In this document: in pieces, positions 1 to 64,000 of the stretch
Position numbering within the stretch: the stretch's first letter is position 1
How the letters are laid out: the number at the start of each line of letters is the position of its first letter
Notes under the pieces: generated by a model
Databases searched by the model: none
Told to the model about the DNA's origin: nothing
Seen by the model: the letters and a program-made list of their open reading frames with translations, nothing else
Source of the DNA: Acidobacteriota bacterium
GTDB taxonomy: Bacteria; Acidobacteriota; Blastocatellia; RBC074
Assembly (NCBI GenBank): GCA_016789605.1
Contig: JAEUQO010000202.1
Coordinates: forward strand, 421-64,420
Length of the DNA stretch: 64,000 bases
Direction of reading: 5' to 3'
Position numbers and translations under genes: made by a program

Positions 1-1541
1 TCCGCCGTGCCCATGTTCGATCCATACAGCACCAGCAACGGCGTTCCGTGTTGCCGCACTTGTCGTGACGAATTTGCCGGATTGGGTTGCGCCTCGCCTG
101 CGCGCAGTTCGACAGGCTGCCCGGTTGCCGTGTGAACGTTCCGATGTCTGCGCGGACGAACTTTGATTTTGAAGCCGTCGGGTTTGAGCGTCAGCGATTC
201 TTTGATTTTCAGTTGATAGCGCGTGTGGTCAACCAGTTCGAAGCGATGCAACAGCATGCCCAGCACGAGCGTGGCTTCTTGCAGGGCGAATTGCCGCCCG
301 ATGCAGGCGCGTTTGCCGTTGCCAAATGGTTTCCAGGCATTGGGCGGACGTTTGGCTTCGTTGGTAGGGCTGAAATGATCTGGGTTGAACCGTTCGGCAT
401 CCGGGCCCCAGATGCTGGGATCGCGGTGCAACATCGGCAACAACACGGTGATCGTATGCTGATGTTTGATTTTGTATTTGCCGCCGATGACGGTGTCTTC
501 GTACGGATACAAACCGAACACCGGCGCGGTCGGCCACAAACGCAGCGTCTCTTTCAGGATTTGCGTCAGGTAACCAAGCTGGTTGACCTGTTTGTATGAC
601 GGTTTGATGTTCGGATCAGGACCGAGCACGCGATCAACTTCGTCATAGGCTTTGGCCAGCACGTCGGGGTTGTTGAGCAGCGCGTAAATCGCAAAGGACA
701 ACAAGCCGCTGGTAGTTTCGTGACCGGCAATCAGGAAGGTGATGACCTGATAACGGATGTTGACGTCGTCGAGGCGTTCGCCGGTTTTCTTGTCTACGCC
801 GCTCAGCATGTAACTGAGCAAATCGGGTTTGCTGGCCAGGTCTTCGCCGCCGGTTTTGCGTTCGCGGATGATGCGATCCACGGTTTCGTTCATCGTGCGA
901 ATGCTGTCGTGCAATTGCCGTTCGCGGCTTTGGCGAATCAGACTTTCCATCGGCACGTCACGCAATTCATCCATCGTGATGCCCAGCGCATCAGCCATCG
1001 CGCCGACAAACGGATGTTCTTTGTCGTGGTAAAACGAATTGAACCGGTAATCGAACCCGCTCAGCCCGATGGTGTCCACCGTCAGGCTGGTCATATCGCG
1101 CGCGACGTCAATTTCTTCGTCCGGATTCAACCGATCCCATTTCAGCGCCATTTGTTCGGCGATGTCGAGCATCATCGGGTGATAACTTTCCATCGCCTTC
1201 TGGTTGAAATTGGGCAACAGAATGTTGTGCGCTTTGGCCCAATTGGGTTCTTCGGTTTTTGACGTGAACAACCCGTCGCCGCCAAACCGGCGCACCAAAC
1301 GCAAGCCGCCGCGAATGCTTTTGTCGAAGCGTTTTTCGTCTGACAGTTCGTTGACCAGATCGTAGCCAGACACGATCACCACGACGCGACCGCGCAGTTC
1401 CAGACGGTAGATCGGCCCCAGTTCGCGCGCCAAGCGCCACATATCCTGCACAGGCGTTTCGGCGCTCAGTGTGAGCAAATGGCCGAGCAAAAACTTTTCG
1501 GGTGGTTCGGGAATGCGCGCAAACGTCTGGTTCTCACTCAT
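1..1541 (-). CDS. Bifunctional cytochrome P450/NADPH-P450 reductase (CYP102/BM3-like), runs off the left edge
   Basis: Not in the ORF track; translated by hand from ATG at 1541: MSENQTFARIPEPPEKFLLGHL..., I-helix AGHETTSGLLSF, heme motif KPFGNGKRACIGRQFA, then the flavodoxin start HGTPLLVLYGSNMGTA at the window edge. Confidence 0.93.
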   Translation of the reverse strand, partial: MSENQTFARIPEPPEKFLLGHLLTLSAETPVQDMWRLARELGPIYRLELRGRVVVIVSGYDLVNELSDEKRFDKSIRGGLRLVRRFGGDGLFTSKTEEPNWAKAHNILLPNFNQKAMESYHPMMLDIAEQMALKWDRLNPDEEIDVARDMTSLTVDTIGLSGFDYRFNSFYHDKEHPFVGAMADALGITMDELRDVPMESLIRQSRERQLHDSIRTMNETVDRIIRERKTGGEDLASKPDLLSYMLSGVDKKTGERLDDVNIRYQVITFLIAGHETTSGLLSFAIYALLNNPDVLAKAYDEVDRVLGPDPNIKPSYKQVNQLGYLTQILKETLRLWPTAPVFGLYPYEDTVIGGKYKIKHQHTITVLLPMLHRDPSIWGPDAERFNPDHFSPTNEAKRPPNAWKPFGNGKRACIGRQFALQEATLVLGMLLHRFELVDHTRYQLKIKESLTLKPDGFKIKVRPRRHRNVHTATGQPVELRAGEAQPNPANSSRQVRQHGTPLLVLYGSNMGTA

Positions 1542-1553
1542 GGTCTTTTCCCT

Positions 1554-1985
1554 TCAAACAAGCGGCGCAAGCAACGCAATGCGCAAACCGCACACACGGC
1601 TTTGCCAGGTCAGCCATTGCGCCAGACAGGCAAATTGTGCGGGCAGCGATTCGAGGTCAGGCGTTTCGGTTGGTGTAAAGACATAGGCCGTGGCTTCGTG
1701 CGCCTGGCCGCCCAGCCAATAGCGCACGCCGGGATGCGCTGGCAGATTTTTGACCCATTGCGCTTCGCTGCGCACGGTGCTGAACACCAGCGCATTTCCC
1801 CAACGCGCCGCCAGCACCGGCAAATTGATTTTGCGTCCGGTTTTGCGTCCGGTGGTTTCGACGACAACGGTGCCGACCGGCAACAGCAGCGGATTTCCCA
1901 GTCCGGCGCGGATCAGCGGCTCGGCAATTTGATTCACGCCGAAGAAAAACTGTTTCTGAAATTCGGCCAGCGTTTGCGTCAACAT
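1554..1985 (-). CDS. Nitroreductase-like deazaflavin (F420)-dependent oxidoreductase family protein (DUF385-like)
   Basis: 143 aa with ETTGRKTG and WVKNLPAHPGV motifs typical of the Ddn/DUF385 family; same strand as its neighbours. Confidence 0.75.
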   Translation of the reverse strand: MLTQTLAEFQKQFFFGVNQIAEPLIRAGLGNPLLLPVGTVVVETTGRKTGRKINLPVLAARWGNALVFSTVRSEAQWVKNLPAHPGVRYWLGGQAHEATAYVFTPTETPDLESLPAQFACLAQWLTWQSRVCGLRIALLAPLV

Positions 1986-2009
1986 CGTCAGCCTCTTTTG
2001 CGCAGAGCG

Positions 2010-2570
2010 TTACAGGTTCAATCCGGTGACGTCATAGCTCATGACGATCAAATCGTGCGTGCGGCCTTCGCGATCCATCACGTAATCGGCGAGCAAGGCT
2101 TCGGCCTTGAACCCCAACCGCTCAAACACGGCGACCGCGCCGCGTTCATCGGCGGCCATTTGCGCAACGACTTTTTGCAAACCGGCGGTTTCGGCCAATC
2201 CAAACACTTCGTTGGCCAGCAAACTGCCCAATCCGATGCCGCGCGCCGCCGGGCTGACGAGCAAACGAATGTTGCCCAGATGGCGTGCCCAGGTGGTTTC
2301 GCTGCGCACGAGCGTGCCCATACCCAGCAAGCCGCCTTCTGCTTCGGCTAGAACCGTGACGGTGCGCCCGGATTGCAGGCTGCGCACCCAACCGTCAATG
2401 ACTTTGGGATGTGTGATGTCGAGCGGAAGGAACAACAGGTCATCCGCCGGAAGCGATTGCGCAAACGAGAGCACCGTGTCGCGGTCGGTTGTTTGCATCA
2501 GGCGCAAAGTGATCTGTTTGTCTTTGAGCGTGGTCGTCCAGGGATAAGATCGTTTCGCTGCTAGCGTCAT
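2010..2570 (-). CDS. GNAT family N-acetyltransferase
   Basis: Acetyl-CoA motif VSPAARGIGLGSLL and FERLGFK; ATG at 2570 chosen over TTG at 2594. Confidence 0.85.
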   Translation of the reverse strand: MTLAAKRSYPWTTTLKDKQITLRLMQTTDRDTVLSFAQSLPADDLLFLPLDITHPKVIDGWVRSLQSGRTVTVLAEAEGGLLGMGTLVRSETTWARHLGNIRLLVSPAARGIGLGSLLANEVFGLAETAGLQKVVAQMAADERGAVAVFERLGFKAEALLADYVMDREGRTHDLIVMSYDVTGLNL

Positions 2571-2672
2571 CGTCGTCTGGTGCCTTTCTGCCAAGCTGCC
2601 AAATTGTCAGCAAGTTGATGGAGATGAAAATGTGCGCGGAAGTTACCACAGCGGACGGATGGTGAGAAGGCG

Positions 2673-2826
2673 CAGAGCCAAGACAGCGCGAGAGGGACAG
2701 CGAGACAGAAAAGACAGAGCGACCAGGCAAAGCGCGACACACTGGTTTGGGCCTGTGAGCGCTTGCCTGCTGCTCGTCTCTCGTTCTCTTCCGTCCCTCG
2801 TTCTCTACGGACCTTCTTTGCTGTCT
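2673..2826. repeat. Imperfect purine/pyrimidine inverted repeat built from ~8-nt AGnGnGAC-like units
   Basis: Left arm AGACAGC..GAGGGAC..GAGAC..CAGGCAAAGCGC (2681-2735); the reverse complement of the right arm (2759-2826) reads AGACAGC..GAGGGAC..GAGAC..CAGGCAAGCGC. Confidence 0.55.
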
Positions 2827-2828
2827 GA

Positions 2829-3437
2829 TTATTTCTTGTCCGTCGGGCGGAAGAAGGGAAGTTGCGTCGCTAGATCGAGCCAGCGTTTTTGAATTTCGAC
2901 GTAATTGTTCACGGCCTGTTCGGCGAAATCGGCCAGGGCTGCGGCGGGCGAAGATTCTTCCAGGCGCAATCCGTCTTTGAGCGCTTTGATCGCCTGCGTG
3001 TTTTGTTGCGCGGCAAAATCCAGCCACTGATTGCGCGCGCTGACCACGGTTTCAATGCCTTGTGACGCGAAATCCGACATCGAACGCGTTACGTCGGCGG
3101 GTGTGAAACTGGCGCCTTCGCGCAAGGCTTCGACAAATTGCTGGCTCTGTTGTGACACGATTTCGGACCAGCGTTTTTGCGCTTCGACAAAACCTTCGTA
3201 GCCCTGGCGCGCCCAATCACCCAGCGCGGGCGTGGGAGCCTGACGATAAAATTCCATGCCTTGTTCGATGGCTTTCAGCACCAGTTTGTTTTGTTGCTCA
3301 GCGATTTGAATCCAGCTTTTCTGGGCTTCGACCAGATGTTCGATGACCTGTTTGGCCCAATCGGCAGCGGGATTGGCAGCTTGATTGGTTTCAGGCGCGG
3401 GCGTTTCGTTTTTGGTGGATTTGGCTTTGCTCGACAT
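2829..3437 (-). CDS. Phasin-like (PHA/lipid granule-associated) amphipathic helical protein
   Basis: 202 aa, Ala/Gln/Glu-rich and predicted helical, with repeated V(E/S)xQxxW units; lies near phaR; RBS AAAGGA upstream. Confidence 0.55.
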
Positions 3438-3482
3438 AACGTAAGTCCTTTCTGTGAAGCGAAATAATGCGTGGCCGCGAGG

Positions 3483-4367
3483 TTATTTTTCGCCGCCGTC
3501 TTTATCGGTTGAATACAGATTGCCGCGTTGCTGTTGCGCCGTAGGTTGGTTCGACGCCGCAGCGCGCCGCGCGCCTTCGAGAAACGGAACCGTCCACCCC
3601 AGCGCAAAATCCATCAGCCGAGGCGCGACCGTGTTGAAAAAATTGATGGCCATCGCATCCAGCGCCATCACGATTTCGGGTTGGGGGAATTGCGCATCGC
3701 GCACAATGACTTTGGCCATTTCGCGCGCCGGAAATTTGGGCAACGCGTTGGGCATTTCCAGGCCGGTTTGGTTGGCGGCGGCTTCAAAGATTTCGGTTTC
3801 AACCGCGCCGGGAAAGATCGTGCTGACGTCAATGTTGTCGCTCATCAATTCCGCGCGCAGCGATTCTGAAAAGCCGGCCAGCGCAAATTTGCTGGCGCAA
3901 TAGGCCGACTCAAACGGCATCCCGCGTTTGCCGAAAATCGAAGAGACGTTGATGATCACACCGCCGCCTTGCGCTTTCATCTGTGGCAAAACCGCCTTGC
4001 ACGCATACACCGCGCCCCAGAAATTGACGTCCATCAGGCGTTTGAAATCAGCCAGCGATTGATCGGCAAATTTTGCCGCGATGGCTACGCCTGCGTTGTT
4101 GACCAGCGTGTCAATGCGGCCAAACCGCGCGCTGGCTTTTTCGATCAAGGCCGTCACTTGGGTTTCGTCCGCCACATCGGTCGGCACGGCCAAGGCTTCT
4201 CCGCCTTGCGCTTCGATTTCGGCCACCAGGGACTGCAACCGTTCGACGCGGCGACCTGCTACCACAACGCGCGCACCTGCGCTCACAAATTCCAGTGCCG
4301 TGGCGCGGCCAATGCCACTGGTTGCGCCGGTAATCACGACGGTTGTTCCGCGCACTTTGCGAATCAC
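3483..4367 (-). CDS. Short-chain dehydrogenase/reductase (SDR)
   Basis: TGATSGIG, NNAG and YCASK motifs; GGAGG RBS before the GTG start. Confidence 0.93.
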   Translation of the reverse strand: MIRKVRGTTVVITGATSGIGRATALEFVSAGARVVVAGRRVERLQSLVAEIEAQGGEALAVPTDVADETQVTALIEKASARFGRIDTLVNNAGVAIAAKFADQSLADFKRLMDVNFWGAVYACKAVLPQMKAQGGGVIINVSSIFGKRGMPFESAYCASKFALAGFSESLRAELMSDNIDVSTIFPGAVETEIFEAAANQTGLEMPNALPKFPAREMAKVIVRDAQFPQPEIVMALDAMAINFFNTVAPRLMDFALGWTVPFLEGARRAAASNQPTAQQQRGNLYSTDKDGGEK

Positions 4368-4716
4368 GGTGCAGTCCTCCTCGGTTCGATTTCAGTGTGG
4401 TTTGGGATGCGATCGAGCGCCAGCATAGGCGCGAAGTCGTGAACTGTCAAGAATAGATTTCGCATTTGCGAGATAGAGTGGATAAGTGTTGCAAATTAAA
4501 GAGTTAAATTTTGATATTGCTCTATGGTAATGGCTGTGTGAAAAGCGAGGGCGGCTAATAGTTTGAGATTATCGCTGAAATGGGCAGGTTTTGCCGTGGC
4601 GGCAGGTGGTTTGGGTTTACTTCGCGCCTGCGAAGTTTGATTAGTTCAGTCTTTTCAATAGAATAGCAGGATTTGATGGACACCTATGCTGCGCTCGTGC
4701 TAAGTTGCGCGGCGTT

Positions 4717-5196
4717 ATGGCAAAGAATTCATCCGAGAGCGAAGACCGCGTCATCATCAAGCGGTACGGCAACCGCCGGTTGTACAACACCGAAACCAAA
4801 AGCTACGTCACCTATCAGGATTTGCTGCAAATCATACGCAAAGGCGTAGACATTCAGGTCGTGGATTCGGCGACCAAAGCCGACGTCACCAAAGCCGTGT
4901 TGATCCAGGCGATTTTGGAAGAAGAGAAGAACGACAAGAATCTGTTGCCGCTGCCGTTTCTCTTTCAGCTCATTCGTTCGCAGGAAGGCGCAGCCCAGGA
5001 TTTCTTTCGCAACTATCTGTCGAGCAGTTTTGAAGCGTATTTGAAGACGAAGGAAGAATTCGACAAACGCTTCCGTGGCTTGCTGGAAATGACCGCCAAT
5101 GCGCCGCAGATGTGGGAAAAGTTCATTCCGGGCGCGGACGCAATGAAAGAGTTTTGGGGATTGAACAAGAAACCGGACGAAGACAAAAACAAGTAA
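4717..5196 (+). CDS. phaR: Polyhydroxyalkanoate synthesis repressor PhaR-like regulator
   Basis: N-terminal [20 protein letters not shown]...[15 protein letters not shown] matches the PHB-accumulation DNA-binding domain; also [11 protein letters not shown]. Confidence 0.88.
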
Positions 5197-5202
5197 CGCC
5201 GA

Positions 5203-6408
5203 TCATTCGGCGGCAAGCGGCGCGAGTCGTTCGATGGCATTGAGCAAGGCGCGGGCATCCAGCGCGCTTTTGTAGCTGAAAACAGTGGGCGGCAGATTGA
5301 CGGGCGCTTCGCGGCTGCCGCGCAATTCTTCAGACACTGCAAACAGATAGTTTTCGACGCCGCTGTGCGCAAATTCCTGCAACCGATCTGTCAGATAACG
5401 CGGCGTCCAAAATCCCAAAAGCTCCAAATAGACCTGCCGACCGTCTGGATGACCAACCAGAAAATCTGGCGCCACTGCGCCCGCGCCCAAATCAAGCACT
5501 TCCTGACTGGCGAACAATTGCCACTGGCAACCGAGTTTCGCCCATTTGCGCACCAGCTCTTCACGCACGGATTCGTCCGGCGCAAGCTGTTGCCAGCCTT
5601 CCGCGCCGATTTGCGTTTGCTGGCTGTCCATCTCAAAAAAGGCGCGTTTGTTGTGTTTGGTTTCGATTTCCGCACGAAGTTGCCAGCCCTGACACGCCAG
5701 CAACGCGGGCAAAAACACCGCCATTTGAATTCCGTATTTCTGTGAACGATGAAAGAGCGAAATTGGCCCGCTCAGTCTGATTTCGTATCCGGCGTCGGCG
5801 CTTCCTCTGATGTCATGGATTAAGCGGTAGCGTTTGATTGCTTCGAAAAGCTGACGGTAGCCGGCGGGAGCTTGCGGTTTTACGCGCAACACCAATTCGA
5901 CACAGCGATACAGCAGGGCTTGCGCCTGCGCCAGATTGTATTGCGCCAGCAGCTCTTGCGCATTGAGTTCGGCAAATTCCAGCAGGCGCTGGTTGTCGGG
6001 CAAATCGGCATACAGGCTGTCGAGCACTTCCTGGGGGGCGCAACCGGCTTGCGTGGCTGCTTCGGTCAGCAGTTGTTCTTTGACCGAAGCATTGGCCGGA
6101 TGATGCGCGCGCGCCAGCAAAAACAGCGTGTTGCGCAATTCGGCGGGTTCGACGGGGGCAACGGTGGCAAAGGTGCAGCGATCTTGCAGCAGTTTGATCA
6201 ATCCGCGCAGGATGCGGTAATCGGTGCCGATGCCGATGTAATCGTCCAGCGCTTGCGCAAGCTGCAAGCGTCGGTGTCCCTGATGATCGCGGACGAGCGC
6301 GATCAACTCTTCCGCCGCGCGCACATAGGTTTCATCGCTGGCATCCAAATAACGCGGCCCGATGCGGTCGCCGCGTTGCCAGCTCAAAGCCAGATCAGCC
6401 GTCAGCAT
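5203..6408 (-). CDS. DUF790 family protein (Bax1-like PD-(D/E)xK-type endonuclease)
   Basis: Starts MLTADL; contains YNLAQAQALLY, GPISLFHRSQKYG and C-terminal PDF...YLELLGFWTPRYL; overlaps the upstream helicase stop. Confidence 0.85.
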   Translation of the reverse strand: MLTADLALSWQRGDRIGPRYLDASDETYVRAAEELIALVRDHQGHRRLQLAQALDDYIGIGTDYRILRGLIKLLQDRCTFATVAPVEPAELRNTLFLLARAHHPANASVKEQLLTEAATQAGCAPQEVLDSLYADLPDNQRLLEFAELNAQELLAQYNLAQAQALLYRCVELVLRVKPQAPAGYRQLFEAIKRYRLIHDIRGSADAGYEIRLSGPISLFHRSQKYGIQMAVFLPALLACQGWQLRAEIETKHNKRAFFEMDSQQTQIGAEGWQQLAPDESVREELVRKWAKLGCQWQLFASQEVLDLGAGAVAPDFLVGHPDGRQVYLELLGFWTPRYLTDRLQEFAHSGVENYLFAVSEELRGSREAPVNLPPTVFSYKSALDARALLNAIERLAPLAAE

Positions 6409-7825
6409 CTTCGTCACTCCAGTGAGGCCAGTGGGGGGCCTGTTCCCGCACGTCTTGAAATTGGCCCGCATTGCTGCGTCGCTGGCTGGTGTGTTCTTCG
6501 GTGGTTTCGCCGGTCACGATTTCATACAGCACCGCTTCTTTGTCGGGTTGTTTGCGCAAAATGCGCCCCAACCGCTGAATGTGTTCGCGCGCCGAACCGG
6601 AACCGGAAAGCACAATTGCCACCGACGCCGCCGGAATATTCACGCCTTCGTTCAGCACTTTTGACGTGGCGAGCGCCAACACCTCGCCGCGATTGAACGC
6701 CTCTAGCCAGGCGCGCCGCTCTTTGATCGGCGTTTCGTGTGTGAGCGCAGGAATCAGAAATTGTTCTGAAATGCGATACACCGATTCGTTGTCGGCGGTA
6801 AAAATCAGTGTGCGTTCGTGGCGATGACGCGCAAGCAATTCGGCCAGGACGCGCAACTTGGCTTCGGTGCCAAAGGCGATGCGCTTTGACGCGCGATACG
6901 CCAGCATTGCACGGCGTCCGGCTTGGCTGCGGGCACTGGCAAACACAAATTGTTGCCAGCCTTGCGGGCCGTACATGCGCAATCCTTGCTGCTGTATAAA
7001 TTCGCGATACACACTACGCTGGCGCTTGTAAGCCTGGCGTTCTTCATCGCTGAGCTGCACGCGTACGCGCACAACGCTGTAATCGGCCAGATAATCACCG
7101 GCCAGTTCTTGCGCTTCGCGGCGATACACGGTCGGCCCGATCAATGGTTCGAGCAATTCTTCGCCGCCGTCGGCGCGTTCGGGCGTGGCGGTCAATCCCA
7201 GGCGAAACGGTGCAATCGCCAGTTCGGCGGCATAGCGGTGCACGCTGCCCGGCAGGTGATGGCACTCGTCAAACACCAGCAAACCGAAGCGATTGCCCAG
7301 CCGTTCCATAAAGCGAAACGCCGAGGCATAGGTGGTGATCGTGATGGCGCCGATTTCGAAATAGCCGCCGCCGATCAAACCGATTTCCGCGCTGAAGGCC
7401 GTCAGCATCAGGTCGTACCACTGATTCATCAAGTCAATCGTGGGCACGACGACCAGCGTCTGACGTTGGCAATGTTCGATGGCCATTTGCGCAACCAGAC
7501 TTTTGCCTGCACCGGTGGGCAACACGATCACGCCGCGTTTGCCGGTTTGTTGCCAGGCCGCAATGGCTTCTTGTTGATACGGGCGCGGTTCGGTGATGAG
7601 CTTCGGCGGAAAATCGAATTCGAGATATTGGCGGGCTTCGTCCGTGTGCGGAATTTTCTGGCGGACGAGTTCGATGACGACCTGACGATAGCTCAGCGCG
7701 GGCGCACGATAACGCCGCACGCGCTCATCCCATTGCCAAACGGCGGGCAGGGAATCTGTTTGGGCTGCGCCGTCCAGCAACAACGTGCCAGCCTCAAAGC
7801 GCAGAGTGAATGCAACCGGATTCAT
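6395..7825 (-). CDS. XPB/Rad25-like SF2 DExH helicase
   Basis: Q motif PRPYQQEA, LPTGAGKS, DECHH, GLTATPER, VLNEGVNIP and QRLGRILR. Confidence 0.92.
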   Translation of the reverse strand: MNPVAFTLRFEAGTLLLDGAAQTDSLPAVWQWDERVRRYRAPALSYRQVVIELVRQKIPHTDEARQYLEFDFPPKLITEPRPYQQEAIAAWQQTGKRGVIVLPTGAGKSLVAQMAIEHCQRQTLVVVPTIDLMNQWYDLMLTAFSAEIGLIGGGYFEIGAITITTYASAFRFMERLGNRFGLLVFDECHHLPGSVHRYAAELAIAPFRLGLTATPERADGGEELLEPLIGPTVYRREAQELAGDYLADYSVVRVRVQLSDEERQAYKRQRSVYREFIQQQGLRMYGPQGWQQFVFASARSQAGRRAMLAYRASKRIAFGTEAKLRVLAELLARHRHERTLIFTADNESVYRISEQFLIPALTHETPIKERRAWLEAFNRGEVLALATSKVLNEGVNIPAASVAIVLSGSGSAREHIQRLGRILRKQPDKEAVLYEIVTGETTEEHTSQRRSNAGQFQDVREQAPHWPHWSDEDADG

Positions 7826-7874
7826 CGCGGCAAAGGGAATTAGCGTTTATGTGAGGCAGCGATCAGCGTTGCGT

Positions 7875-8885
7875 TCAGTCTTCGGTAAAGCGGTTGGGGC
7901 CGACGTGTCCGACCATCATTTCGATTTTCTGTTCGGTGCTACCGCGATAGAACGTGATCTGCACTTTGTTGCGCGGTTTGACGGCTTTGATGCGGCGCGC
8001 CAATTCGTTGGGCGTGCGAACGGCGTGACCGTCCACCTCGACAATCACATCGCCCGGACGCAAGCCGAACAAATCCGCCGGTCCGTTGTCGTTGACGCGT
8101 TCGATTTCGACGCCGCGCCGTTTGGTGCCCGGCACACAGCAACGGCGGGTGGTTTCGCCGATGCCCAAAAATCCCTGATCGCGCGGGTCTACCGGTTCCA
8201 ACCAGGGCGCGACCGCCGGATCGCCGACTTTGATTTGCGCGCTGATGGTTTCTCCGTCGCGATGCACCTTGACCGGGACTTCCGTGCCGGATTTCAGCGA
8301 ATTGAGAATGCGATCCAGATCACGCGCATCGCTGACTGGTTGGCCGTTCAGTTCGGTGATGACATCGCCCGCTTCGATTTTGGCTTGTGCGGCGGGGCCG
8401 TCGTCGCTGACCAGTTGATTGACGAAAACGCCGCGAATGTCTTCATAGCCCGCTTCGGAAAGCCGCGACGCCATCACGCCCAACGCGTTTTGAATGCTTT
8501 TGTCAGGTGCGCGGCGCACGTTTTCGCCGCTGGCGATGCGGTTATGAATTCTGCGATTGCGTGAAATGGTGATCCCGGCGACTGAAAACGCGAAAAACAA
8601 AATGACGAAAACCGTCAGCCAGACGAATTTGCGGCCAAAGAGCGTTTTGAGCAGCGACGGTTTGTAAGGAGGCGTCAGCGGTTGCGCCGTGGGGTAAACG
8701 GATTGCGGTGGCGCATACAGCGAAGCGTTCGGGGTGGACAACGGCCCGGTCGGACGCGGTGCGTGCGGATCAAACCGCCGGGTGTCATCCATTTCTGTGA
8801 CAGAAACTTGCAGCGCCGCGCCGCAGTTTCGGCAAAATCGCGCCCATCCTTGAGTTTCGGTGTTACACGCTGGGCAGCTAGTCAT
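7875..8885 (-). CDS. Zinc-ribbon, single-TM, tandem-PDZ membrane protein
   Basis: CPAC..FCRNCG at the N-terminus, Pro-rich linker, TM segment FVWLTVFVILFFAFSVAGI, two PDZ units (GPAAQAKIEAGDVITELNG; GPADLFGLRPGDVIVEVDG). ATG at 8885. Confidence 0.8.
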   Translation of the reverse strand: MTSCPACNTETQGWARFCRNCGAALQVSVTEMDDTRRFDPHAPRPTGPLSTPNASLYAPPQSVYPTAQPLTPPYKPSLLKTLFGRKFVWLTVFVILFFAFSVAGITISRNRRIHNRIASGENVRRAPDKSIQNALGVMASRLSEAGYEDIRGVFVNQLVSDDGPAAQAKIEAGDVITELNGQPVSDARDLDRILNSLKSGTEVPVKVHRDGETISAQIKVGDPAVAPWLEPVDPRDQGFLGIGETTRRCCVPGTKRRGVEIERVNDNGPADLFGLRPGDVIVEVDGHAVRTPNELARRIKAVKPRNKVQITFYRGSTEQKIEMMVGHVGPNRFTED

Positions 8886-9041
8886 AACGTCTCCTGATTG
8901 TTTACGGGATGTATGCGAACCGCTTCCCCATACGAGAAGGGGGAGGCGTTTGTTCAACGCCGGGGAAAATATGCCCCGGCCTGCCCTGCGCAAGCAAGCT
9001 GTCTGCTCAGAAGGTGGTGATTCTTTGTCGTTTGAGGTGAG

Positions 9042-10553
9042 TTACGGCGTGGCGCGCAGTTTCTTGAGCGCTTCGGCGCTGCCGGTGTTGTTGGGATCAA
9101 GCGCAACTGCCCGCTCATAGTTTTTGATCGCTTGCGCCTTGTCGCCGCTGATCGCATAGGCTTCGCCCAAGCTGTCATACACATTGGACGATTGCGGAAA
9201 ATCCGCGACATTTTGCTGGAAAACGGCGATGGCGTCTTTGACGCGTTGATGAACATTGAGCAGTTCGTATCCCAAACTGTTCATCTGGTCTTCGGGGATG
9301 GCATTGGCTGGTTGCTCTTTGCGTTGTTGGCGGTATTCGTTGAGGGCGGCCTCTGCGCCCTGGGCAAGAATGTTTTTGAGCAGACGGCGTGGCGGCGAAT
9401 TGTAGGATTCGTAATTGAGCCAGGTGAGCGCTGGTTGTTCGCCGCCCACGGTGGCCGCGACGATTTCGCGTGCGATGGATAAGCCGCGCGCGCTGTTGGC
9501 AAAAAAGACGACTCCCAGTTTCTGTTTCTCAAACGCGACGACATAAGCTTTGCAATTGCCATTGTCGCCCCAATGCCAGAACGACACGCCGTCTTTGGTC
9601 GTTTGCAAGCCCCAGCCCAAGCCCCAACTGACATCCGGCACCGGTTGCGCATTCGGACGGAAAAGAGAATTGGCTCCGCCTGCCAGCACATTGCCTTGTG
9701 AGGTGAGCATCAATTGGCGGGTGGCTGGTTTCAGGCCTCTGCCTTGCAAGATCGCCGCGACGAACAACCCGAAATCCTGTGCCGTGGTGTGCAAACTGGC
9801 TGCCGCATTGGCGCTGCCTTGTCGGTTTTGTCCGGTGACTTTGCCGCTGGCATCGTGACGAAATGTCTTTTGCGTGTCGTAGCTGTTTTGCCAGATATAA
9901 CTGCTGTTGGTCATTCCCAGCGGCGTAAAAACTGTCGCCTTCATGAAGTCATTGAAGGATTGTCCGGTGACGTGTTCGATGACTTTGGCCAGATAAACAA
10001 ATCCTTCGCCGGAATAGCTGTAACGTTGGCCGGGCGTGAAAAAAATCTTCAGTGCGCCGTTGCGCCAGTTGGGAAAACCCGTGCGATGACTGAGCACGTG
10101 ACGCGCGGTAATCTGGCCAATGCGTGCATCGTCGGCAACGTCATAATTGCCGGGCAGGTATTTGTTCAGCGGCGTGTCGAGATCGAATTTGCCCGCATCC
10201 ACCAATTTCAGCACTGCATACGCAAACACAGGTTTGCTCAAACTGGCGGCTTCAAACACGGTTGTGTCGGTGACCGGTTCTTGCGTCTGTGCGTTTTTTA
10301 CGCCGTAACCGTGTTGCCAGACCAGCTTGCCGTCGCGCACCAATGCGATGGACAAGCCGGGAATCTGGGCTTCTTTCATCAACGGCGGCAGCATGGTTTC
10401 CAGACGCGCAGCGATTTCCGCCGGTTTGGCTTTGGTTTGCACTGGCACTGACTGTCCGCGCGTTTGTGCCGTGTTCACAACCACAAACAGCAATCCGGCA
10501 AGCAACAAAAGCAAGTTGGCGCGTGGTTTCACTGGTTTCCCCATTTTATTCAT
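9042..10553 (-). CDS. Secreted serine hydrolase (class C beta-lactamase-like) with C-terminal TPR
   Basis: Signal-like N-terminus, SxxK in FEAASLSK, LSHRTG, YSYSGEG, HWGDN, TPR NVYDSLGEAY. Start overlaps the permease stop (ATGAATAA). Confidence 0.88.
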   Translation of the reverse strand: MNKMGKPVKPRANLLLLLAGLLFVVVNTAQTRGQSVPVQTKAKPAEIAARLETMLPPLMKEAQIPGLSIALVRDGKLVWQHGYGVKNAQTQEPVTDTTVFEAASLSKPVFAYAVLKLVDAGKFDLDTPLNKYLPGNYDVADDARIGQITARHVLSHRTGFPNWRNGALKIFFTPGQRYSYSGEGFVYLAKVIEHVTGQSFNDFMKATVFTPLGMTNSSYIWQNSYDTQKTFRHDASGKVTGQNRQGSANAAASLHTTAQDFGLFVAAILQGRGLKPATRQLMLTSQGNVLAGGANSLFRPNAQPVPDVSWGLGWGLQTTKDGVSFWHWGDNGNCKAYVVAFEKQKLGVVFFANSARGLSIAREIVAATVGGEQPALTWLNYESYNSPPRRLLKNILAQGAEAALNEYRQQRKEQPANAIPEDQMNSLGYELLNVHQRVKDAIAVFQQNVADFPQSSNVYDSLGEAYAISGDKAQAIKNYERAVALDPNNTGSAEALKKLRATP

Positions 10554-12978
10554 ACCGTAATGCCGAAATCGGATTGGCTTTGGTGGCGCGATACGCCGGA
10601 ATGAAACAGGCCAGCAGCGCGACCACCGCGAGCAATACGGCGACGCCTGCAAACGTGCTGACATCCGTTGTGCTGACTTCAAACAGCAAACTGCGCAACC
10701 AGCGTGTGACCAGCAACGCCGTCAGCAACCCGGCTCCCAGACCAATGGCGATCAGTTTTGTGCCTTGGCCCAGAATCAGCGTCAGCACATCGCGCCGTTG
10801 TGCGCCCAGCGCCATGCGAATGCCGATTTCCTGTGTGCGTTGGGCGACAGCGTATGACATCACACCGTAAATGCCGACCATTGCCAGCGCGACGGCGACG
10901 CCGGCAAACACCAGCAACAACGTGGCCATAAATCGTTGCGGCGCAACCGAACGCGCCACCGCAGTCGCCAGCAACTGTTCCCGGCGAATGGGTTGATTCG
11001 GGTCAACGGCGGTGACCGCGTTGCGCAAACTGTTGATCAAGGTTTCTGCCGGAATTGCGCCGCGCGCGACAAGCACCATGCCCGCGCTGGGAACTTGCGC
11101 CGCCGGAATATAGACTTCCGGGTTGAAATCATCGTTCAGCGCCAGCAGCTTGACGTTGCCGATGACGCCGATGATCTCGCGCGAAACCGGTTTGCCATAA
11201 AGCTTGTCTTCTTCTGGCGTGCCCAGCGTCAGGTGTTTGCCGATCGGATTTTCGCCCGGCCAATACAATTGCGCCGCGCGTTCGTTGATGATGACCACGC
11301 CAGGACGGGTGCGGTCGTCGGCTTCGGTGAAATCGCGGCCTGCGCGCAAGGGAATGCCCAGCGTGGCAAAATAGCCGGGGAAAATTTCGTGATTATCGGC
11401 CACGGGTTGGTCTTCGTTGGGGCCGCGTGTGCGCCCGTCAATATCAAACGAAGTCGCGCCGCGTGAATTGTTGAACGGCAGATTGGTCGCTGACGATGCG
11501 GATTGCACGCCGGGAATTGCGCGTATGTTTTCCACCGCACGGCGGAAAAATTCTGCCTGTTGCCATTCGTCCGCATACCGTGCACGCGGCAAGCTGACTT
11601 GCGCGGTGACGACATTTTCCGTCTGAAAGCCCGGATTCACTTCGAGCAGCTTCCAGAAACTTTTGAGCAGCAAGCCTGACACGACCAGCAACAGCAACGA
11701 GAATCCGATTTCGGCCACAATCAAACCACTGCGAATCAATTTGAGGTTGCTTGCGCCCGACGCCGTACGGCTGTTTTCGCGCAGCGCCTGGTTCAGATCG
11801 GTTTTGGTTGCTTGCAGCGCGGGCACCAAGCCAAAAATGACGCCGGTCAACACCGACATGCCAAACGTAAAGGCAATGACCACGCCGTCAATCGTGACAG
11901 TTTTGGAGTTGGGTAGCGCATCTGGATAAATGCTGAACATTGCGCTGATGCCGTAACTGGCCAGCAGAATGCCCAGCACGCCGCCCAGCAAACCGAGCAA
12001 GACGCTTTCGGTCAGCAGCAAACGAATCAGACTCCAACGGGATGCGCCAAGCGCCGTGCGCAAGGCGATTTCCTTCCAACGAACGGTTGCGCGACCCAGC
12101 ACCAGATTGGCGACGTTGACACACGCAATCAGCAGCACCAACACCACCGCGCCAAACAGCACCTTCAACGGTTTTTCGATTTCGCCGACCAGTTCAGTGC
12201 GCAGCGGCATTACGTTGAAAGCGAGTTCGCGCATCGAGCTGGCGTTTTCGCGCACGATTTGTTGCGCGATGTTGTTGGTTTCTGCCTGGGCTTGCGCTTG
12301 GGTGACGCCCGGTTTCAAACGCGCGACGCTTTGCAAAAACGAAGTGCCGCGCTGGTATTTCGACAAATCCAGCGCGAGCGGCACCCAGATTTCGATGTTG
12401 GGGGCGGGAAAGGCAAACTCCGCCGGCATCACACCGACGATGGTGAATGGTTCCTGGTTGAGTTGAATCGTTTGTCCGAGGATGTTGGGGGTACCCGCAA
12501 ATTGGCGTTGCCATAATCCGAAGCTGATGACGGCGACACGATTCTTTCCGGGCGCGTCTTCTTCTTCAGTGAAAACGCGGCCCAGCACCGGCGTAGAACC
12601 AATCGTACGGCCAAAATCACTGGACGCCATAATGCCGCTCAACGATTGCGGCTGCCCGCTGCCGGTCAAGGCAAAGCTGGTATAGCGAAAGGCAAAATAC
12701 GAGGCGAAGCTCTGGCTGCGCTGACGCAAATCGGTGAAGTTGTGCGGCGACAAGGAAGAGCGTTCGTCGGGGCGTTCCGGGTCGGCATTCCAGATGTACA
12801 TCAATTGCTCGGCCTGGGGATAGGGCAACGCGCGTAAGAGCATCGCATTGACCACACTAAATACCGCCGTGTTTGCGCCGATGCCCAGACTCAACGTCAA
12901 AATCGCAATCAGCGCGTAGCCCGGATTTTTCCATAGCGCTTTGCCCGCAAAGCGCAAATCTCGCAACAAACTTTCCAT
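10546..12978 (-). CDS. ABC transporter permease, duplicated MacB/FtsX type (ADOP family)
   Basis: ~810 aa; [47 protein letters not shown]; ends PISALRYE. Confidence 0.92.
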   Translation of the reverse strand: MESLLRDLRFAGKALWKNPGYALIAILTLSLGIGANTAVFSVVNAMLLRALPYPQAEQLMYIWNADPERPDERSSLSPHNFTDLRQRSQSFASYFAFRYTSFALTGSGQPQSLSGIMASSDFGRTIGSTPVLGRVFTEEEDAPGKNRVAVISFGLWQRQFAGTPNILGQTIQLNQEPFTIVGVMPAEFAFPAPNIEIWVPLALDLSKYQRGTSFLQSVARLKPGVTQAQAQAETNNIAQQIVRENASSMRELAFNVMPLRTELVGEIEKPLKVLFGAVVLVLLIACVNVANLVLGRATVRWKEIALRTALGASRWSLIRLLLTESVLLGLLGGVLGILLASYGISAMFSIYPDALPNSKTVTIDGVVIAFTFGMSVLTGVIFGLVPALQATKTDLNQALRENSRTASGASNLKLIRSGLIVAEIGFSLLLLVVSGLLLKSFWKLLEVNPGFQTENVVTAQVSLPRARYADEWQQAEFFRRAVENIRAIPGVQSASSATNLPFNNSRGATSFDIDGRTRGPNEDQPVADNHEIFPGYFATLGIPLRAGRDFTEADDRTRPGVVIINERAAQLYWPGENPIGKHLTLGTPEEDKLYGKPVSREIIGVIGNVKLLALNDDFNPEVYIPAAQVPSAGMVLVARGAIPAETLINSLRNAVTAVDPNQPIRREQLLATAVARSVAPQRFMATLLLVFAGVAVALAMVGIYGVMSYAVAQRTQEIGIRMALGAQRRDVLTLILGQGTKLIAIGLGAGLLTALLVTRWLRSLLFEVSTTDVSTFAGVAVLLAVVALLACFIPAYRATKANPISALRYE

Positions 12979-13131
12979 CGTCACAATCCTTCTGAAAATG
13001 TTGATTGTTTTGTCTTTGGTCTAAATCAGAACACGCGACATTGATATACGACAAAGTCAGGACGCCAATATTCATCGGAATGTTTCAGCGTCGCGGGTTC
13101 TGATGACGGCTGTTACGATTTAGCCAGTGCG

Positions 13132-15579
13132 CTAGTCATGTCGCAGGGCCAGCATGGGATCAACGCGCATCGCACGGCGCGCCGGAACATAACAGGCCAG
13201 TAAGGAGACCAGGATCAACAACGTCGAGACACCGGTGAACGTCAGGACGTCCATCGCGCTGACGCCGTAGAGCAAACTGGACATCAATCGTGTGCCCGCC
13301 AGAGCGATGGCCAGACCGATGCCGACGCCCAGCGCCGTCAACGTCAATCCGTGCCCGATGATCAAGCGGAAGACGCTGCCTGCGCCTGCGCCCAACGCCA
13401 TGCGAATGCCGATTTCGCGCGTGCGTTGCGTGACGGCAAACGACATCACACCAAAGATTCCGATTGCCGCCAGCAACAATGCCAACAGCCCGAAGCTGCC
13501 CAGCAACGTGGCCGCTACACGCGCGGGGAACAAGGGCGTTTTCATGTGCTCGGTCATCGTTTTGACGTTGTAAACCGGCAGGTTGGCGTCCAGTTGTTGG
13601 AATTCGTGACGAATGGCCGTTAGTACGCTTTGTTCATCACCCGCAGTGCGCACCACCATCGTCAGAAAGCTGCCGTCTTTCGGGCGCAGATTGACGAACG
13701 TCATCGGCGTTGGGTCTTCTCCCAAACTCCAATATTTGCCGTTTTGCACGATGCCGACGATTTCAAACCACGGACCTTCCGCGCCTTCAAAACTGAAGCG
13801 TTTGCCCACAGCTGATTCATTGGGCCAGAACCGCCGCGCAAAGGTTTCGTTGACGATGGACGTGCGCGGGCGGTTTTCGCCGTCCTGGTCGTCGAAATCG
13901 CGCCCTTGCAGCAAGCGCGCACCCAACGCAGGCAAAAATCCCGGCGACGCCGAAGACACCATGGAAATCGGCGCGTTGGCTCCGCGTTCCGCCGGACGAC
14001 CTTCGACGTAAATCGAGTTTTGGTTGATGTTCATGCTGAGCGGCAGGAAATCTGTCAGTCCGGCTTGTTGCACGCCTGGCAAGGCGCGCACGCGATCCAG
14101 CAATTGTTGTTTGAATTGTTTGGCGCGTGCGCCGTCGTAACCTTGCAACGCCAGATCAAATGACATTTCAATGGCGTTTTGTGGCACAAAGCCGGGGTTG
14201 AGCAATTGCGCGCGCTGCAATCCGCGCAGCACCAGACCCGCGCACACCAGCAAGACCAACGACAGCGACATCTGCAACACGACCAACCCGCTGCGCAACC
14301 ACGAACGGCGATAGCCGCCCACCGACGTTTCGTCTTTCAGGGCGGGCACAAGTTCCGGCTTGGTGGCCTGTAACGCGGGCAGCAACCCGAACACGACGCC
14401 GGTCACCAGCGAGGCCAGTCCCGTAAAGAGCAACACGCGATAATCAATGTGCAAATCCGTCGCCAGCGGAATATCCATCGGCGGTTTGAAAGCCATCATC
14501 GCATCTACCAGCCAGTAGGCCAGCAACAATCCCAACACGCCGCCCAAACCGGCAAGCAAAACGCTTTCGGTCAGCAACTGCCGAATCAACCGAACGCGAC
14601 TAGCGCCGATGGCCAGACGAATCGCGATTTCCTTGCGCCGCTCAGTCGCACGCGCCAGCAACAGGTTGGCCAGATTCGTGCACGCCAGCAACAGCACCAG
14701 TCCGACAATCGCCATCAGCACTCCGGCAAATTGCAATGTCGGCCCGCGCAAAAACGATCCGAACAACCCCGCCGGAGACAGGTTGATCGTTTTGTTTTCG
14801 TTTTGGTTGGGGAATTCCGCTGCCAACTGTGCGGCAATGCCTTTCAGGGCCGCTTCGGCTTGCGCAACGCTGACGCCCGGTTTCAGGCGTCCCTGGACAA
14901 AGATGTTTTCGCTGTCGCGGCTTTCCAGATAATCGTTACTGGGTTCGATTTGCTTCTGCATCATGATCGGAAACCACATTTCGGTTTGGTAACCGATTTC
15001 CGAACCGATGAAGCCTTTGGGCATGACGCCGATCACACTGTAATTGTGTCCGTTGACGATGACGGTTTTGCCGACGATGCCCGGATCGCCGCCAAAGCGT
15101 TTTTGCCAGCAAGCATAGGTGAGCACCGTCACCGGATGTGCGCCCGGCGCTTTGTCGTCTTCCGTGGTAAAGGCGCGCCCCAGCGCAGCTTGTACGCCCA
15201 ATACATCGAAATAATTGCCCGACGCCAGATAGCCCCACAGCCGTTCATTGACGCCGTCGTGACTTAAACTCAGCGGCACAAAGCGATAGGTGATCACCCC
15301 GGAAAGGACATCGCTGCTACGGTCGCGGACGTCGCGGTAATTCAGATAGGAAAACGTCGGGAATTCACGGTCGCCTTTGACCGAACCGTTGTTAAGAGAA
15401 ACCAGTTGTTCCGGATTGGCGACCGGCAACGGGCGTAACAACGCTGTATTGACCAAACTGAAAATCGCCGAGTTCGCGCCAATGCCCAGCGCCAACGAAA
15501 TGATGGCAATCAGGGAAAAGCCCGGCGTTTTGCGTAACCGGCGCAAACTCACGCGCACATCTTGTAACAAGGTTTCCAT
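13132..15579 (-). CDS. ABC transporter permease, duplicated MacB/FtsX type (ADOP family)
   Basis: 815 aa; [37 protein letters not shown]; ends DPMLALRHD. Confidence 0.92.
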   Translation of the reverse strand: METLLQDVRVSLRRLRKTPGFSLIAIISLALGIGANSAIFSLVNTALLRPLPVANPEQLVSLNNGSVKGDREFPTFSYLNYRDVRDRSSDVLSGVITYRFVPLSLSHDGVNERLWGYLASGNYFDVLGVQAALGRAFTTEDDKAPGAHPVTVLTYACWQKRFGGDPGIVGKTVIVNGHNYSVIGVMPKGFIGSEIGYQTEMWFPIMMQKQIEPSNDYLESRDSENIFVQGRLKPGVSVAQAEAALKGIAAQLAAEFPNQNENKTINLSPAGLFGSFLRGPTLQFAGVLMAIVGLVLLLACTNLANLLLARATERRKEIAIRLAIGASRVRLIRQLLTESVLLAGLGGVLGLLLAYWLVDAMMAFKPPMDIPLATDLHIDYRVLLFTGLASLVTGVVFGLLPALQATKPELVPALKDETSVGGYRRSWLRSGLVVLQMSLSLVLLVCAGLVLRGLQRAQLLNPGFVPQNAIEMSFDLALQGYDGARAKQFKQQLLDRVRALPGVQQAGLTDFLPLSMNINQNSIYVEGRPAERGANAPISMVSSASPGFLPALGARLLQGRDFDDQDGENRPRTSIVNETFARRFWPNESAVGKRFSFEGAEGPWFEIVGIVQNGKYWSLGEDPTPMTFVNLRPKDGSFLTMVVRTAGDEQSVLTAIRHEFQQLDANLPVYNVKTMTEHMKTPLFPARVAATLLGSFGLLALLLAAIGIFGVMSFAVTQRTREIGIRMALGAGAGSVFRLIIGHGLTLTALGVGIGLAIALAGTRLMSSLLYGVSAMDVLTFTGVSTLLILVSLLACYVPARRAMRVDPMLALRHD

Positions 15580-15788
15580 AAGACGCTTCCTCTCGTTTTA
15601 CGCATCGCGATTTCTTTGACCCACTTCATACGCACAAAGTGCTAGCGCGGATGGCGTTCTCTCAACTTTGTCTCTAACGAACCAGGGCAAGTAACAACCA
15701 AATGTCGTGCCAACTGTGCCGGCAAGGTAACTCTTGGCGTTGTTGGCCTTTTTCAACCTGTGTGTTTAGCGGATTTGTACGAGCTGTC

Positions 15789-15818
15789 CGATTCCGGGAA
15801 TGAGATTTCCCGGAATCG
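15789..15818. promoter_or_regulatory. Perfect 12-6-12 inverted repeat, possible operator or enhancer between divergent genes
   Basis: CGATTCCGGGAA-tgagat-TTCCCGGAATCG in the 15580-16027 divergent intergenic region. Confidence 0.4.
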
Positions 15819-16027
15819 AAACGCCACACCTCGCGGATGGACGTACTGAGGAATTGGTGATGCGTTCCGTTCCGCGCCACAAAATATCTTTCCTGTGTTG
15901 CCGGGTTTTACGTGGGATTTGCGCTTACATCAGTGACGGTCATTGACGCACAACAACAGGTTGGTGCGCGGTTTTATGTAACAAGAATTTCCAAGTTTGT
16001 TCTCAGCCACTGTAAGGGGATACCGCC

Positions 16028-19000
16028 ATGCAGACACAACCAAAGCCAAAACGTGGGAACGCGACGCGGTCGAGCCAGCCGATGTCGCGGATGTTGGCGC
16101 TGATTCTGGTTGCCCTGGCACTCGGTGCGGGAGCGGTCGGTTGGCATTTTGCCAGCACCGCTTCCGCGCAGGAGGCCCAAAAGCCACAGCTCAGCCAAAC
16201 GGCTTTGCGCCAGATTGCCGCCTTGATGCAAGAGAAAGAGGGGCGTTCACCCGCCCAGCAAAAGATTGATTCGCAACTGCTTTACAAATTGAAGCAAAAA
16301 CGTGGCGAAGACATCGCGCCGGGGTTGCCACGCCTGGCCGTGAATGTGCCCGAAGATGCGGCGGGTAAAGTTCTGGTGGACATTCGTGCCCGGGTGACGC
16401 CAGAACTGCTCGCCGCCATTCGTCAGCTTGACGGGCAAGTTGTTTACGCCTTCGAAGCGTTTAATACGATTCGCGCGCGCGTGCCGCTTACGCGGCTCGA
16501 AGCGATTGCCGAAGCCAACGAAGTCAAATTCATTCAGCGTGCGCGCGAGCCATACACCAGCCGCGTTGACGCTGTGCAGACCTCCCCCCAACAAACTGTT
16601 GTCGCGCCGGTCAACCGCGCGACTCGCGTTGCAAACATACGCGAACAATTGACGCGCGCGTTGCCCGCGCTGGCAACAGCCAAAGCCAAACGACGCCTGC
16701 CGCTGACGGGCGCAATCAACACTCAGGGCGATACCGCGCATCGCGCCGATCAGGTGCGTGCACTGGGAATCAACGGCGCAGGCATTCGCGTCGGCGTGTT
16801 GTCTGATGGTGTGAATGCCCTGGCGGCGCAACAGATGGCGGGTGAATTGCCCGCGACCGTGACCGTCGTGCCCGGTCAGGCCGGCAACGGCGACGAAGGC
16901 ACGGCGATGCTCGAAATCATCCACGACCTGGCCCCCGGCGCTGATTTGTTTTTTGCGCGCGGCGGCGGCGGCCCGGCGAACATGGCCAACAACATCACAA
17001 CGTTGGCCGGTGCGCCGTATAACTGCGACATCATCGTGGATGACATTTTCTATACCAATGTCGGTGTGTTTCAGGATGACGTCATTGCCCAGGCGGTAAA
17101 CACCGTCGCCGCTGCGGGCGTGCTGTATTTCACTTCGGCGGGCAATGCGGGCAATCTCAACGATACGACGTCTGGCGTGTGGGAAGGCGATTTCGTTGAT
17201 GGCGGTACGTTGGCGCTGGTGCCGGGCGGACGCGTGCACGATTTCGGCGGCGGCGTGACGAATAACCGTCTGACGGGGATCGGCGGTGGCAGCACCAGCC
17301 GGTTGCCGGTTTCGTTGAAATGGTCCGACCCGTTGGGAGGGGCAAACAACGATTACGACCTGTTCATTCTGAATGCGGGGATGACGGCGGTGTTGGCAAT
17401 GTCTACCAACACGCAAAACGGCAGTCAGGACCCGTTGGAAGAAATAGACAACGCTGATCCGCCTGCTGCGCCGACGTTCAACGTGGGCGACCGCGTCGTG
17501 ATTTTGCGCCGGACAGGTGCGGCAACGCGTGCGTTACACCTGAACACCAATCGCGGCCAATTGACGGTCGGCACGGACGGGCAGATTTTTGGTCACAAAG
17601 GCACGCCGAGCGCCGTCAGCGTCGCGGCTGTGTTCAGAGTCGGCGGCGGCAATCGCTTTACCGGCGGCGCCGCGAATCCGGTCGAAACATACAGTTCGGA
17701 TGGCCCGCGTCGCATGTTTTATGACGCCGCAGGCAACGCGCTGACGGCGGGCAATGTGCTTTTTGGCTCGAACGGTGGCGCGGTACGCCAAAAGCCGGAC
17801 ATCGCGGCGGCGGATTGCGTCAGCACGGCTGCGCCGGGATTCGCCAATTTCTGCGGCACGTCTGCTGCTGCGCCGCACGCGGCGGCGATTGCGGCGCTGG
17901 TCTGGTCAACCAATACCGGACTGACTTCCGCGCAAGTTCGCGCGGCGCTGACTGCGACCGCGCTCGACATCGAAGGCCCCGGATTCGACCGTGATTCGGG
18001 TTTTGGAATTGCGATGGCGTTAAATGCCATCGGCGCGGTTTCGGCGGCGGATTTGAGCATTACCAAAACAGATTCACCTGATCCGGTCATCGCGGGCACA
18101 AACCTGACCTACACGATCAACGTCAGCAACAGCGGCGCTGGGCCGGCGACGTTTGCCCGGATGAATGATCCGTTGCCTGTGGGCACGACCTTTCAATCGC
18201 TGACAGCGCCTGCGGATTGGACGTGCTCCGCGCCCGGAGTCGGTGCCAATGGCCCGGTCAATTGTCGCAAAGACTCCATGGCCAACGGTGAAACCGCCAG
18301 CTTCACGATCGTGGTGCGCGTCGGAGCCGCCGTGCCGGATGGCACCGTGCTCAACAACACGGCGACGATTTCGGCGACGTCTTCTGATCCGAACAACGGG
18401 AACAATTCGGCGACGGCAACCACCAACGTGATTGCGCGCGCTGACCTGGAATTGCTGAGCAAGGTTGATACGCCTGATCCGGTGGTGACGAATAATCCGC
18501 TGACCTACACGATCACTTTGCGCAACAACGGCCCCAGCAATGCGGTCAACGTCACCTTGAGCGATCCGCTGCCGGTTGGCGCGCTGTTCAATTCCTGCGC
18601 GGCAGACAGCGGCGGTGTTTGTGGCGGGAGCGGGCAAAATCGCACCGTCACGTATGTTTCGCTGGCGGTGGGCGCGACAGCCACCGTGACATTCAACACC
18701 ACGGCGAATTGCATTCTGGCGAATGGCGCTGTGATCAATAACGTGGTGACGATTTCGGCGACGACCAGCGATCCGAATCCGGCGAACAACTCTGCGGCGG
18801 CAGCGACCGTGGCGCAAAATCCGCCACCCGTGATCACCTGTCCGCCTGACCAGGATGTGATTGCCGCCACACCCGGCAGCACAACCGCAATCGTGACATT
18901 TCCCAATCCTGTAGTGGTGGATAACTGTCCCGGCGCAACGGTTGTTTGTACGCCCGCTTCCGGTTCGGCGTTTTCGTTGGGAACGACGACAGTCAATTGC

Positions 19001-19354
19001 ACGGCAACGGATTCGGGCGGCGCGACAGCCTCGTGCAGCTTCAACGTCACGGTGTGGGATGTTTGCATCAAGGACGATGTGAGCAAGGATTATCTGCTCT
19101 TCAATTCGTTCACGGGCGATTACAAATTCGTTCGTTGTTTGACCGACACCTTTGTGCTGGTGGGGCAGGGAATTGTGACGCGCCAGGGTTGCGTGACGAC
19201 CTTGCACGACGGTGCGCGTGTGACTGCTTCCTATGACCGCTGCGTCATCGCGCCCAAAAACACCGGTGGCGCACGGATCAAACGGCAACAACCCGATACG
19301 ACGTTTGTGCTGAAAGATCGAAACATTCTCAACAACTCGCCAACGTGTCCCTGA
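16028..19354 (+). CDS. Secreted S8/S53-like serine peptidase with two DUF11 repeats and a HYR domain
   Basis: Signal peptide, propeptide, GVLSDG, DEGTAM, SAGNAG, KPDIAA, GTSAAAPH; ADLSITKTDSPDPV and ADLELLSKVDTPDPV repeats; HYR-like CTPASGSAFSLGTTTVNCTATD. Confidence 0.88.
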   Translation: MQTQPKPKRGNATRSSQPMSRMLALILVALALGAGAVGWHFASTASAQEAQKPQLSQTALRQIAALMQEKEGRSPAQQKIDSQLLYKLKQKRGEDIAPGLPRLAVNVPEDAAGKVLVDIRARVTPELLAAIRQLDGQVVYAFEAFNTIRARVPLTRLEAIAEANEVKFIQRAREPYTSRVDAVQTSPQQTVVAPVNRATRVANIREQLTRALPALATAKAKRRLPLTGAINTQGDTAHRADQVRALGINGAGIRVGVLSDGVNALAAQQMAGELPATVTVVPGQAGNGDEGTAMLEIIHDLAPGADLFFARGGGGPANMANNITTLAGAPYNCDIIVDDIFYTNVGVFQDDVIAQAVNTVAAAGVLYFTSAGNAGNLNDTTSGVWEGDFVDGGTLALVPGGRVHDFGGGVTNNRLTGIGGGSTSRLPVSLKWSDPLGGANNDYDLFILNAGMTAVLAMSTNTQNGSQDPLEEIDNADPPAAPTFNVGDRVVILRRTGAATRALHLNTNRGQLTVGTDGQIFGHKGTPSAVSVAAVFRVGGGNRFTGGAANPVETYSSDGPRRMFYDAAGNALTAGNVLFGSNGGAVRQKPDIAAADCVSTAAPGFANFCGTSAAAPHAAAIAALVWSTNTGLTSAQVRAALTATALDIEGPGFDRDSGFGIAMALNAIGAVSAADLSITKTDSPDPVIAGTNLTYTINVSNSGAGPATFARMNDPLPVGTTFQSLTAPADWTCSAPGVGANGPVNCRKDSMANGETASFTIVVRVGAAVPDGTVLNNTATISATSSDPNNGNNSATATTNVIARADLELLSKVDTPDPVVTNNPLTYTITLRNNGPSNAVNVTLSDPLPVGALFNSCAADSGGVCGGSGQNRTVTYVSLAVGATATVTFNTTANCILANGAVINNVVTISATTSDPNPANNSAAAATVAQNPPPVITCPPDQDVIAATPGSTTAIVTFPNPVVVDNCPGATVVCTPASGSAFSLGTTTVNCTATDSGGATASCSFNVTVWDVCIKDDVSKDYLLFNSFTGDYKFVRCLTDTFVLVGQGIVTRQGCVTTLHDGARVTASYDRCVIAPKNTGGARIKRQQPDTTFVLKDRNILNNSPTCP

Positions 19355-19384
19355 GCAGGGATTGATCAGGAGAGTTCGTTCAAG

Positions 19385-19475
19385 TTTGCGAAAGGCAGGA
19401 AAACATTGCCGCGGCTGGGCAAACGGGGGCACGGCCGTAAAAGGGGGCAAGAGCGCATCACCTGCCTTTCGCAAA
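19385..19475. terminator. 15-bp inverted repeat between convergent genes, possible terminator
   Basis: TTTGCGAAAGGCAGG (19385-19399) and CCTGCCTTTCGCAAA (19461-19475), followed by ATCTCTTTTTT; the ~60-nt loop is atypical. Confidence 0.4.
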
Positions 19476-19507
19476 ATCTCTTTTTTGCTTCAATGTGACA
19501 ACACACG

Positions 19508-22018
19508 TCATTCCGCACGAAGCGCAATCATCGGATCAACCTTGGCAGCGCGCCGTGCTGGAATGACGCAAGCAAGCCCTCCAACAATTGCCAGCAACAA
19601 CGCCACGCTCAGAAAGGTCAGTGGATCAGTCGCCTTCACGCCATAAAGCTGATTAGCCAGCAGATGACTGAGCACGAAGGCGATGATCAGGCCAAAGATC
19701 AGGCCCACGCAAACGACCTTCATTCCTTCACCAACCACCAGGCGCAACACATCGCGCGTTTCAGCGCCAAGCGCCATGCGCAATCCCATCTCCTGAGTGC
19801 GGCGGCTGACTGAATAACTCATCACGCCGTACAACCCTGCTGCGGCCAGTATGACCGCCAGCGCGGCGAAAAGGCCCAACAGCCAGGCGGCCAGACGCGA
19901 CCGCCAAAGCGTGGTGCTGATCACTTCCTCCATCGTGTTCACCTCAAGCACGGGCAAGTCGCGGTCAAGCTTGGCGATTTCTTCGCGCACCACATTGGCC
20001 AGCGCGACCGGGTCGGCCTGGGTGCGGATCAGAATGCGACCGGCAGAAGAGGGCGATTGCGCCATGGGCCAGTAAATCTCCGGGTAAGGCGGTTTGTCAT
20101 ACGCGTTCGTTTTGATGTCGGCCACTACGCCGACGATCTCCATTTTCGGAAACCAGCTTGTGTAATCTACCGTGAAGCGCTGCCCGACAGGATTTTCGTT
20201 GGGCCAATACTTGCGCGCCGTTGTGTCACTGATCAGCGCGACCATGGGTTTGTCGGCGGTGTCTCGTTCGTCAATAAACCGCCCGGCGAGCAGACGCAGG
20301 TTGAGCGTGCGCGCATAACCGGGCGTGATGCGGTTGATAGCCACGCTGCCGTGATGGTAAACGCCGGTTTTTTGACTGAGAGCCGCGCCGCTTTCCTGGT
20401 TGCCGGGGGGCGGCGCCGGGCGGCCTTCGATGCTGATACCCCAGGGATTGGGCGCGTGTTTGACGGGAAGTTTGGCGGCAACAGCAGCAGCGGCGACTCC
20501 TGGCAAGGCCGAAAGCCGCCGTTCAAGCTCGGTGAATAGTTGCGCGCGCAATGTGTTTGGACCGCTCGTTTCATATTTGCCGTAACGATAGTCGGGCACA
20601 CGAACTTCCATCGTGAGCAACCGCTCTGTCGCAAACCCGGGGTCTGTGTTTTGCAACCACACGAAGCTTTGCACCAGCAACCCTGCGCCTACCAGCAACA
20701 CCAGCGAGAGCGCCACTTCGCCCGCGACCAGCAGGTTTCCCAGTTGTCTGCGCCGTTTGCTGGTGGCATTGTTGCGTCCGCTTTCTTTCAACGCGTGATT
20801 CAAATCGGCGCGCGCCGCGCGCAATGCCGGCGCCAATCCGAACAGCACTCCGGTAAACAACGACGCGCCCGCCGTAAACACGAACGCCCGCCAATCCAGT
20901 CGCACTTCATGCAAGCGCGGCACGTTGGCGGCAGCCGGAACCAGCGCCAGCAAGGCGCGCACGCCGACAGACGCCAAGAACAAACCGAGCAGGCCGCCTG
21001 TGCCCGCAAGCAACAAACTTTCAGTGAGCAATTGCCGGATGAGACGTACGCCGCTGGCTCCGAGCGCGGCTCGCACGGCAAATTCGCGTTCCCGTTCAGT
21101 TGCCCGCACCAGCAACAGGTTCGCAACATTGACGCAGGCAATGAGCAGGACCAGCGCCACCGCGCACAGCAGCAGGTAAAACAACCGCCCCAGGCTGCCG
21201 ATAATCTCCGCATCCGCCGGAACCAGCACCACGCCCATGTTCTGATAGTGTTCCGGATAACTCTGTTCCATTTGCCCGGCCAGCAAATCCATCTCGGATT
21301 GCGCCGCTTCCAGTGAAACGCCCGGTCGCAACCGTGCAAAGACCGTCCAGCCCCAGGCTGTGCGGTTGGTTTTGTCGGCTGCGGTAAACGCGTACGGTGT
21401 CCACACTTGCGGCGTTTCGATCCGGGTTGGGTAAAAGCCCGCAGGCATCACGCCGATAACCGTATGGGCGACATTGTCGAGCATTATCGTGCGCCCGATC
21501 AGGTTGCGCTCAGCGCCATAACGGTTGCGCCACAACGCGTCGCTCAACACAACGACCGGCGGCGCGTCTGGACGGTAATCCCTTTCAGAAAAGGTTCGCC
21601 CGATTTGCGCGTTTACTCCGAGCGTCTCAAAAAAACGATCCGCGACGCGATTGCCCCAGACCAACTCTGCCCGTTCACCGCCCGTCAACATCATGGTTGC
21701 CCAACGATAGCCGCTTACGTGCTCATAGCTGCGGCTGTGTTCGCGCCAGTCGTGAAGCGTGCCGGGCCGCACGGCGATGAAATTGGAATCCTGCCCGCGC
21801 TGATACCGCGCGCCGCGTTGGTTGTGTTCCCACAGATGCACCAGGCGATCCGGCTCTTTGAAGGGCAACGGCTTGAGGATGACGGCGCTCGTGACGCTGA
21901 AGATCGCAGCGTTCGCGCCAATTCCGAGCGCGAGCGTCAGCACGACGATAAAGGTGAAGCCGGGCTTTTTGCGAAAGGTGCGAGCGCCAAAGCGCAGGTC
22001 TTGCCAAAGAATGCTCAT
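19508..22018 (-). CDS. ABC transporter permease, duplicated MacB/FtsX type (ADOP family)
   Basis: Starts [11 protein letters not shown]; [37 protein letters not shown]; ends DPMIALRAE. Confidence 0.92.
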
Positions 22019-22422
22019 AGGTAATTTGTGGTTGATGGTCTGTGTGGCAATAGAAACGATAAAAAGATGAGCCTGGTTGGCGTTATTGGTCGCCGGGAAT
22101 TCAATGAATGGCGTGATTGGGTTGGTCAATGGTAGCTGGCTGCGGGCGTGTGGTGTTTGTGGCGATTGACCTAGTGAATGCGCGCGGAAATCGCCGGGCA
22201 ATGGCGCTTTTTTTCGCTCGTCAGGCGCTTGCCAGTCATGTGACTTATATAACCAGTCAACCTGAATTTTGAGACAATTCGTAAAAAAACTATCGCTGCT
22301 CTCACCTGCTCCTGATAAACATCGCCTTTCTAAACAGCGTGAATAACAAGCTGCGGCAGAGCTTGCTCTGCGGCCATGGGCGCGCTTTTTTTCGATCTAC
22401 CCCCTACCAAGGAGTATTTACC

Positions 22423-25400
22423 GTGACGTTTCGACTGATTGCCAGTGACAGGCTGCAACAAAAACGACGCCTTCCTCTATTGTCTGTGATGCTCTGTTTG
22501 TTGTTGCTCGCGCTTCTGGCAGGCGCCCAGGCGCAATCCGCGACTGCGACCCTGACGGGGATTGTGGTGGATGAGCGCGGTGCGGTTGTTGTTGGCGCAA
22601 CGATCAAACTGAATAACCCATCCATACAAAGACAGCGCCAGACGGTGTCTGGCAATGACGGAGAATTCATCCTGACGCAGCTTCCGCCCAGCGTGTATGA
22701 AATTTCGGTCAAGGCCGCCAATTTTGCCGAAGCGAAGGTTTCTGAATTGGTGCTCAACGTCGGGGAACAGCGTGCGCTGCGAGTCCAACTAAAAGTCGCG
22801 CAGGTGGGCGAGAGCGTGACGGTTGCCGATGGCGTTTCGCTGATTGACGAATCGCCCACCGTCGCAACCGTGGTGGATCGGCAGTTTGTCGCCAATCAAC
22901 CGCTGAACGGGCGCAGCTTTCAATCCCTGATCACGTTGTCGCCCGGCGTCGTGCTGGCCAAAACGAATGTGACGACGGCGGGGCAGTTCAACGTCAACGG
23001 ACAGCGGGCCAATGCCAATTACTTCACCGTGGATGGCGTGAGCGCGAACTTTGCCACGACGGGCGCGGGCACGCTTTACGAATCGAGCGGCGGCGCATTG
23101 CCTGCGTTTTCCATTCAAGGCGGAACCAATTCGCTGGCGTCGGTGGATGCCGTGCAGGAATTTGCCATTCAAGCTTCCACGTATGCGCCTGAATTTGGGC
23201 GGCAACCGGGTGCGCAGGTTTCCATCGTTACGCGCTCTGGCACAAACGATTTTCACGGCAATGTGTTCAATTACCTGCGCAACGATGTGTTCGACGCCAA
23301 TGACTATTTCGCCAATCGCAATCGGTTGCGCAAACCACCGCTCAGGCAAAACGATTTCGGATTCACGTTAGGCGGGCCGTTGCTCTTGCCGCGTTTGAGG
23401 CAAGGGGGACAAGCGCTATATCAAGGACGCGACCGCAGCTTTTTCTTTGTTTCTTACGAAGGTTTGCGGTTGCGCCAGCCGTTTGTGTCTGATCCGATTC
23501 CGGTGCCGTCGGTGTCGGCGCGACAAGGAGCCACAGGGCTCATCCGTGATTTGCTCAACGCGTATCCCTTGCCGAACGGTGCGCCGCTGGCGACAGACCC
23601 GAATACGGCGACTTTTATCGGCAGTTGGTCTAATCCTTCCACGCTCAATGCGACAAGCGTCCGCCTCGATCAGGTCATCAACAGCAAATTGACGTTGTTT
23701 GGTCGTTACAATCACGCGCCTTCGACAGCCAAGGTGCGCGCCAATTTCAGCACGCCCAATACGGTGGAAAACGGCACGGCGAAAACACAGACCCTGACGC
23801 TTGGCTCTGCCATGACGTTTTCAGCGCGCACGAGCAATGACCTGCGCTTCAATTACAGCCGCTCGCGAGCGGGCACCAGATATGAGCTGGATACTTTTGG
23901 CGGAGCGGTGTTGCCGCCGACATCGTCGTTGTATCCGCCGTTTGCTTCGCCAGAAAACGATCTCAGTTATGTGCAAATCGGTCCGGCGACTGCCGCGCTG
24001 ACAGATGGACTGAATTCGGCAAACCAGCAACGGCAGTTCAATCTGGTGGACACATTATCCTGGACGGCGGGCGGCCACGCCCTGAAATTTGGCCTGGATT
24101 ATCGGCGACTGGCGCCGATCAATCGCGGCGCGATCTATCGCCGGTTTTTGTTTTACACGACGGTGGCACAAGTGCTTTCGGGCAATGTGCCGACATTTTC
24201 GGCGACTTCCACTGACGTGACGCTTGAGCCGCTCTATCACAACTTTTCCGCGTTTGCGCAAGACACCTGGAAAGCCACGCGCCGTCTGACGCTGACGTAT
24301 GGCTTGCGTTATGAAGTGAACCCCGCGCCGACCGAACGCAACGGCAAGCTGCCGGCAACGGTCACCGGTCTGGAAAATCCGGCCACGCTGACGCTTGCGC
24401 CAGCCAATACACGTTTTTACGAAACGACGTTTAAGAATTTCGCGCCACGCGTTGGCGTCGCGTATCAGCTTCTGCCGAAATACGGGACGGTGCTGCGCGG
24501 CGGGTTTGGCGTGTTTTACGATTTGGGCACGGCTTTTACGGGAAGCGCCTTTTTCAACAGCATCTTTCCGTATGGGCGTTCCGCGCGCGGAACGAACGTG
24601 CCGCTGAATTCGGCGCTGGTCGTTTCGCAGCCTCCGGCGGTCAATACCAATCCGCCATACCCGGCAATCTTTGCCTATGCGCCTGATTACGATCTGCCGT
24701 ACACGTTGCAATACAACATGGCGGTTGAACAGGCGCTCGGCGCCAGCAACAGTCTGTCGCTCAGTTATGTGGGCGCCAATGGCCGCCGTTTGGGGCGTGT
24801 CGAACGTTTGCGCAATCCCAACACAAATTTCACGCTGGTCAGCGTCGTGCGCGATCAAGCCGAATCTGATTACCACGCATTGCAAGCGCAATTTCAGCGA
24901 CGGTTCGCACGCGGGTTGCAAACCCTGGTGTCGTACACCTGGGCGAAATCGCTCGACACCGTGTCGGATGAATCCATCACCAACTATCAGGCTCCGCTGA
25001 GCAGCCTGAACCCGCAACTGGATCGCGGCCCCTCGAGTTTTGATGTGCGCCACAGCTTGAGTGCGGCAATCAGTTACGACATCCCCGCGCCATTTGCGAC
25101 GGGGGTTGGCAAGGCCGTTCTGGGAGGCTTTGGCATTGATTCCATCGTGGCGGCCCGTTCGGCGACGCCGGTCAACGTGCTGACCGGCACCGATCCGTTC
25201 GGTTTTGGTTTCACGACGGTCACACGGCCTGATCTGGTGTCAGGACAACCACTTTATCAGGATGATCCGCTGGTGGCGGGCGGACGCCGGTTTAATCGCG
25301 CAGCGTTTGTACTGCCGCCCGCCGGAAGACAGGGAACTTTGGGACGCAATGTCTTGCGCGGGTTCCCGCTGGCGCAATGGGATATTTCGCTGCGCCGTCA

Positions 25401-25614
25401 GTTCACGCTGACGGAACGTTTCAGCCTGCAAGTGCGGGCTGATGCTTTCAACGTGCTGAATCACGCAAATTTCGCCGATCCCACCGGATTGCTCAACAAC
25501 GCGAACTTTGGCGTTTCCACGCAAATGCTGGGGCGCAGCCTGGGCGGATTGAATGCGCTCTACCAGGTGGGCGGGCCGCGCTCGATGCAGATGTCGCTCA
25601 AACTTCTCTTCTGA
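22423..25614 (+). CDS. TonB-dependent receptor, Oar-like with N-terminal carboxypeptidase-regulatory-like domain
   Basis: AAGGAG RBS before GTG 22423; signal peptide, PLNGRSFQSL, VDAVQEFAIQAS.YAPEFG, TRSGTN, NFAPRVG, FNVLNHANF; ends GGPRSMQMSLKLLF with a terminal Phe. Confidence 0.92.
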   Translation: MTFRLIASDRLQQKRRLPLLSVMLCLLLLALLAGAQAQSATATLTGIVVDERGAVVVGATIKLNNPSIQRQRQTVSGNDGEFILTQLPPSVYEISVKAANFAEAKVSELVLNVGEQRALRVQLKVAQVGESVTVADGVSLIDESPTVATVVDRQFVANQPLNGRSFQSLITLSPGVVLAKTNVTTAGQFNVNGQRANANYFTVDGVSANFATTGAGTLYESSGGALPAFSIQGGTNSLASVDAVQEFAIQASTYAPEFGRQPGAQVSIVTRSGTNDFHGNVFNYLRNDVFDANDYFANRNRLRKPPLRQNDFGFTLGGPLLLPRLRQGGQALYQGRDRSFFFVSYEGLRLRQPFVSDPIPVPSVSARQGATGLIRDLLNAYPLPNGAPLATDPNTATFIGSWSNPSTLNATSVRLDQVINSKLTLFGRYNHAPSTAKVRANFSTPNTVENGTAKTQTLTLGSAMTFSARTSNDLRFNYSRSRAGTRYELDTFGGAVLPPTSSLYPPFASPENDLSYVQIGPATAALTDGLNSANQQRQFNLVDTLSWTAGGHALKFGLDYRRLAPINRGAIYRRFLFYTTVAQVLSGNVPTFSATSTDVTLEPLYHNFSAFAQDTWKATRRLTLTYGLRYEVNPAPTERNGKLPATVTGLENPATLTLAPANTRFYETTFKNFAPRVGVAYQLLPKYGTVLRGGFGVFYDLGTAFTGSAFFNSIFPYGRSARGTNVPLNSALVVSQPPAVNTNPPYPAIFAYAPDYDLPYTLQYNMAVEQALGASNSLSLSYVGANGRRLGRVERLRNPNTNFTLVSVVRDQAESDYHALQAQFQRRFARGLQTLVSYTWAKSLDTVSDESITNYQAPLSSLNPQLDRGPSSFDVRHSLSAAISYDIPAPFATGVGKAVLGGFGIDSIVAARSATPVNVLTGTDPFGFGFTTVTRPDLVSGQPLYQDDPLVAGGRRFNRAAFVLPPAGRQGTLGRNVLRGFPLAQWDISLRRQFTLTERFSLQVRADAFNVLNHANFADPTGLLNNANFGVSTQMLGRSLGGLNALYQVGGPRSMQMSLKLLF

Positions 25615-25624
25615 TCTCAATCAT

Positions 25625-25676
25625 GCCCATCGGTGGTGAGCGCCGTTGTCAGGATCGGTTGATTCCACCGATGGGC
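25625..25676 (+). terminator. 12-bp stem-loop just downstream of the receptor
   Basis: GCCCATCGGTGG (25625-25636) and CCACCGATGGGC (25665-25676). Confidence 0.4.
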
Positions 25677-25977
25677 CAATTCCTTTCACGGGGGGGGGCC
25701 GGGAAATGCCCGGCGCCTCGCTCTCATCACGAGCGCAGCGACAGACGAACACGCTGCGCGCATTACACACATCTTTTTAGTTCTTTCTCGTTTCCCCCGA
25801 AATCATTGCACTCTTCTGCAAATGTAATTGACAACCATTGCCTGTGCTGAGCCGTTCAAGGTTCTGGCAGGCAGCGCGTGTTTGTCACGATGGCTTAAGA
25901 GCTTCTGCCACGGTCTTGCTGCTGCTGCGTGCGCAAGAAGCTCAAGGTTTGCGATTGTGACAACGAGAAGGAGAACC

Positions 25978-27945
25978 GTGCCCAAATCATCTCCGGTCAG
26001 GCAGGCCGATCTGACGGCCATCTTGCGCTGGCGCGCCGCGACACAAGGAAATACGGAGGCTTACACCTATCTTCAGGATGGGGAAGCTGCGGAAGTCAAT
26101 TTGACTTATGCAGAGTTGGATCAGGCTGCCCGGGCCATTGCCGGAACGTTGCAACAACTGGGCGCAAAGGGCGAGCGTGTGTTGTTGCTTTTCCCGCCGG
26201 GGTTGGCATACATCACGGCGTTTTATGGTTGTCTTTATGCCGGAGCCGTCGCCGTTCCCGCCTATCCGCCGCGTCAGAATCGTTCCTTACTGCGTTTGCA
26301 AAGCATCGTCGCCGACGCGCAAGCGTCTTTTGTGTTGACGAGCGCAGCGATTTTGGCGCGCGTTGAGGAATGGCTGCCGCAAAATCCCGACCTGGCCAAA
26401 CTTCAATGGTTGAGCACGGACACGATTGATTCGGCGGCTGCCGCATTTTGGAGCGAGCCGGACATTCGCCCTGAAACACTCGCCTTTTTGCAATACACCT
26501 CTGGTTCGACGGCCTTACCCAAAGGCGTGATGGTGAGTCACGGCAATTTGATGCACAACCAGGAGGTGATACGAACCGCTTGCGCGCATACCGAACAATC
26601 CACCTTTGTCGGCTGGTTGCCGCTGTATCACGACATGGGGTTGATCGGGAATGTAATGCAGCCGCTGTATCTGGGGTCGCGGTGTGTGCTGTTGTCGCCG
26701 GTTGCCTTCTTGCAACGGCCTTTGCGTTGGTTGCAAGCCATTTCACGGTATCGCGGGCAAACCAGCGGCGGGCCAAATTTTGCTTACGAACTGTGTGTGC
26801 GCAAAATCGCGCCAGAAGAACGCGCCCGGTTGGATTTGAGCTCGTGGCGCATCGCCTTTAACGGCGCGGAGCCGGTGCGGCAAGAGACGCTGGCACGTTT
26901 TGCCGCGGCCTTTGCCGATTGCGGATTTCGCCGGGAATCGTTTTACCCCTGTTACGGGCTGGCCGAAGCGACGTTGTTCGTGGCCGGTGGCGCGCCGGGG
27001 CGTTCATTGTCGGCTGTGCGCGTCGCGCGCGAGGCGTTGGCAAAAGGCCGCCTGAGCGCTGCATTGGAAGAGGGGCAGTCGCTGGTGAGTTGTGGGCAAC
27101 CACAACTGGAACAGCAGATTGTCATTGTGAATCCTGATTCACGGCAACGATGCGCGCCCGGCGAAATCGGCGAAATCTGGTTGAGCGGTGGCAGTGTCGC
27201 CGCCGGATATTGGAATCGCCCCGCGGAAACAGAGGCCGTCTTTCGCGCGCGGGTCGCCGGTACTGATGAAGGGCCATTTTTGCGCACGGGTGATCTGGGA
27301 GCCTGGCACGGCGGCGAGCTGTTTGTTACCGGGCGATTGAAAGACCTCATTATCATCCGTGGGCGAAATCATTATCCGCAAGACATCGAATTCACCGTCG
27401 AACGCAGCGATGCCGCGTTGCGTCCGGGCTGCGTTGCGGCGTTTACCCGCGAAACCGAAGCCGGTGAAGAGCAATTGGTGATCGTGCAGGAAGTGGAAAA
27501 TCGTAACCGCCAGCGCGGCGCTGAACTCATCGAAAAGATTCGCGCCGCAGTTGCTGAAGAGCACGAACTATTGCCAGTCGGCGTCGCGCTCATCAAACCC
27601 GGCAGCATTCCCAAAACTTCCAGCGGCAAAATCCAACGGCGCGCTTGCCGGGCAGCTTACCTGCAAGGCGAATTGGAAATTGTGGCGCAATGGCAGGCCG
27701 CGACGTTGCCTCCCGCGACGGAGGACGGTGAACAATCCACCGCGCGTCCGGGAAGCGTGGAAGAGCTGGAAGGTTGGTTGTTGGATCTGACGGCGCGCCG
27801 CATGAATTTGTCGCGGGCGGAGCTTGACGCGCAATTGCCGCTGGCGCGCCATGGCCTGGATTCGTTGGTGCGGTCGAACTGGCGCACGTCATCGAAACTG
27901 AACTGGGACTTTCGCTTTCATCCTTTGAGCCGCTGCAAAGCCTGA
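25978..27945 (+). CDS. Fatty acyl-AMP ligase (FAAL) plus ACP N-half; 5' part of a frameshifted NRPS starter gene
   Basis: AAGGAG RBS before GTG 25978; AFLQYTSGSTALPKGV, WLPLYHDMGLIG, PCYGLAEATL, GRNHYPQDIE, IPKTSSGK; ACP motif HGLDSL, then the frame is lost at ~27868. Confidence 0.9.
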   Translation: MPKSSPVRQADLTAILRWRAATQGNTEAYTYLQDGEAAEVNLTYAELDQAARAIAGTLQQLGAKGERVLLLFPPGLAYITAFYGCLYAGAVAVPAYPPRQNRSLLRLQSIVADAQASFVLTSAAILARVEEWLPQNPDLAKLQWLSTDTIDSAAAAFWSEPDIRPETLAFLQYTSGSTALPKGVMVSHGNLMHNQEVIRTACAHTEQSTFVGWLPLYHDMGLIGNVMQPLYLGSRCVLLSPVAFLQRPLRWLQAISRYRGQTSGGPNFAYELCVRKIAPEERARLDLSSWRIAFNGAEPVRQETLARFAAAFADCGFRRESFYPCYGLAEATLFVAGGAPGRSLSAVRVAREALAKGRLSAALEEGQSLVSCGQPQLEQQIVIVNPDSRQRCAPGEIGEIWLSGGSVAAGYWNRPAETEAVFRARVAGTDEGPFLRTGDLGAWHGGELFVTGRLKDLIIIRGRNHYPQDIEFTVERSDAALRPGCVAAFTRETEAGEEQLVIVQEVENRNRQRGAELIEKIRAAVAEEHELLPVGVALIKPGSIPKTSSGKIQRRACRAAYLQGELEIVAQWQAATLPPATEDGEQSTARPGSVEELEGWLLDLTARRMNLSRAELDAQLPLARHGLDSLVRSNWRTSSKLNWDFRFHPLSRCKA

Positions 27946-27947
27946 CG

Positions 27948-30900
27948 TTGGCGCAACTGGCCGCACAGCTTTTTTCTCATTTGACGGATGAACGCCGCCC
28001 GGTCGCCGCCGCGCCGAAAACGGCATCGGGCGAAAAACTACCTCTCTCTCAAGGCCAGCGTGCGCTCTATTATTTGCATCAGGTTTCCCCGGAAAGCTCG
28101 GCTTACAACATTGCCAATGCGGTGCGAATTCGTTCTGGTGTGAATGTCGCCGCTTTGCGGCGCGCCTTGCAATCGCTTGTTGAACGGCACTCCATCTTGC
28201 GTGCGACTTTTGGTGAAAACAGCGGCGAGCCGTGGCAACAAATCGCCGAAAGCACGGAAATTCAATTTACAAACGTTGCCATTGGCAATTGGGCGGAAGA
28301 GCAATTGACGGCTGCGATGGACGCCGAAGCCAACCGCCCGATTGATTTGAGCTGCGGGCCGCTGTTGCGCGTGACTTTGTTTACGCGTGAGACAGAAGAC
28401 CACGTGTTATTGCTTGTGGTGCATCACATCGCTGCCGATCTTTGGTCGCTGGGGTTGTGGTTGCGCGAAATGGGGTTGCTCTATGCCGCTGAAAACGCCG
28501 GGCAAGCAGCCGATTTGCCGTCCGTCACGTTGGCGTATCAGGGCTTTGTTTCGTGGCAGCAGCAAATGTTGGCCGGGCCTGAAGGCGCACGCCTGGAACA
28601 CTACTGGGCAGCGCAATTGCGCGATGGAACGCCGCCGCTGGAATTGTGGGCCAGTCGCGCGCAGGTTGACGAGGCAGCGGCAAGGGCCGGTACGCAGGCG
28701 TTTACGCTTTCGGCGGAACTGACCCAAAGGCTGAAAGCGCTTGGTCAGCAGCAAAACGCCACGTTGTTTGTGACGTTGCTGGCCGCGTTTCAAACTTTGT
28801 TGCATCGGTTTACCGGCCAGGAAGAGTTTTTGTTGGGCGCGCCGGTGATGGGGCGTCGCCGCGTCGAATGGGCGGGCATGCTGGGGTATCTGGTCAACCC
28901 GGTCGTCTTGCGCGCTGACCTGACAGGCAATCCGCGTTTTGTTGACCTGTTGGCGCGCGCCGAGAAAACCGCGCGCGAAGCTTTTGCGCATCAGGATTAT
29001 CCTTTTGCCCTGCTGGCAGAGCGCATGAAATTGCGCGGCGAATCTGCCAGCGCGTCCTTGCTGCAAGTGATGTTTGTTATGCAGCAAGCTGCCGCAGAAG
29101 GCGACGCCACCCTGGCCGCGTTTGCTTTGGGCGCAGCCGGGGCAGAAATGGAGTTGGGCGGATTGCGGCTGGAAGCGATGGCGACACCCGCAACCGCCGC
29201 GCAATTTCCGCTGACGCTGGCCGTGGCAGAACATCAGCGCGGGATTGTCGCGCGTTGGAGTTATGACAGGTCGCTGCTTGACGCGGAAATGGTCGAAGCG
29301 TTGGCGGCGGGGTTTGAAGTGTTGCTGGCCGCCATCGCCCGCGAGCCGCAGACGAGAATTTCGGAATTTCCGTTGTTGAGCGCCCAGGCGCAAAAGCGTT
29401 TGTTGGCGGAATGGTGCGGGCCGGGCGTGACGTTGCCCGGCGAATGTTTGCACGATCGGTTTGTCGCACAGGCAGAACGCGCACCCGACGCCATCGCGGT
29501 CGTCAGCCAGGAAAACGGCGTACGCGCGGAAATCAGTTACGGCGAGTTAAACCGGCGCGCCAATCAGCTTGCGCATCATTTGCGCGGGATGGGCGTCGGG
29601 CCGGAAACACGCGTCGGCGTATTGTTGGAGCGTTCGGCGGATTTGCCGATGGCCTTGCTCGCCGTGCTGAAAGCCGGTGCGGCGTATGTGCCGCTTGATC
29701 CTGCATACCCGACAGAGCGGCTGGCTTTCATGCTTTCCGATGCGGCAGTCGCCGCGCTGGTGACCACACAATCCTTGCTCGGTCAAACCGGCGCAACTGC
29801 GCCAGCCATCATCTGCCTTGATGCCGCGCAGGCTGTGATTGCGCGCGAACCGGATTGCAATCCGCCCTCGGCAACCACGCCGGAAAATCTCGCCTATGTG
29901 ATTTACACCTCTGGTTCGACCGGCCAACCCAAAGGCGCGCTGATCACGCATGCCAACGTGGCCCGTTTGCTGAGCGCCGCGCAACCACACTTTCAGTTTC
30001 AGGCCGATGATGTCTGGACGCTGTTTCATTCCGCCGCGTTTGATTTTTCAGTGTGGGAAATGTGGGGGGCGCTGTTGTATGGGGGCCGTTTGGTGATTGT
30101 GCCTTATCTGGTTAGCCGTACGCCCGAAGCGTTTTGGGCTCTGTTACAACGCGAAGGCGTCACCGTGCTCAATCAAACGCCGTCGGCGTTTCGACAACTG
30201 ATCAGCGCCGAAGCGGCCAGCGGCGATGTCGCGCCATTGTCGTTGCGCTGGGTCATTTTTGGCGGCGAAGCGCTCAGCTTCAGCGACCTGCAACCGTGGT
30301 TCAGGCGACGCGGAGATCAGCGCCCGCAACTGGTTAATATGTATGGCATCACCGAAACCACCGTGCATGTGACGCATCGTCCGCTGACAGAATCAGACTT
30401 CAGGCTGGGGGGCAGTTTGATCGGGCGTCCGCTATCGGCCTGGCAACTTTATGTGCTGGACGAGCAGTTGCGCCCTGTGCCGCAAGGGGTGGCGGGAGAA
30501 TTGTATGTCGGCGGCGCGGGCGTGGCGCGCGGATATTGGGCGCGTCCGGAGCTGACCGCGGAGCGATTTTTACCCGATCCATTTAGCGGCCAGCCGGGCG
30601 CGCGACTGTATCGCACCGGCGACCGTGCCAGGTATTTATCGCGCGGCGAGTTTGAATATCTGGGGCGCACCGATCAGCAACTGAAAATTCGCGGGTTCCG
30701 CATCGAACCGGGGGAAATCGAAGCGGCGCTGCAAGAGCACCCGGCGATTCGCGAAGCCGTTGTGCGGCTCAAGCACGATCTGCGCACGGAAGCCAGGTTG
30801 ATCGCTTACGTTGTGCGCCACCCCGGAGCAGCAATGGTTCCGGGCGAATTGCGCGCTCATTTGCGCGCCAAATTGCCAGTGCACATGGTTCCGGCGGCTT

Positions 30901-39130: not shown

Positions 39131-42100
39131 ATGACCGCAATTACCAACGCTGCCGCCGAAACCGCTGTGCCCGCCGTGCTGCCCGCTACGTTGCAAGGCT
39201 ATCGGCTGTCGCCGCAACAGCGCCGCGTCTGGCAGCAACAGGAAACAGGGTTCAGCGGATTCGCACAGGTTGTCTGGCGCATCACCGGCGCTTTGCGGCC
39301 AGACCTGTTGTCACGGGCTTTGCGGCAAGCAATGACCAGGCAGCAAATTTTGCGCACGACCTTTCACCGATTGCCGGGCATGACGTTGCCGGTGCAGGTC
39401 ATCAATGAACGAATGCCGCTGCCCTGGGAAGTGCGCGAATTGGCGGCACGACAGGATGAGCGCGAGTCTTTGGTGACAGAGGCGCAGGCAAACGAACAAC
39501 AACGATTGTATGACGCTGACCGTGGGCCGTTGTGGCGGGCGTTGTTATTGTCGTTTTCCGGTCAGGAAAATTTTCTGTTGTTGACGTCTTCCTTGTTGGT
39601 GGCTGATCAACGAACGCTGAACCTGTTGGCGGGTGAATTGGCGCAAGATTGCGCGGCGGCTGCCTGGGACGGGCAAGCAGAAGAGGAAGAGCTCACGCAG
39701 TATGTGCAATTTGCGGAATGGCAAAACGATTTGCTGGAAACGCTGGCTGAAAGCGGCGAAAGCGAGGCGCGCTGGCCGTGGCAACGGGAAAACCCGTCCG
39801 AAGAGTCATGGCTGAAATTGCCCGGTGAATCTTTCTCGCCGATTTCCGCCGCGCCGTTGTTCGCATCATTTTTCAGGGATGTGCCGCCCGCAACGGCGGC
39901 AACGATTGACGCGTTTTGTCGGCGTCAAAACGTGGCGCGCGAAAGCTGTCTGCTTGCTTGTCTGGCGACGCTGGTTTCGCGTTATGGCGCGAGCACCGAA
40001 GTTTTTCTTGGCTGGCAGGCAGATGGGCGAAGCGTTGATGAGTTACAGTCGGCTTGTGGACCTTACGCCAAAATCCTGCCGCTGTTTTTTCAGCTTGATG
40101 CGGCAAGGAGCTTCGCTGACTTCTTATGTGAAGTCGAGGCGCAGCGCCAGGCGACGCGTGCGCGGCAAGATGAATTTTTCTGGGAGCAGTTGCCGTCGGC
40201 TGTCGCCACTGCCTGGCCATTCTGGTTCGCTTTCCACCGCGCAGGTGAACCGCCTTTGCCAATCGCTGGCGAACCGCGCTTTTCCGTGTGGCGACAAGCG
40301 GGACAGCCAGAGCCGGGAAAGCTGGGGCTGGCGATTGACGCCAGCATGGAATCCTGGCGGTTGTGCTGGCATTACGACACGCGCTTTCTGCCTGCCGCCG
40401 TCGTGGAACGAATCGCGGAAGGCTTTGAGGCGCTGCTCAATGATGCGTTGCAACGTCCTGCCGCCGCAATCGGCGCATTGTCCGTTATCGGCGCACAACA
40501 GCGGCAACAATTGCTCACGAGCTTCAACCAAACTGCCGCCGATTACCCGCGCGAACAGTGCATTCATCACCTGATCGAGGCGCAGGCCAGAGAACATCCA
40601 CAACGCATCGCCGTACAGTCAGCAGCCAGCGGCGATACGGCTGCAAGCAGCCTGAGTTACGCCGAACTGAATGCGCGCGCCAATCAGTTGGCCAGACGAT
40701 TGCAAGCGCTGGGCGTTGGCCCGGAAACCATCGTCGGCGTGTGTGTGGAACGCGCACCAGAAATGCTGGTCGGCATTTTGGCCATTCTCAAAGCAGGCGG
40801 CGCATATCTGCCTCTCAATCCCGACCTGCCGCCGGAGCGTCTGGCGTTCATCGTGAATGATGCCGGGGCGAACATTCTTCTGACCAAAGAGCATTTACGC
40901 GCCCGCCTGCCGCAAGCGCCACGGGTGCTTTGCCTGGAGCGCATCAAATATGCCGACGCGGAAGCCGCCCCCCTGCCGAGCGAAGTGAATGCCTCACATC
41001 TTGCTTATGTCATTTACACCTCGGGTTCGACAGGACAGCCCAAAGGCGTGCTCGTCACACATCGCAATCTGGTGCATTCGACGACGGCGCGTTTGCGTTA
41101 TTACCGCGCGCCAATCACCAACTTCATGCTGGTTTCTCCGTTTGCTTTTGACAGTTCGATTGCCGGCATTTTCGGCACGCTATGTCAGGGCGGAACGCTG
41201 ACGCTGGCGCCGGAAAACTTTCAGCAGGATGTGAATCAGTTCGCGGCATTGCTCGACGCGCTTCAGGTTTCGCATTTGCTTTGTATTCCGTCGCTTTATC
41301 AGGCGCTGCTTGATCCGTTGCGCCGTCATGCTCTCTCGGCGTTGCGCACGGTGATTGTGGCCGGCGAATCCTGTGCGCGCCGGTTGGTTAACCGGCACCA
41401 CGAATTGTTTCCCCAGGTCACGCTATGCAACGAATACGGCCCGACGGAAGTCAGTGTCTGGAGCACCGTCGAAGAGTGTTTGCCCGCGGCGGCGGAAGCG
41501 CCCGTGCTTATTGGGCGGCCAATCACCAATACGCAGGCGTATTTGTTGGATGAGCGCGGCCAATTGTCGCCGCTCGGCGCGCTGGGCGAGTTGTATTTGG
41601 GCGGAGAAGGCGTTGCGCGCGGATATTTGCGCCGCCCGGAATTAACGGCGGAAAAATTTGTGCCTCATCCATTCAGCACCCAACCGGGCGCGCGTCTTTA
41701 TCGCACGGGCGATCTGGCGCGGTTTACTGCCGATGGCAAGCTGGAGTTTTTAGGCCGCCGCGATGGTCAGATCAAGCTGCGCGGATTTCGCATCGAACTG
41801 GAAGAGATTGAAAACACATTACGCCAGCATCCGGCCTTACAAGACGCCGTCGTGGCGGTTAAACCGCTGGCCGTGTCTTCAGCCGTTGAGCCTGATGGAT
41901 TGGCAGATGCAAAGGCCGAAATTGACTTGGCGCGTTTGGTGGCGGAGCTGGAAGCTTTGTCAGAAAACGAAGCGGAGCTTGCCTTGCAGGCTGGGCCTCG
42001 CGCCGAGAACAACAACGCCGCTTCCGTTAATCGGCGCGTACGCCGTGCGTCGCGGTTTGAACTTTCGTTGGAGCTGAAAGACGACGCTTTCATCCGCCCG

Positions 42101-42826
42101 CCGCGCGACACGCAACGCGAATGGTTACTGAATCAGGCCCTCAGCGAATTTGCCGAAGACTTGTCACAACTCGACCGGCTGGCGGCGCGTTTTGTGCCTG
42201 GCGCGGCAACCGATTGGCAAACGCTTGCCCGGGATCGTTCACAGGTGGCGCTCAGCGCACAGGAAATCATGGAAGATTGGCAAATTCCTGTGTTGCGTGT
42301 GATGGCGGAAACGGTCGGCGCGCAGGCCGGTCACATTCTCGAAATCGGATTTGGGCGCGGCATCTCGGCCTCGCTGATTCAGCAATACGATGTCGCGTCG
42401 CACACGATCATCGAATGTAACGAACACGTGGTCGAACACTATTTCCGCCCCTGGCAGCAACGTTACCCGGGGCGCGACATTCGCCTGTGCCAGGCCAAAT
42501 GGCAGGATGTGACGGCGCAACTGGGCATATACGACGCCATTCTTTTTCACGCCTATCCGCTTACTCCTCACGAAGTGCAGCAGAACGCCGCGGGCGTTGC
42601 GACATTCGCGGGCGATTTTTTCGCCGTCGCCGCCGCGCATTTACAACCCAACGGTGTGTTCACGTATTTGTCGCACGAGATGGATTCGCTCAGCCGCCGC
42701 CACCAGCGCTTGCTGTTGACGCATTTCCGCTCGTTCAGCGTCAGTGTGATGCCGCTGGAACTGCCCGCCGATTGTCGCGACTGGTGGTGGGCGGACGTGA
42801 TGGCGATTGTCACCGCACGGAAATAG
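39131..42826 (+). CDS. NRPS: interface-type C, A-core (His-like code), docking helix, GAMT-like methyltransferase
   Basis: GYRLSPQQRRVW and degenerate SSLLVADQR; A code DSALIAEVW; A stops after the A8 region; MT motifs IMEDWQIP, ILEIGFGRG and HTIIECN. Confidence 0.88.
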   Translation: MTAITNAAAETAVPAVLPATLQGYRLSPQQRRVWQQQETGFSGFAQVVWRITGALRPDLLSRALRQAMTRQQILRTTFHRLPGMTLPVQVINERMPLPWEVRELAARQDERESLVTEAQANEQQRLYDADRGPLWRALLLSFSGQENFLLLTSSLLVADQRTLNLLAGELAQDCAAAAWDGQAEEEELTQYVQFAEWQNDLLETLAESGESEARWPWQRENPSEESWLKLPGESFSPISAAPLFASFFRDVPPATAATIDAFCRRQNVARESCLLACLATLVSRYGASTEVFLGWQADGRSVDELQSACGPYAKILPLFFQLDAARSFADFLCEVEAQRQATRARQDEFFWEQLPSAVATAWPFWFAFHRAGEPPLPIAGEPRFSVWRQAGQPEPGKLGLAIDASMESWRLCWHYDTRFLPAAVVERIAEGFEALLNDALQRPAAAIGALSVIGAQQRQQLLTSFNQTAADYPREQCIHHLIEAQAREHPQRIAVQSAASGDTAASSLSYAELNARANQLARRLQALGVGPETIVGVCVERAPEMLVGILAILKAGGAYLPLNPDLPPERLAFIVNDAGANILLTKEHLRARLPQAPRVLCLERIKYADAEAAPLPSEVNASHLAYVIYTSGSTGQPKGVLVTHRNLVHSTTARLRYYRAPITNFMLVSPFAFDSSIAGIFGTLCQGGTLTLAPENFQQDVNQFAALLDALQVSHLLCIPSLYQALLDPLRRHALSALRTVIVAGESCARRLVNRHHELFPQVTLCNEYGPTEVSVWSTVEECLPAAAEAPVLIGRPITNTQAYLLDERGQLSPLGALGELYLGGEGVARGYLRRPELTAEKFVPHPFSTQPGARLYRTGDLARFTADGKLEFLGRRDGQIKLRGFRIELEEIENTLRQHPALQDAVVAVKPLAVSSAVEPDGLADAKAEIDLARLVAELEALSENEAELALQAGPRAENNNAASVNRRVRRASRFELSLELKDDAFIRPPRDTQREWLLNQALSEFAEDLSQLDRLAARFVPGAATDWQTLARDRSQVALSAQEIMEDWQIPVLRVMAETVGAQAGHILEIGFGRGISASLIQQYDVASHTIIECNEHVVEHYFRPWQQRYPGRDIRLCQAKWQDVTAQLGIYDAILFHAYPLTPHEVQQNAAGVATFAGDFFAVAAAHLQPNGVFTYLSHEMDSLSRRHQRLLLTHFRSFSVSVMPLELPADCRDWWWADVMAIVTARK

Positions 42827-42846
42827 GAGCCGCAAGAGATTGCTTT

Positions 42847-45800
42847 ATGGAACTTCATCAACGGATTGCCGCGCTTTCGCCGATCAAAAAAAGATTGTTT
42901 GAGTTTCGCTTGCAGCAGGAGCGTGACGCGAGCTCGCCTTTGCCCGTTGGCGCACGCACGCCGAAATCCAGAAACGATGGCAGCGATGAAAATGGCCAGC
43001 TTGTGGCGTATTTGGCGCCGCGTGCCGATTACGCCGCCGACCCGGAACGATTGATTGCAGATGTGCGGCGTTCGCTGCAAGACAAGCTGCCCGCGCCGAT
43101 GCAGCCAGCCGTTTATCTGGTGCTGGAGCGTTTGCCGCTGACACCAAACGGCAAGGTGGATCGTCGTGCGCTGCCCGCGCCGCGCGCCGCAGGTTCTGCC
43201 GCGCCTATGCCTGAGACCGACGCGAAAGCGCCGCGCACTGAGCTGGAACGCGTATTGGCCGAAGTCTGGCGCGAAACGCTGGGCGTGGCTGAACTCGGTA
43301 TTCACGATAATTTCTTTGCGCTCGGCGGAGATTCGATCAAAGGCATTGTGCTCATCAATCGCATTCAAGAGCGGCTGGGGAAACAGGTTCAGGTTGTCGC
43401 TTTGTTGCAATCGCCAACGATTGCGGCGCTCGCGGCTTCCTTGAGCCAGCAGTATCAGGATTTGCTGAACGCGCCCTCACTTCTCCCTACCGCTGCGCCG
43501 GTTGCTGCGCGAGTTGGCGAGCTGCGCCAGATTCAGGCTGTGAGGCGTCACCCGGAAATGGCTTTTCCGCTGTCATCGGCACAGCGGCGCTTGTGGTTTT
43601 TGAATCAACTGGAACCTGACAGTTCGGTTTACAACGTGAGCGCGGCGTTTCGGCTGCGCGGGCAATTCGATCCGCAGGCATTGCGGCTGAGTCTGCAAGC
43701 GCTGGCGCGGCGACATGAAATTCTGCGCACGGTGTTTGTGGAAGTTGACGGTTTGCCGTTGCAGCGCGTGTTGCCAGAACTCGAATTGGATGTGCAAACG
43801 CTTGATTTGCGAGCTCTGCCCGAAGCCGAACGCGAACAGCTCGCTCGACAGGAAGCCACCCGTGAAATCGCCAGGCCCTTTGATCTGGCGCGGGGGCCGT
43901 TGTTGCGATTACGCATATGGCAGCTTGATGAGGAAGAGCGTATCGCGCTTCTGTGCCTGCATCACATCATTTCTGACGGTTGGTCGGTCGAAGTGTTGAT
44001 GCGCGAACTCAGCGCGCTTTACGAAGCCGAAGTGACCGGGCGCAGCGCCGCACTACCCGAACTGACAATTCAATACGCCGATTATGCGTTGTGGCAGCGG
44101 CAACGACTGGCGTCAGGTGAACTAGCAGAGCAGCTTGCTTACTGGCAAAAGCAACTCGGCGGCGAGTTGCCTGATTTGGACTTGCCGCCGGATCGGCCTC
44201 GCCCATCGCAACCGACGTATAACGGCGCGCAATGCAAACACACGCTCGATGCGCAGTTGGCAAAGAAACTCAGCGACGTTGCCCGGCAGGCGCAGACGAC
44301 GAACTTCACGGTCTACCTTACCGCCTTTGGTTGTTTGTTACAGCGCTATTCCGGGCAGGAACAGATCGTGCTTGGCTGCCCGCTGGCTGATCGCCAAACA
44401 CCGCAAACCGAACCGCTGATCGGCCTTTTCGTCAACCCGCTGGCGCTGCGGATTGATCTGCGCGGTGCGTGCACGTTTGCCGAAGCATTGTCGCGAGTTC
44501 GTCAGGTCGTGCAGGAAGCGCGCGCGCATCAGGATGTTCCTTTTGAAAAACTGGTTGAGGAATTCCAGGTCGCGCGCCGCACGGATCGTCAGCCGATTTT
44601 TCAAGCCATGTTTGTTTTGCACGCCGACCCCGCGCCCGGATTTCAGCTTGCCGGAGTGCGCGTGACGCCGCTGGAAACGCTGCAGCACACCGCAAAATTC
44701 GAGTTGACCTTGTCCGTGCTCGAAGCCGAAAGCGGAACGACGGCGGTGTTGGAATACAACACGGATTTGTTTGAAGCCGCGACCGCAGAGCGAATGTTGG
44801 CGCATTACCGCAATTTGTTGCTGGCTGTGGCGGCTGACCCGCAGACAGAGCTGGCTGCCTTGCCGCTGCTTTCGGCGGAGGAGCAGCAACAACTTTTGCG
44901 CGACTGGAATGCGACTGAAACAGGCTTTGCCAGGGCGGGGTACGTTCCCGATCTGATTGCACAAATAGCGGCGCAAACGCCGCAACAACTCGCGGTGGCT
45001 GATGGAAGTGCGCAACTGAGTTATGCCGAGCTCAATACGCGCGCCAATCAGTTGGCGCACCTGTTGCAGGGGCTGGGCGTCGGCCCCGAAATTTGCGTGG
45101 GCGTTTGCCTGGAACGTTCAGCCGACTGGATTGTCAGTCTGTTGGCCGTGTTGAAAGCAGGAGGCGCCTATTTGCCGCTTGACCCTGCTTACCCGGCGGA
45201 GCGAATTCAATTTCTGGCGGCTGATGCCAATGCCGCAGTGGTCATCACGCACAGCACATTGGCGCACTGGTTCACCGGAGCTGATGCAAAGCTGGTTCAG
45301 CTAGATGCTGATTGCGCGAAGATTGCGCAACAGTCCATAGAGAATCCGCCGCATCGGTTGGCAGCAGAGAATCTGGCCTATGTGATTTACACCTCTGGTT
45401 CGACGGGGCAACCCAAAGGCGTCGAAATCAGCCAGAGCGCGTTGCGCAATCTGCTTGGCTGGCATCAACAAACGTATGGCATCAGCGCGACAGATCGTGC
45501 CAGCCAACTGGCAGGCATCGGGTTTGATGCCGCCGTCTGGGAAATCTGGCCGTATCTGACGGTCGGCGCGAGCATTCATTTGCCCGCGGAAGACGTCCGT
45601 CTTGACCCGGTGAGATTACGCGACTGGATCGTGACACAGGCGATTACCAGCTGTTTTGCGCCCACGCCACTGGCGGAAAGTTTGTTGGCGTTGCCCTGGC
45701 CAGACAATACGCTGCGCCGCTTACTGACGGGCGGAGATCGTCTGCGAAGCTATGCGCCGTCCGGCGTCACGTTTCAACTCGTTAATCATTATGGCCCGAC

Positions 45801-48204
45801 CGAAAATGCGGTTGTTGCGACTGCGGGGATCATCGGGCAGCAACCGGATGATGTTATCCGCCCGCCCGCGCTCGGCAAGCCGATCGCCAACAATCAGATT
45901 TATGTGCTGGATCGGCAGTTGCGCCCGGTTCCGCAAGGAGTCATTGGCGAATTGTATATCGGCGGTCGCAGCCTGGCGCGCGGTTATCGTGGCCGGGCAG
46001 ACAGCACGGCAGAGCGTTTTTCGCCCAATCCTTTTGGCGAATCGTCAACCGTTTCTGCCGGAACGCGGCTTTATCGCACCGGAGACCTGGTTCGGTATCG
46101 CGCTGACGGCGCGCTGGAATTTGTCGGGCGTGCTGACCAGCAAGTAAAAATTCGCGGGCATCGCATTGAACTGGCAGAGATCGAACAGGCTTTGCTGGCA
46201 CATCCGGCGGTGCGTGAATGCGCCGTTGTCTTGCCGCACACGACCGCTGGCGAGGCGCGCCTCAACGCGTTTTGGGTTGCGCAAATACCTGCCAACGCGT
46301 CTTTGGACGCCCTGACTCTGCGCCGGTTTTTGCGCGACAAACTGCCTGATTTCATGTTGCCGGCAGACTTCATGCGGTTGGATGCGCTCCCGTTGACGTC
46401 GCACGGCAAACTGGACCGGCGCGCACTATCAGCCATCATTTCGACGTCAGGTCACCACGCCGGGCAAAGCGGGCCGCCGCGCAATCCCGTCGAAGCCATC
46501 ATTGCGCATATCTGGGAAGAAGTTTTGCGGGTCGAATCAGTCGGTGCGGGTGACGATTTTTTTGCCTTGGGCGGGCATTCATTGTTGGCGACCCAAATTG
46601 TCTCGCGGTTGCGCGACGCGTTTGGCGTGGAATTGCCGTTGCGCGAGCTGTTCCTTTCGCCAACGGTGGCTGGCGTTGCTGAGAAAGTCGCCGCATTGCG
46701 CCGGGGCGAATTGTCCGCGCCGCCGCTGTCAGCCCAACCGCGTCCGGGTGAATTTCCGCTTTCATTTGCGCAACAGCGCTTGTGGTTTGTTCAGCGCCTG
46801 GCTCCCAATTCGAGCAGCAACAATATTGCGACAGCCGTGCGCATCAAAGGCGCGTTGGATACGGCGGCGATGGAACAAAGTCTGAGAGAAATCATCCGCC
46901 GACATGAAGTTCTGCGCACGGTTTTCCCTGAACGCGAGGGCCAGCCTCAGCAACTGATTCTGCCGATTTCATCGGTAACCTGCCGCCTGCCGGTGGTAGA
47001 CCTGCAAGAGCTGGCAGAGACGCAACGCGAAGCGGAAGCGCGTCGCCGCGCCGTGCAAGAAGCGCAACAGCCGTTTGATCTGGCTGTCGGACCACTGCTC
47101 CGCGCGACGTTGTTGCGACTGGACGAGCGAGAGCACGTTCTGCTGTTGAGCATGCATCACATCATTTCTGACGGCTGGTCGTTCGGCATCTTGATTCGCG
47201 AATTGACCGCGCTTTACCGCGCTTACACAAAACAATTGCCTTCGCCGTTGCCAGAGCTTCCGCTTCAATATGCCGATTTCGCCGCCTGGCAACGGCGCTG
47301 GCTGCAAGCAGAAGCGCTGGAACGACAGTTGGCGTACTGGCGCAAACAGCTTCAAGGGGTGCCTGTGTTGGAACTGCCGACCGACCGGCCTCGTCCCCCG
47401 ATACAACGTTTCAACGGCGCTACGTATTCCTTCCTGGTTGAGCCTGAAACCCTGACCGCATTGCAGTCTTTGAGCCGTCGCGAAAGCGTCACGCTATTCA
47501 TCGTGTTGCTGGCGGCATTCAAAACGCTGCTTCACCAGAAAACACAACAGGACGACATCGTGCTTGGCGCGGACATCGCCAACCGCAACCGCACCGAGAC
47601 GGAAGGGCTGATCGGGTTTTTCGTCAATATGCTTGTGTTGCGCACAAACCTGGCCGGTGATCCTGATTTTGGCACGCTGCTGCGGCGCGTGCGCGAGGTT
47701 GCGCTCGACGCGTACGCTCATCAGGACGCGCCGTTTGAAAAACTGGTCGAAGCATTGCACGCGCCGCGCGATTTAAGCCGCAACCCGCTTTTTCAGATTG
47801 CTTTTGTCTTGCAGAACACGCCGACGGCGGAAGCCGCTATCCCCGAACTCGAATTGATTCCGCTCGAAGTGGACAGCGGAACCGTGCCGTTTGATCTGGT
47901 GTTGTCCTTGCGCGAGGAACCGGCGGGGTTGTGCGGGATGCTTTCTTACAGCACGGACCTGTTTGACTCGGCCACCATCGCGCAGATGGCGCAGCAATTT
48001 CAGACCTTGTTGCGGCGCATCGCTGCCAACCCCGAAGAACGCCTTTCGCAGTTGTTGCGCGACACATCCGCCGCTGCAACGGAAAACCGTGGTCGCGCGC
48101 CAGAACGCTTTGCCAGAGTAAGGCTGGATGCGCAAACGCTGGCGCAGGTCGCCGCAGAGATAAACGAGCGGGCGGTGAACGCTCCGCAAGGAGCAGGGGA
48201 CTGA
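42847..48204 (+). CDS. NRPS: A-subdomain (A9-A10)-T-C-A(Leu-like)-T-C
   Basis: ATG 42847; LSPIKKRLFE docking helix, QLVAY..LPLTPNGKVDRRALP, T GGDSIKG, C HHIISDGWS, A code DAWFLGHVVK, T GGHSLLA, terminal C HHIISDGWS. Confidence 0.92.
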   Translation: MELHQRIAALSPIKKRLFEFRLQQERDASSPLPVGARTPKSRNDGSDENGQLVAYLAPRADYAADPERLIADVRRSLQDKLPAPMQPAVYLVLERLPLTPNGKVDRRALPAPRAAGSAAPMPETDAKAPRTELERVLAEVWRETLGVAELGIHDNFFALGGDSIKGIVLINRIQERLGKQVQVVALLQSPTIAALAASLSQQYQDLLNAPSLLPTAAPVAARVGELRQIQAVRRHPEMAFPLSSAQRRLWFLNQLEPDSSVYNVSAAFRLRGQFDPQALRLSLQALARRHEILRTVFVEVDGLPLQRVLPELELDVQTLDLRALPEAEREQLARQEATREIARPFDLARGPLLRLRIWQLDEEERIALLCLHHIISDGWSVEVLMRELSALYEAEVTGRSAALPELTIQYADYALWQRQRLASGELAEQLAYWQKQLGGELPDLDLPPDRPRPSQPTYNGAQCKHTLDAQLAKKLSDVARQAQTTNFTVYLTAFGCLLQRYSGQEQIVLGCPLADRQTPQTEPLIGLFVNPLALRIDLRGACTFAEALSRVRQVVQEARAHQDVPFEKLVEEFQVARRTDRQPIFQAMFVLHADPAPGFQLAGVRVTPLETLQHTAKFELTLSVLEAESGTTAVLEYNTDLFEAATAERMLAHYRNLLLAVAADPQTELAALPLLSAEEQQQLLRDWNATETGFARAGYVPDLIAQIAAQTPQQLAVADGSAQLSYAELNTRANQLAHLLQGLGVGPEICVGVCLERSADWIVSLLAVLKAGGAYLPLDPAYPAERIQFLAADANAAVVITHSTLAHWFTGADAKLVQLDADCAKIAQQSIENPPHRLAAENLAYVIYTSGSTGQPKGVEISQSALRNLLGWHQQTYGISATDRASQLAGIGFDAAVWEIWPYLTVGASIHLPAEDVRLDPVRLRDWIVTQAITSCFAPTPLAESLLALPWPDNTLRRLLTGGDRLRSYAPSGVTFQLVNHYGPTENAVVATAGIIGQQPDDVIRPPALGKPIANNQIYVLDRQLRPVPQGVIGELYIGGRSLARGYRGRADSTAERFSPNPFGESSTVSAGTRLYRTGDLVRYRADGALEFVGRADQQVKIRGHRIELAEIEQALLAHPAVRECAVVLPHTTAGEARLNAFWVAQIPANASLDALTLRRFLRDKLPDFMLPADFMRLDALPLTSHGKLDRRALSAIISTSGHHAGQSGPPRNPVEAIIAHIWEEVLRVESVGAGDDFFALGGHSLLATQIVSRLRDAFGVELPLRELFLSPTVAGVAEKVAALRRGELSAPPLSAQPRPGEFPLSFAQQRLWFVQRLAPNSSSNNIATAVRIKGALDTAAMEQSLREIIRRHEVLRTVFPEREGQPQQLILPISSVTCRLPVVDLQELAETQREAEARRRAVQEAQQPFDLAVGPLLRATLLRLDEREHVLLLSMHHIISDGWSFGILIRELTALYRAYTKQLPSPLPELPLQYADFAAWQRRWLQAEALERQLAYWRKQLQGVPVLELPTDRPRPPIQRFNGATYSFLVEPETLTALQSLSRRESVTLFIVLLAAFKTLLHQKTQQDDIVLGADIANRNRTETEGLIGFFVNMLVLRTNLAGDPDFGTLLRRVREVALDAYAHQDAPFEKLVEALHAPRDLSRNPLFQIAFVLQNTPTAEAAIPELELIPLEVDSGTVPFDLVLSLREEPAGLCGMLSYSTDLFDSATIAQMAQQFQTLLRRIAANPEERLSQLLRDTSAAATENRGRAPERFARVRLDAQTLAQVAAEINERAVNAPQGAGD

Positions 48205-48213
48205 GAAGTCACT

Positions 48214-49836
48214 ATGTGGCGCAACGAATCACTTTATCTGAAACCGGATGTCTTGCTGGAACCGCTGTTCAACCAATGGTATGCCTGGCCGTATTTGATC
48301 GCTCCTGCGTCAGCGGCGATGTATGTCGCCAATCAACATCTCAAGCTGATGCAATCGTTCGTGGCTGCACCGCAAACGCATCAAGCGGCATTACGCAACC
48401 CGGCGTTGCTGGGCGGCCCGTTTCTGAATTGCGACCCCAGGCACGCGCCCGAAGTGAAGTCGTTGTGGGAACGTACCATCAAAGAGCAGCAGCCGTTGCT
48501 GGCGTTGGCCGAATCCATACGGGCGCTGGATCAGTTGCTTGACGAAGAGGCGCTGGGGCTGTCGCTGTCGCCATTGTATGCGCGCGTGCCTGAGCCGCTG
48601 CGCGGTTGCGTCGAACTGGTGTATGACGCCAATCACCGCCCGTCGGCGCGGCTTATCGAAGGCTTGCTTTACCAAAGCCAGTATTACAACCCGGCGGCGC
48701 AAAGTTTACTGCTGTGGCGCGCGGCGCAGGATGCGCGCTCGTTCGTTTTTAGCACGCCGCGTTTGCCAGAAACGCGTCAGCTTCAGCTTTCATTGCCGTT
48801 TGCCCATGCCGGTCTGGACGAACTTTTCAAGATGAGGCGCACGCCTCAACGCCATGGTTTCATCAAAGAGCAGTTGGCCATTCCAGACACAGACGATGAA
48901 TTGTTTGCCGATCTGTTTACTGACGCGCCGCCGCCGGCGCCCGCCAGCTATCAAGGCGCGGGCGTCCGCATTCGCTATTTCGGCCACGCGTGTTTGCTGA
49001 TCGAAACCGCTGAAGTCTCGCTTCTATGCGATCCGGCAATTAGTTATGGCGGCGCGCCGGACATTGAGCGCTTTACCTTTGCCGATCTGCCGGCACGCCT
49101 GGATTACGTGCTGATCACGCACAACCACCAGGATCATTGTTTGCTGGAAACGTTGCTGCAATTGCGCCCGCAGATCGGCACTTTGGTTGTGCCTAAAAAC
49201 AACGGCGGCAGTTTGGTTGACCCTTCGTTGAAACTGGCCCTGCGGCAAATCGGTTTTCGCAACGTGATCGAACTCGACGAAATGGAGTCGTTGGAAATGT
49301 CCGGCGGGCAAATCATCGGCGTGCCATTTTTGGGCGAACACGCTGATCTGGGGATTCGCTCCAAACTGGCTTACTGGATTGCCGTGAAAGGCCAGCGCCT
49401 GCTCTGTGTCGCCGATTCAGAGAATCTCGAGCCAAAATTATATGAACGCATTGCAAACGTTTTGGGCCCGGCTGATGTGCTGTTTGTCGGAATGGAATGT
49501 GACGGCGCGCCGCTCAGCTGGCTTTACGGCGCACTGTTGACCAAACCGCTCTCGCGCAAAATGGATCAGACGCGTCGCTCAAACGGCTCGGATTTTTTGC
49601 AAGCGCAGGCGCTGGTCGAGCAATTGTCGCCCACTCAGGTTTATGTGTATGCGATGGGGCAGGAACCCTGGCTTACCTATCTGACTTCGTTGCGTTACAC
49701 CCCCACGTCGCGCCCGATCGTCGAATCCAACCAACTCATTGATGCTTGCCGTCAGCGCGGTGTAACGGCAGAGCGGCTTTACGGACAGAAAGAAATTCAT
49801 TTGCCGCCGCGCACGTCAAGGAAAGAGGACAAATGA
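48214..49836 (+). CDS. Metallo-beta-lactamase-fold diiron amino-acid beta-hydroxylase (CmlA-like)
   Basis: 540 aa; N-terminal EPLFNQWYAW and LLGGPF, YFGHAC, THNHQDH, PFLGEHADL, GMECDGAPLSW and YAMGQEPWL, all recalled as CmlA-family motifs. Confidence 0.82.
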   Translation: MWRNESLYLKPDVLLEPLFNQWYAWPYLIAPASAAMYVANQHLKLMQSFVAAPQTHQAALRNPALLGGPFLNCDPRHAPEVKSLWERTIKEQQPLLALAESIRALDQLLDEEALGLSLSPLYARVPEPLRGCVELVYDANHRPSARLIEGLLYQSQYYNPAAQSLLLWRAAQDARSFVFSTPRLPETRQLQLSLPFAHAGLDELFKMRRTPQRHGFIKEQLAIPDTDDELFADLFTDAPPPAPASYQGAGVRIRYFGHACLLIETAEVSLLCDPAISYGGAPDIERFTFADLPARLDYVLITHNHQDHCLLETLLQLRPQIGTLVVPKNNGGSLVDPSLKLALRQIGFRNVIELDEMESLEMSGGQIIGVPFLGEHADLGIRSKLAYWIAVKGQRLLCVADSENLEPKLYERIANVLGPADVLFVGMECDGAPLSWLYGALLTKPLSRKMDQTRRSNGSDFLQAQALVEQLSPTQVYVYAMGQEPWLTYLTSLRYTPTSRPIVESNQLIDACRQRGVTAERLYGQKEIHLPPRTSRKEDK

Positions 49837-52800
49837 GCAAGATGAATTTGCACGAGATTGAAGACATTTATCCGGTTTCCGAGCGGCAAGCGACCTGGTT
49901 GCGCGCGCCGCAAATTACAGGCGGCAACGCGCGCTGCACCGCAGAGCTTGGCGCAGGCCCAGACCGCGAAATCTTGCAGCAGGCCTGGCAGCGGTTGGTG
50001 GCGGGGCATCCCATTTTGCGCGGCTCTTTCGTCTGGCGTCGCGTCGCCGAACCGCTGTTGGTCATCCGGCGCGAAGTCCCAACGCAAATTCACGTTCATG
50101 ACGCTTCGCAACCTGATGTCATCGTCACGGATTTTGACCTGGCCCGCGCTCCGCTCTGGCGAGTGGAAGTCCGGCAACAGGCCGCGCAAGGTTTCCGGCT
50201 GGATTTGAGTTACCACAGGCTCTTGCTTGACGAGGCCAGCGCCCAACTGCTGCTGACTGAGCTTCGTCGCGGATACGATGCGCTGCGACAGGGGCGCGAA
50301 TTTACGCCCGCCGGGGAATTGCCCTGCCAGTGGAATGACACCGCAACGGAATATCCGCGCGCGCAAACCATCAGCGAGCTTTTTGAAGCTCAGGCGGCAT
50401 TAACGCCAGACGCGGTAGCGCTTCGTTATCCCGATGCCGAACTCAGTTATGCCGAGTTGAATCGGCGGGCAAACCGTCTGGCGCATTACTTGCGCAGTGT
50501 TGGGGTGACCGCGGAAACCTGTGTCGGCATTTGCCTGGAACGGTCGGCGGAGCTGATTGTCGCCTTGTTGGCAACGCTCAAGGCGGGCGGCGTGTATTTG
50601 CCGCTAGACCCGGAACAGCCGTTGGAGCGTCTGGCGTTCATGCTCGACGACGCACAGGCTCCTGTTGTCATCACGCGCGAAGCTGAGTTGGAGCGGATGC
50701 CTGCGCATTGGGGACAGGTCATCTGCCTGGATAGTGACGCCGCCGCCATTGCGCAAGAAAGCGCGGTCAATCCTGTTTCCCTGGTCACGGCTGAAAACCT
50801 CGCTTACGTCAATTACACCTCGGGCTCGACCGGTCAGCCCAAAGGGATTGGTATTCCGCATCGTGCCGTCGTGCGATTGGTACGCCAAACCAACTACATA
50901 CAGTTTGCGTCGGCGGATGTGGTCGCGCAGGTCGCGACGCCGTCGTTTGATGCCGCGACGTTTGAAATCTGGGGCGCGCTGCTCAACGGCGCGCGGCTTG
51001 TCGGATTTCCCAAAGACATCTTGCTGGCGCCGCCTGTGTTCGCCGCGCAATTGCGTGAACAAGGCGTCAGTGTGCTCTTTTTGACCACCGCGCTTTTCAA
51101 TCAAATAGCGCAAGTCACGCCGGACGCCTTCGCCTCATTGCGCTATTTGCTGTTTGGCGGCGATGCCGCCGCGCCGCGTTGGGTGCGAGAAGTGTTGTTG
51201 TCCAACGCGCCCGCTCATTTGCTGAACGCATACGGCCCGACGGAAAGCACGACCTTCGCCGCCTGGCACGAAGTCTCCTCGTTGGCTGCTGATGCCGCTG
51301 TGGTGCCCATCGGACGACCGTTGTCCAACACAGAGCTTTATTTGCTGGATGAAAATTTGCGCCCTGTGCCTGCCGGTGTTGTTGGCGAATTGCACATTGG
51401 CGGCGATGGGTTGGCGCGCGCATACCTGAATCGCCCCACTCTGACGGCTGAAAAATTCATCCCTCACCCTTTTAGTCAGACAGCGGGCGCGCGTTTGTAC
51501 AAGACTGGCGATTGGGCGCGCTATAACGACGAAGGGCATTTTGAATTTTTAGGCCGACGTGATCAACAGGTGAAATTGCGCGGGTATCGCATCGAGTTGG
51601 GAGAGATTGAAACGATCTTGCGCCAGCACGCCGCCGTGCGCGATGCCGTGGTGGTCGTACGCGAAGAGCAACCCGGTGAAAAACAATTGGTTGCTTATGT
51701 GGTCGCCGCCGCGCCCGGTGAAGTCGCCGCCGCAACCTTGCGCAGCCATCTGCAACGACATCTGCCGGAATACATGGTGCCTGCGCTTTTCGTCAGCCTG
51801 AAACAATTGCCTGTGACGCTGAATGGAAAAGTGGATCGGCGCGCGTTGCCAGCGCCTGAGATCGAATCAGGCGCCGCCGCGCCGTCTCAGGTTGTTCCCG
51901 AAACGCAGTTGGAGCAGGCGCTGGCCGAAATTTGGGCGGCTGTGCTGGGACGAAGTTCGGTTGGGGTGACTGAAAATTTCTTTGAAGCAGGGGGCGATTC
52001 GATTCGCAGCATTCAGGTTGTTGCGCGTGCGCAAGCGCGCGGCATCGCGCTTGAAATTCAAGACCTGTTTCAGCACCAGACCATTCGCACTCTGGCCGTG
52101 GCATTGGCGGACAGACGAGCAGATGAGCAACCGCCGTCGCGCGTTGAGCCGTTCTCTTTGTTGAAAGAGGAAGATCGCTTGCGCCTGAGCGTTTGGGCGG
52201 AAACGACGCTGGCAGACGCTTATCCGTTGACCCGTTTGCAATCGGGGATGCTTTTTCATAGCGAATACCAGCCGGGCGATGCCTTGTATCTGGATGTGCT
52301 CAGCTATCACTTGCGCGCCCCGTTTGACGTCGCCGCCTGCCGGGCCGCTTTACAGGCGCTGACCGATCGTCACGCAGTGTTGCGTACTGCTTTTGACCTG
52401 ACCGGTTTTAGCGAACCGATGCAACTGGTGCGGCAGCAGATTACGCCAATCCTGCAGGTCGAAGATTTGAGCGCGTTGCCCGACGAAGAGCAGGAGCGAC
52501 GCCTGAACGATTGGGTCGCGCAGGAAAAGCAAAATCCTTTTGATTGGAGACAAGCGCCTTTGATCCGGTTTGCGTTGCATCGGCGCGGCGCAGACCGCAT
52601 TCAATTCAGCTTCAGTTTCCATCACTCCATTCTCGATGGTTGGAGTGAAACGCAAATGCTGCGCGAGTTTTTTGGCTTGTACTATGCGCACCTGGGCGTG
52701 ACACAGGCATACGCGAACGAACCGCTGGCGGTGACTTACGCTGATTTTGTCGCTTTGGAACGCGCTGCTCTTATCGCTGAAGAGCCGCGTGCATTCTGGC

Positions 52801-55478
52801 GGGAAACACTGCACGACGCGCCTCTGACAACGCTGCCCCACATTGCGCGGATAACGCCGCAACAGGGAAGCGAGCGGCGCGGGCGATTACAGACAATCAG
52901 TTTGACGCCGGCGCTTGTGCGTGGGCTGAAAGCCTCGGCGGAGCAAATCGGCGTGCCGCTGAAAAGCGTTCTGCTGGCGGCGCATCTGAAAGTGCTTGGT
53001 TTGCTCGCAGGCCAAACCGAGGTCGTCACCGGGTTGGTCACCAACGGGCGACCGGAAACGGCAGATGGCGAACGATTGCTCGGTTTGTTTCTCAACACCG
53101 TGCCGTTGCGTGTTGCCTTGTCTCAGGGGGCGTGGGCGGAATTGGCGCGCGCCGCCGCCGCCGCCGAGCGAGAGCTGTTGCCGTATCGCCGCTTTCCGCT
53201 GGCTGAGATGCAACGTGTTACCGGCAGGCCGGTGCTTTACGAAACTGTTTTCAATTTCATCCACTTTCACGCTTTTGCGGGGGTGCTCGAAAGTCAGCAA
53301 GTCACCTTGCTCGATAGCCGCAGCTTTACCGAAACCAACTTTCCTTTCATCGCCAACTTCAACCTGGACCCCGCGACCGACGTGCTTCAGATTGTTTTGC
53401 ATTACGACGCGGCGCGTTTGCCAGACGAACAGGCAGAGGCGCTGGCCGGTTATTACTTGCGCGCATTGACCGCGCTTGCCACGCATCCGGCAACGCCGCA
53501 TCACACGGCGGATTTGCTCTCTACCGCGGAACGCAACCGATTGTTGCGCGACGTCAGCGCCACAGCGCAACACTATCCGCAAGCTTGCCGCGTTCACGAA
53601 CTGTTTGAACAACAAGCCGCGCGCACGCCAACCGCCGTGGCCGTCGAAGCGGGCGAGGTGTGTCTGTCATATCAGGAACTGAACGCGCGTGCGAACCGAA
53701 TCGCGCAGGCTTTGCGCGCACGCGGAGTCGCCGCGGAAACCAGCGTAGGCATCTGTCTGCCGCGTTCGGCAGACGCGGTCGCGGCGGTGTTGGGCGTTTT
53801 CAAGGCCGGAGGCGCGTATGTGCCACTTGATGCCAACTGGCCGCCAGAGCGCCTGGCCTATGTTTTGCGCGATGCTGGCGTGGAATTGTTATTGACGCAT
53901 ACGCAATTCGCCGAACGGCTGAAGCCGCTTTCCGTGGCATGTTTGTTTCTTGACGACACGGAGGTTTTGGCGGCCTGTGAATCGCATCATCCCGGCACGA
54001 TCACGCAAAGCGCCAATCTGGCCTATGTCATTTATACCTCCGGCTCTACCGGACAGCCCAAAGGCGTCGCCGTTGAACACCGGCAATTGGTCAATTATTT
54101 GTGCTGGTTCAATCAGTTTCTATCGCCCGAACCGCCCTTGTTGCCGCTGACAACCAGCCTGAGCTTCGACGCTTCGCTCAAACAATTGCTGGCGCCGCTG
54201 TTGCGCGGCGCGCGGGTGTGGGTGTTACCAGACGACACCGTCACACAACCGGCGGCATTGGCGCGTGCGCTTTGCCAAAAAAACAACGTGGGGCTGAATT
54301 GCGTGCCTGCATTGTGGGATGCATTGCTCAGCAGCGCCGATGTGGGCGAATTGCGTGCCTTGCGGGCTTCGCTGACGCATCTTTTCATTGGCGGCGAACA
54401 ATTCAGCCGCGACCTGATCGCGCGAACGCAGCAGCATTTCCCCGCACTGACAATCATCAATCTTTACGGGCCGACCGAAACCACGGCCAATGCCAGTGCC
54501 GGGCACATTGCCAACGCCACGGATATTTCCCTAGGCCCGCCGCTGGCTAACACGCAACTTTACGTTTTGGATGAGGCGCTCAATCTCGTGCCAGAGGGCG
54601 TCGCGGGTGAACTGTATATCGGCGGCGACGGGGTGGCGCGGGGGTATCGCAATCGACCTGAATTGACGGCGGAACGTTTTTTGCCCGACCCCTATGGCGT
54701 GCGCGCTGGCGGGCGGCTGTACAAAACCGGCGATCTGGTGCGTCGGCTGGCTTCGGGGCGGCTCGAATTTCTGGGGCGCAACGACCATCAGGTCAAAGTG
54801 CGCGGATTTCGCATCGAGCTCGGTGAAATTGAAAGCGTGTTTCGTGAACATGCCGCCGTCGAACAGTGTGTTGTGTTGGCGCGCCAGGATGCCGCCAGTG
54901 GGCAGGCCGACGGGCAAACGCGGCTGGTGGCGTATGTCGTGACATCGCGCGCCGCAACCTGGAGGCCGGAAGAATTGCGGCAATACGCCGCTCAGCGTCT
55001 GCCCGATTACATGCTTCCCGCCGTTTTTGTGCGCTTGGAACAGTTGCCGCGCAACACACACGGCAAACTGGATCGCCGCGCATTGATGGCTCTCGGTGCG
55101 CCGACCGCTATGCCACAAGCTTTTGTTGCGCCGCGCACTGCGACCGAGACAAAACTGGCGGAAATTTGGGCTGCCGTGCTCGAGTGCGACCGGATCGGAG
55201 TGCACGACAACTTTTTCGCACTGGGCGGGCATTCGCTAAATGCGACGCAAGTCGTGGCGCGCATCCGCGCCGCTTTTGCCTGCGAATTGCCGTTGCGGCA
55301 ATTGTTCGAAGCTCCGACCATTGCCGCCTTGGCCACACAGATCGAACAACGGCTTGCCCGCGAAACCGCACCCGCAGACCTGGAACAAATGCTGGCCGAA
55401 ATCAGCCAGCTTTCCGAGCACGAAATCGAACGGTTGTTGAGTGCTGAACGCGCCGCCGGAAAAGGGGGTGCGGATTGA
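49833..55478 (+). CDS. NRPS: half-C-A(Ile/Val-like)-T-C(modAA-like)-A(unassigned)-T
   Basis: ATGA overlap with the upstream gene; ~165-aa C remnant (IEDIYP..YHRLLLDEAS); A code DAFFLGATFK; T GGDSIRSIQ; C DAYPLTRLQSGMLFH, HHSILDGWS, FNFIHFH; A code DAKNFGLANK; T GGHSLNA. Confidence 0.92.
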   Translation: MSKMNLHEIEDIYPVSERQATWLRAPQITGGNARCTAELGAGPDREILQQAWQRLVAGHPILRGSFVWRRVAEPLLVIRREVPTQIHVHDASQPDVIVTDFDLARAPLWRVEVRQQAAQGFRLDLSYHRLLLDEASAQLLLTELRRGYDALRQGREFTPAGELPCQWNDTATEYPRAQTISELFEAQAALTPDAVALRYPDAELSYAELNRRANRLAHYLRSVGVTAETCVGICLERSAELIVALLATLKAGGVYLPLDPEQPLERLAFMLDDAQAPVVITREAELERMPAHWGQVICLDSDAAAIAQESAVNPVSLVTAENLAYVNYTSGSTGQPKGIGIPHRAVVRLVRQTNYIQFASADVVAQVATPSFDAATFEIWGALLNGARLVGFPKDILLAPPVFAAQLREQGVSVLFLTTALFNQIAQVTPDAFASLRYLLFGGDAAAPRWVREVLLSNAPAHLLNAYGPTESTTFAAWHEVSSLAADAAVVPIGRPLSNTELYLLDENLRPVPAGVVGELHIGGDGLARAYLNRPTLTAEKFIPHPFSQTAGARLYKTGDWARYNDEGHFEFLGRRDQQVKLRGYRIELGEIETILRQHAAVRDAVVVVREEQPGEKQLVAYVVAAAPGEVAAATLRSHLQRHLPEYMVPALFVSLKQLPVTLNGKVDRRALPAPEIESGAAAPSQVVPETQLEQALAEIWAAVLGRSSVGVTENFFEAGGDSIRSIQVVARAQARGIALEIQDLFQHQTIRTLAVALADRRADEQPPSRVEPFSLLKEEDRLRLSVWAETTLADAYPLTRLQSGMLFHSEYQPGDALYLDVLSYHLRAPFDVAACRAALQALTDRHAVLRTAFDLTGFSEPMQLVRQQITPILQVEDLSALPDEEQERRLNDWVAQEKQNPFDWRQAPLIRFALHRRGADRIQFSFSFHHSILDGWSETQMLREFFGLYYAHLGVTQAYANEPLAVTYADFVALERAALIAEEPRAFWRETLHDAPLTTLPHIARITPQQGSERRGRLQTISLTPALVRGLKASAEQIGVPLKSVLLAAHLKVLGLLAGQTEVVTGLVTNGRPETADGERLLGLFLNTVPLRVALSQGAWAELARAAAAAERELLPYRRFPLAEMQRVTGRPVLYETVFNFIHFHAFAGVLESQQVTLLDSRSFTETNFPFIANFNLDPATDVLQIVLHYDAARLPDEQAEALAGYYLRALTALATHPATPHHTADLLSTAERNRLLRDVSATAQHYPQACRVHELFEQQAARTPTAVAVEAGEVCLSYQELNARANRIAQALRARGVAAETSVGICLPRSADAVAAVLGVFKAGGAYVPLDANWPPERLAYVLRDAGVELLLTHTQFAERLKPLSVACLFLDDTEVLAACESHHPGTITQSANLAYVIYTSGSTGQPKGVAVEHRQLVNYLCWFNQFLSPEPPLLPLTTSLSFDASLKQLLAPLLRGARVWVLPDDTVTQPAALARALCQKNNVGLNCVPALWDALLSSADVGELRALRASLTHLFIGGEQFSRDLIARTQQHFPALTIINLYGPTETTANASAGHIANATDISLGPPLANTQLYVLDEALNLVPEGVAGELYIGGDGVARGYRNRPELTAERFLPDPYGVRAGGRLYKTGDLVRRLASGRLEFLGRNDHQVKVRGFRIELGEIESVFREHAAVEQCVVLARQDAASGQADGQTRLVAYVVTSRAATWRPEELRQYAAQRLPDYMLPAVFVRLEQLPRNTHGKLDRRALMALGAPTAMPQAFVAPRTATETKLAEIWAAVLECDRIGVHDNFFALGGHSLNATQVVARIRAAFACELPLRQLFEAPTIAALATQIEQRLARETAPADLEQMLAEISQLSEHEIERLLSAERAAGKGGAD

Positions 55479-57994
55479 CGGCGTGGAGTGAAAAACTGGC
55501 AGGGCTTTCGCCCGCACAGCGTGAGTTGCTGGAATTGCGGTTGCGGAAACAGCGCGTCGCGCAACTGGGGGCTGACGGCATTGCACACCAGCCAGGACGC
55601 AGCGAGGCGCCGCTTTCGTTTGCGCAACAGCGATTGTGGTTTCTGCATCAGCTACAACCAGACAGCCCGGCTTACAACATCCACAACACAGTGCGATTGC
55701 GCGGCGCCTTGAATGTCGAAGCGTTGGAACACAGTTTCAACGAAATCGCCCGCCGCCACGATGCTTTGCGCACAACGTTCAGGCAGGCGGCGGACGTGCC
55801 GCGTCAATTCATTGTGCCGCAGGTCAACTGGCGGCTGACAGTGGAGGGTTTTCGCCCATCGTCTGAGTCTGAACCGGCGGGCGAACCGTCGGATGCGGTG
55901 AGGCGATTGCTCGCGGCTGAAGCCCAACGCCCCTTTGATCTGGAGCGCGGGCCGTTGTGGCGCGTGCGGTTGTTGCGCCTGAAGCCGGATGACCATGTGT
56001 TGATGCTGGTAATGCATCACATCATTTCTGACGGCTGGTCGCTGGGAGTTTTGTTACGCGAATTGACGACTTGTTATGAAGCCTTTGCCACAGGCTGCCG
56101 CCCGGAGCTGCCTCCGTTGCCGGTTCAATACGCTGATTACGCGGTCTGGCAACGAGACTGCCTGTCAGCGGCGCAATTGGATGCGCAGCTTGCTTATTGG
56201 CGTCGTCAATTGGCTGGCAGCCCGCCGCGTTTGGTTTTCAAGCAGACGACGCCTAAACCCCCGGAGGTCAGTGGTGGCGGTGCGCGGCATGGTTTTTCGA
56301 TTTCAGCGGCATTGACGCAGTCCTTGAAGCAGCTCAGCCGTAACCACGACGCCACGTTGTTTATGACGTTGTTGACGGCGTTCAACGTGTTGTTATGGCG
56401 TACAACCGGCGAACCCGATTTGTGGATAGGCACAGATGTGGCTAACCGTCCGCGCCCTGAACTGGAACCCTTGATCGGGTTTTTCGTGAACCTGTTGGTG
56501 CTGCGCACCAGATTAAAGGGCGAGGCCAGTTTCAGCGAATTGCTGCGTGGTGTTCGCCAGACCACACTGGCGGCTTACGAACATCAACAAGCGCCGTTTG
56601 AAAAAATCGTGCAGGAACTGCAGCCAGAGCGCGGTCTGGACGGCACACCGCTGGTGCAAACGCTGTTTGTGCTGCAAAACGCGCCGCTGGCGCCGTTGCG
56701 GTTGGCGGGTCTCGATTGGCGTTCGCTGGAAGTGGATGAAGGCGCGACGACTTTCGATCTGTTGTTGATTGCCGCAGAAGCTGACGGCCAACTGCATTTC
56801 ACCTGCAAATATAAAACCGCCTTGTTTGATGCGTCCGCCATCGTCACCTTGATGCAACGGTTCAGCGATTTGCTCACGGAAATCGCGGCGCATCCTGAAT
56901 CTGCCATACGCACTTTGACCCATCTTCCCGGAGCAATACCTATGTCCAACAACGCACGGAAACAGAGCGCGCTGTCACAGCTGATGGCGGCCAAACCAAA
57001 CCCGGTCAAACTCTCGCCAGAAACGCTGGTGGAAACGGATACGCTGCGCGCGGGCGAACACTTGCCATTGGTGTTACGCCCCAAAACCGAAGCGTTGGCG
57101 CTGGCCGAGTGGGCGCGTGGATGTCGCGCCTGGCTGACGCAATTGCTAACCCGGCACGGAGCGATTCTTTTCCGTGGGTTTGGGCTGCGTTCAGCGGAAG
57201 AGCTGGAGCAGGTGGCCCTGGCGTTCTGCCCGGCGCTGTTTGGCGATTATGGCGATTTGCCGCGCGAAGCCGTCAGTGGCCGCATTTATCATTCCACGCC
57301 TTACCCGCCGGACCTTCCCATTCTGCTGCACAACGAAAGCTCGCAGATGCATACCTGGCCGATGAAGATGTGGTTCCTTTGCCTGCAACCGGCGCAACAA
57401 GGCGGCGAAACGCCGCTTGCCGATGGCCGCCGCATTTACCAGCGCCTCGCGGCATCGGTGCGCGAACGATTTCGCGAACAAGGATTGCTTTACGTGCGGA
57501 ATTACATCGCGGGCATTGACGTCAGCTGGCAGGAGTTTTTTCGCACGACAGATCAGACCGCGGTTGCCGAACAATGTCGTCGCGCCGGGATGGAATATGA
57601 GTGGAAACCTGATGGCGTGTTGACCACGCGCAAACGATGCCCCGCGGTGCTCGCACATCCGCAAACGGGTGAGCTGGTCTTTTTCAATCAACTGCAGGCG
57701 CATCATGTTTCCTGTCTGGAAGCGAAAACGCGCGAAACCTTGCTATCGCTTTTCGCGCTCGCTGACCTGCCCCGCAATGTGTATTACGGCGACGGCACGC
57801 CGATAGAAGACGAGCTGGTGCGGGAAATTCGCGGCATTTATGAAGAGACGGCGGTCAAATTTCCCTGGCAGAAAGGCGATGTCGTGATGCTTGACAATCT
57901 GCTGACTGCACACGGGCGCAGCCCGTTTGTCGGCCCGCGCAAGATTTTGGTGGCGATGGGCGAAATGATCTCTGACGCGTCACTGGCCCGGTGA
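55475..57994 (+). CDS. Condensation domain (LCL-like) fused to a TauD/SyrP-type Fe(II)/2OG dioxygenase
   Basis: TTG start overlapping the upstream stop; LSPAQRELL docking helix, LSFAQQRLWF, HHIISDGWS; then HGAILFRGF, STPYPP..LHNESS, GGETPLAD and DNLLTAHGR. Confidence 0.9.
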   Translation: MTAWSEKLAGLSPAQRELLELRLRKQRVAQLGADGIAHQPGRSEAPLSFAQQRLWFLHQLQPDSPAYNIHNTVRLRGALNVEALEHSFNEIARRHDALRTTFRQAADVPRQFIVPQVNWRLTVEGFRPSSESEPAGEPSDAVRRLLAAEAQRPFDLERGPLWRVRLLRLKPDDHVLMLVMHHIISDGWSLGVLLRELTTCYEAFATGCRPELPPLPVQYADYAVWQRDCLSAAQLDAQLAYWRRQLAGSPPRLVFKQTTPKPPEVSGGGARHGFSISAALTQSLKQLSRNHDATLFMTLLTAFNVLLWRTTGEPDLWIGTDVANRPRPELEPLIGFFVNLLVLRTRLKGEASFSELLRGVRQTTLAAYEHQQAPFEKIVQELQPERGLDGTPLVQTLFVLQNAPLAPLRLAGLDWRSLEVDEGATTFDLLLIAAEADGQLHFTCKYKTALFDASAIVTLMQRFSDLLTEIAAHPESAIRTLTHLPGAIPMSNNARKQSALSQLMAAKPNPVKLSPETLVETDTLRAGEHLPLVLRPKTEALALAEWARGCRAWLTQLLTRHGAILFRGFGLRSAEELEQVALAFCPALFGDYGDLPREAVSGRIYHSTPYPPDLPILLHNESSQMHTWPMKMWFLCLQPAQQGGETPLADGRRIYQRLAASVRERFREQGLLYVRNYIAGIDVSWQEFFRTTDQTAVAEQCRRAGMEYEWKPDGVLTTRKRCPAVLAHPQTGELVFFNQLQAHHVSCLEAKTRETLLSLFALADLPRNVYYGDGTPIEDELVREIRGIYEETAVKFPWQKGDVVMLDNLLTAHGRSPFVGPRKILVAMGEMISDASLAR

Positions 57995-58023
57995 AACTTT
58001 GCGAGGCCGACGGAAGAAAACCT

Positions 58024-59682
58024 ATGAGAGAAGTCATGCAAACAGCTAAAACGAAGCCGCTCGATTGCATCGTGATTGGCTATAACGAAGTGCCATTCCA
58101 GCAATACGAAAGTTTCCTGCACAACTACGGCGTCGAAACAGAAGCTTATCGTGATTTGCAATACAGCTTTGTCAATCTTGCGGGGGAAAAACTGGATTAT
58201 GTCGGCTTGCTCAATCGGGTGTTGCAACAGGCGGGCAAGTCAGAAACCTTTGGGCGGCTGAAATCGGGCGATATTCCCAATCTGGCCGCTGTTTATCTGA
58301 CCAATTATTTGCGCCGCCGGGGGCTGGCGGCGGATTACATCAACCTGTTTCAAGACGAGAAAGAGCAGCTGATCGAATATCTGGCAGCCGGTCCGCTTTG
58401 TGTGGCCATCACCACGACTTTTTATGTCGTCAACCTGCCCGTGATCGAGATGGTGGAATTCATTCGCCGTCACAACCCCGAAGTCAAAATCGTAGTCGGC
58501 GGGCCACTGATCGCCAATCACGCTCGCAATAATCCGGGCGCAGCGTTGGCGGCGGCGCTGGATGATCTGGGAGCCGATCTTTATTTGATCGAAGGCCAGG
58601 GCGAACAGACGCTGGCACAAGTTGTCGCCGGGCTGAAGGCGGGCTGGCGAACAAGCAGCGATTTCAGCGCTGTGCCCAATCTCGCGTACTTTGAGGGAAA
58701 GCGTCTGAAACGCACTCCGGTTGTGTCAGAGGACAATTCGCTGGATGAGAATTTCATTGACTGGCAGCAGATGACCACGCGCCCGTTGGGGCGCACGATC
58801 CAAACGCGGACGGCGCGTAGTTGCGCCTTCAAGTGCGCGTTTTGCAACTATCCCACGCGCGCGGGCGCGTTGACCTTGCTGAACCTGGACGTGCTCGAAC
58901 GCGAACTGGATTCGATTCAGGCGCTGGAAGAGGTGCAAAACGTCGTATTCATTGACGACACGTTCAACGTTCCCATTCGCCGTTTCAAGGATATCTGCCG
59001 CCTGATGATCGCAAAACGCTATCGCTTCAAATGGTTTTCTTATTTCCGCTGTAGCAATTCTGACGAAGAAGCGATTGAACTGATGGCGCGTAGCGGTTGT
59101 CAGGGCGTCTTTCTCGGCATCGAATCGGGCGCGCCGCAGATTCTCACCAACATGGAAAAAGCCGCCACCATAGAAAAGTACGCGCGCGGCATCGAACTCC
59201 TGCGACAACACGACGTGCTGACCTTCGCTTCGTTCATCACCGGCTTTCCAGGAGAAACCGAACAAACCGTACAAGAAACGATTCAGTTCTTACAGTCTGC
59301 GCGGCCCGACTATTACCGCACGCAAATGTGGTATTGCGAGCCGGGGACGCCCATTCAACGTCGGCGTGACGAGTTTCAGATACGCGGTGAAGGCTTCGTC
59401 TGGGAGCACGCCACGATGGATAGCCTGACGGCGATGGATCAGATTGACCGTCTGTTTCTGACCGTCAACGAATCGTTGTGGTTGCCACAATGGTCGTTTG
59501 ATTTCTGGATCATTCCTTATCTCTTGGGCAGAGGGCTGTCGCTGGCGCAATTCCGCGAATTCATGACGACTGCGCACAAATTGCTGGCGCTGGAAATCGC
59601 CGCCGTGCCGCAGCAACAAAAACAAATTTGGCAACAGGATCACTGGGGCGGTTTGGTTGCCTCGGCGCGCGGTTGGCGTTAA
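58024..59682 (+). CDS. Radical SAM enzyme, probable cobalamin-dependent methyltransferase (PhpK-like)
   Basis: CAFKCAFC; N-terminal DCIVIGYNE and AITTTFY..IVVGGP B12-binding-like region; FIDDTFN, GVFLGIESG and GFPGET. Confidence 0.82.
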   Translation: MREVMQTAKTKPLDCIVIGYNEVPFQQYESFLHNYGVETEAYRDLQYSFVNLAGEKLDYVGLLNRVLQQAGKSETFGRLKSGDIPNLAAVYLTNYLRRRGLAADYINLFQDEKEQLIEYLAAGPLCVAITTTFYVVNLPVIEMVEFIRRHNPEVKIVVGGPLIANHARNNPGAALAAALDDLGADLYLIEGQGEQTLAQVVAGLKAGWRTSSDFSAVPNLAYFEGKRLKRTPVVSEDNSLDENFIDWQQMTTRPLGRTIQTRTARSCAFKCAFCNYPTRAGALTLLNLDVLERELDSIQALEEVQNVVFIDDTFNVPIRRFKDICRLMIAKRYRFKWFSYFRCSNSDEEAIELMARSGCQGVFLGIESGAPQILTNMEKAATIEKYARGIELLRQHDVLTFASFITGFPGETEQTVQETIQFLQSARPDYYRTQMWYCEPGTPIQRRRDEFQIRGEGFVWEHATMDSLTAMDQIDRLFLTVNESLWLPQWSFDFWIIPYLLGRGLSLAQFREFMTTAHKLLALEIAAVPQQQKQIWQQDHWGGLVASARGWR

Positions 59683-59701
59683 GGCCCGTGAGAAAGAGCG
59701 A

Positions 59702-64000: not shown

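Follow-up and report, generated by a model that had tools for sequence, protein, structure and literature searches.

Organisation of genes A and B

Two adjacent genes, here termed A and B, lie on the + strand of the window, the whole 64,000-nucleotide stretch of DNA that was analysed. Gene A ends in a methyltransferase (MT) and is followed after a short spacer by gene B. The features considered below are as follows.

39131..42826, + strand: gene A, encoding C, the A core (A1-A8), a docking-type helix and a GAMT-like MT in 1231 aa (ORF, Pfam, PDB match)
39200..40168, + strand: Condensation domain, gene A aa 24-346 (Pfam PF00668, E 2.2e-38)
40577..41629, + strand: large subdomain of the A core, gene A aa 483-833 (PF00501, E 9.1e-87, profile 2-384/384)
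41753..41872, + strand: A8 segment GRRDGQIKLRGFRIELEEIE...DAVVAVKPLA, aa 875-914, the opening part of the small adenylation subdomain (Asub), kept in gene A (sequence, homologue alignment)
41918..41998, + strand: internal docking-type helix, gene A aa 930-956, EIDLARLVAELEALSENEAELALQAGP (resemblance to cluster tails, complex model)
42032..42823, + strand: MT unit, gene A aa ~968-1231, with the lead-in RRVRRASRFELSLELKDDAFIRPPRD... and a GAMT-like class I SAM methyltransferase (3orh E 1e-17, PF27704)
42824..42846, + strand: TAG stop (42824-42826) and 20-nt spacer ahead of the gene B ATG, with a change of frame (sequence)
42847..48204, + strand: gene B, docking helix - A9-A10 - T - C - A - T - C, 1785 aa (ORF, Pfam)
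42853..42918, + strand: N-terminal docking-type helix, gene B aa 3-24, LHQRIAALSPIKKRLFEFRLQQ (motif in 13 loci, complex model)
42994..43176, + strand: A9-A10 part of Asub, gene B aa 50-110 (PF13193 profile 29-76/76)
43252..43437, + strand: T domain of the split module, gene B aa 136-197, GGDS (PF00550, E 2.7e-16)
34316/34329, 55478/55475 and 62980/63009: other junctions with a tail/head helix pair (helix type comparison)

The gene A ORF occupies 39071/39131-42826, and its product, counted as 1231 aa from the ATG at 39131, is identical to a database protein (P0003) of likewise 1231 aa. The Condensation domain probably extends past its Pfam match, to about aa 455. Read against the consensus of the A-domain core motifs, A1-A7 are present as LSYAEL, LKAGGAYLPL, YTSGSTGQPKG, FDSS, NEYGPTE, GELYLGGEGVARGY and YRTGDL. 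The A8 stretch, GRRDGQIKLRGFRIELEEIE...HPALQDAVVAV, comprises aa 875-910 (about nt 41753-41860), with the A8 motif itself at aa 875-894, and residues G875, R876, D878, Q880, K882, G885, R887 and E889 are invariant in 39 homologues. A Pfam search of gene A returned neither an AMP-binding_C (PF13193) nor a PP-binding match. The helix at aa 930-956 retains an L..L..L....A..LL pattern in the homologue consensus. The MT unit starts ~60 aa past the A8 strand, a boundary taken from the beginnings of stand-alone MT genes in three-gene loci, and reaches the last residue of the protein (...WWADVMAIVTARK); the chain never resumes with A9-A10 after the MT, ending at the TAG at 42824-42826. ORF, Pfam and PDB matches thus bear out the original prediction of a protein starting at 39131 that carries A1-A8 to about 41860, a helix, an MT and a stop at 42826.

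The spacer contains GGAG at 42827-42830 and AAGAGA at 42835-42840, and the ATG of gene B at 42847 lies in another frame than gene A (39131 mod 3 = 2; 42847 mod 3 = 1). Residues 1-24 of gene B are helix-like (MELHQRIAALSPIKKRLFEFRLQQ), and 13 loci of gene B type display the motif R-[IV]-x-x-L-S-P-x-x-R-x-L-L, in which L10 is invariant. The AMP-binding_C match at aa 52-103 covers profile positions 29-76 of 76, the A9-A10 portion only, and the A10 Lys103 lies within NGKVDR (codon nt 43153-43155). A next gene supplying a docking helix, the A9-A10 Lys and T had also been foreseen, and is confirmed by Lys103, the partial PF13193 match and the PP-binding match, with its start now located at 42847. 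A complete Asub (A8, A9 and the A10 Lys) is absent from either single chain and exists as the sum of genes A and B.

Authenticity and conservation of the split

Over 41700-43543 or longer, the junction displays 0 substitutions and 0 indels in the Logan contigs X8, X9 and X13, which derive from DNA runs of three further studies, the source sample perhaps being among them. In 14 DNA runs from 6 studies, again possibly counting the source, 0.98-1.00 of the words sampled from the stretch are present. Contigs from RNA libraries are limited to 41714-41892 and 42502-42757, and could have arisen from DNA.

Homologues of the MT are numerous: a threshold of E <= 1e-30 admits 187 representatives, and one of E <= 1e-10 admits 1125. 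The MT ends at most 14 aa from the C-terminus in all of the best 120 matches (677-2155 aa) and at most 9 aa from it in all 34 matches of 2156-5000 aa. Three homologue searches, pooled, gave 253 distinct MT proteins, and the 196 with A3 or A8 motifs, which define the NRPS subset, all end within 15 aa past the MT. A downstream gene comprising a helix, LVAY...GKxDR and GG[DH]S is present in 14 of 19 related loci (L014-L025, L028, L032), which include Verrucomicrobiales, Bryobacteraceae, Thermoanaerobaculaceae, Pyrinomonadaceae, Nitrospiraceae and Rhodocyclaceae, as well as Longimicrobiales, Calditrichaceae, Fuerstiella and Bacteroidota. Relative to the MT, the frame of this B-type gene is +1, +2 or 0; the stop before it is TGA, TAA or TAG, and in seven loci the gene's start overlaps that stop as ATGA. 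In six loci (L015-L018, L021, L022) the MT is a gene of its own, and the A-core protein there ends in a helix tail. The split is conserved across many bacteria of many phyla. A split-module orthologue was not found in 40 relatives, 21 of them of the same genus, and the module occurs in one of 400 other genomes of the phylum, so that the cluster was probably acquired.

The split between genes A and B is not an artefact. That the stop might be an assembly or sequencing error, or a recent pseudogenising mutation of a once-fused interrupted A domain, could draw on the draft state of the source genome (491 contigs) and on three proteins, P0186, P0220 and P0192, that run from the MT on into the downstream frame, showing that data of this kind are not free of frameshift errors. 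This explanation is nevertheless close to refuted: the junction, including the TAG, is identical in the contigs of the three further studies; genes A and B occupy different frames, gene B having an ATG start; the MT is the end of the protein in 196 of 196 NRPS homologues; and a separate downstream gene recurs in the 14 loci with varying frames and stop codons and the seven ATGA overlaps. As candidates for true fusions the three run-on proteins were rejected, since the conserved MT C-terminus is lost and an out-of-frame string (VGRFDG/VGRLDG) is read, marking them as errors themselves. The original prediction, which had argued against an artefact, stands in this respect, and its split recurs in homologues.

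The two genes could, alternatively, be joined during translation, by stop read-through or a programmed frameshift, to give a conventional interrupted A domain. The spacer is indeed short (20 nt) and the reading frame of gene B is open upstream as far as 42487. Such recoding is nonetheless highly improbable, as the relative frame is 0, +1 or +2 depending on the locus, the gap between the genes varies from an overlap of 4 nt up to 779 nt, the module is divided among three genes in six loci, and each gene of B type opens with an ATG or GTG start of its own, ahead of the conserved N-terminal helix.

The methyltransferase and its probable substrate

The best PDB match of the MT is guanidinoacetate N-methyltransferase (GAMT; 3orh, E 1e-17, about 140 residues). 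A local Pfam search gave a weak Methyltransf_25 match only (E 0.0034), while the precomputed PF27704 assignment is found on P0003 and on all 153 other matches. GAMT (3orh, 1xcj, 1khh) is the closest MT relative of solved structure, shares the SAM-binding motifs and, like the MT of gene A, ends at the protein C-terminus; it differs in being a free-standing metabolic enzyme, and identity is ~30% in the aligned core. Residues E55, G57, F58, G59, G61, E79, W108 and Q109 are invariant in the homologue alignment, and motif I (EIGFGRG), IIE and WQD vary little or not at all; with its SAM-binding motifs intact, the MT looks active. It reads LFHAYPL where GAMT has YDTYPL, placing His at the position of the Asp that we take to be the catalytic base, so that its chemistry may differ from that of GAMT, or the MT could be impaired.

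The specificity code of gene A, DSACIAEVW, is completed by K103 of gene B to DSACIAEVWK, the positions having been mapped by motif anchors with GrsA numbering and not from a structure. Assignment of this code to His draws in part on general background on His specificity codes. It is alike at 9 of 10 positions to DSALIAEVWK, a His-activating signature given in passages of PMC12283262. L-histidine would thus be the most likely substrate of the split A domain, and by this resemblance the MT probably methylates His, we infer at an imidazole N or at alpha-N. A DS..[IVM]AEV[WF] code is present in 124 of 154 family members, and in these the position of the GAMT Asp is H in 101, Q in 18 and unread in 5; D occupies it in 26 of the 30 members with non-His codes. 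The pairing of H/Q with His codes suggests an MT adapted to the side chain; shared ancestry could, however, produce the same pattern.

Alternatively, and with some plausibility although we consider it the weaker case, the split architecture stands and the MT is a generic backbone (alpha-N) methylase, as is the nMT of Crz1; a variant of this reading holds that the substrate is not His. MTs embedded between A8 and A9 are mostly N-methylases, and the sub-branch that retains the GAMT Asp (FDTYP, GFGMG) goes with varied A codes, 26 of the 30 non-His ones, as expected for a backbone methylase. This contrasts with the 124 His-coded A domains, which pair almost only with the H/Q variant, and with the nearest solved relative of the MT, which methylates an amidine-type nitrogen.

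Proposed assembly of the A domain across two chains

NRPS subunits are paired by COM domains or docking domains, short matching C- and N-terminal helices. The helices of genes A and B are likewise short and matching, but the "C-terminal" one of gene A lies inside its chain, ahead of the fused MT, and together they span a break within one domain fold. Tails of type L..LSE.EA..LL and heads of type L..LSP.KR.LL..RL flank three other subunit junctions of the window (A/T, T/C and T/C), and the helix at aa 930-956 of gene A belongs to the type of these C-terminal tails and of the A-core tails in three-gene loci.

A complex model of gene A aa 855-1231 with gene B aa 1-125, built from our own alignments and accompanied by three controls, gave an ipSAE of 0.67 (runs 0.70, 0.65, 0.67) against 0.00 for the best control. 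Of 80 solved complexes 58 reach the mark used, as do 2 of 110 mismatched pairs, counts that apply only roughly here because own alignments were used. The runs share at least 71% of contacts, with a partner pLDDT of at least 67. Confident contacts run between A 881-914 and B 46-114 and between A 930-956 and B 3-24, and aa 903-911 of gene A pair with the gene B strand at aa 53-59; the MT is absent from the confident interface of the model. As had been anticipated, the modelled helices thus pair and Asub is predicted to be completed across the chains. This outcome can, however, stem from resemblance to the many solved A domains with a single-chain Asub, and the model shows likeness, not binding.

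The original prediction took MT insertions between A8 and A9 to be known only within one chain, a premise outdated since 2024. The principle of a split A domain is already published for Crz1/Crz2, which belong to corallorazine of Corallococcus coralloides B035 (Dreckmann et al. 2024, PMC11342130). According to passages of that paper, the MT of Crz1 directly follows A8 and is followed by a stop, while A9-A10 open the next ORF before T, as in genes A and B; Crz1.2 (C-A-MT) alone gave nil turnover of Gly, turnover with Crz2 at 1:1 was almost quantitative, and the Crz2 stub was needed for adenylation. For Crz, adenylation thus proceeds only with both proteins combined, while genes A and B are compared by sequence and model. 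The same passages term the split "unique", possibly an erroneous recombination, and make no mention of docking helices; here, in contrast, it holds for a whole family of gene A homologues. Crz activates Gly, converted to N-Me-Gly by a "conventionally embedded" nMT, whereas gene A has a His-like code and a GAMT-like MT. The match list weakly suggests that the two MT families differ: none of the 34 long MT matches is a 2376-aa protein (the length of Crz1, 7131 bp) or carries a Corallococcus, Streptomyces or other myxobacterial or actinomycete name.

Genes A and B most probably form one NRPS elongation module, with an A domain naturally and obligatorily split between A8 and A9 (probability about 0.8). 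Protein A would bring the large A subdomain behind its C domain, followed by the initial third of Asub (A8 hairpin, helix, strand), the docking-type helix and the C-terminal MT; protein B would add its N-terminal docking helix, what remains of Asub (A9 plus A10, whose Lys103 is catalytic) and the carrier domain. The two helices would pair first, after which the B strand LVAYLAP would join the A strand DAVVAV, completing Asub by fold complementation. The rebuilt A domain would then adenylate an amino acid, most likely L-histidine, and load the T of protein B, where the MT of protein A would methylate the tethered residue and its C domain condense it. Assembly in trans with docking helices, as originally proposed, fits the conserved split, the helix types, the ipSAE of 0.67 and the Crz precedent; we infer that the split domain is active in trans.

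A reading in which protein B does not complete the core of protein A is unlikely; in it a different, complete A domain acting in trans, or the A domain further along gene B, would load the T of B, protein A would provide no more than a scaffold of C and MT, and the stub with A9-A10 would be a relic. In-trans loading and inactive A domains do occur in NRPSs, as passages of PMC8949500 describe for albicidin and syringomycin, and A9 of gene B is atypical (LPAPMQP versus LPxYMxP in homologues). However, A1-A8 and the specificity code are strongly conserved in the family, the stub keeps G102, K103 and D105 in all 13 loci compared, always together with a T domain, and the B-type gene of L024 and L028 consists of stub and T alone, which would be pointless were the stub a relic. 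The described need for the stub in Crz1/Crz2 adenylation (PMC11342130) likewise speaks against this explanation.

In interrupted A domains such as TioS A4-M (PDB 5wmm), the insertion point is equal, past the A8 strand of Asub, and the logic is the same, an auxiliary domain acting on the aminoacyl-S-T. Single-chain A domains with an MT between A8 and A9 were reportedly reviewed by Labby et al. in 2015. These return from the MT into A9-A10, whereas the gene A family never does (0 of 196), and the gene A MT belongs to a different sequence family, 5wmm matching only the A8 stretch (aa 1-37 of the 358-aa query, E 0.051) and not the MT. What appears new is a widespread family with an obligatory split, in which a different, always C-terminal MT is combined with docking helices. 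Judging by its sequences, this MT family occurs only at a C-terminus or as a protein of its own and is never inserted within a chain, and it may be, as a matter of speculation, that the break in the A domain exists for this reason.

Anatomy of the divided adenylation domain

The original prediction described an adenylation (A) domain shared by two polypeptides, the first ending after motifs A1-A8, a docking helix and a methyltransferase (MT), and the second opening with a docking helix followed by A9-A10 and a T domain. Translations and Pfam searches agree with this description in all particulars.

Features of gene A and gene B (residue numbers refer to the encoded proteins)
39131-42826, +, gene A: ATG at 39131 to TAG at 42824-42826, 1231 aa (ORF listing, translation and raw sequence)
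Gene A, aa 24-346: Condensation (Pfam)
Gene A, aa 483-833: AMP-binding core (Pfam; profile positions 2-384 of 384, E = 9.1e-87)
Gene A, aa 875-910: A8 stretch, GRRDGQIKLRGFRIELEEIE...DAVVAV
Gene A, aa 930-956: helix after A8, followed by the MT, which reaches the final residue of the protein
42847-48204, +, gene B: ATG at 42847, 20 nt downstream of gene A and in a different frame
Gene B, first 24 residues: helix-like, then a low-complexity spacer
Gene B, aa 52-103: AMP-binding_C part ending NGK103VDR (profile positions 29-76 of 76 only)
Gene B, aa 136-197: PP-binding, then C-A-T-C

Neither AMP-binding_C nor PP-binding was found in the gene A protein by Pfam search. The closest PDB sequences to the gene A MT are guanidinoacetate N-methyltransferases (GAMT; 3orh, E = 1e-17; 1xcj, 1p1b and 1khh). 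Local Pfam-A gave no significant MT match (Methyltransf_25 was weak, E = 0.0034), and neither local Pfam nor NCBIfam supplied a family name. In the protein database, precomputed Pfam assignments place the MT in PF27704, an accession for which full-text literature search found no paper naming it.

Fourteen DNA runs from six studies of sludge and wastewater metagenomes contain 0.98-1.00 of the words sampled from the 2-kb region that spans the junction. Contigs from runs X8, X9 and X13, representing three of those studies, one of which may be the window's own source, cross the junction and its TAG with 0 substitutions and 0 indels. The claim that the break is no assembly artefact is thus borne out by identical contigs and by conservation of the split throughout the family, the comparative evidence being the stronger still of the two. 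Contigs of the metatranscriptome X15 match just two segments, 41714-41892 and 42502-42757, and speak neither for nor against transcription across the junction. With A8, linker and MT as query, 40 relatives yielded only free GAMT-like ORFs (162-196 aa, 33% identity to the MT) and A8-only matches; as no orthologue of the module was found in them, they provide no same-lineage control. Among 400 other genomes of the phylum there was one match (G157). The free-standing GAMT-like ORFs in the window's own genome (G000, contig C144, 1625-2095, - strand) and in its congeners G015 (L002) and G012 (L003) are by position unrelated to the NRPS cluster.

The split across the methyltransferase family

When the linker and MT region was compared with a collection of 5.8 billion proteins, all 120 matches listed (677-2155 aa) carried PF27704, and in 120/120 the MT alignment ended at most 14 residues from the C-terminus. 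Longer proteins (2156-5000 aa) gave 34 matches, in each of which the corresponding distance was at most 9 residues. When 1.84 billion representatives were searched exhaustively with a profile, 1970 proteins reached E <= 1e-3, 1125 of them E <= 1e-10 and 187 E <= 1e-30; the best 150 representatives were examined for fused forms. Pooling the matches listed gave 253 distinct proteins: in all 196 with A3 or A8 motifs the C-terminus lies at most 15 aa beyond the MT, and another 45 are short, stand-alone MTs. No genuine fusion of MT to A9-A10 was found among the matches listed at 677-2155 aa and 2156-5000 aa or among the best 150 representatives. Five of the pooled proteins are exceptions (P0186, P0220, P0207, P0251 and P0254), and these candidate fusions, like P0192, were rejected individually. 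P0186, P0220 and P0192 run out of frame past the MT into the downstream gene, the first two without the conserved ...WWADSM..VKAVK end and P0192 also without the conserved MT end, and look like frameshift errors; P0207 has an 18-aa tail beyond the MT, and P0251 and P0254 hold GAMT-like units in tandem and lack NRPS motifs. P0157 (1262 aa) carries two tandem MT units, each with its own lead-in, C-terminal to the A core.

Genomic context was available for 19 loci, 18 from a scan of one genome per species and one (L014) from the phylum search. In 14 of them the MT is followed by a gene encoding, in this order, a helix (R-[IV]-x-x-L-S-P-x-x-R-x-L-L), LVAY...LPxYMxP...GKxDR and GG[DH]S; homologues with the same split therefore exist. 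The partner gene lies in relative frame 0, +1 or +2, after a TGA, TAA or TAG stop, and its ATG overlaps the MT stop as ATGA in 7 of the 14, an arrangement that suggests translational coupling. The remaining five loci comprise stand-alone MTs in other contexts (L026, L027), a contig end (L029) and distant stand-alone MTs of 29-30% identity (L030, L031). In L024 and L028 the partner gene consists of the A9-A10 stub and T alone (~190 aa). Spacing is tight except in L019 (Calditrichaceae, 3768-4546), where ~780 nt with small ORFs (distance 779 nt) separate the MT stop from the partner gene. In L032 (Fuerstiella, 3436-6293) an open frame covers no more than part of the MT (81 aa before its stop), and this copy may be broken or frameshifted; the helix-A9/A10-T gene behind it is intact.

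Six loci display a three-gene module, in which a C-A core protein with a helix tail, a free MT of ~265 aa and a helix-A9/A10-T protein are encoded separately, the MT gene overlapping or abutting both neighbours. The free MT starts at the equivalent of gene A residue ~968, which therefore delimits the MT unit.

Three-gene modules
L015, 2891-8591: Bacteroidota, Flavisolibacter
L016, 2867-7973: Bacteroidota, Winogradskyella
L017, 1-3311: Bacteroidota
L018, 2897-7976: Bacteroidota
L021, 2957-11242: Rhodocyclaceae
L022, 2894-8654: Longimicrobiales

Docking helices and the predicted complex

Three other subunits in the window carry, as C-terminal tails, helices of the type that follows A8 in gene A, and the genes after those tails open with helices of the type that begins gene B.

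Helices at the break and at the other subunit junctions
Gene A, after A8: LVAELEALSENEAELAL; gene B, start: RIAALSPIKKRLFEFRL
Tail at 34316: ...LKRLEALSEAEAQALLEQKR, stop; N-terminus of next gene: RMAELSPEKRALLELFL
Tail at 55478: ...LAEISQLSEHEIERLL..., stop; N-terminus of next gene: KLAGLSPAQRELLELRL
Tail at 62980: ...LEQMTEEEAQALLHASR, stop; N-terminus of next gene: ILNQLTPAKRALLAARN

The A-core protein of the three-gene loci likewise terminates in such a tail. Together, the matching tail and head types and the three-gene tails argue that the cluster's ordinary inter-subunit docking pair would bridge a break inside a domain, the "C-terminal" partner being internal in gene A because the MT is fused behind it. 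The 34316/34329 junction is itself an A|T split that employs the helix pair of the A8|A9 break: in the NRPS at 27948-34316 (C-A-T-C-A) the last A domain is complete, with AMP-binding_C at aa 1996-2071, and is followed by a docking-type tail, and its T domain is a gene of its own (34329-34790, ~150 aa) starting with a matching LSPEKRALL helix.

A complex was modelled from alignments of 39 homologues for gene A (aa 855-1231) and 13 for gene B (aa 1-125), and the two chains pair with an ipSAE of 0.67 (runs 0.70, 0.65 and 0.67), against 0.00 for the best control. Of 80 solved complexes 58 reach the ipSAE mark, as do 2 of 110 mismatched pairs; with our own alignments these counts are only approximate. 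At least 71% of contacts agree between runs, with a partner pLDDT of at least 67. Two patches form the predicted interface. In the first, residues 881-914 of A face 46-114 of B, with the lowest errors at A 903-911 against B 53-59, which in the model is strand-strand completion of the small subdomain; because solved A domains hold this contact within one chain, the patch may stem from likeness to them. The second is the helix pair, A 930-956 with B 3-24, for which we know of no comparable template. The MT lies outside the confident interface.

There is one earlier case of such a split, the corallorazine pair Crz1/Crz2 (QAT85340.1 and QAT85339.1) of Dreckmann et al. 2024 (PMC11342130). Crz1 (C-A-T-C-A-nMT) stops after an nMT set right behind A8, and the gene for Crz2 opens with A9-A10 followed by T-TD. 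Crz1.2 alone gave no Gly turnover, and 1:1 with Crz2 almost quantitative exchange (PMC11342130). Assembly of an A domain in trans from two polypeptides is thus supported, with direct experimental precedent in the account of that pair, which also renders outdated the earlier premise that MT insertions occur only within one chain. By analogy, the proteins of genes A and B very probably form one working A domain.

Substrate, methylation and meaning of the split

Motif anchors place DSACIAEVW at the nine specificity positions and K103 at the tenth, and DS..[IVM]AEV[WF] occurs in 124 of 154 family members. Histidine codes agree with DSALIAEVWK as a His signature. In a 2025 survey DSALIAEVWK is given as one of the signatures of His activation (PMC12283262). 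The split A domain probably selects His, judging from its code. The gene A MT keeps the SAM motifs, and the family falls into two sub-branches. Where GAMT has the Asp of YDTYPL, members with a His code carry H (101) or Q (18), together with EIGFGRG, and 26 of 30 members with other codes (among them DAELIGAIT, DVELIGVIT and DVWVIGIIG) have Asp and GFGMG, as in GAMT. Because this residue co-varies with the A code, the His branch is hinted to be a side-chain (imidazole) methylase and the Asp branch a more general N-methylase, a co-variation that shared descent could also produce. The nonribosomal peptide evybactin is described as containing 3-methyl-His; literature search found nothing on a methyltransferase for it.

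Other genes of the cluster
25828-27945: fatty-acyl-AMP-ligase-like starter
37026-39107: asparagine-synthase-like enzyme
48214-49836: CmlA-type diiron beta-hydroxylase, directly after gene B
57991-59682: B12-binding radical SAM enzyme

Taken together, these genes suggest a heavily tailored lipopeptide product. The CmlA-type enzyme could be a candidate tailoring enzyme of the His module, since the survey describes its His code as accepting beta-OH (PMC12283262). Two further proteins (34798-37200 and 55475-57994, the latter beginning with a docking helix) fuse Condensation to a TauD/TfdA-type Fe/2OG dioxygenase and presumably hydroxylate a tethered residue.

The family differs from Crz1/Crz2, as described (PMC11342130), in several respects. 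Its code is His-like in the window's module rather than Gly, its MT is GAMT-like and terminal in every member in contrast with a "conventionally embedded" nMT, and it shows explicit docking helices and three-gene variants. It occurs in Verrucomicrobiota, Acidobacteriota, Planctomycetota, Cyanobacteria, Bacteroidota and others, in contrast with mainly actinomycetes, Serratia and Pseudomonas. The 34 long MT matches include no protein of 2376 aa, the length of Crz1, and no myxobacterial or actinomycete name; this points weakly to distinct MT families, Crz1 being compared by description. Full-text literature search of main texts found a natural A8|A9 split in the corallorazine paper alone, and the word "split" is absent from an A-domain review (PMC11253843). 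The corallorazine split was suggested to be a one-off recombination accident (PMC11342130). Set against that single case, the variant seen here is new and far more general. The locus suggests that the A8|A9 split is the rule across a widely distributed module family with another MT and substrate than Crz.

We give a probability of roughly 0.55 to the full reading, namely that the locus belongs to a large undescribed class of NRPS modules (at least 187 clusters at E <= 1e-30, in about ten phyla) in which the A domain is never contiguous. A GAMT-derived MT, possible only as chain terminus or free protein, would sit at the A8/A9 break, the small subdomain would be rebuilt by fold complementation of two or three polypeptides guided by an ordinary docking helix pair, and most members would install methyl-histidine. 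If so, A8|A9 would be used repeatedly in nature as a bona fide subunit boundary, and would offer NRPS engineering a portable, ready-made split site with its docking pair, a point already tried by evolution at which subunits could be cut and recombined, rather than a one-off accident. In genome mining, domain callers will display such modules as "A without T" and "T without A", or overlook the MT. The arrangement also bears on how auxiliary domains become grafted onto A domains, and indicates an uncharacterised way of introducing methylated histidine into the nonribosomal peptides of poorly studied phyla.
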